A model generated the notes under the pieces. The model had not been told where the DNA came from, ran no database searches, and saw only the letters and a list, made by a program, of their open reading frames with translations. Positions 1-64,000 of a DNA stretch of 64,000 nucleotides are shown here, piece by piece (within the stretch, counting starts at the first letter, position 1; the number at the start of each line of letters is the position of its first letter). The stretch spans positions 800,001 to 864,000 of the forward strand of contig CBDCXV010000010.1 in the NCBI GenBank assembly GCA_965223905.1, in the 5' to 3' direction. The position numbers and the translations under genes were made by a program. Source of the DNA: Candidatus Latescibacterota bacterium. GTDB lineage: Bacteria > Latescibacterota > UBA2968 > UBA8231.

Positions 1-3000
1 GATACGCCGTCGACAGCATGACCACGGCCATCACCAGGATGCAGGACATCACCGCGGACAGCGACGAGTAGTTGAGGGTGAAGCCGGCGACCAGGTCGAA
101 TTTTATCAGCGTCGTCGCCGTGATCTGCCCGGCGAGGTACCCGGCGACCACGCCGAGGACGGCGTACACGCAGGACTCGGCCATGAACAGCCAGGAAATG
201 TGGCCCGGGGCCAGTCCGACCGACGAGTAGACGCCGATCTCGCGGAAGCGCTCGTACACGCTCCCCATCATCGTATTCAATACGATCAGGGCGGCGATCA
301 GGATCGGGATGAACAGGTTGGCCATGCCCGAAAGGGAGGTCATGCCGAGCGAGCTGTAGATGGAGACGCGGATGTACTCGTCCCCCTCTTCCTGAACCCC
401 GGCGAACAGGGTTACCGCCAGGCGCGACAGGAACTCCTCGATCTCGCTGCGCACCTGCGCGTCCTCGTCCTCGAAGCGGACCGCCACCGACTGCAAGGGG
501 TTGCCGCTGCCGATGTTGCGCAAAGTGTGGTAGGGAACGATCAGGGTGTTGGCCGGCTCGAGGTGGACGAACGGCTTGATCACGACCTTGGCGTCCTCGA
601 GACCCTCCTTCTCCCGCTTCTCCTCCTCCGCCATCTCCTGCACCGCCTGGCCCCCGGTGACGGCGAAGTCGGCCGGCGTCATCATCTCGTCGTCGAGATC
701 CTTCAGCTGCTTCATCTTCTTGGAGCTGATAACCCCGACGATCCTGAACTGCTCGCCGAACACCCGGATCTCGACCCCCTCGCCGGCGTTCACCGCGGCC
801 AGGTCGACGTCGAGCTTGTCCTGCGTCGCACCGATCATGTCGTTGGGAATGATGCAGACCTTCTCCTCACCGGGCCGGAACCAGCGCCCCGCCACCAGGG
901 CGCGGTCGAGGCCGGTGATCTCGCTCTCCAGCGGCGTCAGGCCGAGCACCCCGAGGGCGTTATGCTCGCCGACGCCGCGCTTCATCTTGATGTGGGCCTT
1001 GGTCCTGTTGTCGTACCAGTTGCGCGGCGCCACCAGGGCGCGGTCGCCGAAGTGACTGAGGGCGTACTCGTACACCGACTCCTCGAGAGGGGTCCAGGCC
1101 TTGCTGCGGATCATGATCCCCTCGTATAGGCCCTCGTTGTCGCGCTCGATCTGGTTGAAGCGCAGCGAAGTCTGGATCGACGTGAAGGAGAGCACCGTGA
1201 AGGTCAGCAGCAACAGGGTCGTGAAGGTGAGAACGGTGCGCAGCTTGCGCCGCTTCATGTTGGAAATGCCGAGCAGAAAGGCGGTCAGGGAGGCACTGGA
1301 GCGGGATACGTCGGTGTCGTGGATCACCGCCACCTCGGTGCGCAACTTCTTCATCTGCTCGTTGAAGCGGCCCGATATGAGCCAGATGACGAGCACCGCC
1401 AGCGCCAGGATCACGAAGGCGAGCAGGATCACGAAGGGATTGGAGAGCTGGAACGCCGGGTGCACCAGCGACAGGACGATCCAGATGACGATGAAGATGC
1501 ACCCGAATCCCAGAATCTGATTCTTGATCGTCGCCGCGGTGATCAGCAGGCGCTCGGCGAAGTAGGCGCAGGGCAGGACCAGAGCCATGAAGAAGATGAT
1601 GCCCCGGATGACGTCGTTCTGCGTCGCCTTGACGTCGGGATAGGCGCGCGATTCCAGGCCGATGGCGGCGCGGGTGTACTTGACGAAGTCCCCCCACTCC
1701 TTCGATGCCAGCGCCCGCTCCGCCTTTTCGAGCTCCGCCCCGGCGCGATCGTGCAGGGCGTTGAGGCGCTGGTTCTCGATGGCGAAGCTCTTCAGCTCCC
1801 GCATGCGGGCTTCGTCGAGATTCCACATGTCCCTGGCGGAGCGGTACGAGGTGCGCGAGAACGAGGTCCCGGGCTGGATCGCGAACCCGGCGCCGAGGGC
1901 GCGGTCCTTGTCGTCGGCCGACTCGGAGTTGAGCAGCAGGGAACGGAACCCGAGGATGCTGGCGCCGAAGCCGAGCTTGACGATGGTCCCGGGGCGGGCG
2001 AAGAGCACCCCCACCGGCTCGTTCCTGGCGGAGGGGCCCTCGCCGATGGTGTAGCCGTACTCGACCGGGGTCGTGTTGGTTTCGTCGAAGATCGTCACCT
2101 GCGATAGCTTGGTGAGGTAACGCGGGTCGACGATGTCGAAGAAGTTGAACGACTCGCACGGAAACAGCACAACCATCCACTGCTTGTCGCGCCAGTCCAT
2201 GGAGATCTTCATCGGGTAGGACCCGTCCCCCTGCTCGCCGCGGTCCGGCGCGTAGGTGACCTCGCCGGTGGCCGGGTCCATGAAGTACCCCTCGATCTGC
2301 ACGGAGTTGACGCGGATGCGGTTGTCGTAGAAGGCGCCGTCGGAGTCGACCACCTCGAAGTGTTCTCCCCGCACCCCCTTGTAGGACTTTTTCTTGCCGT
2401 TGCGGACAGAGGCTACCGCCCCGGGCCGCGCCAGGTCGGGAACGATGCTGCGCCTCGGGAAGACCATCGTCCTGCCCTTCAGGGTGCGCATGGTGTCCTT
2501 CAGGCGCATCTTGAAATCGGGAAACAGCTCCGGGTCCTCGAAGGCCATGTGGAACATCCCGGCCAGCGCCCTGATCTGGCGCGCCAGGTTCTCGTGGTTG
2601 ACCTCGAAGGCGCGGTCGAGCGGGGTGTCGGCGAGGAAGCGGGCGTCGTTCACGGTGACGAAGGCCAGGGCCGGCGTGCCGGTGTCGAGCACGAGCTCGC
2701 TGTTAACGGAGATCTCGCCGGGAACGAAGGTTTCCCAGCTCTTGCCGCCCTCCGGGCTGATGCCGTTGACGAGGATGTCGCGGTCGTCGTACCCCAGCTC
2801 GCGGCTCAGAACACGGGCGTACGACATGAAGTTCTTGCCGAAGGGAGCGAAGTAGCGCTTGTAGTAGAAGCTCGTGTTGCTGTTCCAGACGCCGAGCTCG
2901 TCGGTCTGCGTCGACAGGTCCAGGCTGACGAACAGTTTCACGCCGAGGGAATCGACCTTGGGATCGACCCATTCCTTGTAAAAGGCGAGCCTGAGGTCCT

Positions 3001-4261
3001 CGTCGTCGGCTAGCTCCGCTTCGAGCTTCTCGAGGCTGGAGAAGGATTCATCGGCGACGACGAAACGGTCCCCTTCGCGCCGCACCGTGTCCTCCTCCTC
3101 GAGGGCGGCCTTCAGGACGGAACGGACCAGGATCGTGTCGTTGTCGGCGATCTCACGGATCAGTCCCTCCTTGCCGTGGAACTCGAGACTGCCCAGCCGG
3201 TAGGTGACCCCCTCCGACTCTATCAGGCCTCTCGCCAGCGCCGCCTCGACGACCCTGCGAACGACCATGCGATCGATGAACGGGTCTTCCTTGCGCAGGT
3301 AGCGCTGGATGAAATCGTCTACGCCGCGAAGGGCGAGATGGTGCGCCGACGTCGCCAGAAAGACCACGGTCCGCGAGGGCGGATTGTCGCGGAAGTACCT
3401 TGCGAGCTCGAGCAGGGCGGCGATGCCGGCCGCCTGCTCGGCGCCCGGAGCCAGCGCCGGCACCACCGACATGGCGTCGTAGTACGACTCGAGGACGATG
3501 GTGTCCTCTTTGAGGAGCGGGTCGTACCCCGGAATGGCGCCGAGGATGTTCCAGGCCGGCCGGCGTTCCCAGTCCATGCGGTATTCGAGGTGCACCGGCA
3601 GGGACCCGCCCTCCTCCAGCGGCCCGCGCAGGTGCTCGGCGTCCTCCTTGGCGATCCAGAAGCGCGGCATGTCGAGCGGCATGGTGAGGAATTTCTTCTC
3701 CCCCTCGAGATAGACCGTCGAGTCCGGCTCGGCGAAAAGAATCGCCTCGGCGCCGAGGTAGGCACAGTTGAGCCAGTTGTCGCCGGAGTTGAACTCGAGG
3801 AGGACTACCGAACCCTCGATGTCGGTGCCGGAGAGTTCGGGGAATTCCCCGGTGCCGCCGTACACGAGCTTCGCGTCGATGCCGCCGTCCGGAAGCGTGG
3901 AGGTGCGCACGAGGTTGGGCCACAGGCCGTGAATCGCGAAACGCCCGGCATCTTCTCCGGCGACCTCGAGGAATCCACCTTTCTCTACCGGGATCGAGAT
4001 GTCGTACTTCTGAAAGGAGATCCCGTCCAGCCCGATGTCGCGGAACTGCTGCTGGATGTAGAGTGCGGCGGCTTCGGCGCCGGGGTACCCGGCGACGCGC
4101 GAGCCGAGACCGGAGAGATACTGCACGGTTCCTTCGAGACGATGCTTCGGGGCCAGCCGCTCGAGCGCCCTGAAATCGACTTCCGCGTACAGGGGCGGGC
4201 TCGACCCCAGGATGGCGCTGCCTAGTAAAGCCGTGAGCGCGCTGACGGGTCGTATTCTCAT
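1..4261 (-). CDS. Giant membrane protein: signal peptide + M28-like peptidase/PA region + C-terminal FtsX-like permease domain (3' end runs off the window; absent from ORF track)
   Basis: Hand translation from ATG at 4261: MRIRPVSALTALLGSAILG..SRVAGYPG..TIVLESYYDAMSVVPALAPGAEQAAGIAALLELARYF..RTVVFLATSAHH. The same frame at the window start reads LIVLNTMMGSVYERFREIGVYSSVGLAPGHISWLFMAES..MLSTAY (FtsX-type ERxREIG motif). Both ends are in one frame; not every internal codon was checked. Confidence 0.85.
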   Translation of the reverse strand, partial: MRIRPVSALTALLGSAILGSSPPLYAEVDFRALERLAPKHRLEGTVQYLSGLGSRVAGYPGAEAAALYIQQQFRDIGLDGISFQKYDISIPVEKGGFLEVAGEDAGRFAIHGLWPNLVRTSTLPDGGIDAKLVYGGTGEFPELSGTDIEGSVVLLEFNSGDNWLNCAYLGAEAILFAEPDSTVYLEGEKKFLTMPLDMPRFWIAKEDAEHLRGPLEEGGSLPVHLEYRMDWERRPAWNILGAIPGYDPLLKEDTIVLESYYDAMSVVPALAPGAEQAAGIAALLELARYFRDNPPSRTVVFLATSAHHLALRGVDDFIQRYLRKEDPFIDRMVVRRVVEAALARGLIESEGVTYRLGSLEFHGKEGLIREIADNDTILVRSVLKAALEEEDTVRREGDRFVVADESFSSLEKLEAELADDEDLRLAFYKEWVDPKVDSLGVKLFVSLDLSTQTDELGVWNSNTSFYYKRYFAPFGKNFMSYARVLSRELGYDDRDILVNGISPEGGKSWETFVPGEISVNSELVLDTGTPALAFVTVNDARFLADTPLDRAFEVNHENLARQIRALAGMFHMAFEDPELFPDFKMRLKDTMRTLKGRTMVFPRRSIVPDLARPGAVASVRNGKKKSYKGVRGEHFEVVDSDGAFYDNRIRVNSVQIEGYFMDPATGEVTYAPDRGEQGDGSYPMKISMDWRDKQWMVVLFPCESFNFFDIVDPRYLTKLSQVTIFDETNTTPVEYGYTIGEGPSARNEPVGVLFARPGTIVKLGFGASILGFRSLLLNSESADDKDRALGAGFAIQPGTSFSRTSYRSARDMWNLDEARMRELKSFAIENQRLNALHDRAGAELEKAERALASKEWGDFVKYTRAAIGLESRAYPDVKATQNDVIRGIIFFMALVLPCAYFAERLLITAATIKNQILGFGCIFIVIWIVLSLVHPAFQLSNPFVILLAFVILALAVLVIWLISGRFNEQMKKLRTEVAVIHDTDVSRSSASLTAFLLGISNMKRRKLRTVLTFTTLLLLTFTVLSFTSIQTSLRFNQIERDNEGLYEGIMIRSKAWTPLEESVYEYALSHFGDRALVAPRNWYDNRTKAHIKMKRGVGEHNALGVLGLTPLESEITGLDRALVAGRWFRPGEEKVCIIPNDMIGATQDKLDVDLAAVNAGEGVEIRVFGEQFRIVGVISSKKMKQLKDLDDEMMTPADFAVTGGQAVQEMAEEEKREKEGLEDAKVVIKPFVHLEPANTLIVPYHTLRNIGSGNPLQSVAVRFEDEDAQVRSEIEEFLSRLAVTLFAGVQEEGDEYIRVSIYSSLGMTSLSGMANLFIPILIAALIVLNTMMGSVYERFREIGVYSSVGLAPGHISWLFMAESCVYAVLGVVAGYLAGQITATTLIKFDLVAGFTLNYSSLSAVMSCILVMAVVMLSTAY

Positions 4262-4445
4262 GCGCTTGGGAAGATGGTTTGTCGGAGGCCTTGCGAACGA
4301 ACGCGGAGGTTGTGGAGCGTTGCCGATCTTTCGGTCAGATGCCGCTCGGGATTCGGATTTCTGTGCCGGCTCAACCGCACAAATAAAGGAGAATAATCCT
4401 TTCAGGCAATCGCAAACGAATCCGACGCCCGTGCCGCCGTCACCG

Positions 4446-4958
4446 TCAGCTCCATTCGAGGCGGCGCAGGCGGGCGGCGCACCAGTGGGCGATCAGGCCG
4501 ATGGCGAAGCCGGTGACCAGCCCCGTGAGCATGAACAGCGGCAGGAAGTCGAGCAGGCCGGCGTGATGGAGGTAGACCCGGGCGATCAGCAACTGTGTCA
4601 GCTGGTGGGTGACAGCTCCGAGAACGCTGACGCCCACCAGGCTGAAAAGTCCCGGAGTCATCCGGTGGGCCAGCGCCATGGCGGCGACGCTGGCGATTCC
4701 GGCCCCGCCGCCGATGGCGAAAGCCGGACTGGCGAAACCGCCGCTCACCAGGCCGCCGGCAACGATCTTCACCACGGCGACCGCGATGGCCGGACCCCCC
4801 CCGAAGAGCTCGAGGGCGACGACGACGGGAAGGTTCCCCAGCCCCAGCTTCATCCACGGGAGGGGCCGGGGGGCCACGGCCTCCAGCAGGAACAGGATCA
4901 GCCCGGCGCCTGCGAGCAGTCCGAGCCGCGTCAGCTCCCTGGCGGACATCGAGGGCAT
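4446..4958 (-). CDS. Gx transporter family / heptaprenyl diphosphate synthase component I-like membrane protein
   Basis: Hydrophobic 170 aa with LEAVAPRPLPWMKLGLGN and VSVLGAVTHQLTQL motifs; lies directly downstream of a NusG-II gene, the usual pairing. Confidence 0.85.
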   Translation of the reverse strand: MPSMSARELTRLGLLAGAGLILFLLEAVAPRPLPWMKLGLGNLPVVVALELFGGGPAIAVAVVKIVAGGLVSGGFASPAFAIGGGAGIASVAAMALAHRMTPGLFSLVGVSVLGAVTHQLTQLLIARVYLHHAGLLDFLPLFMLTGLVTGFAIGLIAHWCAARLRRLEWS

Positions 4959-4962
4959 CCGC

Positions 4963-5364
4963 TCAGCCGCTGAAGGCGTCGACGCCGCCAGGCCGCCTGG
5001 AGGGGGCCTCCCCCCGCAGCAGCAGCACCATCCCGTTCGGCACGCAGGCGGCGATCTCGCCGGTCCGCCCGATCCACCCGGTGAGGACGCAGATCCGGTT
5101 GCGGCACCCGGCTTCGGCGAAGCGGGCGGCGCCGTCGCGGATTTCGATCACCACCTCCCCGCTGCGGCCCTCCTGGACGTGCCTCCCGTCGCTGTCCAGT
5201 GGAAAGACCGCCACCTCCCTGCCCTCTACCTCGACAACGGCGAAAGCCGCCTGGACAGCCGGCGGCTGCCGCCATGCCGCCAGCAAGGCTCCGGCGGCGA
5301 CGGCCAGCATCAGGGCGACGTCCCCGGCGGTCAGTATCCTCCTCAGTTCGAACCAGTCTCGCAT
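4963..5364 (-). CDS. NusG domain II (DUF1312-like) membrane-anchored protein
   Basis: True start is ATG 5364 (MRDWFELRRILTAGD). N-terminal TM segment and CRNRICVLTGWIGRTGEIAACVPN, matching the CxxxICxxxGxI..CxPN signature. Confidence 0.85.
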   Translation of the reverse strand: MRDWFELRRILTAGDVALMLAVAAGALLAAWRQPPAVQAAFAVVEVEGREVAVFPLDSDGRHVQEGRSGEVVIEIRDGAARFAEAGCRNRICVLTGWIGRTGEIAACVPNGMVLLLRGEAPSRRPGGVDAFSG

Positions 5365-5550
5365 GCTCGGCAGGCTTACCGGAAATGGCTGTGATTCGCG
5401 CTCGGAATAATGTACGGGCGGAGCCTTGCGGTCCACCCGATCTCCTTTGCTCACGGGCGGCGTAACCTGTTGTTCCTGTTCATTATGCGGTACTTCCCCC
5501 TTTGTCGGGCGACCCCGGTTCGGTATATTGAGAGTCGACGGAAAGATTCC

Positions 5551-7794
5551 ATGAGCGAACTGAGCGAAATCGCAAAAGCCCCCGAGGCGGGCGCCGAGTC
5601 CGCCGGGAACGGGGCACCGGCGGCGGCGACTGACCGGCTTCGCAATCTCGACGAGGTCCTGGAAGAGACCAGCGAGCTCGAGCTTCAGATGCTGCTGATC
5701 GAAGTCGCCTCCATCAACGAGCAGGCGGACTTCGACCTGATCGCCCGCGCTTACCGCTACGCCAGCGACAAGCACGCCGGCCAGACCCGCATGTCGGGGA
5801 GGCCGTTCATGCAGCACTGCGTCGAGGTCGCCCGCATCCTCGCGCAGCTCCGGCTCGACTCGACGACGGTGGCCTCCGGGCTGCTGCACGACGTGCTCGA
5901 AGACACCTCGGTGACCCTGGAGGAGGTGGCCGGTGAGTTCAGCCCCAAGATCGCCTCCCTCACCGACGGGGTGACCAAGATCGAGCGCTTCCAGTACCAG
6001 AGCCGCGAAGCCCGCCAGGCGGAATCGTACCGCAAGATGCTGCTGTCGATGGTCGAGGACCTGCGGGTCATCCTCGTCAAGTTCGCCGACCGCCTGCACA
6101 ACATGCGCACCCTCGACCACGTCGACGCCGAGCAGCAGAAAAGGATCTCCGGAGAGACCGTCGATGTGTACGCCCCGCTGGCCTACCGGCTGGGGCTCGC
6201 CCGCATCAGCCGGGAGCTCGAGGACCTGAGCCTCAAGTACCTCGAGCCGGAGATGTACGTCGAAATCCGCCGGCAGGTGGCGATGAAGAGGGAGCAGCGC
6301 GAGGTATACATCGAGGAGTTCAAGGCGCCGATCGAGGCCGACCTCGCCAAGACAGGCATTCAGGCCGAGATCACGGGGAGGCCGAAGCACTTCTACAGCA
6401 TCTACAACAAGATGAAGACCCAGGAAACGACCTTCGAGGAGATCTACGACCTGAGCGCCGTGCGCATTCTCGTCGAATCGGTGCGCGACTGCTACACGAC
6501 CCTAGGCCTCGTGCACAGCCTCTACGTGCCGATCTCCGACCGTTTCAAGGACTACATCGCCACCCCGAAGACCAACATGTACCAATCGCTGCACACCTCG
6601 GTGGTGGGCCCGGACGGGCGCCCGGTGGAGGTCCAGATACGCACCCGGGAGATGCACCAGACCGCGGAGATCGGCATCGCCGCGCACTGGCGCTACAAGT
6701 CCGGACAGCCGCCGGAGGTCAAAAACGACCAGCGCATCGGCTGGCTGCGCCAGGTGCTCGACTGGCAGCGGGAGGCGGCCGACCCGATGGAATTCCTCGA
6801 GAACCTCAAGGTCGAGCTCTACAGGGACGAGATCTATGTGTTCACACCCGAGGGGGACCTGCTGCAGCTGCCCAGGGGGGCGACGACCATCGATTTCGCC
6901 TTCGCCGTGCACACCGACATCGGCCTCCACTGCCTGACGGCGAAGGTCAACGGGCAGATCGTACCGCTCGGCACCGAGCTAAGCAGCGGCGACTCGGTGC
7001 AGATCATCAGCTCGCAGCACCAGCACCCGACCAGCAGCTGGCTCGACATGGTCAAGACCGGCAAGGCGCGCCACTGGATCGGCCGCTGGCTGCGCGAGGA
7101 GCAGTTCTCCCACGGGGTGCGCCTCGGGCAGGAGATCCTCGAACGGGAGCTCAAGAAGTACCGCCACTCCGTGCGCAGCGAGTCCCTAGACGAACTCGCC
7201 GAAGAGCTCGGGCTGGCCGGCAGCGAGCATCTCTACGCCGCGGTCGGCAGCGGCGAGCTGTCGGTGAGCGGTGTCGTCAACCGCCTGGTGCCGAAGCGTC
7301 CGAAGCGGCGCATCCGCCCGCTGTTCCGCGACCTGAGCGGGATCCGCATCCAGGGCCTCGACAACATGATGATCCACTTCGGAAAATGCTGCTCCCCGAT
7401 TCCCGGGGACCGCATCGTCGGCATGATAACGAAGGGGCGGGGAATCACCGTCCACCGCACCGACTGCCCCAACATGGCCGACGTAGCGGAGGACCCGGAC
7501 CGCGTCGCGGTGATGGAGTGGGACGTCGACGAGGAGCAGTCGTTCTACGTGCAGCTGCGCATCACCGGAACCGACCGCACCTACCTGCTGACAGAGGTAA
7601 CCCGGGTGATCAGCGAGGCCGGCGCCAACATCCGCAGCGCCGAAAGCCACACACGGCTGCACCGGGTCGAGGGCAAGTTCGAGCTCGACGTCACCGACGC
7701 GCGCCAGCTGCAGGCGATGATCAAGGGTCTCTCCAAGCTCGAGGGAATCAACGAGGTCACGCGCGCCGACGACCCGGACCTGCCCCCGGCCTGA
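5551..7794 (+). CDS. relA: Bifunctional (p)ppGpp synthetase/hydrolase Rel (RelA/SpoT family)
   Basis: HD hydrolase LLHDVLED, KFADRLHNMRTL, synthetase GRPKHFYSIY..KDYIATPKTNMYQSLHT, TGS (DFAFAVHT), CCSPIPGD and ACT domain; ATG 5551 preferred over 5410. Confidence 0.95.
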   Translation: MSELSEIAKAPEAGAESAGNGAPAAATDRLRNLDEVLEETSELELQMLLIEVASINEQADFDLIARAYRYASDKHAGQTRMSGRPFMQHCVEVARILAQLRLDSTTVASGLLHDVLEDTSVTLEEVAGEFSPKIASLTDGVTKIERFQYQSREARQAESYRKMLLSMVEDLRVILVKFADRLHNMRTLDHVDAEQQKRISGETVDVYAPLAYRLGLARISRELEDLSLKYLEPEMYVEIRRQVAMKREQREVYIEEFKAPIEADLAKTGIQAEITGRPKHFYSIYNKMKTQETTFEEIYDLSAVRILVESVRDCYTTLGLVHSLYVPISDRFKDYIATPKTNMYQSLHTSVVGPDGRPVEVQIRTREMHQTAEIGIAAHWRYKSGQPPEVKNDQRIGWLRQVLDWQREAADPMEFLENLKVELYRDEIYVFTPEGDLLQLPRGATTIDFAFAVHTDIGLHCLTAKVNGQIVPLGTELSSGDSVQIISSQHQHPTSSWLDMVKTGKARHWIGRWLREEQFSHGVRLGQEILERELKKYRHSVRSESLDELAEELGLAGSEHLYAAVGSGELSVSGVVNRLVPKRPKRRIRPLFRDLSGIRIQGLDNMMIHFGKCCSPIPGDRIVGMITKGRGITVHRTDCPNMADVAEDPDRVAVMEWDVDEEQSFYVQLRITGTDRTYLLTEVTRVISEAGANIRSAESHTRLHRVEGKFELDVTDARQLQAMIKGLSKLEGINEVTRADDPDLPPA

Positions 7795-7876
7795 GGCCGG
7801 CCTGACCGCTCCCCTGCGTCCGGGCCCGCCTGTCCTGTCCGCCTTATCTCCAGAAATCAGACGAAATGCTTCTGCA

Positions 7877-8245
7877 CAGCAGTGTCCCGTTGTCGACGGA
7901 TGGCTTTTCTGTAAGACCTCGATTTGGTTGACGTTACGCAACTTAATCGGTGGAATCGACTTGAAATGGTCTCGTTATTCGGGCCCTCCCTCCTCGGCTA
8001 TTCACAAGGAAAGGCCCATGTACAAAGGACGCTTCGTCTTTTCCCACCTCATGGAATTTTTCCCGTTCCCCGCCTTTCGACAATGTGTTCAGCGGGACCG
8101 GGGCCATTACAAGGTGCATCGGTTCTCCTGTCAGGATCAGTTTCTCTGCATGGCGTTTCCCCAACTGACCGGTCGCCAAAGCCTGCGGGACACCGAAACA
8201 TGCCTCCGGGCGCTACAGCCCAGACTTTACCATGTCGGCATTCGC
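7877..8245 (+). pseudogene. IS4-family (DUF4372-type) transposase N-terminal remnant with putative left end
   Basis: From ATG 8018: MYKGRFVFSHLMEFFP..FSCQDQFLCMAFPQLTGRQSLRDTETCLRA..LYHVGIR, after which similarity stops. Candidate terminal IR CAGCAGTGTCCCGTT at 7877-7891. Confidence 0.75.
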
Positions 8246-8482
8246 CCAACGTTCCGCTATTATGTAACACCATCCGCATCACCGTCCCAACTTTACTCAA
8301 TCCTGCATCGTTGAGGACGTCTGCCCTCTTTCCTCCTTTCCGGGGGCCATCGCGACAGCACACTCCCTAATCGCCGCATACGGAAGGGGCGCCCCTTAGG
8401 CAATCCGACCCCCCGTCTCGGTCCCCTACCCAGTTGACACCCAGGCGATTGATTTCCACATTATTCGCAGCAATCGCAGATC

Positions 8483-8548
8483 GCCGACCCCGTCGTGGGC
8501 GGCAGACCCTATGGCCACCATTCGGTGGCCATAGCCATTTCAGGGGGT
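8483..8548 (+). promoter_or_regulatory. Structured leader / candidate ncRNA upstream of DUF3800 gene
   Basis: Perfect 11-bp hairpin ctatggccacc-attc-ggtggccatag (8509-8534); bulged hairpin gccgaccc..gggcggc (8483-8503); TTGACA at 8434-8439. Confidence 0.45.
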
Positions 8549-8550
8549 AG

Positions 8551-9390
8551 ATGAAAGCCTGCTTTATCGACGAGGCAGGGGACCTCGGAGCACTCGCCAA
8601 TCCGCCGCAACCCAACGACCAACCGGTTCTGGTCATTGGCGGTCTTTTTGTAGATATCGCAAACCTCCACAACCTCACCGACAACCTCCTGAACCTGAAA
8701 AAGCGGTACTTCCCCGGCCTTCCCTATCCGTCCGCCAAACATCTGGATCGCATCTTGCCTGAGATCAAAGGGGCCGACGTTCGCAGCAACGCAACACGTG
8801 GAACCGCGCGGCAGCAGCGGCACGCCATCAGCTTCCTCGACCGAATCCTCGGACTACTGCAACAGTACGATGCAAAGCTGGTTGCACGCATTTGGGTGAA
8901 GGGCATTGGATTGCCTTTCGATGCCACGCCTGTCTACACATCCTCGATTCAAGGAATCTGCACCTATTTCAATCACCACCTGACCCAGACCAGTGAAAGC
9001 GGCATCTGTATCGCTGACAGCCGGAACAAATTCAAGAATGTCAACGTCTCCCACTCCATCTTTACGAAAAAGTTCAGCCCGGTAGCCCAGAGCTACCAAC
9101 GGATCGTTGAGCTGCCGACCTTTGGGCACAGTGATAACCACGCCGGCCTTCAAGTCTGTGACATCGTCTGCTCTGCGCTGCTCTACCCCATCGCCTGCTT
9201 TGCGTATTGCGCGGGTCACGTGAGCAACGTCCATGTACAACCCGGTGCCGCAAGGCTCCTGAAGCGTTACGGGCAGCAACTGAAGGACCTCCAATACCGC
9301 TACCAGGATACGGTGACCAACCGTTACCAGGGCGGACTCGTGGTCTCGGACGCCATCCTGCAACGGAATGGCTCGCTAATGTTTCGCTGA
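8551..9390 (+). CDS. DUF3800 family (RNase H-like fold) protein
   Basis: N-terminal FIDEAGDLG, PEIKG, IADSR and C-terminal SDNHAGLQVCDIVCS (QxxD) motifs. Confidence 0.8.
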   Translation: MKACFIDEAGDLGALANPPQPNDQPVLVIGGLFVDIANLHNLTDNLLNLKKRYFPGLPYPSAKHLDRILPEIKGADVRSNATRGTARQQRHAISFLDRILGLLQQYDAKLVARIWVKGIGLPFDATPVYTSSIQGICTYFNHHLTQTSESGICIADSRNKFKNVNVSHSIFTKKFSPVAQSYQRIVELPTFGHSDNHAGLQVCDIVCSALLYPIACFAYCAGHVSNVHVQPGAARLLKRYGQQLKDLQYRYQDTVTNRYQGGLVVSDAILQRNGSLMFR

Positions 9391-9423
9391 AACAGGATCG
9401 ACAAGCCTACACCACCCGGGCCA

Positions 9424-9738
9424 ATGCCGACCCGCCGAGATGAGTTTGCGGACGAATTAAGGACCCGAGTACCGACAATTGATGCTGTTTTCGACGCACC
9501 AAGTGTCATCGCGCCCTACCTTCTTTGCTCAGGACATCAACTCGTACCTTCAGCGATCCGGAGTCCTGAGTCGATGTGGACTACCACTGAGATACTGCGA
9601 CAACTGTATAACTTCAGTGTAATTGGAATGTTCGAAACACCGACTTCCAAATCACCTGTCTTCAAGTACAAAAACCCAAGGCTTGAGCTTCGGTCGAAGA
9701 CCAGACTTTCCATCCACTATGGGTGCGCCCAGCTTTAG
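9424..9738 (+). pseudogene. Probable C-terminal remnant of a P-loop ATPase (Sll1717-like) gene
   Basis: EILRQLYNFSVIG..FKYKNP..LSIHYG resembles the winged-helix tail of such ATPases; no Walker motifs present; lower GC. Confidence 0.35.
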
Positions 9739-9823
9739 AGATGGTAAGCCGCAGATGAAGCCACTGCCGAATAATAAATGGCAAAATTGGTTTTTCTGAT
9801 GACCCGTTAGGACGTTGCGAACC

Positions 9824-10870
9824 GTGCCAGCCGATCCGTTCCTTCCCCACATCCGCAGCATGGAGGGGTACGTCCCCGGCGAGCAGCCCGGAGACGGGGA
9901 GTTCCTCAAGCTCAACACGAACGAAAACCCCTATCCGCCGTCAGACCGGGTAATCGCCGCGCTGCGGGCCGCCTGCGACGGCAACCTGAAGCGCTATCCC
10001 GACCCGGACGCCGTCGCCGTGCTCGCCAAGCTGTCGGAGAGGTTCGGTCTGCCCGCCGAACAGATCGCCATGGGGAACGGCTCCGACGAGCTGCTCAACG
10101 CCGCCCTGCGCTGCTTCGCCGGCCCGGGGCAGCCGGTGGCCATCCCCTTCCCGACCTACCCCTACTACCAGAAGCTGATCGACCTGCAGAACGCCGACGC
10201 GATCCGCTGCGACCTCGACGACGACTTCGGGATCCCCGCCGGCTTTCCCCCCGCCGACGCCCGCCTGACCCTGCTGGCCAACCCCAACTCTCCCACGGGG
10301 ACCGCGGTCGCCCCCGGCGCGGTCGAGGAGATGGCGAGCCGCACCCGGGGCGTGCTCCTGGTCGACGAGGCGTACGTCGATTTCTCCGACGGCGGCTGCA
10401 TCGACCTGGTGGAGCGCTACCCCAACCTGCTGGTGACGCGCACGATGTCGAAGTCGTTCTCGCTGGCCGCCCTGCGCATCGGGTTCTGCTTCGGCCCGCC
10501 CGACCTTATCGCCGGGATGCGCAAGGTGCTCGACCACTACAACATGAACGCCCTGTCGCAGGCCGCGGCGGCCGCGGCTCTCGACGGCATCGAGGAGATG
10601 CGGGCCAACGCCGCCCGCATCAGGAGGACGCGGCAGCGGCTGACCGAAGCGCTGCGCGGTCTCGGCTTCCGGGTATGGGACTCGGAGGCGAACTTCGTGC
10701 TCGCGCGCATCGAGTCCCCCCCGGCCGAGGAGCTGTACCTGGGGCTCAAGGAGCGCCGCATCCTGGTGCGCTGGTTCAGCGAGCCGCGCCTGCGCGACTG
10801 CCTGAGGATATCGGTCGGCACCGACGCGGAAAACGAACGGCTGCTGCGCGAACTGGCGGAGCAGCTGTAG
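9824..10870 (+). CDS. hisC: Histidinol-phosphate aminotransferase
   Basis: YVPGEQP, KLNTNENPYPP, GNGSDE, NPNSPTG, VDEAYVDF, RTMSKSFSLAALRIG (PLP lysine). Confidence 0.95.
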   Translation: MPADPFLPHIRSMEGYVPGEQPGDGEFLKLNTNENPYPPSDRVIAALRAACDGNLKRYPDPDAVAVLAKLSERFGLPAEQIAMGNGSDELLNAALRCFAGPGQPVAIPFPTYPYYQKLIDLQNADAIRCDLDDDFGIPAGFPPADARLTLLANPNSPTGTAVAPGAVEEMASRTRGVLLVDEAYVDFSDGGCIDLVERYPNLLVTRTMSKSFSLAALRIGFCFGPPDLIAGMRKVLDHYNMNALSQAAAAAALDGIEEMRANAARIRRTRQRLTEALRGLGFRVWDSEANFVLARIESPPAEELYLGLKERRILVRWFSEPRLRDCLRISVGTDAENERLLRELAEQL

Positions 10871-10950
10871 TCGGGCAGGGCTGTGGCCCCTCGCTTCGGC
10901 CACATGTGGCCGGTCGCTTTTCCTGATGGCGCAAAAAAAATTGGAGACAG

Positions 10951-11853
10951 GTGACGGATCGGCTAGGTAGACTGGTAGACTCGGACGGGTTCCAGCACGG
11001 GGTCCTCGCGGTAATCGTGGGCGCCGCCCTGCTGGTCGGGCTGGAAACCTCGCGGGACCTCGTCGAGGCCCACGGAGACCTGCTGCACCGGCTCAACTCG
11101 CTGGTCCTGTGGATCTTCGTCGTCGAGGCAGCCCTCAAGATCGCCCGCCACGGGAGTCGCTGGTACCGCTACTTCACCGATCCCTGGAACGTCTTCGACT
11201 TCCTGATCGTCGTCGTCTGCTTCCTGCCGGTCGGGGGCCCGTACGCCGCGGTGCTGAGGCTGGCGCGGGTGCTGCGGGCCCTGCGGCTGGTGACCGCGGT
11301 GCCGAAGTTGCAGCTGCTGGTCGGCTCGCTGCTCAAGTCGATCCCCTCCCTGGGCTACGTTGGTCTGCTGCTTGCGGTGCTGTTCTACGTCTACGCGGTG
11401 ATGGGGATCTTCCTGTTCCGCGGCAACGACCCCGTCCACTTCCAGGACCTGTCGACGGCCCTGCTCAGCCTGTTCCGCGTGGTGACCCTCGAGGACTGGA
11501 CCGACGTGATGTACATCCAGATGTACGGCAGCGACGCCTATCCGAACTACGGCGACTTCGCCCAGGCCCACCTGCGCGAGGCCTCGCTCGGCCGGCCGCT
11601 TCTCGGTGCCGCCTTCTTCGTCTCCTTCGTGTTGGTGGGGACGATGATCATGCTCAACCTGTTCATCGGCGTGATCATCAACTCGATGTCGGAGGCCGAG
11701 GCGGAAAAGGAGGCGGAGGAACGGCGCCGGCACCTCGAGCGCGACGGCGAGATCAGCGTCGGCGACGAGATCGGCCTGATCGAAGAAGAGATGGAGAAGC
11801 TGTCGCGGCGACTGGGAGAGCTGCGAAGGCGGGCAGGCGGCGACCGCGGGTGA
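10951..11853 (+). CDS. Bacterial voltage-gated cation channel (BacNav-like, 6TM)
   Basis: WNVFDFLIV, S4 LRLARVLRALRL, pore filter TLEDWTD, S6 MLNLFIGVII, C-terminal coiled coil. Confidence 0.92.
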   Translation: MTDRLGRLVDSDGFQHGVLAVIVGAALLVGLETSRDLVEAHGDLLHRLNSLVLWIFVVEAALKIARHGSRWYRYFTDPWNVFDFLIVVVCFLPVGGPYAAVLRLARVLRALRLVTAVPKLQLLVGSLLKSIPSLGYVGLLLAVLFYVYAVMGIFLFRGNDPVHFQDLSTALLSLFRVVTLEDWTDVMYIQMYGSDAYPNYGDFAQAHLREASLGRPLLGAAFFVSFVLVGTMIMLNLFIGVIINSMSEAEAEKEAEERRRHLERDGEISVGDEIGLIEEEMEKLSRRLGELRRRAGGDRG

Positions 11854-11855
11854 GG

Positions 11856-12038
11856 TCAGATGTAGTAGATCGGGACCTGCGGGTCCTCCGCCGGCAGCTC
11901 CGGGGCCTTGAATTGCCGGCGGTTGCGGAACCGCCGGGTGGCCGTGAAGCCCCAGGCGACCAGGGCTCCCCAGACAGCAGGGGCGACGACCGCGGCCGCC
12001 ACCAGAACCGCGTCCGGAACCCCTGCCAGGGCGCTCAC
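11856..12038 (-). CDS. 60-aa single-TM small protein, copy 1 (MSALAGVPDAV..PIYYI)
   Basis: GTG start at 12038; duplicated at 30986-31168 with mostly synonymous differences. Confidence 0.65.
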   Translation of the reverse strand: MSALAGVPDAVLVAAAVVAPAVWGALVAWGFTATRRFRNRRQFKAPELPAEDPQVPIYYI

Positions 12039-12054
12039 TCCGCATCCTCCCCGG
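11860..12054. repeat. 195-bp direct repeat, left island boundary
   Basis: Matches 30990-31184 with 6 mismatches (11979, 11983, 11984, 12006, 12015, 12021); first 119 bp identical. Confidence 0.95.
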
Positions 12055-12128
12055 GGGGCGAGCTGGCGGAACTGCTGGAGGCCGCGCACCACGAGACTGG
12101 CACAGGCAGGCATTGCCTCGAAACCATA

Positions 12129-14903
12129 CTACGACCGCTCGACCCGGACCCGGTCGCCCAGCTCGAGATCGTCGAGAATCTGCCGCAGCTCCGTCTCCAT
12201 GTTCTGGGCAAACTGCGAGCCGACGCTGACCGAAAAGTCTATACCTACACTGAGGTCGTCCCCGGACCGCAGCTTGGGCAGGAGTCTGCGTCCCAGGAGG
12301 TTCCAGACTTCCGAGGGCACGGTCCCGGCCAGCCTGAGCGACGTTTTCCGATTTTCCGGACCCGGCGCGGGACCAGTTTCCGGTTCAGGCTGTTCCTGAG
12401 GAGGTTCCGTTCCCGGGACTGAAGTCGGTTCCGCCTGTTGTGCCAGGTCCCCGGGTGACGTTTTGAGTTGCCTGGCTTTTTCCCTGGTCAGCAGAAAAAC
12501 ACTTGGTTCAAACGCCGCTTCTTCCGGGCCTACCTCCTCGGCGTACCACAGCCGTTCGAAACCGCCGTTCTCCTTGCTACCTGAAGCCAGACCGAAATCC
12601 CCCTTCGACACGAACTCGACGATCTGTCGCCGAAGGGTCGCGTCCGGGTCTACCAACCTCGTCAACGAGCTGTCGAGAAAGCTTTGTCGCAAGCTTGTGA
12701 GGGGCCAAGCCCCGGTCTCTTTGAAAGCCGGCGGCCAGTTTCGGTCGATATAACCGGCCCCCACATTCTCGTTGAGCAGGGCTTCGGCCTTCAAGGCGCT
12801 GATGATCCGCCCGCAGAGCGTCTCCCCGGCGCTGGCATGGCCGGCTCCCAGGTCGACGATCTTGAGCCCGTGTCTCTCCTGGGCATCCGCGAGGGCGACG
12901 AAGCGGTACCCGGCCCATACCTCTTCCCTGGCCGCTTCCTCCGCGTCACGGACCCGGGCATGGACCTCCGAGCGATCGGCGCGGTCGTATTCGGTGCCGA
13001 GGACTCCTTCGGCCACCTCCCGTTCAACCCGCTGCCAGGCGAGCCACAGCTCGACCTTCTCTCGGAGCTCCCGCCCGGGTTTTCTGGCGCACCAGACCAG
13101 CGAGCCCGGGTAGAGCCGTGGAGAGTTGCCCCGCTCCTTCGTCCAATCGCCAATCCGCTCGGCCACCTGGTCGCCATCCCTCCACTCCGCCTCGGGGTCG
13201 AGGACGATCACCGCAAGGCGTGGAGAATCCTGGACCGCGGCGCTGTCCTCCGGGAAGAAAGCCACGGGTATGGCTGCGCCGCGTTTGAACTCCCCTTCGA
13301 TGAGCTTGCGAATGCCGGGCTTGATCTCCGTCTCTTCATCGAGGGAGGCCCGCCGATCGCTGACGACCTTCTTCAACGTCGCCTGATGGTGGATGCGGTA
13401 GCCGTCTGTCCCGACCCTGCGAATGAAGAACCCCGATTTCTCCAGGGCTGCGGCGGCGTTGTCGATGGTGGTTGTATCGACCTCGGGCTCGCCGAGGGCA
13501 AAGCGCAGTTCCGGCAGATGAGCCTCCTTGTCCACCTGCCCCCCGGAGGACTCGAACAGAATGGTCGTGCCCACCCGGCGATGGATGTCGCGAAGAGCCC
13601 CGGTTGCGTCCGCATCCAGGGCCTTTGCGTGCGCCATCGGTCCTGCAAGATCGGCTTCTACGGCCACGTCGAGCCGCGTCTCCCCCAGTTGTCCAAGGAC
13701 CACCGCACGGAATTCAGCCACGTCCAGGGGAGCCGATCCCAGGGTGATCAGCGGCTCGGTTCGCGCCTTTCCGAATTGCTCGCGGGCGGCCCATGAGATC
13801 CATTGCGCCAGCATGGCCAGCGCTCCACGGGTCTGCTGAAACTGGGGAAGGGCGCGCCACTTGCGCTGGAACACCGACAGGGTCGCCGGATGCAAGGGAT
13901 AGCTGGCCTCGAACCGGCCCCTGAGGAATTCCCTTGCCTTGGCCTCCGTCGCCGCGGTGTCGACGGCAAGCCATTCGGCCGGGAGTTGTGGCGTACGCTC
14001 AAAGCACCAGTCCGCGTAGGCCTTGCCGACCTTCCTGCGAACGCGCGGGTTGCCGAGATCCTCGAAGAGCCGGCGGCGGACCACCTCGCTGATCTCGGAC
14101 TCGTCATTGGCGATCAGGTCGCGGGCGACGCGTCGGACCACCTTGGTAATCCGTTCCTGCCACTGCTGGTCCCAGTCGGTCATTTCGACCTGACTGCGAG
14201 GAAGGCTGATGACCGCGGCGGCCCGGGTGGTACCGGTGACGGCGACGGTCAGGTTCTGCAGAAAAGCGTGGAAGCTCTCGGCCATGCCTCGGTGGCGGTT
14301 GACGAAGTTGAGCACCTCGTCGAACAGCAGCAGCACCGGGGCCTGCGCAGCAGCGCACACCTTGACCAGAGCCTCGGTCCCCGGCGGTGTGGTCTCCGCC
14401 GCCGATCCCAGAGCGGCGACCCCCTCATCTCCTGCCAGCTGCCGCGCCAGATCGATCCAGGGCGTTTCGCGGCCCTCGGACGGGTCCCAGGCATTGCCGA
14501 CGAATACCCCGACCCTGGCGGCAGGAGCTTCCGCCATCCCGGCCTCCTTCAGGAGATCGGCCACCCCGGAGTACCTGGAAGCGTCTGCGCCGGCCTGTGC
14601 AAGGTGGTAGAGCGCGGTAAGGGTATGCGTCTTGCCGCCGCCGAACTGGGTGATCAGCGTCAGGACCGGTGCCGTGTTCCCGGTCTCCCCGGCGAGGCGC
14701 CGGAGAACCATGCCGGCGTGCTCCTTCAAAGCCCGGGTGAAACAGGTGCGCGAAAAGAACTGGGCCGGGTCGCTGTAGTCTTCCGGCGCGGTTCTGGAGA
14801 GCACCTGTTCGAGGGCGATGGCGAACTCGTCCGGGCTGAACGAGCGGCCCTCGCGCACTTCCTTGCGAAGGGTCACAACCTTGTACCAGGGATCGAGGGC
14901 CAT
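12129..14903 (-). CDS. DUF499 family AAA+ ATPase
   Basis: PWYKVVTLRKEVREG..EFAIAL start, Walker A QFGGGKTH, Walker B LLFDE, SYPLHP, FQQTRGAL. Confidence 0.9.
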   Translation of the reverse strand: MALDPWYKVVTLRKEVREGRSFSPDEFAIALEQVLSRTAPEDYSDPAQFFSRTCFTRALKEHAGMVLRRLAGETGNTAPVLTLITQFGGGKTHTLTALYHLAQAGADASRYSGVADLLKEAGMAEAPAARVGVFVGNAWDPSEGRETPWIDLARQLAGDEGVAALGSAAETTPPGTEALVKVCAAAQAPVLLLFDEVLNFVNRHRGMAESFHAFLQNLTVAVTGTTRAAAVISLPRSQVEMTDWDQQWQERITKVVRRVARDLIANDESEISEVVRRRLFEDLGNPRVRRKVGKAYADWCFERTPQLPAEWLAVDTAATEAKAREFLRGRFEASYPLHPATLSVFQRKWRALPQFQQTRGALAMLAQWISWAAREQFGKARTEPLITLGSAPLDVAEFRAVVLGQLGETRLDVAVEADLAGPMAHAKALDADATGALRDIHRRVGTTILFESSGGQVDKEAHLPELRFALGEPEVDTTTIDNAAAALEKSGFFIRRVGTDGYRIHHQATLKKVVSDRRASLDEETEIKPGIRKLIEGEFKRGAAIPVAFFPEDSAAVQDSPRLAVIVLDPEAEWRDGDQVAERIGDWTKERGNSPRLYPGSLVWCARKPGRELREKVELWLAWQRVEREVAEGVLGTEYDRADRSEVHARVRDAEEAAREEVWAGYRFVALADAQERHGLKIVDLGAGHASAGETLCGRIISALKAEALLNENVGAGYIDRNWPPAFKETGAWPLTSLRQSFLDSSLTRLVDPDATLRRQIVEFVSKGDFGLASGSKENGGFERLWYAEEVGPEEAAFEPSVFLLTREKARQLKTSPGDLAQQAEPTSVPGTEPPQEQPEPETGPAPGPENRKTSLRLAGTVPSEVWNLLGRRLLPKLRSGDDLSVGIDFSVSVGSQFAQNMETELRQILDDLELGDRVRVERS

Positions 14904-14940
14904 TCCGACTATCTCCTTGATCGTCCTCTGCGCGGTGGGT

Positions 14941-15561
14941 TCAATTCTGGTTCCCCAGGGATTCCAACCGAGTCATCCAGTCGCTGAAGCGGGGGCACTC
15001 AGCGCGAATCACCGGCAAGCCTGTCTCCTTTGCCAGAAGAGGGCCGTCAACGCGCTTGTTATACCTCGGGATGATTGCCTTGATACGCTTGCTCGGTGCG
15101 GTGTCAATGTTGTCGTTGATGTCCTCGGGAGTCGGAAAATTGGAGCGTATTGTCCGTAGCGCCTGTATGGACTCATGCGATACACCGATCAACTTTTCAA
15201 AGTTATTCACATCAGCAAACAGCAAGCCCTCGAATTCGTACTGTTGGACGTAGGGAATGACATGCAATTCATTCCAAGAACGGTTCACCTTTTTGTTAAC
15301 CGTTTTGCGTATGAGCTGCTCCAACTGTTCAGGAGTTGCAGTGTTCTTGTCACAAAAGCCGTAAAAGTCCACCAACGAAGTCACGCGGTCGAAGTTCCAA
15401 ATCAATTTCGCCAAGTCCGAGGCCAGCCGCTCTATCGTTACGTTGCCATTGAGTAAGATGGGTTGTGGCTCCACGCCTCTTGCCCGCAGATGGTCGGCAA
15501 GAAGGTTGTTGACAAATTCCTCTTCGGTTCGGCCCTCCACCGATATGGCCAGTCGGATCAC
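14941..15561 (-). CDS. DUF4276 family (TOPRIM-like) protein
   Basis: GTG 15561 overlaps the ATPase stop (GTGA); ISVEGRTEEEFV, LVDFYG, YEFEGLLFAD, PEDIND..TAPSKRI, IRAECPRFSDW. Confidence 0.85.
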   Translation of the reverse strand: MIRLAISVEGRTEEEFVNNLLADHLRARGVEPQPILLNGNVTIERLASDLAKLIWNFDRVTSLVDFYGFCDKNTATPEQLEQLIRKTVNKKVNRSWNELHVIPYVQQYEFEGLLFADVNNFEKLIGVSHESIQALRTIRSNFPTPEDINDNIDTAPSKRIKAIIPRYNKRVDGPLLAKETGLPVIRAECPRFSDWMTRLESLGNQN

Positions 15562-16688
15562 GGGCGTCCTCCGAGCAGATTCTTTTGCCAAAGTTCTCCA
15601 GGTTTGAAGTTGTCGTCGAGCCATGCTTGATAGTCCACCGGATTCAGTTTTCGGAATTCCGTACAACCCTCCAGCAGATCTAGCACGAATATTTCATCGA
15701 GGCCAAAGGCATCAACCAACAAGGGCGACTGAGTTGCTATAATTATCTGCCTTTCCTCGGCGAGGGCCTTTACCATGCCCCCAATCAAGGCGATGGCTGC
15801 CGGATGCAAGCCCAGTTCCGGTTCGTCTAACAAGATTACGTCGGGCAACATCTCCGAGGGCAAATTGAGCAGTGTCACCAAGGCGAAAAAGCGGAGGGAG
15901 CCATCGGACGTGAGGTGGGCGCCAATGGTCTTGTCCGTTCCCTTTGCCTTCCACCTTAGCAAAACTTTTTCGTATCTCTCCTCGATTTGAAAGCAGTCGA
16001 AGACTGGCAAGACTCGACCGATATGCTCGCAGATCAACTCAAACCGCTTGATGTCTTCCTGCTCCAACCGGTACAGCACGGCCGCTAGATTGCCGCCTTG
16101 AGCGCGCAGGTAGCCGTTATCGTCTGCTTCCCATCCCTTTTTTAAATCCGATGTATCCGAGGTGTCGTGGAATTGATAGGCGGCACAATTTCGGAGCAAA
16201 TTCACAATCACCTTGGCGGTTCTAGCATTGACATCCTGAGATACCCCGGATTGAGCTGCCTGAACAATCTCGGCTTCCTGATGCCCACTTCCCAGGTATT
16301 GCCACCGTGCTTTCGTCGGAAAATCGCTGCGGTTGAATCGAAAGCTTTCCTCGCTGAAGAAGAAGCGGTCTGGATGAGCGTGGGAAAGTATGAACCGATA
16401 GTCGTTACTGCCCTCATCGGTACGTAATGTGATTTCCGCCTCTATTCGTGGAGTACGTCGGTTGCCGCCGAACAACTGATCGTCGGCTCCTCCTTGCCTC
16501 TCGACGAACTCGGCAAGTCGCCGGGCCCCGACCATCCAGCTCAGCATCTCGAAGAAGCGAATGAAATTGGACTTGCCCGAGCCGTTGGCGCCAATCAGTA
16601 CCGCCGCCCTGGGGATTTCCAGAAGCTCGACATTCGCCAACGACCGGAAGCCCCGAATACGGATATGGTCTAAGACTGTTTTACTCAT
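15558..16688 (-). CDS. AAA_21/ABC-type ATPase (partner of DUF4276)
   Basis: GANGSGKSN, SDGSLRF, LLDEPELGLHP, ATQSP, C-terminal LWQKNLLGGRP. Confidence 0.9.
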   Translation of the reverse strand: MSKTVLDHIRIRGFRSLANVELLEIPRAAVLIGANGSGKSNFIRFFEMLSWMVGARRLAEFVERQGGADDQLFGGNRRTPRIEAEITLRTDEGSNDYRFILSHAHPDRFFFSEESFRFNRSDFPTKARWQYLGSGHQEAEIVQAAQSGVSQDVNARTAKVIVNLLRNCAAYQFHDTSDTSDLKKGWEADDNGYLRAQGGNLAAVLYRLEQEDIKRFELICEHIGRVLPVFDCFQIEERYEKVLLRWKAKGTDKTIGAHLTSDGSLRFFALVTLLNLPSEMLPDVILLDEPELGLHPAAIALIGGMVKALAEERQIIIATQSPLLVDAFGLDEIFVLDLLEGCTEFRKLNPVDYQAWLDDNFKPGELWQKNLLGGRP

Positions 16689-16731
16689 CGAAATGGTCTC
16701 CCATCTTTACTCATCGAAATGGTCTCCCATC
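16680..16731. repeat. Perfect 26-bp tandem duplication covering the RBS and start of the ATPase gene
   Basis: tttactcatcgaaatggtctcccatc x2 (16680-16705, 16706-16731). Confidence 0.9.
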
Positions 16732-16812
16732 GCGGTGACCGGCACATCAGGCCGGTGGGTATGCAACACAGCTCGTCCGGGCGGAAGGAGATTCCATGCC
16801 AAAGCCCCAGCG

Positions 16813-18495
16813 CTACGCCTCCTCCTCCGTTGGATTGAGCGACTCCGCGATGCGGTCGAGTTTTTCGAGAATCTCCGGGTGGATCTCCTCCGCCATCATC
16901 TCCGCGGCCAACAGGTACAGATCCTTCTTCGGTGTGCCCCTTTCGAGATCCTCCAGCAGCGGAACGAGAAACTCCGTGCTTGCCTTGACGCGTACGAGCG
17001 ATACGTGATCCCCGAAGAGATCGGTCCCCCGGGGCACCTGCGCCCAGAAAGCCTCCTCGATTTGAGATTCGCTCAAGGGAAAATCGACGAATCGCTTGAT
17101 CGCCTCCGGCTGCAGGAGGTAGTTCTCGATCTCGTATCGGCGCCAGCGCAGCACAGCGAGCCCAGCTCCGGTGGTCTCCTCATCCGGCTCGTCTCGATTG
17201 TCTCCATCGAGAAGGCAAAGGCCGCGCAACCCCGGAAATGCCGAACGCATGGCAAAAAAATGTGCCTTCGCTTCCTGCAGGCTCCTGCCGCCGAGCCAGT
17301 GGACAAAGGGACGATCAAAAAAATGTCGCGCAGGATGCTCGAGGATTCCGACCCACTCTTTCAGTATACGCTCGTCCGTCTCGCTCTCGACGTAGAGCAC
17401 CGACCCGGCCTCCCGAGCAAGCAGCAGATCAGTGGTAGTTACTCGCTTGAGCGCTTCGCGTAGCTGGTCGCGCTCGGTCTCGCTCACCAAGGCGCGGAGG
17501 ACTTCCCCGAAAAGGCCGATCACCCGCGCCGGCTCGGTCGCATCGAGAACGACCTCGGAGTGCGTCGCTGCAATCACCTGCCCCCCACGCTCCCGGCCGA
17601 CCTTTCGGACCAAGTCGTACACCTGCTTTTGCAGAATGACGTGTTGGTGCGCGTCCGGCTCGTCGAGGAGGATTACCGTGGCGGGCCTTGCGTACAGGAA
17701 GCCGAAAAGGAGGAGCACCTGGAGGGTCCCGCTCCCTGCATTGGAAAGGTCGAGCGGCCGGGAGCGGCCCGGTTCCCGGTACTCGCATACGATATACGGC
17801 TGGGCCGGCGAGTACGAAGGCTTGAGCAACTCTATCCGAAAGAGGTCCCGGATGTGCCGCGCCAGCGACTGCCAACCCTCTTCACTCTCGCTCTCGGCAA
17901 TCTCCAGCAGGAGATTGCGCAGAATCTCGCCGGGCCGTCCCTGGCCGACGAGCAGATCTTGCATCCCCCGGTCGCGTCGCGGCTCGTCGCGCTCGATTCC
18001 CGAAAGCGGTGGGACATGGACGATGTTCAGCTGCCGAGCTTCTTGGGGCGGGAAATTCCGCAAGGACTCGCGGTCCAGGCTCTTTGCGTCGAAGGGCCGC
18101 GCGTACGCCAGCTCGGGATTGGCATACTGAAGCTCGATTCCGCACGTCCAGGTCTCCTCGTCCGCTTGTCCTTCTACGACGATCTCGATCAGCCGCCGCG
18201 TCCCGGACATGCCGCGGGGACCTGTGACCTTCCGGTCCTCCCAAAGGAGATTCATCTCCCTTAGCGGGACCGCGGTGATGTCGGGGCGCGGGATGGCGAC
18301 ACCTGAACGCTCTACCGCCCTTCCGCCTTCGCGTTGGGCAACCCATCGATCGAGCACGAACTTCCAGAGTACAATCGCCTGGAGCAACGTGGATTTCCCG
18401 GCGTTGTTCGGCCCGGCGAGGACGACCGAGTCCGCCAACTCGAACGCCTGGTCGCGGAACCGCTTGAAGTTCCTGATTTCTACGCGTCTGATCAC
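16813..18495 (-). CDS. ABC-type ATPase fused to TOPRIM-like domain (OLD/PARIS-like architecture)
   Basis: GPNNAGKST, GSGTLQ, LLDEPDAHQH, ATHS; C-terminal YVESETD, LLDGD, RYEIENYLL. Confidence 0.85.
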   Translation of the reverse strand: MIRRVEIRNFKRFRDQAFELADSVVLAGPNNAGKSTLLQAIVLWKFVLDRWVAQREGGRAVERSGVAIPRPDITAVPLREMNLLWEDRKVTGPRGMSGTRRLIEIVVEGQADEETWTCGIELQYANPELAYARPFDAKSLDRESLRNFPPQEARQLNIVHVPPLSGIERDEPRRDRGMQDLLVGQGRPGEILRNLLLEIAESESEEGWQSLARHIRDLFRIELLKPSYSPAQPYIVCEYREPGRSRPLDLSNAGSGTLQVLLLFGFLYARPATVILLDEPDAHQHVILQKQVYDLVRKVGRERGGQVIAATHSEVVLDATEPARVIGLFGEVLRALVSETERDQLREALKRVTTTDLLLAREAGSVLYVESETDERILKEWVGILEHPARHFFDRPFVHWLGGRSLQEAKAHFFAMRSAFPGLRGLCLLDGDNRDEPDEETTGAGLAVLRWRRYEIENYLLQPEAIKRFVDFPLSESQIEEAFWAQVPRGTDLFGDHVSLVRVKASTEFLVPLLEDLERGTPKKDLYLLAAEMMAEEIHPEILEKLDRIAESLNPTEEEA

Positions 18496-18497
18496 GG

Positions 18498-21461
18498 TTA
18501 CCGCGGCACCGCCAGCAGCATGGCGTCGAGGAGCCGCTTCTCTTCGCAGCCGCGCGGGTAGAGGGCGGAAAGCGCGTTGGCGAGCCGCAGGAAGCCGGGG
18601 CCGCGCTCCTGCTCGCCGCCGATCAGCGACCGCAGGGCGTTTGCGTGGCCGCTGGACTGGAGCAGCATGGCCTGGTGAATGCGGTCGAGGGTGGTGTCGC
18701 CGGACCCTTCCTCCCCGGCTCCGTATTCGGGCCTCCTCTCCCTCACCAAAAGAGCCGCGTCTTCCGCCCGGTCGGAGAATAGCTCCTGCTGTAGCGGCTC
18801 CCTGCGACCAGCGGACTCCTCCAGCCTCGTGGCGCCGGACGCAGCCCCCTCTTCACCGAAGAGCTTCCTGGCACGTTCCGAAACCGGCAGCAGGCGCACG
18901 ACGCCCTTTTCCTGGCCGATAATGCGGTCGGTCCAGGAGTCGAGGTCGATGCCCATGGGCTGGGCGAAGCGGCGCACCACGTCGAAGGGGAGAGAAAACC
19001 CGGCTGATGCTACCTTGGCGACGGCTTCTTCGTCTGCCTCCTCGTCTTGTTCCTGATTATCTGCAACAGGGGTTGTGCTCTGGAGCGTCCACAGGAAGAG
19101 CGCAGTCAGGCGGGCGTCCTCTTCCAGGGCGCCGGACAGGCCGTTGCGCGCTTGTGCCTCCGCGGTTCCGAGCACCTGTTGCAGCGCCGCACGGCCGACC
19201 ACTTCCCAGACCTTCTCCAGGTACTCGGGGAGGCCGACCGTATGGCCCTCGGCAGTTTCGACGGCGCGGTAGCGGCTGAAGATTTCGAGTGCGGGGCCGA
19301 TGCAGGCGAAGACCAGATCGGCGCCTCGGATGCCTTCGGTCTGCAAGCGCTCGATCCAGTCAGCGACGCGGATCGGCAGTTCGCGCAGGACATCGGCCCA
19401 GTCGCCGATGGGGGCGTCTTCGGGACGTGGGCGGCAGATGAGGTGGACGCTGGTGGTGAGTGCAGCGGAATCGCGGGCGCGCAGGCGCGACGCCATTTCG
19501 GTAGCGATTGGCCAGGAGCCGGTGATGGTCCAGCCGCCGCGAATCATGCCCGAAAGCAGTGCCTCCCAGCCCTCGGTGGTTTTGTGAGCGAAGACCACTG
19601 AGCCGACGCCGTCTTCGCTTAGAATGCGGCGGCCCTCGGTGAAGGCTTTCGCCATGCCATCCTCGAAGAACTGCTTGTCTTTGTGACCGTAGCGATCACG
19701 ATCCCAATGCGCCATCTCGCATAGCTCTGGTCCTTTGGGTGTCAGCGAGTTCTCTGGAAAGCGAGAATTGAGCAGCAGCAAATGTTTAGGAAGGGTTCGT
19801 TTCAGCCAGACATAGAAGAAGTCAGAGAGGTCGGCGTAGGGTACCGCAAAGTAGTAGGGCGGATCGGTGAACCAGACCCCGGCGGTCTGGTCGGGGAGCG
19901 GATGGTCGGTAGCGTCGGCTGATTGGGTCTGACCGGTTGTAGCAAGAGCGCCTTGCAGTTGTAGACACTCGACTGTCTTTGCGCCCCACTCGACGGCGGC
20001 TACGTAATTGCCGGAAGAATCACACCACGGATTCACCTCCGTGTAATCCCAGATCATGGGCAGTGCTTGCCTGCCGTAGGTGTGATTTACTTTCTCGCCT
20101 GTCAAATGCCAAGAGCACAGAGCTGACCAGTAGTCGGTGGATCGGTCCAAAGCTATTGCGAGAAGGTCCCGAAGTGGCACGTTGGTACTTCCCTTGCTTC
20201 GTGTCAGCGCGCCTAGCTCCAATAGTGCCACCTTCTGCCGTGCTGTGAACAAGTCGCCCCATGTGTTCATACCGTACAGCGGTACATTGAAAGTGCCGCT
20301 CATCAGGGGCAACGGCTCATCCGGCACCGGGCAAAGCCCCTGTTTCCCGCCCCGCTCCCATTCATCCAAGACCAGCGCCACTCGCTCCTGAGCCTTTCGC
20401 ACCGCCTCGTAGTCCGCGTCCCTCGGCAGCCGATAGTGCCGCCCCGCCCTCCCAGGCTTGAGCGTCACCACCGCGGTCATCCGCGCCCCGCCCGTCCGCC
20501 GCCCCTCCGCATCGAAAATCACATCCGCGCCGCCGCGCTCGGCCGCAAGCTGCGCCCGCACCCGCTCCGGCGGCAGCACCGCGCCGCAGCACAGACAGGT
20601 CGCCCGCGCTCGCGTCACCGTGCCGCCGTACACCTCTTTTTCCACCTGCGGCTCGAATACCTCAAACTCGACGCCCGGTGGCTCTACCTCGCTGCGCTCG
20701 ACTCGATGCCGCAACGCCCGCTTGCGCTTGGCCTTCTTGCACAGCCAGAACGAACGCATCAGCGGAATCTCCGCGCCGCAGTTGGGCGCTTCGCAGCGCA
20801 CCGTGCGCGCCCACAAATAGGCAATCGGCGTCGCCCCGTCCGGGTCCTTGGGATACAGATCCGCCAACTCCTGCTCCGCCTGCCGCTTGATCTCGTCGCC
20901 GACCCGGCGCAACTCCTCAGCCAGCCCCGACCCGTGCCGCGGAATGTCCTCCAGCATCACTTTGAGAATCAGGCACGCCACCGGATTCAGGTCGCTGGCG
21001 AACGCCTCGCAGCCCAGCCGCAACGCCTCCAGCGGAATCGAGCCCCCGCCCGCAAACGGGTCCACCACGAGGGGCGGTTCTTCGCCATGGGCCGCCTTCA
21101 CCAGGTTGCGCCCCACCCGCAGATAGACCGGATGCGCCGACATGTCCCAGTTAGCGAAGTTGGCGATGAACCAGAGCAACGCCTTGCGCAGGTCTGCGTC
21201 ATCAACCGGCGGCTGGCGCACTTCCCGCAGGATCTCCCGTGCCTGCCGCTTGAATCCCTCCGGGCATTCCGGATCGCAAGGATCCGGCAGCAACAGCGCC
21301 ATCAACACCGCCCGCGACGAAGCCAACGGCCGCCGCGCCCACCACAGGTGCAGCGTGCTCGGATGCCCGTGCCGAATCGACTTCTCCCTCGCCGCGTGCT
21401 TGGAAACCTCGGCAATTGGAAAATCAACTTCGGCGAGACGCTTGCATTCTCTGGGGATCAT
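18498..21461 (-). CDS. DUF1156 family DNA adenine methyltransferase
   Basis: Start MIPRECKRLAEVDFPI (ATG 21461); LHLWWARRPL, motif I DPFAGGGSIP, motif IV TDPPY, zinc ribbon CEAPNC..CLCC. Confidence 0.92.
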   Translation of the reverse strand: MIPRECKRLAEVDFPIAEVSKHAAREKSIRHGHPSTLHLWWARRPLASSRAVLMALLLPDPCDPECPEGFKRQAREILREVRQPPVDDADLRKALLWFIANFANWDMSAHPVYLRVGRNLVKAAHGEEPPLVVDPFAGGGSIPLEALRLGCEAFASDLNPVACLILKVMLEDIPRHGSGLAEELRRVGDEIKRQAEQELADLYPKDPDGATPIAYLWARTVRCEAPNCGAEIPLMRSFWLCKKAKRKRALRHRVERSEVEPPGVEFEVFEPQVEKEVYGGTVTRARATCLCCGAVLPPERVRAQLAAERGGADVIFDAEGRRTGGARMTAVVTLKPGRAGRHYRLPRDADYEAVRKAQERVALVLDEWERGGKQGLCPVPDEPLPLMSGTFNVPLYGMNTWGDLFTARQKVALLELGALTRSKGSTNVPLRDLLAIALDRSTDYWSALCSWHLTGEKVNHTYGRQALPMIWDYTEVNPWCDSSGNYVAAVEWGAKTVECLQLQGALATTGQTQSADATDHPLPDQTAGVWFTDPPYYFAVPYADLSDFFYVWLKRTLPKHLLLLNSRFPENSLTPKGPELCEMAHWDRDRYGHKDKQFFEDGMAKAFTEGRRILSEDGVGSVVFAHKTTEGWEALLSGMIRGGWTITGSWPIATEMASRLRARDSAALTTSVHLICRPRPEDAPIGDWADVLRELPIRVADWIERLQTEGIRGADLVFACIGPALEIFSRYRAVETAEGHTVGLPEYLEKVWEVVGRAALQQVLGTAEAQARNGLSGALEEDARLTALFLWTLQSTTPVADNQEQDEEADEEAVAKVASAGFSLPFDVVRRFAQPMGIDLDSWTDRIIGQEKGVVRLLPVSERARKLFGEEGAASGATRLEESAGRREPLQQELFSDRAEDAALLVRERRPEYGAGEEGSGDTTLDRIHQAMLLQSSGHANALRSLIGGEQERGPGFLRLANALSALYPRGCEEKRLLDAMLLAVPR

Positions 21462-21530
21462 AGTATGCGTTCCTCGGCCCATTGGACGAGCGCTTTGAGA
21501 ATCTCGATGGGTTCCCGGTATCCCCGCTCG
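21458..21530 (-). pseudogene. Possible C-terminal remnant of a HEPN-domain gene once coupled to the methylase
   Basis: YREPIEILKALVQWAEERIL* ends in an ATGA overlap with the methylase start; resembles HEPN C-terminal helices. Confidence 0.35.
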
Positions 21531-21611
21531 TATTCCGAAGTGTAGTCCTTGGAACTCCAAGGGATCCAGTTCCTCAATGCGACTGATTTTTCTTTCTCGT
21601 GCCGTGCATAT

Positions 21612-23918
21612 CTACGAGGCGACATGGTCATGTTCTCCCAAGTAGAGGATGTCGCACCGGATCTCCAACCGCTTCCGCTCGCTGGCTTCCGGCTGGAAGT
21701 CGTTCGCGATTTCATTCGGGACCGGAATGAAGGTTCGATCTTTCGCGAGAATAGTCGAGGTGATCCTAGGCCCACCTCCGGACGCAGAACCAACAAGTCC
21801 AGGACAAAGGATGTCGTAGTAAAGGCCGAAGCGTCTTGAGTGATGCTGGAATATGAAAATGACTTTTCGGCCACCCCAGACCACTTCCGTTGAATGCGGC
21901 TGAAGAAAGAAGTCACCCTTTTCGCGTTGAACTCGGTCACTTAACGAGAGAAAGCAGGTATATCCGTTGACCGGTTTCTCGCCCGTTAGAATACGCGCGC
22001 TCGTCTCCTTCTCCCGACGGTCAATTCCGGGTCTAGCATCAAAGAGGTCTTGAAGGTCTTCTTCAGTAGTCTCTTCTCTAATCTCACTGACAACCGAAGA
22101 AAGTGGTTCCGTGCTCGCACCGCTCACATCAAGGACTGAACGATCCCTATCGATCAGCCGTCGTGCCGCTTCGACATTCGTTAGTCGTCCGGCACGCAAT
22201 TCCTCGAAAATCTCGTCGAGATCGGCTTTGTCATCGAGCTCATATTCAAACAGTTCTCTGTTAGAACGAAGATGCATCAAGAATGCCTCGGCCCCTTCTC
22301 GTGTCCTGCTAGGTACGAGCTTCGCAATTCTTGGAAAGACCACAGATCGAACGAAGTCCTTTACGAAGGGGGCAAACGCGTTGTAGTCATCGCGATAAAG
22401 AACGAGCAATGGAGCGACGCTTGAAGAATCGGGGTCGAGGTAGATTATCACTGGCACTTTGGTATCAGTTATGAGAAGCGGTAGCCCGCCAGAGATGGTC
22501 CCGAAACGGATGTCGACTCCAAGGAAGTAGTCCTCTTCAAGGATCAGGGCCACACGAGTCGCGAGAGCCGAGTGAGCGAAACTCTGACTCGACATCGGGA
22601 GCTCCTGCTTCACCCGAGGGGTAATATCGACCTCTTTGACTCCTTGCGTAGTTAGGTAGCCAAACTCGCAGTTGCGCCGAGGTCCCCGTCGGGAAAGCAC
22701 AATAAGAGGTTCATCCTCGCTAGCGTATGTCTGGATTACCGATTCATCATGCCCACTGTAGTACCGAACACCACTGCGTTTTACTAGCGAAGAGAGTACT
22801 TCGAGTTTTCCGGAAGGTCTGGGTACTACCTCCAGCTTGCCGCAGAGTGCGAACTGTCCTGTTGCGGTAATCCATTGGAGAAAACCATCGTTTGCGAAGG
22901 ATTCGTCATGCTTGGCAGCAAGTGGAGAAATCAGGTTGTCTAGTGCCCAAATAATTTGCTGTAGAAGTTGATTTGAAGAAGCGTCCAGGGCTTCACGGCC
23001 TGCTGTGGGCTTCAGGATCGAGAGATCAACCACCCCGCCCCACTGGTACCCAGACTGCATTGCGACTGTCGAAAGACCGAATCCAGAACGAAGTGTGCGG
23101 ATAGCATTGCGGGCTTGCAGCAAGACGATTGTACCGGGCTTTCCGTGCCCAGTCGCCGACCGGACCTTCTTTAGAACGATGCGGAGTTCGCCCGAAGCCA
23201 TCCCAAGAAGCTCCAGGTCACCGGAAACGATTCCTGCAAGCGATATTCCTTGGCGGTGTTCAGCCCAGGCGTGCCGTCCGGAAGGAAGCGCGGTCCTATG
23301 GCTAGCACCACTGATCATATCGCCGTTGAAAAAGACCGGAATGTCAACGAACTCGACGAACTCGTGCAAATACGCACGCGCTTCCTGAACGGATACCCCA
23401 CTTGTGCGGGAAAAGTGAGCTCGCACTATGGTACCTGGTTCGCCCTTTTGGGGGATTGGTTTGACCGAGATACTCTGTGTTTCCGTTGAAAGTTCTGACT
23501 TCAGCACCGACGACAACGTACGTTCGCCTGTTACCGCCGACTCACTCTCAACCAAAAGTTCATCGGCGACGCCGAAGTTTGCCATCGCCCCGATCCCGAA
23601 CGTGCCCACCACCCCAGCCGCCCGAGCAGCGTCGGTGTTCTTGCCGCTCTTCCCCGCATACCAAAAGTTAGTTTCGATTTCTTTTGGGGTCATCCCGATG
23701 CCGTTATCAGACACGATGATCTGTTCATCATCGACGGTTACTCCGATCCTAGATTCAAACTCATCGCCATGCGCCTCTCTCATGCGGATTGCATCGAATG
23801 CGTTCTGCGTGTTCTCTCGAAGGAGAGCCAGTGGCGACTGGTAAATCTGATCGGCAAGCAATTCAAGAATCCGGGAGAATTCGACCTTGAAGGCGATTCT
23901 CTTCTCAGTTGAATTCAT
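21612..23918 (-). CDS. HSP90/HtpG-like GHKL ATPase with long unknown C-terminal region
   Basis: FKVEFSRILELLADQIYQSPLALLRENTQNAFDA, DNGIGMT, GTFGIG, GT motifs. Confidence 0.85.
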   Translation of the reverse strand: MNSTEKRIAFKVEFSRILELLADQIYQSPLALLRENTQNAFDAIRMREAHGDEFESRIGVTVDDEQIIVSDNGIGMTPKEIETNFWYAGKSGKNTDAARAAGVVGTFGIGAMANFGVADELLVESESAVTGERTLSSVLKSELSTETQSISVKPIPQKGEPGTIVRAHFSRTSGVSVQEARAYLHEFVEFVDIPVFFNGDMISGASHRTALPSGRHAWAEHRQGISLAGIVSGDLELLGMASGELRIVLKKVRSATGHGKPGTIVLLQARNAIRTLRSGFGLSTVAMQSGYQWGGVVDLSILKPTAGREALDASSNQLLQQIIWALDNLISPLAAKHDESFANDGFLQWITATGQFALCGKLEVVPRPSGKLEVLSSLVKRSGVRYYSGHDESVIQTYASEDEPLIVLSRRGPRRNCEFGYLTTQGVKEVDITPRVKQELPMSSQSFAHSALATRVALILEEDYFLGVDIRFGTISGGLPLLITDTKVPVIIYLDPDSSSVAPLLVLYRDDYNAFAPFVKDFVRSVVFPRIAKLVPSRTREGAEAFLMHLRSNRELFEYELDDKADLDEIFEELRAGRLTNVEAARRLIDRDRSVLDVSGASTEPLSSVVSEIREETTEEDLQDLFDARPGIDRREKETSARILTGEKPVNGYTCFLSLSDRVQREKGDFFLQPHSTEVVWGGRKVIFIFQHHSRRFGLYYDILCPGLVGSASGGGPRITSTILAKDRTFIPVPNEIANDFQPEASERKRLEIRCDILYLGEHDHVAS

Positions 23919-25339
23919 GAGATCATCTTTCTAGCGGTAATTGTGGCAGTCAACTCTTCAAACAGAGCACGGTCAACGATTGCCGACGCAGCATTAAGGC
24001 GTACCGCAGCTTGGTCGAATCGACGAGCGTCCAAGAGCAGCGAGGTGACCTTAACAACCTCGTCGACGCTTTGGGGTGGGTCGAGAAGTTTGATCAATTC
24101 CTCCTGCCGTCCCAAACCCTCCAAGGCCCTGATCTTGATCTGGCGTTTTTCATGTGAATGGGACGTGTTAATCTCAGCGAGAAGTTCCAATGCTCTCTCG
24201 TATTGTTCGGTGGCTACCGCCGTCATCGCGTCATCGAGTCGTTGAGTGGGGGTAGGTGGTTTAGGACGTGAAGGCGAAAGTGGGAGGTTTAGCTTGATGA
24301 AGGTCTTACCGCCGAAGTCGTCCCGATGGGCGCCGGTGAAGACGCCCCCTGATGACATCGCTCGTACATGAACGGTGACTGAGTCGCTGTTTGGATCGAT
24401 GACGACGATGTTGAATTGGCGTCGCTCTCCCGTGGGGAGTTCACGGTCGCCCACTGCAATGGATCCCGCACCTACGACTGCCATCGAGGTCAGGTTCGGC
24501 AGACGGAGTTCAAAGGGTGCTGCACCAGGATAATGCTGATGTCCGTGCAGTCCGACGCTGAATCCGAAATCGATAAGTTTGTGGATGACACGTTGGTCCA
24601 TATAATCGTTTACTCGTGGTCCGCCGACAACGCTGTGGTGCCAAACGGCAACGGCAATCGGGGCATTCGAGCCCACAAGTAGTTCCCGCGATGAGGATAG
24701 TGATGCTGAGTCGATCTCCCCCACGTGGCAAAAGCAGTCATTCCCGTGCCAAGAGGCGAATCCCACAATAACGAGACCGAGAGACGGATACTCGAAAAAA
24801 ACGAGGTCACTACCACTATGCGACAATGGACTTGGATCTAACCCTGCATAGAAGTCTGCTCGAAATCGTCGGAAGTGTTTGAGGCGAGATTCATACAGAT
24901 CGCTGTCGCGGATCTCGTAGGCTTTCTGCTCCTTCCAGTTCCAGCGCACCCTTGAATTGGCCTCAAAGGCCTTCCTTGCGATCCCGTCTGGACCCGTTGC
25001 GAGAGGTTTCATCGCGTTTCGGGCGCGGCCCCAGTGAACATCGTGGTTTCCAGGGATGATTACGACGCGCGACAGATCGGCATCGACAAACTCGGCTGCC
25101 AGCCGCTGTAAGAAATCGGAGGTCTCAGAGTATTGGGCTGCGATCTCGGAGTCGGCATTGGGAGTGTCGATACATGCGCCTTGAACTAGGTCACCGCTCA
25201 CCACGACTAGGTCTGGACTCGGGATCCCTTCTCTGTTCCACCGCCATGCGTCGCTCGCGATTGCCGCGAGAAGCTCATTGTTGCTTAAACGAGGCCCCGA
25301 CGTTCGGTGTAGGTCAGAGACGTGAAGGAGAGTAGGCAT
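23915..25339 (-). CDS. Calcineurin-like metallophosphoesterase with C-terminal TPR-like helices
   Basis: SDLH, SGDL, PGNHD, WHH, HGHQH; C-terminal EQYERALELL..ALEGLGRQEE..ARRFDQAA; ATGA overlap with the HSP90-like gene. Confidence 0.85.
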   Translation of the reverse strand: MPTLLHVSDLHRTSGPRLSNNELLAAIASDAWRWNREGIPSPDLVVVSGDLVQGACIDTPNADSEIAAQYSETSDFLQRLAAEFVDADLSRVVIIPGNHDVHWGRARNAMKPLATGPDGIARKAFEANSRVRWNWKEQKAYEIRDSDLYESRLKHFRRFRADFYAGLDPSPLSHSGSDLVFFEYPSLGLVIVGFASWHGNDCFCHVGEIDSASLSSSRELLVGSNAPIAVAVWHHSVVGGPRVNDYMDQRVIHKLIDFGFSVGLHGHQHYPGAAPFELRLPNLTSMAVVGAGSIAVGDRELPTGERRQFNIVVIDPNSDSVTVHVRAMSSGGVFTGAHRDDFGGKTFIKLNLPLSPSRPKPPTPTQRLDDAMTAVATEQYERALELLAEINTSHSHEKRQIKIRALEGLGRQEELIKLLDPPQSVDEVVKVTSLLLDARRFDQAAVRLNAASAIVDRALFEELTATITARKMIS

Positions 25340-25490
25340 TAATTACGCCTCGCAGGGATTCCGCGTGTAAGCAGATGCTGCATCAGTCCGATCTTTGATA
25401 TGCTGTTGGTTGACGATCAAAGTTTCCGTCTCCTACCGCTAGGTCTCCAGTAGCGATGACCTCACCCATAGGTCATCGCGCAGAAAGCGC

Positions 25491-26327
25491 TCAGGCGATT
25501 TCCTCAACCCAGTCCCCCTCCTTCCACAGTCGAACCGTGAATCCGTTCTCCTCCTCGATCAGATCGGGCTCGGTCCCGTTGTGGGCGAGCATTCCGGGAA
25601 TAATCTTTTTCCGCACGCCCATGCCGCTGGGATCGACGTATCCATAATCGCGCATCACGTTTACCAGCGTCTGGTTGCGCGCGTAGCGCGCGCCGGAGGC
25701 AATTTTCTCAGGGGTCAGCATATGGGGCAGGTTCCCGGGACTTACGATTTCCAGGCGATTCGTGAAGATGGCCAACATAACCTCCGCACCTGCGATGCCG
25801 TAGTCGCGGTGGACGAGGGCGTTCCCCACGGCTTCCCTGATCACGCTCTCGGGATATTCCAGGACATCGGTTTTCCCGGCGCCTTCCAAGCCCGCCGTCG
25901 TCGTATTTCGCCGCACGAAATCCCAAGCCTGATCGACCAGCCCTGACTCAATCAGGGAACCGTCTCGAGCGCGCAGTGGAACCAGAGGTCCTCTCAAGTC
26001 CTCATCGGCAAGGATAGTATTCGGGTTCTCGCCGGAATAGCAGATGGCCCGGATGCCTGATTGAGGAAGGAACCGCTTGGGATTCTTCCCGAACAGCAGC
26101 ATCCCGTCCATGGTTACGGCCGTCCACTCCGGGGAGATCGCGGCCAGTCTCAGGTTCAAGACCCACTCCTCGACCTGGTTATCTCCTGGAACATCGCCAC
26201 CCAAGACGCTAACGAAGTAGTCCCGCAGGCGGCCCAGGTCGAGGGTGTCGATGCCGGCGCCCGGCACCGGATTCAGGGGGTATTGTAACTGTCGCGACGC
26301 TTGGTACATCTCCGCCGCCTTAGTCAC
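25491..26327 (-). pseudogene. N-truncated ATP-binding protein (RecG-C/HATPase_c_4 type; AlbA_2 domain missing)
   Basis: LLFGKNPKRFLPQSGI, YPESVIREAVGNALVHRDY, RLEIVSPGNLP, RNQTL, GMGV; begins mid-protein at MYQASRQLQY. Confidence 0.7.
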
Positions 26328-27447
26328 CGCGGTATTCCGGGCGGGTTTTCGGCATTACGGCATCGGCAAGCGGGAGACCGCCCTCCAGCAGATCGCGGAG
26401 TTCCTGGAAGGATGCAGCCGGCAATACATCGGCGCCTTCTGTTTTGGGAATGATCAGCAGCGTCTCGTCGAGCCCGATTCCCTCGTCCTTCAACAAGTCG
26501 GGTGAGTGGGTGCTCAGGAAGATCTGTCTCCCGGTTTTCCTCTGAACCCGGGCCAGCATCTGCGGCAACGCCCGGACGATTTCCGGATGGAGCGAGAGTT
26601 CAGGCTCTTCGAGGAGCAGGGGCCCATCCTTTTCCATGGTCGACCAGAGGAGCCCCATGAGCCGCAACGTCCCGTCGGAGAATTGCTCTTCCGTCTGCCA
26701 GGCCCCCTGTGGGCGCCAGTGTTGGTATTTACCCCGCAGGTGAGGTGTGCCGCGTGCATCGCGCCACAGATCGATTTCTTCGAGCTGCGGAACGGCGATC
26801 CTGAGGGCTTTCTGTATGCGCCTCAGCCGGGCATTGCGGGTCCGCTCCTGGGTTTTTGTTACCTGTTCGAGGAAATCCCCCCCGAAAGGATCGTTGGTTC
26901 GCCCGACAGAACGATCCGGTTCGCGCACAAGCTGTGGGACAAGGTGCAGGTAGCGGATGGATGTGAAGAACTCTGCCAGGGAGCGAAATGGCTTGTTGAC
27001 GTTTACCTGCTCGAGGTGGGTTTGCCTCAACCGCACCCGATCATCCTCGTCGTCACTGTCGGGGCGGTCGACCAGCTTTTTTTCATCCTGCAGCACACGC
27101 TCCATGTGGAGCAACGGCCGGCGCTGATTGTCCTGGGAAAAGGCGAGCTCATACCTCCACCGAGCCCCTTCGGTTCCTTCCTGCAATTCGACATGGACTT
27201 CGATGTCCGGATTCCGGCGGGCGGCCAGGCACCGGATGGCACTGACCCCACCGCGCCGTCGGACCGCCTCCTGAAAGCCGCCACCTGTAGATGCGAGATC
27301 ACCCAGAAACCGGAAGACGTCGAGGAAGTTGGATTTACCCGATGCGTTGGGCCCTACGAGAAACACGCGGTCCTCTAGGGCGACCTCGATGTCGGCGAAG
27401 TTTTTCCAATTGCGCAGGCGCAGTCTCCGGATCTTCAGGTCACTCAT
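26320..27447 (-). CDS. AAA_21/ABC-type ATPase
   Basis: GPNASGKSN, FSDGTLRL, LLEEPELSLHP, STHSP. Confidence 0.9.
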   Translation of the reverse strand: MSDLKIRRLRLRNWKNFADIEVALEDRVFLVGPNASGKSNFLDVFRFLGDLASTGGGFQEAVRRRGGVSAIRCLAARRNPDIEVHVELQEGTEGARWRYELAFSQDNQRRPLLHMERVLQDEKKLVDRPDSDDEDDRVRLRQTHLEQVNVNKPFRSLAEFFTSIRYLHLVPQLVREPDRSVGRTNDPFGGDFLEQVTKTQERTRNARLRRIQKALRIAVPQLEEIDLWRDARGTPHLRGKYQHWRPQGAWQTEEQFSDGTLRLMGLLWSTMEKDGPLLLEEPELSLHPEIVRALPQMLARVQRKTGRQIFLSTHSPDLLKDEGIGLDETLLIIPKTEGADVLPAASFQELRDLLEGGLPLADAVMPKTRPEYRGD

Positions 27448-27451
27448 CGCT

Positions 27452-30400
27452 TCATCTCACTTTGGATTTGTCCCGAACCTCCATCGGCTGCTTCAGGGCA
27501 TTCACGCTCAGGTAGTAGTGTTCCACCTTGGTAAACTCCCGCCAAGGGAAGCGCGCTGGATCACCTATCGGCTTCTGAAGCTCAGGTGCGCTGGCGCAGT
27601 TGGTCACCACGTAGAGCCAGTAACAGTCGCGCCGGTCCTCCGCGACGCGGCGCTCGTTCGGCGTCAGCAGGATACTTCCGGCGGCGCCGGCGAGACCCTT
27701 CACCTCGATGAGGCGCAGCTCCCCGGACTGTAGATCGAGGCTGGTCAGGTCGTACCCGAGGTCCTTCTCATGGACGTCCACTACCTGGCGTCCCTTCGCG
27801 GTCTCGTGTTCCATGACCACCTGCATCGCCGTCATTTCGGTTTCGGGATGCGGACGCAGGCCCCGGACGTCCAGGGTGTCGCTTTCGGGATGGGGAAGAA
27901 CGAGGGCGCTGGCGAGCCGCTCTACTCCCTGAAGGGTCACGGCTCGCTGCCGCTTGAGCTCCTCGCGCCGTCGCTCGCGACGCTCCCGCACCTCCGCATG
28001 GCGGTTCTCGGCCTGCGCCAGACGCCCTTCGGCCCCGGTTACTCCCTCGTCCACCTCTTCATCAGCCCGGCCGATCTCGTCGTCCGCCCGTTGCAGCACC
28101 TCCTTCAGCGACATTTCGACGTGCTCGGCAATGCGGTCGACCTCGGCAAACCGCTCGTTGCGCACCTCGTCGATGAACGGGATCAGGGCTTGTTCGTTCA
28201 GCCAGGCGGTAGCTTCCGGAAGCGAGGACGCAGCCGGCAGGAAATCCGGCGCCGCGGTGGGAGTCAGGTTGCCGAGGATATCCGGCTCGCGAAGACAGGG
28301 TGAGGCCCCATCCGTCAGCTCCACGGTGAACAGCCGTTCGTGGATGATCTGTCCGAGACCGTCGACGACCTTCGCTCTGTAGAAGTCGAGGCGGGCGGGA
28401 GTTTCGTGGGCTAGTGAACGGAAGCATGCCCCACGGGCACAGGCGTCTCGGCCGAGATCGAGGCTGTGGCGGCGCAGGGCTTCGAACAGCGGATGTCCGG
28501 GGGTCACCCATTCGAGGTGGTGCTCCTCCGCGGTGTCCCGGTCCGTCGAAAGGCGCGGATAGCGAACCGCAAGCTCCGGGAGCTTCCAGTCCGGCATGCG
28601 CTCGTATTTTTTCAACCCGGGCGGCACGCGAGCCGGGTCGAACGTATGCGCCAGGTTTCTCACCGGTTTCAGGACCAAGCCCGAAAACTGCGCGCATTCC
28701 TTGATGAACCGCGCGATGGTCTCGGGAACCAGGCGCCTTTCCTGGGCCCGGGCGCGGCGCTCGATGAGCATGTCGAGATTGAGCTTCTTGGCGGCCAATC
28801 CCTCCAGCGCCGTCTGGCAGATATTCCGGAAATGACCCTCGTCCACGTCCCTCAGGAGCCGGTCTTCGAAGTCTTCCTCCCCAAGCCTGCCGGCGTAGAA
28901 GTCGCGCAGCACGCGCTCCACGTGCGCGGACGGCAGGATCTCGCCCACGACGTTGAATACCGCGTCGTCATCGAGGGCGTCGCGGATCTCCTGGAGCTTG
29001 TCCAACAGCCGCTGCAGGACCCGTCCCTCGATGGTGTTGGTGGCGACGAAATTGAAGATCAGGCAGTCTAGCCGCTGTCCGTACCGGTGGATGCGCCCCA
29101 TCCGCTGTTCGAGGCGGTTCGGGTTCCAGGGGATGTCGTAGTTGAAGAGAATGTGGCAGCACTGGAGGTTGATTCCTTCTCCGGCCGCCTCGGTAGCGAC
29201 CAGGACCTGTATCTCCCCTTCGCGGAACTGCTGCTCGGTGTAGAGCCGGGTTCCCGGTTCGTCGCGGGAGCCGGGTTTCATGGCCCCGTGGATGCAGCCG
29301 ACGCGGAAGCCCCAGGCTTTCAGCTGTTCCATCAGGTGGTCGAGGGTGTCCTTGAACTCGGTGAACAGCAGCAGCCGCTGGTCGGGCCGGTCGAAGAACC
29401 CCTCCTCCTGCATGATCCGCCGAAGATGTCGGAGCTTCGCCTGGCTGCCCGGGCCTTCGACTGCTTTCGCCTCCCCGGCAAGCTCCAGCAGCTCGGCGAT
29501 CTCTTCCCGCACCTGCCCGGCGTTGCCGGCCAGGGTGATCGCTTCCAGCATCCTTTCCAGGCGCTCGCGCTCCGCGTCCTCGAACTCCTCGAGCTCTTCC
29601 AGACCGGGAAGATCAGGGGGCGCGGTTCGAACCACTTCCTGGGCCCGGCTTAGGCCCTCCTCCAGGCGCTTTGCCCGGTTCTCCAGCGAACGACGCATGG
29701 CGTAGGTGCTGGAGGCGAGACGCCTCTGGTACAGGGACATCAGGAAACCGACGGCTCGCGCCCGCGGGTCGTCATCTTGGGCCGCGGCTCGGGTGCATTG
29801 CCGCTTTACGAAGCGGGTGACTGCCTGGTACAGGTCGAACTCGGGGCCATCGATGGCGAAGTCGGCGGTACGTGGGATGCGCTTGGTGAAGACCGGCTTG
29901 GCAATCCAGGTTCCGTCCTCATGGCGCTCCGGGAAATAGACCATCGCCTCCTTGGTGCGCCGCAGGTAGAAGGGGGCGCGCCTCTTGTCCATGGCATCGC
30001 GGATCGAGCTTACGTCGGCGTAGGCGTCCCGGTCGAGAAGCTGCAGGAAGAGGCTGAAATTCTGTGGGTCCCCCTTGTGCGGAGTGGCGGTCAGCAGCAG
30101 CACGTTTTCGGCGCTGTCGCGCAGCAGTTCCCCCAGCCGGTACCGCTGGCTCTTGTGCGTCTCGTCGCGCGCCGACATGCGGTGCGCCTCGTCGACGATC
30201 ACCAGATCCCAACGCACCTGAGCCAGTCCGGGAAGGATCTCGGTGCGCTTGGCGAGGTCGAGGGAGGTGATGATCTGCTTCTGCTCCATCCACTGGTTGA
30301 CGCCGAACTGATCGCGGATGTCGCTGCCTTTCAGCACCAGGAACTTCTCCTCGAACTTCTCCTTGAGCTCGCGCTGCCATTGGAACGTCAGGTTCGCGGG

Positions 30401-30898
30401 GCAGACGACGAGAACCCGTTCGATAAGGCCACGAAGCTTGAGTTCGCGAATCAGGAGACCGGCCATGATGGTCTTGCCTGCTCCTGCGTCGTCGGCGAGC
30501 AGGAAGCGCACGCTTGGCAATTTGAGGAAGTGATCGTAGACGGCTTCGAGCTGGTGCGGCAGGGGGTCCACCCGCGAAATGGACAACCCGAAATAAGGGT
30601 CGAATTCGTAGGCGATGCCGAGCGCGTAGGCCTGAAGGCCGAGACGCAGAAGCCGTCCGTCGCCGTCGAAGGAAAGAGCGGAATCGGCGATGGTCAGGTC
30701 GGCAATGTCATCCGCCGTAAGGGTGACCTGACGAAACTGCTCCGACTGCTGGCCGACGAGTCCTGCGACCCAGATTCCGGGACCATTCGAGCCAACGGTA
30801 ACCACTCGCATAGGCTCGCTGAACAGCGAGCCGGACAGGATCTGTCCTTCCCGGATGGCGGTCTCAGCACTCAACGGGATACTCCTGTTTCCAGCCAT
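27452..30898 (-). CDS. SNF2-family helicase with C-terminal DUF3883 (NO VEIN-like) nuclease domain
   Basis: PLPHQLEAVY, LADDAGAGKT, DEAH, TATPH, GEGINLQ, WNPNRLEQRMGRIHRYGQ; C-terminal GYDL..IEVKG..LTPNE. Confidence 0.93.
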   Translation of the reverse strand: MAGNRSIPLSAETAIREGQILSGSLFSEPMRVVTVGSNGPGIWVAGLVGQQSEQFRQVTLTADDIADLTIADSALSFDGDGRLLRLGLQAYALGIAYEFDPYFGLSISRVDPLPHQLEAVYDHFLKLPSVRFLLADDAGAGKTIMAGLLIRELKLRGLIERVLVVCPANLTFQWQRELKEKFEEKFLVLKGSDIRDQFGVNQWMEQKQIITSLDLAKRTEILPGLAQVRWDLVIVDEAHRMSARDETHKSQRYRLGELLRDSAENVLLLTATPHKGDPQNFSLFLQLLDRDAYADVSSIRDAMDKRRAPFYLRRTKEAMVYFPERHEDGTWIAKPVFTKRIPRTADFAIDGPEFDLYQAVTRFVKRQCTRAAAQDDDPRARAVGFLMSLYQRRLASSTYAMRRSLENRAKRLEEGLSRAQEVVRTAPPDLPGLEELEEFEDAERERLERMLEAITLAGNAGQVREEIAELLELAGEAKAVEGPGSQAKLRHLRRIMQEEGFFDRPDQRLLLFTEFKDTLDHLMEQLKAWGFRVGCIHGAMKPGSRDEPGTRLYTEQQFREGEIQVLVATEAAGEGINLQCCHILFNYDIPWNPNRLEQRMGRIHRYGQRLDCLIFNFVATNTIEGRVLQRLLDKLQEIRDALDDDAVFNVVGEILPSAHVERVLRDFYAGRLGEEDFEDRLLRDVDEGHFRNICQTALEGLAAKKLNLDMLIERRARAQERRLVPETIARFIKECAQFSGLVLKPVRNLAHTFDPARVPPGLKKYERMPDWKLPELAVRYPRLSTDRDTAEEHHLEWVTPGHPLFEALRRHSLDLGRDACARGACFRSLAHETPARLDFYRAKVVDGLGQIIHERLFTVELTDGASPCLREPDILGNLTPTAAPDFLPAASSLPEATAWLNEQALIPFIDEVRNERFAEVDRIAEHVEMSLKEVLQRADDEIGRADEEVDEGVTGAEGRLAQAENRHAEVRERRERRREELKRQRAVTLQGVERLASALVLPHPESDTLDVRGLRPHPETEMTAMQVVMEHETAKGRQVVDVHEKDLGYDLTSLDLQSGELRLIEVKGLAGAAGSILLTPNERRVAEDRRDCYWLYVVTNCASAPELQKPIGDPARFPWREFTKVEHYYLSVNALKQPMEVRDKSKVR

Positions 30899-30985
30899 TA
30901 TCAATTTCTTTGCCCTTCTGGCATGGCTTGCTTGATCCCATTCAGGAGTGCCGAATCGCTCCCAGTACCTGCGGAGGAGGAGATC

Positions 30986-31168
30986 CTATATGTAGTAGAT
31001 CGGGACCTGCGGGTCCTCCGCCGGCAGCTCCGGGGCCTTGAATTGCCGGCGGTTGCGGAACCGCCGGGTGGCCGTGAAGCCCCAGGCGACCAGGGCTCCC
31101 CAGACAGCGGGGAGGACGACCGCGGCCGCCACCAGGACCGCGTCGGGAACGCCTGCCAGGGCGCTCAC
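30986..31168 (-). CDS. 60-aa single-TM small protein, copy 2
   Basis: GTG 31168 overlaps the glycosyltransferase stop (GTGA); differs from copy 1 by one residue (A/L). Confidence 0.7.
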   Translation of the reverse strand: MSALAGVPDAVLVAAAVVLPAVWGALVAWGFTATRRFRNRRQFKAPELPAEDPQVPIYYI

Positions 31169-31184
31169 TCCGCATCCTCCCCGG
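30990..31184. repeat. 195-bp direct repeat, right island boundary
   Basis: 189/195 identical to 11860-12054. Confidence 0.95.
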
Positions 31185-32160
31185 CTGTGGTCGCGCCGCC
31201 ATTCAGCCGCCGGCTGATCCGCGGCGTGCGCCCTCCCCGCTGGTGCATGCTCGCCACCATGTCGCCGAGCAGCCCGGTCGAGAACAGCTGCACCCCGACG
31301 ATGATCAGCAGGACCCCGAAAAGCAGCAGCGGCAGCCGGTGCTGGATGGTGCCGGTCTCCGCCCACAGGTAGGTGATGTAGCAGCCGATCAGGGCGCCAG
31401 CTGCGGTGGCCGCGAGGCCGAGGCTTCCGAACACGTGCATCGGCGTGGTCATGAAGCGGACCACGAAGGTGATCGAGAGCAGATCGAGGAAGCCGTTGAG
31501 CAGCCGCCTGCTTCCGAACTTCGACTCCCCGTACATGCGGCGGTGATGGCGCACCGGGATTTCGCCGACCCGGTAGCCGCTCCAGTGGGCGATGGCGGGC
31601 AGGTAGCGGTAGAGCTCGCCGTACAGATAGGGGAGGGAATCCTCGGCCACCTCGCGGCGGTAGGCCTTCAGGCCGCAGTTGAAATCGTGCAGCCTGATGC
31701 CGGCGACCACCGAGGTCACGAGGTTGAACAGCCGCGATGGCAGGGTTTTGCTCAGGGGGTCGAGGCGCTTCTGCTTCCAGCCGGTGACGAGGTCCTTGTC
31801 GCCGTCGAGGGCGGCCAGAAGGTTCTCGATCTCCTCGGGGTCGTCCTGGAGATCTGCGTCCATGGTGACGATGACGTCCCCCCTGGCGGCCTTGAAGCCG
31901 GCCGCCAGGGCCGCGGCCTTGCGGTAGTTGCGCCGGAAGCCGAGGGCGCGGATGCGCGGGTAACGGCCGCTGAGCTCCCCGATGACGTCGAACGAGCCGT
32001 CGCTGCTGCCGTCGTCGACGAAGACGATCTCCGACGCCCGCGCAATGCGGTCGAGGGCCGCGTTCAGTTTTTCGCACAGCGCCGGCAGGCTCTCGCGCTC
32101 GTTGTACACCGGGATCACCACCGAGATTTCCGGCGCCCTGCAGGCCTCTTCCGGGCTCAT
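31165..32160 (-). CDS. GT2 glycosyltransferase (ArnC/polyprenol-phosphate sugar synthase-like)
   Basis: VVIPVYNE, VDDGSSDGS, MDADLQDDP, DFNCGLKAYR, two C-terminal TM helices. Confidence 0.92.
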   Translation of the reverse strand: MSPEEACRAPEISVVIPVYNERESLPALCEKLNAALDRIARASEIVFVDDGSSDGSFDVIGELSGRYPRIRALGFRRNYRKAAALAAGFKAARGDVIVTMDADLQDDPEEIENLLAALDGDKDLVTGWKQKRLDPLSKTLPSRLFNLVTSVVAGIRLHDFNCGLKAYRREVAEDSLPYLYGELYRYLPAIAHWSGYRVGEIPVRHHRRMYGESKFGSRRLLNGFLDLLSITFVVRFMTTPMHVFGSLGLAATAAGALIGCYITYLWAETGTIQHRLPLLLFGVLLIIVGVQLFSTGLLGDMVASMHQRGGRTPRISRRLNGGATTAGEDAE

Positions 32161-32349
32161 CTACCGACTTTTCCGGTTTAGGCGCCGGGTTTCCGCCCCA
32201 CCGCCGGCTATTCCGCACTTGCGTAAATCCATAATTTTATATTTCTCTTTAGTGGTTTCCCTCTGAAAACAGGGTATTTAATAGATACCACAAACTATAT
32301 AGTATCTCGGAAATAAACTAAAGTTTGATACTCTCTGAAGAGAAAACTT

Positions 32350-32850
32350 ATGAAAGACCTTGTCGCCGCTAATCCCGAAGTCTCCCCCGGGGTCCGCGAT
32401 CTCGTCGAAGAGGGATTGTCCCCCGGCACCCGGAAAAACTACGAGCGAGCCCTTCGGGAACTCGAAAACGAGGTGGGACAGAGTACCGATTTCAGTCTTG
32501 CGCATTTTCTGGAGGGGAGGTTTCGGGCCGGAATAGCCCCCGGAACCCTGAACACTACCATTAACGTAACGCCGTGAAGTTCCGGTCTCGACTGACTGGC
32601 GATCCTTGCCCGATTGGTCCCCTCACAGAAAGAACGATTGCCGGGATTCGCCGCAAGGGTCGGAACAGGGGCCGGGGGCAAGTGGAGGGGCTGCAATGGG
32701 CGGGAGTGGACGCTCTGGCTACTCTGGCGGCTGACGACGGCCTGTCAGAGTTTACGGGATGCGGCAATATTGGCGGTTGCCAGTGACGCCTGCTGCGCTC
32801 AGGGTAGATTGTCGCCGTCCGTTTTGAAGACCTGGAATGCCCCAACCCAA
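32350..32850 (+). pseudogene. Decayed Cre-like tyrosine recombinase
   Basis: Fragments across frames: LSPGTRKNYERAL / AVKFRSRL..TIAGIRR..GRGQVEGL / LRDAAILAVASDA / LLRSG*IVAVRFEDL (catalytic Arg box); several frameshifts and a stop. Confidence 0.7.
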
Positions 32851-33043
32851 CGGCTTGGAGTGGCTGGCAATTCGCTGCTCGATAACAGACCAAGCGGGGA
32901 AACAGGCTCCGGCGATGTTAATCAAAACTTACAGCCGGTTCAGGGGCAATCCGCCCGCTCTCCTGTAGCCGCTCCGGCCGCTCCCCCGGCCTCCCCGCCG
33001 CCTTCCCTTGGTTGCTGCCCTCAGCCTTAATCTGCCGCACAGA

Positions 33044-33077
33044 AAAGCCCCGGATTCAAGGTGAAATCCGGGGCTTT
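33044..33077 (-). terminator. Intrinsic terminator
   Basis: aaagccccggatt-8nt-aatccggggcttt with T-run on the minus strand, downstream of 33099-33326. Confidence 0.75.
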
Positions 33078-33098
33078 GACTTCGGGGAAGGATGCAAG

Positions 33099-33326
33099 CT
33101 ATTCCGCATGACTTTCGTAGGGATCCGGCCGGCCCTTGATAAACTGCACCTCGCCGTGCAGCTCTTTTATGTCGGATTGGATGCGGTCGATTTTCGAGTC
33201 TACCTTGTCGATGCTCTTCGCTTGAGCCTCGTTTCCGTCATCAATGCGCTTTCCAAGGCTGTTCCAGGAAATCCCCATCAAAACGCCGACAATGACAATC
33301 AGTCCCGGAACTATCAAGCTTTCCAT
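33099..33326 (-). CDS. Small TM + coiled-coil hypothetical protein
   Basis: MESLIVPGLIVIVGVLMG then heptads IDKVDSKIDRIQSDIKEL; aggag RBS upstream; own terminator. Confidence 0.65.
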   Translation of the reverse strand: MESLIVPGLIVIVGVLMGISWNSLGKRIDDGNEAQAKSIDKVDSKIDRIQSDIKELHGEVQFIKGRPDPYESHAE

Positions 33327-33376
33327 CGTTTCGGTCTCCTTGGTGGAAACAGCTGTCTGAAAGTGTCGGTTTCGGC

Positions 33377-34834
33377 ATGGGACCCGTCAAGAAGCAACCC
33401 CGTCCCGGCGCACACGTTCACCTGATCGCGGTCTGCGGCACCGCAATGGGATCGCTGGCCGCCATGCTCGCCGAGCGCGGCTGCCGGGTGACCGGCTCGG
33501 ACGCCCATACCTATCCGCCGATGAGCGATTTCCTCGAGCAGGCCCGCGTCGGCGTGTACGAGGGGTTCGACGCGGCCAGACTGTATCCGGCTCCCGACCT
33601 GGTGGTGGTGGGAAACGCGGTGTCGCGCGGCAATCCCGAGGTCGAGGCCACCCTCGACCGCCGCATCCCCTACACTAGCCTGCCCGAACTGTTGCGGGAC
33701 GCCTTCCTGGTTTCCAAGCGGCCCGTCGTCGTCACCGGCACGCACGGCAAGACCACGACCACGGCGATGGCCGCCCATCTGCTCGCCGCCGCCGGTCTCG
33801 ACCCCTCCTTCCTGGTCGCCGGGATTCCGCGCGACTTCCCGCGTCCGTACCGGCTGGGTTCGGGAAGCTGCTTCGTCATCGAGGGGGACGAGTACGACAG
33901 CGCCTTCTTCGCCAAGTTCCCCAAGTTCTTCTTCTACCGCCCCGAGCTTCTTCTCGTCAACAATATCGAGTACGACCACGCAGACCTGTACGCGAGTCTC
34001 GACGAGATCGAACGGGCCTTCCGCTACCTCCTCAACACCGTGCCGGGCAACGGCCTGATCCTTGCCAACGGGGACGACCCGGTGATCGCGCGGCTGCTGC
34101 CGCAGGCCCCGGCCCCGGTGCAGACCTTCGGCATGGGAAGCGCCTGCCGGTGGCGCGCCTCCGAGGTAGTGCAGGGTCGAGGCAGGCAGCAGTTCTCGAT
34201 ACTGGACGGAGAGCGCGTTTTCGGCCGCTTCGAGATCGGCCTGTGCGGCGAGCACAATCTCCGCAACGCCCTGGGAGCCGCGGCCGCGGCCGCCCACCTC
34301 GAAGTGCCGGCCGCGGCGATCGCCGGGGGACTGTCCTCATTCACCGGCATCCGGCGCCGCCAGGAACTGCTCGGGGAATTCGGGGGTATAACCGTTATCG
34401 ACGATTTCGCCCATCACCCGACCGCGGTCGAGAAGACCCTGCTCGGCCTGCGGGATGCCTACTCCCCCGCCCGCCTGTGGGCGGTGTTCGAGCCGGCGAG
34501 CGCAACCAACGCGAGAAATGTCTTCGAGCAGCGATACCTGCAGGCCTTCGCCGCCGCGGACCGCGTCACCCTCGCCGCGGTGCCGCGTCCCGAGCGCGCG
34601 CGCGGGGACGCCCCGTTCTCTTCCGAACGTCTGGCCGCGGAGCTGAGCCGCGGCGGCCTCCAGGCCTGCTGCGCCCCCTCGAAGCAGGAAATTCTGGACC
34701 TGCTCGCCGCCGAGGCGGCCGACGGGGACCTGGTGGTGTTCATGAGCAACGGGGGCTTCGGCGGGGTGCAGCAGTCGTTCGTCGATCTGCTGAAACGCCG
34801 AGGCGCAGAAAGCGGGGAATGCCCGCAGGTCTGA
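33377..34834 (+). CDS. mpl: UDP-MurNAc:tripeptide ligase (murein recycling)
   Basis: CGTAMGSLA, YPPMS, GTHGKTTTT, EGDEYDSAFF..KF, EYDHADLY, DDFAHHPTA, MSNGGFGG. Confidence 0.92.
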   Translation: MGPVKKQPRPGAHVHLIAVCGTAMGSLAAMLAERGCRVTGSDAHTYPPMSDFLEQARVGVYEGFDAARLYPAPDLVVVGNAVSRGNPEVEATLDRRIPYTSLPELLRDAFLVSKRPVVVTGTHGKTTTTAMAAHLLAAAGLDPSFLVAGIPRDFPRPYRLGSGSCFVIEGDEYDSAFFAKFPKFFFYRPELLLVNNIEYDHADLYASLDEIERAFRYLLNTVPGNGLILANGDDPVIARLLPQAPAPVQTFGMGSACRWRASEVVQGRGRQQFSILDGERVFGRFEIGLCGEHNLRNALGAAAAAAHLEVPAAAIAGGLSSFTGIRRRQELLGEFGGITVIDDFAHHPTAVEKTLLGLRDAYSPARLWAVFEPASATNARNVFEQRYLQAFAAADRVTLAAVPRPERARGDAPFSSERLAAELSRGGLQACCAPSKQEILDLLAAEAADGDLVVFMSNGGFGGVQQSFVDLLKRRGAESGECPQV

Positions 34835-35817
34835 ACCGCCCCGGTGTGCTCGAGCCGGGGGATCTCGTGGCCCTGGTGGCCCCCTCCCGTCCCGCCTCGG
34901 AGCGGGGCCCGCGGGAGGCCGCGGCCTACCTCGAGCAGCTAGGCTACCGCGTCGAGATATCACCCTCCATCCACGACCGGCATTACTACCTCGCCGGAAC
35001 GGACGAAACCCGCGCCGCCGAGCTCAACCGCGTCTTCGCCGCCCCGGAGATCAGGGCGGTGTTCTGCGCCCGGGGAGGGTTCGGCAGCGGGCGTCTGCTC
35101 GACCGGCTCGAATACGACGCGGTCCGCAGCGACCCGAAGGTCGTCGCCGGCTTCAGCGACTCCACCGCCCTGCTGCTGGCGCTCTACTCGCGGGCCCGGC
35201 TGGCGGTCTTCAACGGCGCCCTGGCCGACTTCGACCTCGGCAAGCGCCGGGACCCCCTGGTCGAGGCCTCGCTCTGGCCGCTGGTGACCTCGCCGGAACC
35301 GCTCGGGGAGGTTCCCGAGGCCGCAGAGTCCATAGGGGTGGTGCGCCCCGGGACCGCGCGCGGGCCGCTGGTACCTGCCAATCTCGCCCTGCTGTGCAGT
35401 CTCCTCGGCACCCCGTTCTTCCCGCCGCTCGACGGCGCCCTTCTCGTCCTGGAGGACATCGAGGAGTACCCCTACCGCATCGACCGCATGCTCAACCAGC
35501 TGCGCCTGGCCGGTGTCTTCGAGCGCCTCGGCGGCCTTCTGTTCGGGCAGTTCAGGGACTGTTTCACCGCCGAAGAGATGGAGGAAGCGCCGACCCTGGC
35601 AGAGCTCGCCCTCGAGCATGCCCGGGAGACCGATTTCCCCATCGTCGCCGGCCTTCCGTTCAGCCATTTCCCTCGCCGCCTGGTGCTTCCGGTCGGGATC
35701 GGCACGGAGCTCGACACCTCGGTCCCCTCCCTGAAGATCACCGAAGCCGCCGTGGTGAATCCTGCCGGGTGCTCAAGAAGGATTTCTGCAGGCACCCCAT
35801 CCATCCCTCCAGAATAG
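34819..35817 (+). CDS. ldcA: LD-carboxypeptidase (S66)
   Basis: Start ATG 34819; VAPS, ARGGFG, GFSDST, LEDIEEYPYRIDRMLNQL, FSH. Confidence 0.88.
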   Translation: MPAGLNRPGVLEPGDLVALVAPSRPASERGPREAAAYLEQLGYRVEISPSIHDRHYYLAGTDETRAAELNRVFAAPEIRAVFCARGGFGSGRLLDRLEYDAVRSDPKVVAGFSDSTALLLALYSRARLAVFNGALADFDLGKRRDPLVEASLWPLVTSPEPLGEVPEAAESIGVVRPGTARGPLVPANLALLCSLLGTPFFPPLDGALLVLEDIEEYPYRIDRMLNQLRLAGVFERLGGLLFGQFRDCFTAEEMEEAPTLAELALEHARETDFPIVAGLPFSHFPRRLVLPVGIGTELDTSVPSLKITEAAVVNPAGCSRRISAGTPSIPPE

Positions 35818-35836
35818 GGAGGCTGCAGAGGCTACC

Positions 35837-36517
35837 ATGAAATCCAGGTTCGCCCTGTTCTTCCTGCTTTGCGTCCTGGCGCTCGGCGCCTGCGGCGAAG
35901 GCGATCCTGTTTCATCCCGCCAACCGGCCGCGAATTCCGGGACTACCGCCAAGCGCATATCCAGCAGCGTGACCTTCAGCACCCCTGTCGCCGGTCTGGC
36001 CGAGTCCCGGATGTCCGGGGCGGACACGGTGGGCACCGATTCGACGAACGTGATTACCGGGAACCCGGACACCATGGGCACCGACTCGACGGACGTGATT
36101 ACCGCAAACCCGGACACTTCGGAGAAGGGCATGGATCCCGGACAGTCGGGAACCCTGGTTTTCACCGGAACCGCAGATGCGACCGAAGAATGGGGTAGGG
36201 ATGCTTTCGAGTTGACCGATGCAACGATAACCGGTGATACCCTTGCCGTTACGGTGTCGTACAGCGGTGGATGTCAAGACCACCAATTCACGTTGGTCGC
36301 CTCCGCTTCCTTCCTGGAGTCCGACCCGGTACAGCTCGAGGTTGCTCTCGCCCACAATGCCAACGCCGACCTTTGCATGGCGTGGTTGACCGAAGACTAT
36401 CTCTTCAGCCTCGTCCCGATCAAAGAGCGGTTCCAGAGTCAGTACCAGGATTCGGGCAGAATCGTTCTGCAACTCGAAGATGCTCCCGATGAACTCCTCT
36501 ACGAGTTCGCGGAGTAA
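35837..36517 (+). CDS. Lipoprotein with 15-aa tandem repeat and NigD-C-like domain
   Basis: Lipobox LGAC; DTVGTDSTNVITGNP/DTMGTDSTDVITANP; VSYSGGCQDHQFTL..HNANADLC. Confidence 0.7.
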   Translation: MKSRFALFFLLCVLALGACGEGDPVSSRQPAANSGTTAKRISSSVTFSTPVAGLAESRMSGADTVGTDSTNVITGNPDTMGTDSTDVITANPDTSEKGMDPGQSGTLVFTGTADATEEWGRDAFELTDATITGDTLAVTVSYSGGCQDHQFTLVASASFLESDPVQLEVALAHNANADLCMAWLTEDYLFSLVPIKERFQSQYQDSGRIVLQLEDAPDELLYEFAE

Positions 36518-36931
36518 CGCCGGCCGGAGGCTGAGGGCCAGACGCGGCCCGGATTCGCTTCATCCCACCACGCCGGCTGCGGACCGGTGAGGGCCTTGGG
36601 CAGGCCGGGAGACGGTCAGGTGGCCGGCGGAACGGTGCCGGCGCCAGGAGCCAGGTGAACAGCCCGCTCGGTCTGCGACCGGCCCTGGCCGCCGGTTTGC
36701 GCGCCTCGAAGCGACTTTCACCACGGCTCCTGGTCCTTGATGGAATCCCGCTCGTGCGGACCGCTACCCCACACAGGTCCCCGGGGAATCGGTCGGAGTC
36801 CGAAGAGCACGACAGGGACCACACTTCGCCCCCACAGGTCCCGGGTCCGCCCTCTTTCCAGCCGCCCCGGGAATCCGCGGGCAGGCGATGCCGAGGGCCG
36901 ACATCCGCGGCGTTGTCGACAGAGGCGATGG

Positions 36932-37720
36932 TTAGCCGCCCGCGGCCGCAAGCGGCTGAATGCGAAACTTGACCACGCCCCAGCTGCTCCCTTCGACCGC
37001 AGTGGGGGTGGACTCGCCGGACTCGGTGGACTCCTCCCCCTCCGGCCCGGTCCCTGTTTCCGTCGACTCCGACTCCCCTGTTCCCCCCGTCGACAGCGTC
37101 ATCAGCCGCTCGGGAATGCTTCCGGGCGTTCCCAGCTCGACGCTGCCGTCGTCCCATCCGCTCGCTTCGGTCGCGGTTTCCCACGCCTGTTCAAGCGAGC
37201 CGTCGGTGTCGAACTCGACCCGCACCATCGCCGCCTTCTGCTTGTTGTCTCCCGCCAGGGGAGCGCCGCTGCCGTCATCCGCGGAGTCGACCAGGTTTCC
37301 GCCCGCCCCGGGGTCGCCGTCGTAGAGGCGCAGCTGCAGCTTGCTGTTGGGCAGCGCCACCGCGGTCGCCACGACGTCGGGATCGGCGCTGATCTGCGAG
37401 CGCGCAGCGCCGTAGTTGGCGATCAGGAACGCCTCCCCCGGGGCGATGCTGCCCTCGCTGAGCTGGAGCATCACCGTCTCCTCGCCGTCTTTCCCCGTTT
37501 GCGTGATGACCCAGCCGCTGAGATCCCGCGCCGAGGACCCGCGGTTGTAGAGCTCGATCCACTCGTCGGCGCTCGAGGACTCGCTTCCCATCCACATAAG
37601 CTCGCTGAACACCACGTCACCCGGTTCCGCCGCAGCGACCGGGGTGCTGAAGGGGGCCGCTCCCAGCAGGAAGGCCAAGAGCAGGCTGGTACACCTCAAA
37701 ATGGTTCGGGCAGGTTTCAT
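36932..37720 (-). CDS. Secreted lamin-tail-domain protein with TAVEGSSWGVVK C-terminal motif
   Basis: Signal peptide from ATG 37720; VVFSELMW..DEWIELYN..DLSGW; GTPGS. Confidence 0.8.
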   Translation of the reverse strand: MKPARTILRCTSLLLAFLLGAAPFSTPVAAAEPGDVVFSELMWMGSESSSADEWIELYNRGSSARDLSGWVITQTGKDGEETVMLQLSEGSIAPGEAFLIANYGAARSQISADPDVVATAVALPNSKLQLRLYDGDPGAGGNLVDSADDGSGAPLAGDNKQKAAMVRVEFDTDGSLEQAWETATEASGWDDGSVELGTPGSIPERLMTLSTGGTGESESTETGTGPEGEESTESGESTPTAVEGSSWGVVKFRIQPLAAAGG

Positions 37721-38038
37721 GTCGCAGTCTCCTTTTTGGTGTGAAGGTTTCCGATTCCCTGCGAATCGGCTGACTGCGACCTGCAATTCCTGTGCCGCTT
37801 GCGAAGGCATCTCCTGGAGCGGTCCCAAGGCCTTTTTTTACAGGAGGTTACGCACCAGATCCCCCTCCCGGGCTCGAGCGGCCTTGCGGCACCAGGCCCA
37901 CACAGGTGTCACCGGAACCACATATCCGGCGGGAATGTCCCGCAGCGACGGCGACCATTCCGGGCAGGCGCTGATGTCGCCTGCGGCTGCATTGACGTAC
38001 CCTTCGCCACGATCCCCGAAACCCGGAAAGGAGAGGTC

Positions 38039-38995
38039 GTGAAGATTCTCCTGCGCCAGTCCGATCTGTCGGACGAGTACCTGCGCTTCGCGGCCCAGAT
38101 CGGGGCCGACGGCATCGACATCCACAACGCCGAGAGCGTCCCCGGCTGGATGGAGCAGGGGTACCCGGATGCCGATGAGCTGAAAAGGATCAAGGAGCGG
38201 ATCGAAGGGGCCGGCCTGCGGCTCTACCGGCTCGCGCCCCCGGACGAGCCGTGCAACTTCATGCTCGGCCTTCCCGGCGGGGAGAAGGACATCGACGACC
38301 TGATCCGCACCATCGAGATCATGGGCCGGCTCCGCATCCCCTTCCTGTCGACCCCCTTCCACTTCGACCACCCGGGCCATCGCGGCGGCCAGCTGTTCGA
38401 GCACCGCGGCGGCTACAAAATGGGCGGCTTCAGCGCCGACAGGATGAACGCCAGTTTCGCCGCCGAGCCCTGGAACCCGCCGGTCTCCATCGAGGATCAC
38501 TGGCAGCGCTCCCTGGAGATGCTGCGGGCCCTGGTCCCGGCCGCGGAGAGCCACGACGTCAGGCTGATCACCCACCCCGGGGATCCGCCGCTGTCCAACT
38601 GCTACGTCTCCCCCCAGCGCTGGACCGACCTTATGGATCTGGTCCCCAGCCCGCACAACGGCCTGCTCTACTGCGTCGGCACCCGCTACGAGTCCGGGGT
38701 CGACATTCACGAGGACATCCGCCGCTACGGGCGCAAGGGGCAGATCTTCCACACCCACATCCGCAACGTCCGCGGCCAGATCCCCACTCACGGCGGCTAC
38801 CAGGAGGTGGCCATCGACGACGGCGACATGGATCTGCTTTCCGTGCTGCACACCCTGCGGGAAGTCGGCTTCGACGGCGGCCTCCAGCTCGACCACATGC
38901 CCAGCTTCGACGGCGACGACCGGCACCGGAGGATCGCCTGGGCGCACGCCGTCGGGTACGTGCAGGCGCTGCTCGCCGCCATGGGGCTCAGGTAA
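38039..38995 (+). CDS. Mannonate dehydratase (UxuA) family
   Basis: GTG 38039 after aaggag; RGG, VPAAE, HPGDPP, HIRNVRG, DDGDMD, DHMP, HAVGY. Confidence 0.82.
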   Translation: MKILLRQSDLSDEYLRFAAQIGADGIDIHNAESVPGWMEQGYPDADELKRIKERIEGAGLRLYRLAPPDEPCNFMLGLPGGEKDIDDLIRTIEIMGRLRIPFLSTPFHFDHPGHRGGQLFEHRGGYKMGGFSADRMNASFAAEPWNPPVSIEDHWQRSLEMLRALVPAAESHDVRLITHPGDPPLSNCYVSPQRWTDLMDLVPSPHNGLLYCVGTRYESGVDIHEDIRRYGRKGQIFHTHIRNVRGQIPTHGGYQEVAIDDGDMDLLSVLHTLREVGFDGGLQLDHMPSFDGDDRHRRIAWAHAVGYVQALLAAMGLR

Positions 38996-39043
38996 ACCGC
39001 ACCTTAGCCGAGCCCTGATTTTTTTCTTGTGAAATCGCATGGC

Positions 39044-39072
39044 TTGACCCTTCTTATACAACATAGTAGTAT
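39044..39072 (+). promoter_or_regulatory. Sigma70-type promoter of the surface-protein operon
   Basis: TTGACC (39044-39049) - 17 bp - TAGTAT (39067-39072), T-rich stretch upstream, RBS aggag at 39125. Confidence 0.7.
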
Positions 39073-39138
39073 GAAGCACATCGCTGGAAAGCTGCGTCCG
39101 CAGCGTCACCTTCACCCTTTTCATAGGAGTTGATCGAG

Positions 39139-40053
39139 ATGAAAAGAATTGCGTTGATCGCGGCCCTGGCCGCGGTCGTGGCCATGGTAGGTAGCTCGTG
39201 GGGTGGAGATCCCACCTATACCTACGAGATCCCCCACATCCCAGATAGCATGGTGCCGGAGGTAGATGGCGATCTAAGCGATCCTGCCTGGACCAACTAC
39301 CCCATGGAGTATGCCATCGTCCACCCGGGTGGAGATATTCCCCTGACGAATGGACGAGGGATTGGAGCGGACGTCCCCGATGCCGCCGACTACTCCGCGA
39401 CGATCAAGTGGGGCTGGAACGATGGCACCAACAAGCTGTACATAGCCATCGACGAGTTCGACGACATCTTCTACGTCGACACGCCGGCTGAGTGGTGGAA
39501 TGATGATGTCTGGCAGATCCACATGGATGGCAAGCTCTGGAACGGCCCTTACGAGTACACAAACCAACTACCGGAAGAGGAGTGGGGGGCCCACGCGCAA
39601 CAGTGGGAGTTCACACAGGGCGAGCACTGGTGGGGTGCTGCGAACAACATCAATCTCGAAACTCCCAAGGGCAACCAGGAACCTGCCATGGAGCCCTGGG
39701 CCAAAGTCGCGTTCGGAAACACGCCCCCCCAGAACGGCGATACGAACGTGAATCTGATCTACGAGCTTTACATCACTACCTGGGAATACATCGACTCGAC
39801 GGACAACAGCAAATCCGTTCCATGGGACATGGAAGGCGGAAACGTCATGGGGTTGCTGCTGTCGCGTTATGAAGACGACGAAGGAGGAGCCACCCTGAAT
39901 GTAGAATGGCAGACTGGAGGCGCGTACCAAACGACAGATTCTTCGACCTTCAATGAGGTCGTCCTCCTCTCTCCCGGCGAAGTTGAATGGCCCGACTCGG
40001 GAACCGCGGTCGAGTCTTCCACCTGGGCTCGCATCAAAGCCTCCTTGTTCTAA
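39139..40053 (+). CDS. Secreted CBM9/DOMON-like protein with TAVESSTWARIK C-terminal motif
   Basis: Signal peptide MKRIALIAALAAVVAM; PEVDGDLSDPAW, WNDGTNKLYIAIDEFDD, YELYIT. Confidence 0.75.
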   Translation: MKRIALIAALAAVVAMVGSSWGGDPTYTYEIPHIPDSMVPEVDGDLSDPAWTNYPMEYAIVHPGGDIPLTNGRGIGADVPDAADYSATIKWGWNDGTNKLYIAIDEFDDIFYVDTPAEWWNDDVWQIHMDGKLWNGPYEYTNQLPEEEWGAHAQQWEFTQGEHWWGAANNINLETPKGNQEPAMEPWAKVAFGNTPPQNGDTNVNLIYELYITTWEYIDSTDNSKSVPWDMEGGNVMGLLLSRYEDDEGGATLNVEWQTGGAYQTTDSSTFNEVVLLSPGEVEWPDSGTAVESSTWARIKASLF

Positions 40054-40068
40054 AGGTGGTCCTGCAGG

Positions 40069-40107
40069 AAAAACGGGGGAAAGTCGAGCTTTCCCCCGTT
40101 TTTTCTT
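40069..40107 (+). terminator. Strong intrinsic terminator after the first operon gene
   Basis: aaaaacgggggaaag-tcgag-ctttcccccgttttt followed by further Ts. Confidence 0.85.
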
Positions 40108-40127
40108 TGGTTCTTTTCTAGTCGAAG

Positions 40128-40907
40128 ATGCTATCTCTTTTTTGCTCTCGCCGGTTCTGGACCCGGATATCCGTAAGCGCCTGGCTGTTTTCGGTGCTCT
40201 CTCTGGGTATGCTTTCATGCGGCTATCGGTTCTGGGCCGGAAAACTGACCCCTGCGGACGAAGAGATGCAGGAGCCGGGGATGAGGGTGAACGACGACGG
40301 AACGGTAACCTTCATCAAGGAACGACTCGAGCTCGCCGTGCGGCCCCTCACAGTCGCCGAGTTGAACCGGCAGTTTCCCCAAAACTCCCAGGGCGGAACC
40401 GAATCGACCAATCCCTTCACCTTCGGGGACTGGAAAGATCCGAGGACGGGCGAGGTCCCGGATCGTTTTCTGGTTTTTTCTCTCAAGGTAAAGAACTACT
40501 CTCATCCCAAGATCCGGGTCGATCCGTCCAATGCCCACATCACCACCGATGTCGGCATGACCTATCTGCCCCTGGGGAAGCTGGATCTGGAGCGCTATTT
40601 CCGGACCTACGTTACCGGGTACGCCGGTGTGCCGTACTTGCGCTTCGAGGAACGCAAGGATACTGCGAGGGCGACCCTTTTTCCGGGCGATGTCGTCTTC
40701 AGCGGTCAGGAAGCCGAAGGGTACCTGGTTTTCCCCAACTTGCACCAAGAGGTCAAGACGGTAGTTCTCAACCTGAATGAGGTAGCTCTGCGTTTCAACT
40801 ACGCCAACGACCCAATTGAAACGATCGATGTGCAGTACAGATTCCAGCGGGAAACCGGCCGCCTCTACACGGACGGCAGGCTGGTGAAAAACAATCCGGG
40901 GTACTGA
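40128..40907 (+). CDS. Probable lipoprotein of unknown function
   Basis: Hydrophobic leader ending LGMLSC; beta-rich body; start uncertain. Confidence 0.7.
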   Translation: MLSLFCSRRFWTRISVSAWLFSVLSLGMLSCGYRFWAGKLTPADEEMQEPGMRVNDDGTVTFIKERLELAVRPLTVAELNRQFPQNSQGGTESTNPFTFGDWKDPRTGEVPDRFLVFSLKVKNYSHPKIRVDPSNAHITTDVGMTYLPLGKLDLERYFRTYVTGYAGVPYLRFEERKDTARATLFPGDVVFSGQEAEGYLVFPNLHQEVKTVVLNLNEVALRFNYANDPIETIDVQYRFQRETGRLYTDGRLVKNNPGY

Positions 40908-40946
40908 AGAACTGCAGGACTACAGGAACCGCAACCGGGGGCAGGA

Positions 40947-42818
40947 TTGCTGATGTACTCGTCTCCCCGCCGAGGATGGCGCGGCTGTTGCTGCGGGTTC
41001 TCGTGCTGGATATGGGGTTCGGTCGTTTTTCTCTCGGGATTCTCCGTGTCCGGGAGCGTTCAGCGGTGGACCTTCGGCGGTGCAGGCGCAAGCTGGCAGG
41101 ACGGGGGGATCATGGAAGCATTGGAGATAACCCCCGGGGCGACTCTGCAACCCGAGTATACCAGCCCGGTTGAGAACCTCGCCGCGACGGCCGCCGCACG
41201 CGGAGGCGGCATCGATACACCGATCCCCACCCTGAAAAGCACCTCGCTGCCGGGAAACCAGCTTTCCAACATGATAGACGGTAATCCCGACGTCGCCTTC
41301 AAGTCCGAACTGAGCAACAACCAGGGTGTGTTCCTGGTGCTGGACCTGGGCGCTTCGCTGGGGGTCAACCGGATCCTGTTCTACACGAGAGACCCCGCAA
41401 ACACGGAAGACTACCCTTTTCTGCAGGGATACAGGCTCTCCGTCAACGACGGCAGGCCGGAGACCCAGAGCCGGGCAGGACCGATCTGGACGGTGGTGGA
41501 CAGAAGGTCCCCCAACAGGTCTCCCCGGGTAGAGGTGGAGTTTCCGCTGCAATTCATCCGCTACATCAAGCTGGAATCCCTCGTTGTCTTCGACTGGGAG
41601 ATCGCGGAATTCGAGGTGTACGGCGAGGGGTTCGCGCCGAATGCGGTCTATACTTCCCAGGTGCTCGAGGTGCCCGGACAAGCCGGCCAACCTGGCGCGG
41701 CAAACTGGGGAAAATTGAGATGGTCCCACATCACCGATCCGGATGCCTCGATAGTCCTTCAGGTCAGGAGTGGTGAGACCGCTGATCCCAATCGGTACTT
41801 TCAGATCGAAGTGGACGACCTTACCCGGGCGCGCACCCTGGAGCCGATCACCAGGGAGGAATACGAGGAACTGGGGGAGACCGACGCCGTCATGGAGGCG
41901 GACCGGGACCACTGGAGCGACTGGTCCGAGCCTCTCCCGCCATCCGGAGAGGAGCAGATAACCGCTCCGGCCCCCCGGTCATACTTCCAGTTCAGAGCCT
42001 TCTTCCAAAGCCGCTCCCTCTCCGCCAAGGCCGAGTTGGGTTCTCTGTCCATCGAGTATTCGGTTCCGCCGCTGGCCCGGGAGATAACGGCTGCGATCTC
42101 TCCTCGCCAAACCCAGGCGGCGATCAGTACTCCGTTCACCTACACACTCGAGGCCGATATCGACCCGGACGCCGGGCACATCGGGTTCGACGCACTCGAG
42201 ATCGCCATGCCTGCCCGGCCCACCTTCGAGGAACTGAGGATCGACGGTCTTCCCATCGCCCTGGATCCCGACCGGGTCACGGCTGCGTCGGACCGGCTTG
42301 TTCTGCTGTTCCCCGAACACCGCGTCGACAGGGACGGAACCCTCCTCGAGGTGGACTTCGATTGCCCGGTATTCTCCTACGGAACTGCGTTCGACGGAAA
42401 GGTGTTCGATACGACGTCCGATGAACTGCCCCAGATCGTCGTGCCGGACGAGACCGTCGACACACGAGCTCTTTCCGTCGAAGTGGTTTTGAAGGAGTGG
42501 ATTCTTGCCTCGGTCCGGGTCCGCTCGAATCCCTTTACGCCCAACGGCGATGGAACCAATGACGCGGCCTTCATTTCCTACTCGATACTGAAAGTCTCGG
42601 AGCCTATTGACGTCTCCGTCCAGGTGTACGATCTGGCCGGTAGAGTGGTGAGGGATCTTTTCTCGGGAAGCGAAGCAAGCGGTGAACATCAGCACCTCTG
42701 GGACGGACGCAACTCCCAGGGAACCCTGGTACCGCCGGGATTCTATATTGGACGAGTCAAGGCGGATGCCTTGGCGATAACCGAACAGAGAAGCACGGGG
42801 ATAATGGTGGTCTATTGA
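40947..42818 (+). CDS. Secreted discoidin-like protein with FlgD-Ig/CHU_C-type C-terminal domain (paralog 1)
   Basis: NMIDGN, WEIAEFEVYGEG, WSDWSEP, NPFTPNGDGTND..YDLAGR..WDG..PGFY; start uncertain. Confidence 0.8.
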   Translation: MLMYSSPRRGWRGCCCGFSCWIWGSVVFLSGFSVSGSVQRWTFGGAGASWQDGGIMEALEITPGATLQPEYTSPVENLAATAAARGGGIDTPIPTLKSTSLPGNQLSNMIDGNPDVAFKSELSNNQGVFLVLDLGASLGVNRILFYTRDPANTEDYPFLQGYRLSVNDGRPETQSRAGPIWTVVDRRSPNRSPRVEVEFPLQFIRYIKLESLVVFDWEIAEFEVYGEGFAPNAVYTSQVLEVPGQAGQPGAANWGKLRWSHITDPDASIVLQVRSGETADPNRYFQIEVDDLTRARTLEPITREEYEELGETDAVMEADRDHWSDWSEPLPPSGEEQITAPAPRSYFQFRAFFQSRSLSAKAELGSLSIEYSVPPLAREITAAISPRQTQAAISTPFTYTLEADIDPDAGHIGFDALEIAMPARPTFEELRIDGLPIALDPDRVTAASDRLVLLFPEHRVDRDGTLLEVDFDCPVFSYGTAFDGKVFDTTSDELPQIVVPDETVDTRALSVEVVLKEWILASVRVRSNPFTPNGDGTNDAAFISYSILKVSEPIDVSVQVYDLAGRVVRDLFSGSEASGEHQHLWDGRNSQGTLVPPGFYIGRVKADALAITEQRSTGIMVVY

Positions 42819-45226
42819 AAACGATTGCGAACATTCTCGGTTCTCTGCTGCTCGGGTTCGTCCTCATCGCTCTCGACACCGCCGTGTCATCCGGAGCGGA
42901 ACTGGTTTTCGAAGCCGATAGGATCGGCTCTGAATGGCGGTCTCCCCCGGGCACCTTCGTCCTTTCCCAAGGGGAGATTCGTCCCGCCTACATCCGGGGC
43001 GAACGGGATTCTGTAAACGCCGCCGCCAACGCCGAAGGTTTCGTCGCCGAGAGGGACAGGGATGGCAATCCCACCCGGTTCGGGGGCATCTTCGTCCCCG
43101 ATTGGGTAACGGTTCTGCCATCCAATTTCGAAGAGCTGCCGGTTATCATGGACGGAGACCGCAGCACGGCCTGGGCTCCGTCAGGTGACGATCCCCTCAG
43201 CACGTGGTGGCTGCTGATAGATCTCGGGCGTGCGGTCCGGGCAACCAAGGTACGCCTCGTGTTCGCCGAAGACGGGCCACCCTTCGAGATGTTCGAACTC
43301 TACAAGTCGACCGGTCAGCAGGCCTTCACCAAGAGGTCGGGCGTGCTGGATTTCAGGACCATACACCGCTCGACCCGGCCAAACTTCGATCACGTCCTGT
43401 CCTACGAGGTGGAAGAGCAGCCGGTGCGCTATCTGTACCTGCAGGCCATGGAAAAGACAGAAGGCGCGAAAGTTGCCGAGCTGGAGGTGTTCACCCTGGG
43501 CGACAACATCGCCCTGGGCGTTCAGGACCGCGGTGGACTGGCGCGCAGCGTTGCCTCCCGGGGGGGGGGGTTGGCCGAGAACATCGAGGTCTGGGAGATG
43601 GTGGACGGAGATTACCTGACCTTCTTCAATCTCAGCACCCCCGCCTACAACAACTGGTGGCAGTGGGAGTCCAAGGGATGGTTCCACCTGGATCTTGGCA
43701 ACCTCTTCTGGGTAGACCTGGTGCGCATCGTGCAGCAGCACGAGCTCTACAGCTCCAGGTTTCACCCCCTGCAGAGCTACGTGCTCTACGCGTCGGACGC
43801 TTCCCCGGCGCCGCCTGGATCCGGAGGCATACTCGGGCCGTTCCTGTCTCCTTTGGTGGGAGACTTCGTTTGGTGGGAAGTCGGGAATCTTTCCAGGAAC
43901 CCGCCCGAAGGTGAGACCCAGCAGAGATTCCTGTTCGAGGAACGGCTTTCGCCGCAACCGGTCCGCCACATTTTTCTGAGCCATCGCAACCTCTTCGGCG
44001 GCAGCGGCATCGGAATGATCGCCAACATCGGAGAGTTTCAGGTGTACGGCCGGGGGTTCCTCCCGGAGATAGTGCTCACCTCGGGCTTCATAGACATGGG
44101 CGCAGTACGGAACATCACGGAAATCTCATGGGATGGCGACGTTCCTCCTGGCACCAGGATACAGTTCAGGAGCCGGACGGGGGAGGAATTCCGTTGGGAG
44201 GTCACCTACTGGAAGAAACTGGGGGCCAACATCAGGAACAAGGAAGTGACCAAGGAGGAATGGGAGGCATTCTCCGCCACCAGGAAAGGTGCCGTGGACA
44301 GCACGGTGGTCCTTGAGGGCTGGAGTCCCTGGAGTCAACCCTACCTCGCGCCCGGGGAGACCTTCGTCTCGCCGAGCCCGAGAAAGTTCGCTCAGCTCGA
44401 TGCCCGGCTCATCACCTCGGATCCCGACGCTCGAGCTTCGTTGCAGCGTGTGAGGCTGATTCACCGGGACCCGGTCGCCGCCGCCCTGGTCGGTGAGATC
44501 CATCCCAGGCGCGCCCTCCCGGGCGTGGAAGAAGTGTTCACCTACCATATCAAGCCGCAGATATCTGCCGGCAACCAGGAATTCGACGATATACTGATCC
44601 TGCCCCCTTCCTCGGCCACGCTCCTCGACGTATTGATAAGCGGAACTTCGGTGGGCGACGCGATAGAAGTGATGCCAGCAGGCGAAGACTCGCTGTGGAT
44701 TCGCCTGCCCTCGGCACTGGATCGCCAGGCCGCATCCAACGACCCCGATCTGGCGGTCGAGGTCGTGTTGGCGACCAGGGTGTTTGCGAACGGGACGCTG
44801 ATCGAGTCTTTCGCAGGCAACTCCGCCAGCCCCGGCTCCTGGCAGCGCGTGGACCCCAAAGACGGCAGGTTCGAGAACCTGACCGTCCTGCTGCCCTACA
44901 GTGAGGTAAGGGTGCTCGGGGATATCAGCATTGTTCCGTCCACGTTGACTCCCAATGGCGATGGGGTCAATGACGCCACCGCGATAACCTTCACCCTTTT
45001 CCAGATCGACCAGTCAAGTCCCGCGACCGTGACGATTTTCGACGTCGGCGGACGGACGATCAGAAACATGCGCCATCAGGGTGCCAGCGGCGTCAACCGA
45101 ATCGTCTGGGACGGCTCCGACGAATCGGGAGAGATCGCGCTTCCCGGTACGTATATATGTCGCGTCGACATCGACACCGACAGCGGCACCAGGACTGCCG
45201 TCCGAAGCATCGCCTTGGCCTACTGA
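42815..45226 (+). CDS. Secreted two-discoidin-like protein with FlgD-Ig/CHU_C-type C-terminal domain (paralog 2)
   Basis: TTGA overlap with previous gene; MDGDRSTAW, GEFQVYGRG, WSPWSQPY, TPNGDGVND..WDG..PGTY; G11 tract at 43560-43570. Confidence 0.8.
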   Translation: MKTIANILGSLLLGFVLIALDTAVSSGAELVFEADRIGSEWRSPPGTFVLSQGEIRPAYIRGERDSVNAAANAEGFVAERDRDGNPTRFGGIFVPDWVTVLPSNFEELPVIMDGDRSTAWAPSGDDPLSTWWLLIDLGRAVRATKVRLVFAEDGPPFEMFELYKSTGQQAFTKRSGVLDFRTIHRSTRPNFDHVLSYEVEEQPVRYLYLQAMEKTEGAKVAELEVFTLGDNIALGVQDRGGLARSVASRGGGLAENIEVWEMVDGDYLTFFNLSTPAYNNWWQWESKGWFHLDLGNLFWVDLVRIVQQHELYSSRFHPLQSYVLYASDASPAPPGSGGILGPFLSPLVGDFVWWEVGNLSRNPPEGETQQRFLFEERLSPQPVRHIFLSHRNLFGGSGIGMIANIGEFQVYGRGFLPEIVLTSGFIDMGAVRNITEISWDGDVPPGTRIQFRSRTGEEFRWEVTYWKKLGANIRNKEVTKEEWEAFSATRKGAVDSTVVLEGWSPWSQPYLAPGETFVSPSPRKFAQLDARLITSDPDARASLQRVRLIHRDPVAAALVGEIHPRRALPGVEEVFTYHIKPQISAGNQEFDDILILPPSSATLLDVLISGTSVGDAIEVMPAGEDSLWIRLPSALDRQAASNDPDLAVEVVLATRVFANGTLIESFAGNSASPGSWQRVDPKDGRFENLTVLLPYSEVRVLGDISIVPSTLTPNGDGVNDATAITFTLFQIDQSSPATVTIFDVGGRTIRNMRHQGASGVNRIVWDGSDESGEIALPGTYICRVDIDTDSGTRTAVRSIALAY

Positions 45227-45280
45227 ATCGGGGCCGTCCGGATCGAACGTGGTCCCCTAATCGCGTCAGGGAGGGATGTT

Positions 45281-47830
45281 ATGAGGAAAACCGCCCGGGT
45301 ATTTCTGACTGGGTTTGCCTTTCTTTCACAGTCCGCCGCATTCCGCGCGGAGGCCCAGCAGCCGGAGACTTACTTTGCCGACGTTCCCATCCGGCTCGAG
45401 ACCCTCGACCCTGTTGTAAAGAAGGATTATCGCCTGCAGGATCTCTACTATCAGTATCAGTACGAGCCGTGGCGGTTCACCAACTACGCCCGGGACCACT
45501 ACCAGAGATACACGAGTGTCGACCTGGAGGGCGAGACGTGGTACGATGTCTTCGGCACGTACATCACCAGGGGTTTCGCGCTCTACTCCTGGAGCCAGAC
45601 GCAACCCCAGGCATTCGGCAGCGACGTTTTCAAACGGCACCAGTACGGAAGCTGGTTCAACAACCTCGTGGTCGCGAGTGACCGCAAGGGCCAATACCAC
45701 ATGGCCCTCACGGTCGGGGACGAGATTCGCACCACCCTCACCCCGCTGACCTTTTCGAAGCCTTCCTTCAGCGGCTTGCAGTGGGATTTCCTGTCGGACA
45801 AATACGAGCTCACCGCCCTGGCATCCCGCGTCAGCAGCCCCGGGTTCGCCGCGCAGTTTCGCGAACAGAAGGAAGGCCAGACCCTGACCTCCCTGGTCAA
45901 CCTCTTCGGCGGCCGCGGCACGGTACAGCTGGGCGACTTCGTCAAGGCCGGAGCCACCTACGTCAATGCGCAGGTAAACCGCACCGACCAGGCCTTTTAC
46001 GACAAAGGTCTGATCGAGGGGCAGTTGAGCTCTGATCAGAACCGCGACCTGATCAGGCGGATCACCATTCGCATCAGCGACCATTCACCCGGGGACGGCA
46101 AGGGAGGGGGCAGGCTGTTCTCGGAGAGGGTGTATTTGACGAGAGAGGACGAACCGCGGGCGCGCGAGGACGTCCGTCCGCTGGTCCAGGGTGGACTCAG
46201 GCGGGGCGGGGCCCTGGCCGCCGACGGCGGCGAGACCATCGAGCTGACCTACACCCTGCCGGAGCCGGAGAATATCAGGGAAATCGAGTTCGAGCTGGTG
46301 GTTTCCAACGACTACGTGATCGAGGTCACTTCCAATCTGCAGGAGCCCTTCTTCCTTCCGGTGGCTCAGGCGCGGGGGAACGTAACCGACGGATCCAACC
46401 AGACGGTGGTGCGCTTCGACTACGGTCTGCCCACCGCCCACGAGGTGGCAGGTCTGACTCTCGAGGTGAAAGACCTTCTGGGCATCCGGATGACCGGCGA
46501 GTACGACATCAGCCGCAGACGCAGGAAATCGCCCAATCCGAACTTTGCGTTTCACGGGAGCTCATTGATCAAGTCGAAGGCGTGGTACGGGGACCTCAGC
46601 TGGAATCGCTATCCCTATTTCGCCAGGGGAGAGGCGTTTTCCATCGAGCCCGAGTACCAGACAAGGATGTTCATCACCAACGAAATCGGCGTAATCAACT
46701 ACGACAACCCATCCCAGCACCTCTTCGAGTTCGTCGACGACAACGACGACGCCGACCGCACTCCCGACTGGAACCGAAGGTTCTCGGAACGCGACAACGA
46801 CGGCATCTTCCCCGGCTGGGACGAGAACAACGATTTCCGGCCGGACATCAATCGGAACACGAACAAGATACCGGACTACGAAGAGCCGTTTCTTCGGTAT
46901 TCGGTCGACCCCCCCGAATTCCTCTTCGGCGTCGACATGAACAACAACACCATCATCGATCGCTTCGAAGACGACGAGATGCCCGACTACCCCTACAAGC
47001 CGGATCACCACGGGTACAACGCCTACATCGGGACTGAAATCGTGCCCGACGTTCGCCTCCTCGTCGGCAGATCGCATGAAGAGCTCTGGTCGACCGACGA
47101 ACGCGCACGGGCGACCTACGCCCTGTTGACCGCCGAGAGGGTATTCCCCGGTCTTGGAAAGCTGAGAGTGTCCGAGCGAACGAAATTGGCGAAAGACGAC
47201 CTTCGGGACAACGTGCTTCAGTGGGTGCAGAGGAGGGGCACGTTCGGCCAGGACCGCGTCCTGCAGAAAGATCCCCTCGTGGCCCAGGACACCTGGATCA
47301 ATACAACCTTCCTGGGCTTCGACTACACCCGGATTTCCAATTTCAACAGTATCAACATCGTCAAGTACGAGTTCTACGATCAAAGGGACCCTGCCGAGGA
47401 CATGGCGGACCTGTCCCGGTTTCTGGGAATCATCAACAAGGCGGATTACACCTTGTCATTCAAAGGCCTGGAAATCCGACCCAAGATCAAGAGCATGTAC
47501 CGGTACCGGACACCCTTCATGAAGAACGAAAAGGATGTCAACGAGCTCACCGAGTTCCTGTCCATCGAGACCGACATTCCGGTGCTGAGCCGGTCCCGGC
47601 TGCAATTGGGCGTGGAGCAGGTCTTTTTCAACGATTGGACCGACGAGCAAAATTTCAACTCCCGAACCCTCGCCATGCAGTTCTCCAACTTCACCGCCTA
47701 TCTGGGATATGCAGTGACGACCAATGTCGGATTCTTGGTGGAGAACAGAAACTTCAGGGGTGCCTTCGAGGGCCGCCCCAGCGAGCGATTCACGAACGCA
47801 TTCATCAACATTTTCGCGGGTCTGGAATAG
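45281..47830 (+). CDS. Secreted 849-aa protein, putative outer-membrane beta-barrel with acidic Ca-binding loops
   Basis: Signal peptide; DDNDDADR, DNDGIFPGWDENND, DMNNNTIID; alternating aromatic strands ending NAFINIFAGLE. Confidence 0.65.
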   Translation: MRKTARVFLTGFAFLSQSAAFRAEAQQPETYFADVPIRLETLDPVVKKDYRLQDLYYQYQYEPWRFTNYARDHYQRYTSVDLEGETWYDVFGTYITRGFALYSWSQTQPQAFGSDVFKRHQYGSWFNNLVVASDRKGQYHMALTVGDEIRTTLTPLTFSKPSFSGLQWDFLSDKYELTALASRVSSPGFAAQFREQKEGQTLTSLVNLFGGRGTVQLGDFVKAGATYVNAQVNRTDQAFYDKGLIEGQLSSDQNRDLIRRITIRISDHSPGDGKGGGRLFSERVYLTREDEPRAREDVRPLVQGGLRRGGALAADGGETIELTYTLPEPENIREIEFELVVSNDYVIEVTSNLQEPFFLPVAQARGNVTDGSNQTVVRFDYGLPTAHEVAGLTLEVKDLLGIRMTGEYDISRRRRKSPNPNFAFHGSSLIKSKAWYGDLSWNRYPYFARGEAFSIEPEYQTRMFITNEIGVINYDNPSQHLFEFVDDNDDADRTPDWNRRFSERDNDGIFPGWDENNDFRPDINRNTNKIPDYEEPFLRYSVDPPEFLFGVDMNNNTIIDRFEDDEMPDYPYKPDHHGYNAYIGTEIVPDVRLLVGRSHEELWSTDERARATYALLTAERVFPGLGKLRVSERTKLAKDDLRDNVLQWVQRRGTFGQDRVLQKDPLVAQDTWINTTFLGFDYTRISNFNSINIVKYEFYDQRDPAEDMADLSRFLGIINKADYTLSFKGLEIRPKIKSMYRYRTPFMKNEKDVNELTEFLSIETDIPVLSRSRLQLGVEQVFFNDWTDEQNFNSRTLAMQFSNFTAYLGYAVTTNVGFLVENRNFRGAFEGRPSERFTNAFINIFAGLE

Positions 47831-47834
47831 GGGC

Positions 47835-49835
47835 GTGACCAGCGGTGGCAGAAAACGAACCCTGGCCCTGTTTCTGAGCGCCTTCGTCTCCGCATCTGCG
47901 AGCGGGGAGCAATGGGTCGTAGGCAACCAGCAACACCCCTGGGAGGAATGGGGCGGTGAAATGGCTCAGAGCCTGAGAAAGGGAGGAAAGGAACTCCAGG
48001 ACGAATGGGTCGATTGGGTCGGATTGGGGTTCCAGCAGGCAGGTCAGGAAGCGATTGTCGCCAGGATCGACGCGACCACGGATCCAGGCTGGCTGCAGCC
48101 GGTCCGGATAGATCCATCGATCAATCTGTCCTTCGGGCTCGCGCAACGCTCTCTCCGGGCGAAACCCATCTCCGACCGAGGCCACTTCGGGGAAGCTGCC
48201 CGCACCCTGCCCGGCCCGATCCCCGCCCCTCTGAATGCCATCGATGGCGATGCCGGAACTTTCATCTACAACAGGTCCGGGGTGGAGTTCAAAAACCACC
48301 AGACACTGTATTTCGATCTGGCCTGGCCCTTTCCGGTCAACCGCGTTCGCTTCTATCCCCGAACCGGATTCGAGCTCTTCTATATCCCCGCCTATACTTT
48401 CGTGATCAGCGAGGGGGATCCCGAAGATTATGTGCCGCTAAAAAGGGATCCGACCGGATACGACCTCTGGGATCAGGGCGTCAGGACATGGTCGACCGTC
48501 GCCGAGGTACCGATCAACACGGAAAGCGTTGTGGACCTGCACTTCCCCAGGCAATACGTGCGCTACCTCTCTCTCCAGGACACGCTCACCTCCGAAGACG
48601 CGAAGACGCGCTGGGAGATCGCGGAGTTCGAAGTATACGGGGAGGGCTACCTGCCGGGCTTCACCTACACCTCTGCAATACTCCCCTTTGAGAATGCGGC
48701 CAACTGGGGCGGACTGCACTGGCATGCCGAGGTCGACCCGGGAGCTTCCTTGAGCCTCCGGACACGAACCGGGCAGACTCCCAACCCCTACCGGTATTAC
48801 ATCAACACGGGCATAGGGCCGACAGGGCGGCAGGAAGTCACCCGGGAGGAATATCGCGCCACCGCGGACGACTTCAACCGGAAAGCGCTTGCAGGTCTGG
48901 TGACCGAGGATACCGACAACTGGAGTTTCTGGTCCCTGCCCTACACCGAAAGCGGTCAGACGATCGTGTCACCGGCGCCAGCGAGGTTCTTCCAGTTCGA
49001 GCTCTCCGTCACATCCACGCCCGATGCCCGGGCACGCGTCGATTCCGTGGTGATCGAGTTCTCCAGTCCTCCCGTGGCACAGGAGTTGGTGGGAGAGCTG
49101 GGGTACGGAGAAGTTCAGCCCGGCCGCTGGGAGCAGTTCCGCTACGCCATTCTGGCGCGCTTCGGGCCTGCGGATACGGGGTTCGACGCCGTTCGGATCG
49201 TCACGCCCGAGGAGGTGGACGAAGCCTCGATCCGCAACTTGGTGGTGGACGGCACGGCTGCGTCACCGGACTCCCTGCATCTGGCGGCCGACGGGTTTAC
49301 CCTCTTCCTGCCCGAGCACCGCGGTCCATCCGGCGGGGTCGACAGCACCCTTGTCGAGATCTCGTTCGCCACGCGCCTGTACGTCCACGGGACCAACCTG
49401 TCAGGCTCCGTCTTCGACAGCAGGACGCCGGAGGCGCTGGCTCAGGGCATTCTACCCGGTGACGCCACCGCGGCGCTGGACATCGACAACCTGCAAGTGG
49501 AGTGGGAACTGGGAGGGGCCCTGCTGGGTTCGGCGGTCGCAGCGCCCAATCCGTTTACGCCCAACGGGGACGGCGTCAACGATCGAGTGCAGATCGACTA
49601 CGGCCTGTTCCAGGTGGACCATGCAATACCCGTGACATTCACGGTCTATGACCTGAGCGGACGCGCGGTGTATGCGGTGACCCGAAGCGAGCAAAGCGGG
49701 CCCGGGTCCATACGCTGGGAGGGAACCGACGGGGCGGGCGCTCTCGTGTCGCCAGGTCTCTATGTGTGGCAGATCAAGGCCGATACGGGGGCAGGCGAAT
49801 TCGTGGAAAGCGGATTTGTTTCAGTTGCGTATTGA
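47835..49835 (+). CDS. Secreted discoidin-like protein with FlgD-Ig/CHU_C-type C-terminal domain (paralog 3)
   Basis: GTG 47835; NAIDGD, WEIAEFEVYGEG, NWGGLHW, WSFWSLPY, PNPFTPNGDGVND..YDLSGR..PGLY. Confidence 0.8.
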   Translation: MTSGGRKRTLALFLSAFVSASASGEQWVVGNQQHPWEEWGGEMAQSLRKGGKELQDEWVDWVGLGFQQAGQEAIVARIDATTDPGWLQPVRIDPSINLSFGLAQRSLRAKPISDRGHFGEAARTLPGPIPAPLNAIDGDAGTFIYNRSGVEFKNHQTLYFDLAWPFPVNRVRFYPRTGFELFYIPAYTFVISEGDPEDYVPLKRDPTGYDLWDQGVRTWSTVAEVPINTESVVDLHFPRQYVRYLSLQDTLTSEDAKTRWEIAEFEVYGEGYLPGFTYTSAILPFENAANWGGLHWHAEVDPGASLSLRTRTGQTPNPYRYYINTGIGPTGRQEVTREEYRATADDFNRKALAGLVTEDTDNWSFWSLPYTESGQTIVSPAPARFFQFELSVTSTPDARARVDSVVIEFSSPPVAQELVGELGYGEVQPGRWEQFRYAILARFGPADTGFDAVRIVTPEEVDEASIRNLVVDGTAASPDSLHLAADGFTLFLPEHRGPSGGVDSTLVEISFATRLYVHGTNLSGSVFDSRTPEALAQGILPGDATAALDIDNLQVEWELGGALLGSAVAAPNPFTPNGDGVNDRVQIDYGLFQVDHAIPVTFTVYDLSGRAVYAVTRSEQSGPGSIRWEGTDGAGALVSPGLYVWQIKADTGAGEFVESGFVSVAY

Positions 49836-49850
49836 CCCAGGAGCAGTGTC

Positions 49851-50243
49851 ATGAAAAGAATGCTCACCGTTCTCGCAGCGTTGGGTTTCGCGGCATCCCA
49901 TCCCGGCTGCGGAGCCACCGGGACCGGCATCGGCACCGCGAAGACCGGGATCCTTTTCATCAACGAATCGAACAGGGATGTCGATGTCACCATCGAAGGG
50001 TGTGACGAGTTCTTCCTGCCGGCGAGGCGAGGCAACACCTCGAGTCGGTACACAGCACGCTGCGAGTCGACGGAGGACGTGGTGTGGACGGTGCGCGCCC
50101 ATGGCGAGTGGGTGAAAAGGCCGGGGACTCCTCCCGTCATGGGCTCGCACGAGCACTTCGCCACCGCCAGGTCAGGCGACACCGTCTACGTCAGGAATTC
50201 CCACGCCATATTCGGTCTGCACGTGATCAGCGACGAGGAGTGA
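49851..50243 (+). CDS. Small secreted/lipoprotein, hypothetical
   Basis: aggag RBS, MKRMLTVLAALGFAA..GC leader. Confidence 0.65.
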   Translation: MKRMLTVLAALGFAASHPGCGATGTGIGTAKTGILFINESNRDVDVTIEGCDEFFLPARRGNTSSRYTARCESTEDVVWTVRAHGEWVKRPGTPPVMGSHEHFATARSGDTVYVRNSHAIFGLHVISDEE

Positions 50244-50261
50244 CCGCCTTGAACCACCCCC

Positions 50262-51023
50262 CTACACCAGTTCGTACTCCATGTAGCACTCCGGCGTGTT
50301 CAAATCGCCGTCGCGCGGCGGCTGCCGCGTCCAGTTCGCCTGCCGCACGCTTGCCCGCTGATCGATGAGCTGACGTCGCAGCAGGACCATCCGCAACAGG
50401 TCCCCTTTCTTCAGGGAGGCCGCCCCCTCCTCGGCGAGCCACTTCAACCCCGCCCAGGGCATCGCGATCTCGGCGTACCAGCCCCGGTCGATGTCGCTGC
50501 GGTCATCGAGCGTGCCCTCCACCTGCACCGCGGCGCGCAGTCCCGGAATCTCCCAGGGTGAGAAACACCAGCGCATGCCGCGCCGGTGGTGGGGGCCGCC
50601 GTCGCCTCCGAGCACCGATGGCCGCTGCCGCCCGAGGTCGAACTCCGGCACGTCGTAGCGACCGCCCCGGCGATAGGCATCCTTGAAGATGAAAAAGGCC
50701 GCCGACGTGGCCCCGCGGGGGTTGACGGCGACCCGGCAATGGGCGTCGGAACCCGCAAGGAGGATTTCACAGCAGTTTTCCTGCCATCCCAAAGGGCCGG
50801 GCCGTTCCCCGGTGCTGCAGACATCCCGGTCTTCGAGCCAGAAAGCGGCGTAGAGGTTGTCTGCGTCCCACATCAACGCCGCCCGGGTGTCGAACAGGGT
50901 CTGCCTTCGTCCCGTGGCGATATCGCCGAAGCGTGGAGAACGCTCCACCCCGGACCACGCCTCCTTTTCGAGCCGGCCGTCGATGTCGATCGGTCCCGGG
51001 GCCCGCTGAATGCGCTCACTCAT
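50262..51023 (-). CDS. Carbohydrate-binding family 9-like protein
   Basis: Start ATG 51023; IDGRLEKEAW, WDADNLYAAFWLED, DRGWYAEIAMPW. Confidence 0.8.
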   Translation of the reverse strand: MSERIQRAPGPIDIDGRLEKEAWSGVERSPRFGDIATGRRQTLFDTRAALMWDADNLYAAFWLEDRDVCSTGERPGPLGWQENCCEILLAGSDAHCRVAVNPRGATSAAFFIFKDAYRRGGRYDVPEFDLGRQRPSVLGGDGGPHHRRGMRWCFSPWEIPGLRAAVQVEGTLDDRSDIDRGWYAEIAMPWAGLKWLAEEGAASLKKGDLLRMVLLRRQLIDQRASVRQANWTRQPPRDGDLNTPECYMEYELV

Positions 51024-51858
51024 GGGGACCTCCTCCCGGGCTGCCGACGACGGCTTCGGAGAAGTGTATGAAGGTGAAGCGATCCGGTATGTGCGAGTCG
51101 TAAATCTGGTGGCTGTTCCATGCCCAGCCCGGGCAGTTGCGCACGCCGCCCTCATCGATCCACTGGAAGCGGGAGAAATCCATGCGCCACACGTCCCCCT
51201 CCCGGGCGGGAAGCGAGCGGCCGTCAGCCAGGTGCTTCAGCCCCTGCCACGGGAAGGCGATCTCCGCGGTCCAGCCCCGGTCGACGTCGCTGTCGTCGTT
51301 GATGGTGCCGTCGACGTGCACCCCCCACTTCAGCCCCGGCATATCCCAGTCGCGGAAGATCCATCGCCGCCCGCGAGGGTGGGCGTGGCCGCTCCCCTCG
51401 CCACCCAGGGTATCGACCGTCGGGTTGGCGACCAGGTCGAACTCGGGCAGCTCGGCGTACCCGGCTTCGATGTAGCGGTCCTGCCAGATATACAAACGCT
51501 CCATGATCGTTCCGAGGGCATTGAGCTCGAACTCGAAGTAGGCGTCTTCGCCGGCGATGAAGACCTCGACGTCGTTCTCCAGGCAGATCATCGAGTCGCG
51601 CTCGGTAAAGGTTGCGCGCACGTCCGGTTCTTCGAGCCAGAAGCCGACGTAGAGGTAGTCGTCGTCCCACAGAACCGCGGCCCGGGTGTCGTAGAGCGCC
51701 GGCCGCCCCGGCTCTTCCAGATCCTCGAAGCGCGGGGACCGCGGCGCCAGGTGCCAGGACGCTTCGTCGAGACGGCCGTCAACTGCAATCGGACCTGCCG
51801 CCCGCTGACTGGTGTAGTGTTTCAGCCCCTCCTCGGAATATCCATACTTGCTCGCCAA
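51016..51858 (-). CDS. Carbohydrate-binding family 9-like protein (tandem paralog)
   Basis: TTG 51858 after aaggagg; VDGRLDEASW, WDDDYLY, ENDVEVFI, YFEFELNA, GWTAEIAFPW. Confidence 0.85.
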   Translation of the reverse strand: MASKYGYSEEGLKHYTSQRAAGPIAVDGRLDEASWHLAPRSPRFEDLEEPGRPALYDTRAAVLWDDDYLYVGFWLEEPDVRATFTERDSMICLENDVEVFIAGEDAYFEFELNALGTIMERLYIWQDRYIEAGYAELPEFDLVANPTVDTLGGEGSGHAHPRGRRWIFRDWDMPGLKWGVHVDGTINDDSDVDRGWTAEIAFPWQGLKHLADGRSLPAREGDVWRMDFSRFQWIDEGGVRNCPGWAWNSHQIYDSHIPDRFTFIHFSEAVVGSPGGGPHE

Positions 51859-52245
51859 CTCATCCTCCTTTGGTAATTGGTGCCGCACCTTTTTCCCGGT
51901 TTGACCGCGGTCGGGACCGCTCCTTTGGTGCCCAGGTGGCGCTTGAAGTGACCTGGCAAATATAAAAAAGCTTCCTGGAGGCCCGGACCAGTTTACACCG
52001 CATCTGTCGCGGCCAATTTCTTTGAGAAAATCCATTCTTGATCTTCGAGCTCACGGCATGCCCGTTGGCCATCGTCACGGCGCCGGTTAAATTGACCGCG
52101 GCCAGGCTGACCAGGGGTTACCCCATCGGAGAAAGCACAAAGGCGCTCTTCAGCGGGGGTTCGGCCGGTAATCAGCTACCGCAACACCGTCCCGAAATCA
52201 AACCTTCTCCGGATCTTCACCAGCGCAATCAGGACCAACATCGCC

Positions 52246-53229
52246 ATGTTCATCCAGGAACAGCTCGGGCACGGGAGCCTGAACGACGACAATCTCGCCT
52301 TCTTCAAGGCGATCGGCGTCGACTACCTGACGATCAACCCGCTCCACTTCGCCGCCGACGACAAGGGGGAGCTGTCGACGTTCGACGAGATGGCCGGCTT
52401 CCTCAAGTCGGCGCGCGACCTGGCGGAGAAACACGGCCTGAAGCTGATGAACGTCGCCCTCGAGGGGCCCGACGACATCACCCTCGCCCGCCCCGGCCGC
52501 GACGCGAAGATCGAGCAGTGGAAGGACGCCCTGCGGGCGATGGCCGCGGCCGGCGTCCGCACCCTGGGCTACAACTTCAAGCCTATCGGCAACTTCCGCA
52601 CCGCCTCGGCCATCGGCCGCGGCGGCGCCCACTACAGCACCTTCGACTACGACGAGTGGCAGCGGACCGAGCCGGAATGGGAACCGCGGTCTCGCGGCAA
52701 GCAGATCGACGAAGCGGGCATGTGGGAGAACATCGCCTGGTTCCTCGAGCGCATTCTTCCGGTCGCCGAGGAGTGCGGGGTGCGCATGGCCCTGCACCCG
52801 GACGACCCTCCGATTCCCGCCCCGATGGGGGGCGCCGCGCGCATCGTCTCCACCCTGGAGCAGTACGAGCGCATCTTCGCGCTGGCGCCGAGCGACAGCA
52901 ACGCCATGCTCTTCTGCCAGGGCTGCGTCACCGAGATGGGGGTCGACGTGCTCGCTTCCATCCGCCGCATCGGCGCCCTCGGCAAGATCGCCTACGTCCA
53001 TTTCCGCAACGTGCGCGGCTCGCGCCGCCACTTCGAAGAGGTCTTCATCGACGAGGGGGACGTCGACATGTACCGCGCCATGCAGACCTACAGGGAATCC
53101 GGTTTCCAAGGCCCCTTCATGATGGACCACACCCCCTCCATCCCCGGCGACCGCGGGGGCCGAGAGGGCCACGCCCTGGCCACCGGCTTCATGCGCGCCA
53201 TGATCCAGGCGGTGTACGGCCGCGGCTGA
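52246..53229 (+). CDS. Mannonate dehydratase (UxuA) family, second paralog
   Basis: GYNF, GRGGA, LPVAEECGVRMALHPDDPP, FCQG, HFRNVRG, DEGDVDM, DHTP. Confidence 0.87.
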   Translation: MFIQEQLGHGSLNDDNLAFFKAIGVDYLTINPLHFAADDKGELSTFDEMAGFLKSARDLAEKHGLKLMNVALEGPDDITLARPGRDAKIEQWKDALRAMAAAGVRTLGYNFKPIGNFRTASAIGRGGAHYSTFDYDEWQRTEPEWEPRSRGKQIDEAGMWENIAWFLERILPVAEECGVRMALHPDDPPIPAPMGGAARIVSTLEQYERIFALAPSDSNAMLFCQGCVTEMGVDVLASIRRIGALGKIAYVHFRNVRGSRRHFEEVFIDEGDVDMYRAMQTYRESGFQGPFMMDHTPSIPGDRGGREGHALATGFMRAMIQAVYGRG

Positions 53230-53272
53230 AGGCCGCCGCCTGCCCGCCTCCATCCCGACCGGAGGACCCGTC

Positions 53273-53719
53273 ATGCCGCTGATCCTCTTGCTGCCGCTGC
53301 TGGCCCTGGCCGGCGGCTGCGCCGACCCCTGCGCCACCCCGGAGAACGAGAAGGTCCTCGCCGCCGCGGCTGCCGAGAAAGGGGCGGTGCGCGCCGAGTC
53401 CGGGCTCGTGTTCAGGCAGCTCAAGGCCGGCCTCGGCCCCAAGCCGCAACCGCGCCATCGCGTCAAGGTTTTCTACGAAGGGCGCCTGCCGGACGGCACC
53501 GTGTTCGACAGCTCCCAAAAGCAGGGCCGCGCCGCGGAGTTCAAGCTGTCCGGGGTGATCCCCGGGTGGGTGGAGGGCCTGCAGATGCTCAGCGGGGGCG
53601 GCAAGGCCAAGCTCACCATCCCCCCGGACCTCGCCTACGGGAAGAAGGGCAAGCCGGGCAAGATCCCTCCCTGCTCGGTGCTGATCTTCGAGATCGAGCT
53701 GCTCGGCATCTCGGACTGA
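53273..53719 (+). CDS. FKBP-type peptidyl-prolyl isomerase (probable lipoprotein)
   Basis: YEGRLPDGTVFDSS, VIPGWVEGL, IPPDLAYG, IPP..LIFEIELL. Confidence 0.92.
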   Translation: MPLILLLPLLALAGGCADPCATPENEKVLAAAAAEKGAVRAESGLVFRQLKAGLGPKPQPRHRVKVFYEGRLPDGTVFDSSQKQGRAAEFKLSGVIPGWVEGLQMLSGGGKAKLTIPPDLAYGKKGKPGKIPPCSVLIFEIELLGISD

Positions 53720-53771
53720 AAGGACCCTGCCCTGCCCTCGCCTCGCCAGCGGTTCGGGGCGGCGAGCCCGG

Positions 53772-54878
53772 CTATCCCTGCAGGCGGCGCACTCGCGCCG
53801 GGGTTTGGTCCTGTCCGATTTCCGCGGAAAGGATCCCGAGCGAGCGGTCGGCGAGGGGCAGGTCGACGCGGGTGAAGCCGCGGCGGTGGGACTCGCGCAG
53901 GGCCACGGCGATCTCCAGGGCGTGACGGGCGTCGGCGCCGGAACAGCGCGGCTTGCCGCCGCTCTCGGCCGCGGTGAGGATGTCGTCGACGATGGTCAGC
54001 CCCATCCCCTGAATGTGGGTGGGGTAGGGGAACGGCAGCCGCGCCGGCTGCGGGCGGCCCCGCGGACCTCCCGGCACCGACTTCCACAGCTCGAACTGCA
54101 GGGCATGTTCCAGGATGCGCACCCGCCCCTCGGTTCCCAGCACGTCGAACTCCCAGGCAGTCGCCTCCCCGGTAGGCATCGCCCGCAGGAACCCGCGGGC
54201 GCCGTTGTCGAAGGCGAAGTAGCCGTTCCCCTGGGGATCTTCCTCCCCCGCGGCCGCGGCGTCTGATTCGAGCTCGCCGAACAGCCAGCTGACGTTGCCG
54301 TCGAGGGCGAGGTAGCGCATCGCGTCGATGGCGTGGCTGCCGTTGTGCGACAGCCCGCACTGGGCATAGGCCGTCACCTGCAGCAGCTCGCCGATCTCGC
54401 CGGCGGCGATCAGCTCGCGGGCGCTGGTGTAGTGGGGGTTCCAGCGCCGCGCGCAGTTCACGGCGAGGGCGACCCCCTTGCCGGCGCAGACCTCGACCAT
54501 GCGGTCCGCCTCCTCCAGGGTCAGGGCGATCGGTTTCTCCGCCCAGATTGCACGGGCCCCCGAGGCGGCCACCTCCTCGACTATCTGCGACCGCACGCGC
54601 GCCGTGGTGCAGACGCTGACGATCTCCGGCTGCTCCTTTGCGAGCAGATCCCGGTAGTCGGCGTACACGTGCCCCTGCATGCCCCAGCGTTCCGCGTAGA
54701 TCGAGCGCTGCCCGTCGTGGGGGTCGGCGGCGCCCACCAGCTCGGTACGCGGTGAGGCGACAAAGGCCGGGGTGTGGCAGTACGGCAGATAGATCGAACC
54801 GCCGCGCGTCATCTCGTCGTCGAAGGTGCTGCCCATGCGTCCGAGGCCGATCACGGCCGCCCGGTACTGTCTGCTCAT
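53772..54878 (-). CDS. Gfo/Idh/MocA oxidoreductase
   Basis: IGLGRMG, WAEKPIA, HNGSHAID. Confidence 0.9.
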   Translation of the reverse strand: MSRQYRAAVIGLGRMGSTFDDEMTRGGSIYLPYCHTPAFVASPRTELVGAADPHDGQRSIYAERWGMQGHVYADYRDLLAKEQPEIVSVCTTARVRSQIVEEVAASGARAIWAEKPIALTLEEADRMVEVCAGKGVALAVNCARRWNPHYTSARELIAAGEIGELLQVTAYAQCGLSHNGSHAIDAMRYLALDGNVSWLFGELESDAAAAGEEDPQGNGYFAFDNGARGFLRAMPTGEATAWEFDVLGTEGRVRILEHALQFELWKSVPGGPRGRPQPARLPFPYPTHIQGMGLTIVDDILTAAESGGKPRCSGADARHALEIAVALRESHRRGFTRVDLPLADRSLGILSAEIGQDQTPARVRRLQG

Positions 54879-54912
54879 CTCTCGCCTGCCTGTCTGCTAT
54901 ATACCAGGTGGG

Positions 54913-55960
54913 TTAATTTGTGGCCCTTTCCAACACCTTTTCCGCAGCTTTCAAATTCTCAACTGTCTTTTCGATGTGGAACCTGCCGTCGCCATGAAAT
55001 GCCAACCAATCTCCTTTCCATTGGGCGACAGTCATAAAAGATCCCGCTCTCATGACATTAGGTCTTTGCACGGATTCTCCTCCTGTTTCACAAATCTTCT
55101 GATGCCACTTCCATTTCAAGTCATTTCGTTCATCAGATTTTCCAGCGTACACTTTAAAACAAAGAAATTGCTTCTCCTTATTTCCCGGATGAATTTCCAA
55201 TTGCAAGTTACAATTTGCCAGCCAATGCCAGTAGAAACCAAGAAACCCCCCGGCTGGATTGGGCACATACCCCCAATCACCATGGCCTAATTTTTCCTCA
55301 AGGCATTGAAAAAAACCTTCCCAAGAAGCCCATGACCAACATCCTATTTTTTCTTTTTGCCAATTTTTGAAACTATTGGTGTCGTCTTCTTTCTGACCTA
55401 GGTAATCTCTGAAATCTGTGAGAATGGGATTGCTTCCTCGGTATTTATTCAATACAGACGATAAGAATTCATGCCGATGGAAGACCTTATAACACGACTT
55501 GGTTTCAATCTCAGTGTCCTTGCATTTTGACTGATTGCCCGTCTTGAGATAGAGCGCATAAAGGTTGCGGTCGTCGACTTTGGAGAGGGATGTCAGTCCC
55601 TCCTTTACTGCATCATACGTATCGCTGTAACTGTCCACTGTGATCCTTGGTTCCCGTCTTATCCTCAACGAGAAGTATATATTCTTTCTTTTCGCTATTG
55701 ATTCTCGCCAGCACATCAATGCTATGGTCTTGCTGATATATTTCAGTCTTGTTGATCTCTTCGTTTGGACCCAGATTAACATCATGCTTTCTCAGCAATG
55801 CTTGCACGAACAGGCGGCCACAATCCCGTAACGCTCTCTCTTCCTCATCTTGAACATTCTCTTGTCCCGACCAATCAATCAGCCAGCATATCATGGCATC
55901 TTGCGATAGCTCTTTGGTTGCATAGCTAAATATGTTTGGGCGGCAACACGACTCTTCCAT
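54913..55960 (-). pseudogene. Low-GC PD-(D/E)XK nuclease-family gene split by a +1 frameshift
   Basis: NIFSYATKELSQDAMICWL..IDVL..VEDK..QLQRY; removing the base at 55618 continues YDAVKE..YLKTG..WGYVPNPAGGFLGFYW. Confidence 0.75.

Positions 55961-64000: not shown

Follow-up and report, generated by a model that had tools for sequence, protein, structure and literature searches.

Two overlapping genes within a 64,000-nucleotide stretch of a Candidatus Latescibacterota genome (the window) encode a predicted calcineurin-like phosphodiesterase (gene 1) and a protein modelled as a divergent HSP90 paralogue (gene 2). The two probably form an ATP-switched immune module: our best explanation, held at a probability of roughly 0.6, is that the pair is a self-contained, mobile, two-gene module against mobile elements, with gene 1 as the effector and gene 2 as the NTPase switch, and that it is horizontally mobile cargo in the variable slot between HmaA and HmaB of an Hma operon.

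The first-pass annotation had described two genes of lower GC content, joined by an ATGA and placed between the helicase and the methylase of a defence operon; open reading frames, GC content and PADLOC matches all agree with this (Table 1). The same two reading frames were recovered, both starting with ATG and encoding 474 and 768 amino acids; they are real genes rather than chance reading frames, as more than 2000 homologue clusters exist. The pair measures 3.7 kb in total and lies 51 nt upstream of HmaB. GC content is 0.52-0.55 over positions 21500-25499, compared with 0.64-0.68 in HmaB and 0.60-0.65 upstream. The HmaA helicase, HmaB methylase and HmaC ATPase occur together on one strand, the combination by which PADLOC defines an Hma system, and this operon also has HEC-01 nested in it.

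Table 1. The gene pair, its predicted domains and the surrounding Hma genes (positions in the window)
Feature	Position	Strand	Evidence
Gene 1: calcineurin-like metallophosphodiesterase, helical tail	23915..25339	-	ORF; five motifs; Pfam Metallophos E 4e-13; AlphaFold pLDDT 88.8
Gene 1 predicted catalytic domain, residues 1-353	24281..25339	-	VIA-align Z 19-22; invariant metal-site residues
Gene 1 C-terminal helical, TPR-like tail, residues 361-474	23918..24259	-	AlphaFold helices; VIA-align
ATGA stop/start overlap of genes 1 and 2	23915..23918	-	read directly in the sequence
Gene 2: predicted divergent full-length HSP90 paralogue, 768 aa	21612..23918	-	ORF; AlphaFold pLDDT 86.3; Foldseek
Gene 2 N-terminal GHKL ATPase domain, residues 1-205	23304..23918	-	PF13589; profile vs PDB Hsp90 N domains
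Gene 2 HSP90-like middle and C-terminal (dimerisation-type) domains, residues 206-556	22251..23303	-	VIA-align
Gene 2 extra C-terminal region, residues 557-768: helical linker and beta-rich domain (~631-760)	21615..22250	-	model; conservation
HmaA, SNF2 helicase with NOV_C (context)	27452..30904	-	PADLOC HmaA E 6e-168
HmaB, DUF1156 methylase (context)	18498..21560	-	PADLOC HmaB E 8e-123
HmaC, DUF499-type ATPase (context)	12129..14903	-	PADLOC HmaC E 2e-95

Judged from its sequence, gene 1 is a catalytically intact calcineurin-like phosphodiesterase. The five motifs of the superfamily (DxH, GD, GNH[D/E], H, GHxH) are all present in the translation as DLH, GD, GNHD, HH and GHQH, just as first read, Pfam Metallophos (PF00149) matches residues 3-271 (E 4e-13), and D9, H11, G49, D50, G97, N98, H99, D100, H234, H235, G266, H267 and H269 are invariant in 40 homologues. 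The model has the alpha/beta sandwich of the superfamily; in VIA-align, the catalytic domain matches Lmo2642, Rv0805, GpdQ, SMPDL3A/B and PhoD at Z 19-22, with the nucleotide and cyclic-nucleotide phosphodiesterases Lmo2642, Rv0805, GpdQ and SMPDL3A/B at Z 20-22. An affinity to the Calcineurin-CE effectors is suggested by weak scores: in NCBIfam the best match is to DS9_1, an anti-phage phosphoesterase (E 2.8e-10, whole catalytic domain aligned, 39.7 bits against a cutoff of 420), and PADLOC PDC-S60 matches with E 6e-6. All 105 longer relatives of gene 1 carry the phosphoesterase domain, and many are fused to NACHT, ORC-CDC6-like, Ras/WD40, TIR or SAVED domains.

The TPR-like C-terminal helices of the earlier reading are partly borne out. 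The AlphaFold model has seven helices at residues 364-473, but the resemblance to TPR is not decisive: residues 361-474 align with TPR proteins over 114 residues at Z 11.1-11.4 (rmsd 3.0-3.2), under the VIA-align caution line for helical repeats of about Z 13, and Pfam TPR_19 reaches E 0.11 only. The tail is also the least conserved part of the protein (pairwise identity 0.25, compared with 0.47 in the catalytic domain). The best Foldseek match of the whole gene 1 model is YydB of Bacillus subtilis in the integrative YydD-YydB model 9a6c (E 2.8e-16, TM 0.51/0.51, 539 columns), at 12% identity, an rmsd of 19.5 A and with domains placed differently; YydB, which pairs with another protein, is therefore probably built in the same way, from a phosphoesterase and a tail. 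Its partner, YydD, is presumably an ABC/SMC-type ATPase.

For gene 2, an HtpG-like GHKL ATPase N-domain followed by ~550 unassigned residues had been noted, and the N-domain is confirmed by several searches: PF13589 in Pfam, the NCBIfam HSP90 family PRK14083 (residues 5-200, the N domain alone; 92 bits against a cutoff of 455) and the TRAP1/HtpG N domains in the PDB (E 1e-9, with ATP-binding residues aligned to those of TRAP1). A profile search matches PDB Hsp90 N domains with E 3e-22. Across 46 homologues the Bergerat-fold ATP residues E35, N39, D71, G73, G75, G105, G108 and G110 are invariant, and so is the PTAGR motif (R308). Much of the formerly unassigned part can now be placed, as the model matches full-length TRAP1, HtpG, Hsc82 and GRP94 in Foldseek (E 4e-21) and aligns with Hsp90 chains from residue 11 to ~530-556, through their C-terminal domains, at Z 22-24 in VIA-align; it thus has the Bergerat N domain, the middle domain and the C-terminal dimerisation domain of an HSP90 fold. 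Still without a fold match is the beta-rich extension: none of the VIA-align matches listed covers residues 557-768, and neither Pfam nor Atlas gave a lead. Only one other region of the protein is more conserved than this extension, in which pairwise identity is 0.38 and W681, Y700, Y701 and P732 are invariant.

According to the model, gene 2 encodes a divergent paralogue of HSP90 in which the N, middle and C domains are followed by a conserved C-terminal extension of ~200 amino acids. It shares the three-domain fold and the ATP-binding motifs with canonical HSP90 (HtpG, TRAP1, GRP94, Hsp82), but is only 14-18% identical to it, has sequence similarity in the N domain alone, and differs further in the extension, the phosphoesterase pairing and the patchy distribution. 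Ordinary full-length HtpG was rejected for gene 2, because the NCBIfam HtpG model scores 61.4 bits against an equivalog cutoff of 371 and because the genome encodes its own HtpG, which hhalign aligns to residues 3-211 (the N domain) alone.

The same folds could belong to a DNA-directed, restriction-like machine, in which the GHKL protein would clamp DNA (compare MORC, MutL and topoisomerase VI-B) and the metallophosphoesterase would cut it (compare Mre11/SbcD). Mre11, SbcD and Rad50-complex nucleases are indeed near the gene 1 catalytic domain (Z 14-16.5), the N and transducer part of gene 2 resembles MORC2, ParE, SMCHD1 and MutL (Z 15.7-18.5), DNA-targeting systems surround the pair, and PADLOC describes as an endonuclease its 'Effector' model, which the phosphoesterase of a second pair in this genome matches. 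We nevertheless regard such a machine as unlikely: the phosphodiesterases score above Mre11, only Hsp90 chains align to ~535-556 of gene 2 while MORC, MutL and ParE end near residue 345-366, and neither protein has a DNA-binding domain by Pfam, as no family was found beyond Metallophos in gene 1 and HATPase in gene 2.

The pairing of the two genes is obligate, and the tight coupling proposed from the single locus extends to the homologues. In 71 of 80 metagenome loci the gene-2 homologue is immediately preceded by a gene-1 homologue, which is 71 of 71 testable ones: the remaining nine have less than 565 nt upstream of the gene-2 homologue and are hence outside the count. Twelve of 14 genome loci have an adjacent gene-1 homologue with at least 432 aligned residues (of the other two, one is cut by a contig end and one is degraded), as do, for adjacency, three of three testable loci on viral contigs. 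Of 82 related loci, 75 retain the 4-nt stop/start overlap. When 798 ORFs of 94 loci were clustered all against all, no third conserved gene emerged: the two genes occur in 86 and 81 loci, the next cluster in 5. The family comprises 160 clusters at 50% identity (E<=1e-30), and within the phylum the pair is carried by 2 of 168 genomes and absent from both genomes of the same genus. The genes of the second pair, elsewhere in the genome and outside any Hma operon, overlap by 8 nt and are 23% and 26% identical to those of the first; the phosphoesterase of this second pair matches PADLOC PDC-S60 (E 4e-41) and the 'Effector' model (E 3e-27). Decayed copies of the pair adjoin transposases at two loci (L008, L014).

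The strict coupling of the two genes, whose stop and start codons overlap, a patchy, mobile distribution, the frequent presence of HipA and Fic genes and transposases next to the pair and the decayed copies would also suit an addiction module of the toxin/chaperone type, in which the HSP90-like protein keeps a toxic phosphoesterase folded and inactive and stabilises the island with no sensing of phages. This is improbable, as known antitoxins are far simpler than a 768-amino-acid ATPase that has invariant catalytic residues and one further conserved domain, and as the effector domain has relatives joined to NTPase and sensor modules of the immune type.

The Hma flanks support the earlier view of the pair as an insert in a defence operon, and the slot between HmaA and HmaB is variable: among seven related Hma operons, two have the pair there, and four of the five without it have at least one HEC-05-, PDC-S02- or PDC-S09-like gene; the slot of the fifth (G142) holds only ORFs with no match. 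A second genome (G140) has the pair in the same Hma-embedded arrangement. The flanks vary between loci and are rich in genes of defence and mobile elements. Such genes lie within two genes of the pair at ~30 of 58 metagenome and 10 of 14 genome loci; these are raw counts with no baseline, and the classes (restriction-modification, TIR, Shedu, McrBC, HipA, Fic, HEPN, integrase, transposase) are our own reading of Pfam names. Some loci have housekeeping genes as flanks (L002, L010 and L013 from genomes, L032 and L099 from metagenomes).

The position inside the operon close to HmaB, with the same layout in the second genome, could also mean that the pair is an accessory subunit pair of Hma that functions only with HmaABC, and among metagenome loci there is one with a DUF499 neighbour and another with an SNF2 neighbour; most loci have no Hma genes near the pair, however, five of the seven related Hma operons lack it and the second copy in the genome is outside an Hma operon, which makes such dependence very improbable.

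PPP phosphatases have the signature GDxHG / GDxVDRG / GNHE. Gene 1 was rejected as a PP5-like member of this family: it has SDLHR, SGDLV and GNHD in place of the signature, and a wide search found no PPP phosphatase in the best 50 structural matches listed. The analogy to eukaryotic HSP90-PP5 drawn in the first-pass annotation, which would make the pair a housekeeping chaperone and protein phosphatase, is thus hardly credible despite the similar domain logic (phosphoesterase, TPR-like helices, HSP90-like protein), as the neighbours of gene 1 are phosphodiesterases, no EEVD-like or acidic C-terminal tail is conserved on gene 2 (sequence and alignment of 46 homologues), the pair is missing from 166 of the phylum's 168 genomes, both same-genus ones among them, and it has a lower GC content in a genome with a separate HtpG.

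HSP90-module-coupled nucleotide-targeting effector systems are said to be the subject of a paper by Nicastro, Burroughs, Iyer & Aravind (Nucleic Acids Res 2023; 51:11479). The pair matches no named system, as had been supposed: no model in PADLOC-DB 2.0.0 (including PDC multi-gene models) or NCBIfam r20 names it, and all matches are weak and at domain level. The label 'undescribed' did not survive, since the coupling of prokaryotic Hsp90-like defence proteins to calcineurin-like or HD phosphoesterase effectors is already credited to Nicastro et al. 2023 in a citing passage of 10.64898/2026.09.30.754977. In the summary given there, the effector is fused N-terminally and the C-terminal sensor domains are variable and fast-evolving; HSP90-like NTPases are treated as STAND analogues in passages of the same source and of 10.64898/2026.10.19.760177. 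Our pair shares the link between an HSP90-like ATPase and a calcineurin-like phosphoesterase in defence contexts, as the adjacency (71/71) and overlap (75/82) counts illustrate. It differs from the class, as known from these citing passages, in having separate genes, an effector with its own TPR-like tail, and a C-terminal domain in gene 2 that is constant and well conserved; none of the 105 longer gene 1 relatives is fused to PF13589. One fragmentary fused representative was seen (P0199). Because the coupling of HSP90 to calcineurin 'conflict effectors' was, according to the citing passage, predicted by Nicastro et al. 2023, the pair is most likely a member of this predicted kind of system.

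Other known systems share single parts with the pair. A Calcineurin-CE effector depletes dNTPs according to passages of 10.64898/2026.01.15.699771, and the PUA-Calcineurin-CE-HAD systems DS-9 / Metis, as outlined there and in PMC13092281, have the same 'conflict effector' phosphoesterase core; our pair has no PUA domain (Pfam) and no conserved HAD partner, the partner of gene 1 being an HSP90 paralogue. Tiamat (TmtA) and the sacsin-like GHL ATPases, as excerpted from 10.64898/2026.09.30.754977, have a defence-associated Hsp90/sacsin-like N-terminal ATPase (NCBIfam sacsin N-domain on gene 2, E 3e-5, weak), but Tiamat combines it with DUF3684 and a NOV_C PD-(D/E)xK domain in one protein: Pfam finds neither domain in gene 2, PADLOC has no Tiamat match, and the sacsin SR1 domain reaches Z 9.9 against 22-24 for Hsp90. 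Unlike Lamassu with a phosphoesterase effector, the pair has no SMC/ABC-type LmuB partner and the HSP90-like gene is the only conserved partner. Nesting of cargo between Hma core genes is the principle put forward in the preprint of Payne et al. (10.1101/2024.01.29.577857), and the pair resembles the HEC/PDC candidates in this respect; it is not one of HEC-01..09 as given in the main text of the preprint, where the words phosphoesterase, HSP90 and GHKL have 0 occurrences.

From these data we infer a physical complex, a trigger, a substrate and, on the basis of genomic context, a defence phenotype of the pair. Translational coupling would yield the two proteins in fixed proportion, and their complex would keep the phosphodiesterase latent. 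The HSP90-like protein may sense an infection cue with the surfaces that bind clients or with the additional C-terminal domain; ATP-dependent clamp closure would then release or activate the phosphodiesterase, which would degrade nucleotides (dNTP/NTP/NAD+ or nucleotide signals), possibly nucleic acid, and so arrest phage replication. Gene 1 would act here as an effector of the 'Calcineurin conflict effector' type, the kind fused to NACHT, ORC/CDC6-like AAA+, Ras-like GTPase, TIR or SAVED modules. A more specific version is rather speculative: the complete HSP90 paralogue would itself be infection sensor and ATP switch, the C-terminal beta domain with its Trp and Tyr-Tyr would bind an infection-derived small ligand or a conserved phage component, and clamp closure would unleash a nucleotide-degrading phosphodiesterase docked by the TPR-like tail. 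If true, this would be the first experimentally tractable HSP90 machine that is an immune receptor, not a helper of immune receptors.

The pair is a well-supported addition to the Hma-embedded cargo and backs 'guilt by embedding' as a discovery route. If it defends against phages, it would offer an experimental handle on an immune class that has so far been a comparative-genomic prediction, one with an HSP90-type ATPase in place of the STAND/NLR switch, in a family that is large and compact and has clear mutational targets; it would also broaden an emerging theme, that of calcineurin-like effectors that degrade nucleotides.

The phosphoesterase gene (gene 1) and the gene for the HSP90 paralogue (gene 2) belong to a series of minus-strand genes. 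The ATGA at 23915-23918 combines the stop codon of gene 1 with the start codon of gene 2, and this overlap, as read from the sequence, points to translational coupling of the two. GC content is 0.52-0.55 over 21500-25499, compared with 0.64-0.68 in the downstream gene and 0.60-0.65 upstream. The first-pass annotation had described two overlapping lower-GC genes between the helicase and the methylase of a defence operon: both ORFs, the overlap, the GC dip and the domain matches are borne out, and PADLOC identifies the flanking genes as HmaA and HmaB. Scanning 21300-25700 for promoters and terminators gave no promoter-like site and a single terminator-like one, within gene 1, which is fewer than in shuffled sequences.

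Features of the Hma operon and its embedded cargo
Feature	Position	Strand	Basis
HmaC	12129-14903	-	PADLOC E 2e-95
HEC-01B of complete HEC-01 pair	14941-15666	-	PADLOC E 1.6e-59
HEC-01A of complete HEC-01 pair	15558-16688	-	PADLOC E 2.5e-118
OLD-like 560-aa AAA_15/AAA_21 ATPase	16813-18495	-	Best PDB sequence match OLD-family endonuclease, E 1e-6
HmaB	18498-21560	-	PADLOC E 8e-123
Gene 2	21612..23918	-	ORF, 768 aa
Gene 1	23915..25339	-	ORF, 474 aa
HEC-01A-type ATPase, between HmaA and the pair	26320-27447	-	PADLOC E 1e-160
HmaA	27452-30904	-	PADLOC E 6e-168

Embedded cargo is known for Hma systems (Payne et al., preprint 10.1101/2024.01.29.577857) and the Hma operon of the window has the same layout; the main text of that preprint, supplements aside, contains 0 occurrences of a phosphoesterase or HSP90 candidate. 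The partner of the HEC-01A-type ATPase upstream of the pair is not the TOPRIM protein HEC-01B of this Hma-embedded candidate, but a 278-aa protein with a HATPase_c_4 domain and weak similarity to pAgo-associated PNTD regions, and the two genes (25491-27447, minus strand) may be an undescribed HEC-01 variant. Relatives of this partner with 424-425 aa fill the same slot in genomes G141 and G139. The OLD-like ATPase adjoins HmaB directly downstream; the complete HEC-01 pair between HmaB and HmaC (14941-16688, minus strand) also has a lower GC content, of 0.52-0.53.

The Hma operon of the window was compared with its orthologues in six related genomes (seven operons in all). HmaA and HmaB are 74-97% identical across these operons but the DNA between them differs, which marks the junction of the two as a variable slot for cargo. 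Only one of the six related operons, that of G140, has the pair (88% and 87% identical), again directly upstream of HmaB and here adjoined by a PDC-S09-like gene. Four of the other five slots hold at least one HEC-05-like, PDC-S02-like or PDC-S09-like gene (PADLOC candidate models) together with ORFs without PADLOC match, and the slot of G142 consists solely of such unmatched ORFs. A same-genus genome (locus L111 of G103), compared with window positions 18498-30904, has 97% identity in HmaA, just 82% in HmaB and other cargo between them, a mosaic that points to recombination at this slot. The contig of the window also encodes two other methylases of the DUF1156 type (G000:C10:1403131-1404789 and C10:670657-673368), paralogues with 34-40% identity to HmaB; the genome therefore has several Hma-like systems.

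The gene-2 family comprises 2682 proteins at E≤0.001 among 8000 candidates scored; its best 120 members have lengths of 759-786 aa and identities of 71-100%. When representatives at 50% identity were searched exhaustively, 2093 clusters passed E≤0.001 and 160 passed E≤1e-30, with full-length members of about 770 aa down to 28% identity. Homologues of the two genes co-occur, as expected for a coupled pair: a gene-1 homologue lies directly upstream of gene 2 in 71 of 80 metagenome loci (39-71% identical), which are all the testable ones, the other nine having less than 565 nt of upstream sequence, too short to test. On viral contigs (five loci), gene 1 is present in 3/3 testable cases. Among 14 genome loci (66-78% identical; Dehalococcoidia/Chloroflexota, Acidimicrobiaceae, Gemmatimonadota/Longimicrobiales, Ca. 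Marinacidobacterales and Ca. Poriferisocius), 12 have the upstream homologue, aligned over 432 residues or more. Of the remaining two, one ends at the contig edge with the gene-1 tail still visible; in the other, L014, gene 1 is down to its last 69 residues beside a transposase and gene 2 is in three pieces. L008 has a Mutator transposase between the two genes, L009 has gene 1 broken into two ORFs, and in L013 gene 2 is split in two and gene 1 shortened; in all four loci the pair is in decay. Of the 82 loci with both ends placeable, 75 have a stop/start overlap of exactly 4 nt. When all 798 ORFs of 94 loci were clustered, the two gene families were found in 86 and 81 loci and the next cluster in five, so that this clustering gives no third conserved component.

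The genome of the window encodes a second, divergent pair on another contig (L019, G000:C9:884000-902000; 7583-11606, minus strand, 8-nt overlap), consisting of a 593-aa Metallophos protein and a 749-aa HSP90-like protein, which are 23% and (over the full length) 26% identical to their counterparts in the window. That the pairing is kept at such low identity is strong evidence of functional coupling. Neighbours of the second pair are a NOV_C/Mrr_cat protein, a TerB-DnaJ protein and EcsC. A third match to the HSP90-like N-domain in this genome (L017, G000:C2:516544-520053; 334-2037, minus strand; E 1.6e-20) falls in a 319-aa ORF with a 247-aa ORF behind it; this may be one more paralogue, split or truncated. 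In the 766-aa metagenomic protein P0199, a gene-1-like C-terminal half and tail run on into the N and middle domains of a gene-2-like HSP90: this is either weak Rosetta-stone evidence in the form of a natural fusion, or an artefact of assembly or gene calling. None of 105 longer relatives of gene 1 is a fused gene-1/gene-2 form.

Gene 1 has all five calcineurin-like motifs reported earlier (DLH, GD, GNHD, HH and GHQH in the translation; Pfam Metallophos E 4e-13), and the metal ligands are invariant in 40 homologues, as are R12, W103, R132, W135 and D201. In a structure model built from these homologues (pLDDT 88.8), residues 1-353 are nearest to Lmo2642, Rv0805, GpdQ, SMPDL3A/B and PhoD, with Z scores of 19-22. 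Foldseek, run with the whole model, matches B. subtilis YydB best (E 2.8e-16; from an integrative model of YydD-YydB); a query with one of the window's ABC ATPases did not find YydD, and the sequence profile of gene 1 had no significant match in the PDB. Residues 361-474, the least conserved stretch of gene 1, are modelled as seven helices and align with TPR proteins (Z 11.1-11.4, 114 aligned residues, rmsd 3.0-3.2, below the caution line of the tool for helical repeats). The TPR-like helices of the first-pass annotation are thus present in the model, but Pfam gives no significant TPR match, and the model is suggestive of a TPR-like tail. A complex prediction of full gene 2 with the tail alone (residues 352-474) gave no answer in either direction (score 0.00, mark 0.32). 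Among NCBIfam families the best match is to DS9_1, an anti-phage phosphoesterase; it is weak but spans the whole catalytic domain. The phosphoesterase of the second pair matches PADLOC PDC-S60 (E 4e-41) and a PADLOC 'Effector' model (E 3e-27). Many of the 105 longer proteins with the gene-1 domain add NACHT, ORC-CDC6-like AAA+, Ras-like GTPase with WD40, TIR/AAA_16 or SAVED domains, which is the domain order of immune proteins that have an N-terminal effector and an NTPase switch.

Gene 2 matches Pfam HATPase_c_3 and, in the PDB sequence search, the N domains of TRAP1, HtpG and GRP94. Its HtpG-like N-domain is recognised by the NCBIfam HSP90 family (92 bits, cutoff 455) and the HtpG model (61 bits, cutoff 371) over residues 5-225 only, and the HtpG of the same genome aligns by sequence with residues 3-211 only: gene 2 is not an ordinary full-length HtpG. 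The roughly 550 aa that had been left unassigned can be assigned for the most part: in the structure model (46 homologues, pLDDT 86.3), residues 11 to ~535-556 align with full-length Hsp90 chains through their C-terminal domains (TRAP1, GRP94, Hsc82, HtpG and HSP90-beta, Z 22-24), but PDB structural searches, standard or wide, gave no match past residue ~556. The ATP-binding residues E35, N39, D71, G73, G75 and G105-G110 align with those of TRAP1 and are invariant in the 46 homologues; invariant too is the PTAGR motif (R308) of the middle domain, a putative counterpart of the catalytic arginine loop of Hsp90. After the Hsp90-like part come a helical linker and a beta-rich domain (~631-760); the latter ranks second in conservation within the protein (pairwise identity 0.38 versus 0.28 for the middle domain), with W681, Y700, Y701 and P732 invariant. 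For the C-terminal ~170 aa, Pfam at E≤10 gave DUF7527 alone (E 0.014) and an ESM Atlas feature search unnamed clusters only (0.76). A PUA-like nucleotide pocket is one idea for this domain, prompted solely by the invariant aromatics.

In the phylum of the window, 2 of 168 genomes have a match at E≤1e-40, the window's own included, and both same-genus genomes lack one. High identity across several phyla, the lower GC content and the decayed or transposon-hit copies indicate that the pair is horizontally mobile. Neighbours were classed by hand from Pfam names (in the metagenome scan, the two closest ORFs per side that reach 150 aa, 144 in all, without three very long ones), and by this classing, in counts without baseline control, ~30 of 58 metagenome loci and 10 of 14 genome loci have defence- or mobile-type neighbours. 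These are DNA methylases, Eco57I-type and XhoI enzymes, McrBC, Mrr, type I HsdM, NERD, TIR (three loci), Shedu SduA_C (two), SMODS, Cap17-like, Schlafen/AlbA_2, HEPN, HipA, Fic, DUF499, SNF2, integrases and transposases. Other loci, such as L010 and L013 among the genome loci and L032 and L099 among the metagenome loci, have housekeeping flanks. A coupled phosphodiesterase and HSP90-type ATPase, both intact in their catalytic residues, travel as a mobile cassette into defence-rich sites.

We propose that the two proteins form one complex, in which the HSP90-like dimer would be an ATP-driven switch, taking the role of the STAND NTPases or small GTPases that are fused to the same effector domain in relatives; 10.64898/2026.10.19.760177 also views an HSP90-like switch as a STAND-type analogue. 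An infection cue would release or activate the phosphodiesterase, which would then degrade nucleotides, or perhaps nucleic acid. Nucleotides are the favoured target because of the structural neighbours of gene 1 and because PUA-Cal-HAD, the one studied Calcineurin-CE system, depletes dNTPs (according to 10.64898/2026.01.15.699771). Cue recognition or effector docking would fall most plausibly to the C-terminal domain of gene 2, whose conservation argues for a constant ligand, not a variable phage protein.

Among rival explanations, an Mre11/MORC-like machine cutting DNA comes first: Mre11/SbcD are the next neighbours of gene-1 residues 1-353 (Z 14-16.5), and ParE, MORC2, SMCHD1 and MutL align with gene 2 (Z 15.7-18.5) but reach just ~345-366. 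An addiction module would be another reading of a mobile two-gene unit with HipA, Fic and transposase genes among its neighbours; against it stand the relatives of its effector domain, which have an immune architecture. With low probability the pair could be an Hma accessory, given its place in the operon, but it fills the HmaA-HmaB slot in just 2/7 operons. As unlikely is a PP5-like housekeeping pair: the PP5 analogy of the first-pass annotation holds for the domain logic alone, as no PPP protein phosphatase is among the best 50 rows of the gene-1 structural search and the C terminus of gene 2 lacks a conserved acidic tail.

HSP90-coupled nucleotide-targeting effector systems were predicted by Nicastro et al. 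2023, as cited in the Tiamat preprint (10.64898/2026.09.30.754977), and going by that citation they are the closest known class: the HSP90/effector pairing is the same, whereas the split into two genes, the TPR-like effector tail and the conserved C-terminal domain of the ATPase differ. This secondary mention was all that the literature search (incomplete for journals, without supplements) returned; it gave no experimental test of an HSP90 and metallophosphoesterase antiphage system. PADLOC-DB 2.0.0 and NCBIfam r20 hold no model for either protein. The first-pass annotation was right in its observation and sound in its general idea, but 'undescribed' is probably outdated given this prediction. 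We rate the pair as a member of a predicted kind, not a new kind, because a systematic neighbourhood survey of the effector family would be expected to meet a dyad so common; should the prediction, known here through its citation, cover fusions only, the pair would be a new variant. The cassette is genuine: two genes with clear limits and a wide distribution, which very probably act against phages or plasmids as a module of the HSP90-switch class. It offers a compact, mutable test case for a kind of system that has so far just been predicted.
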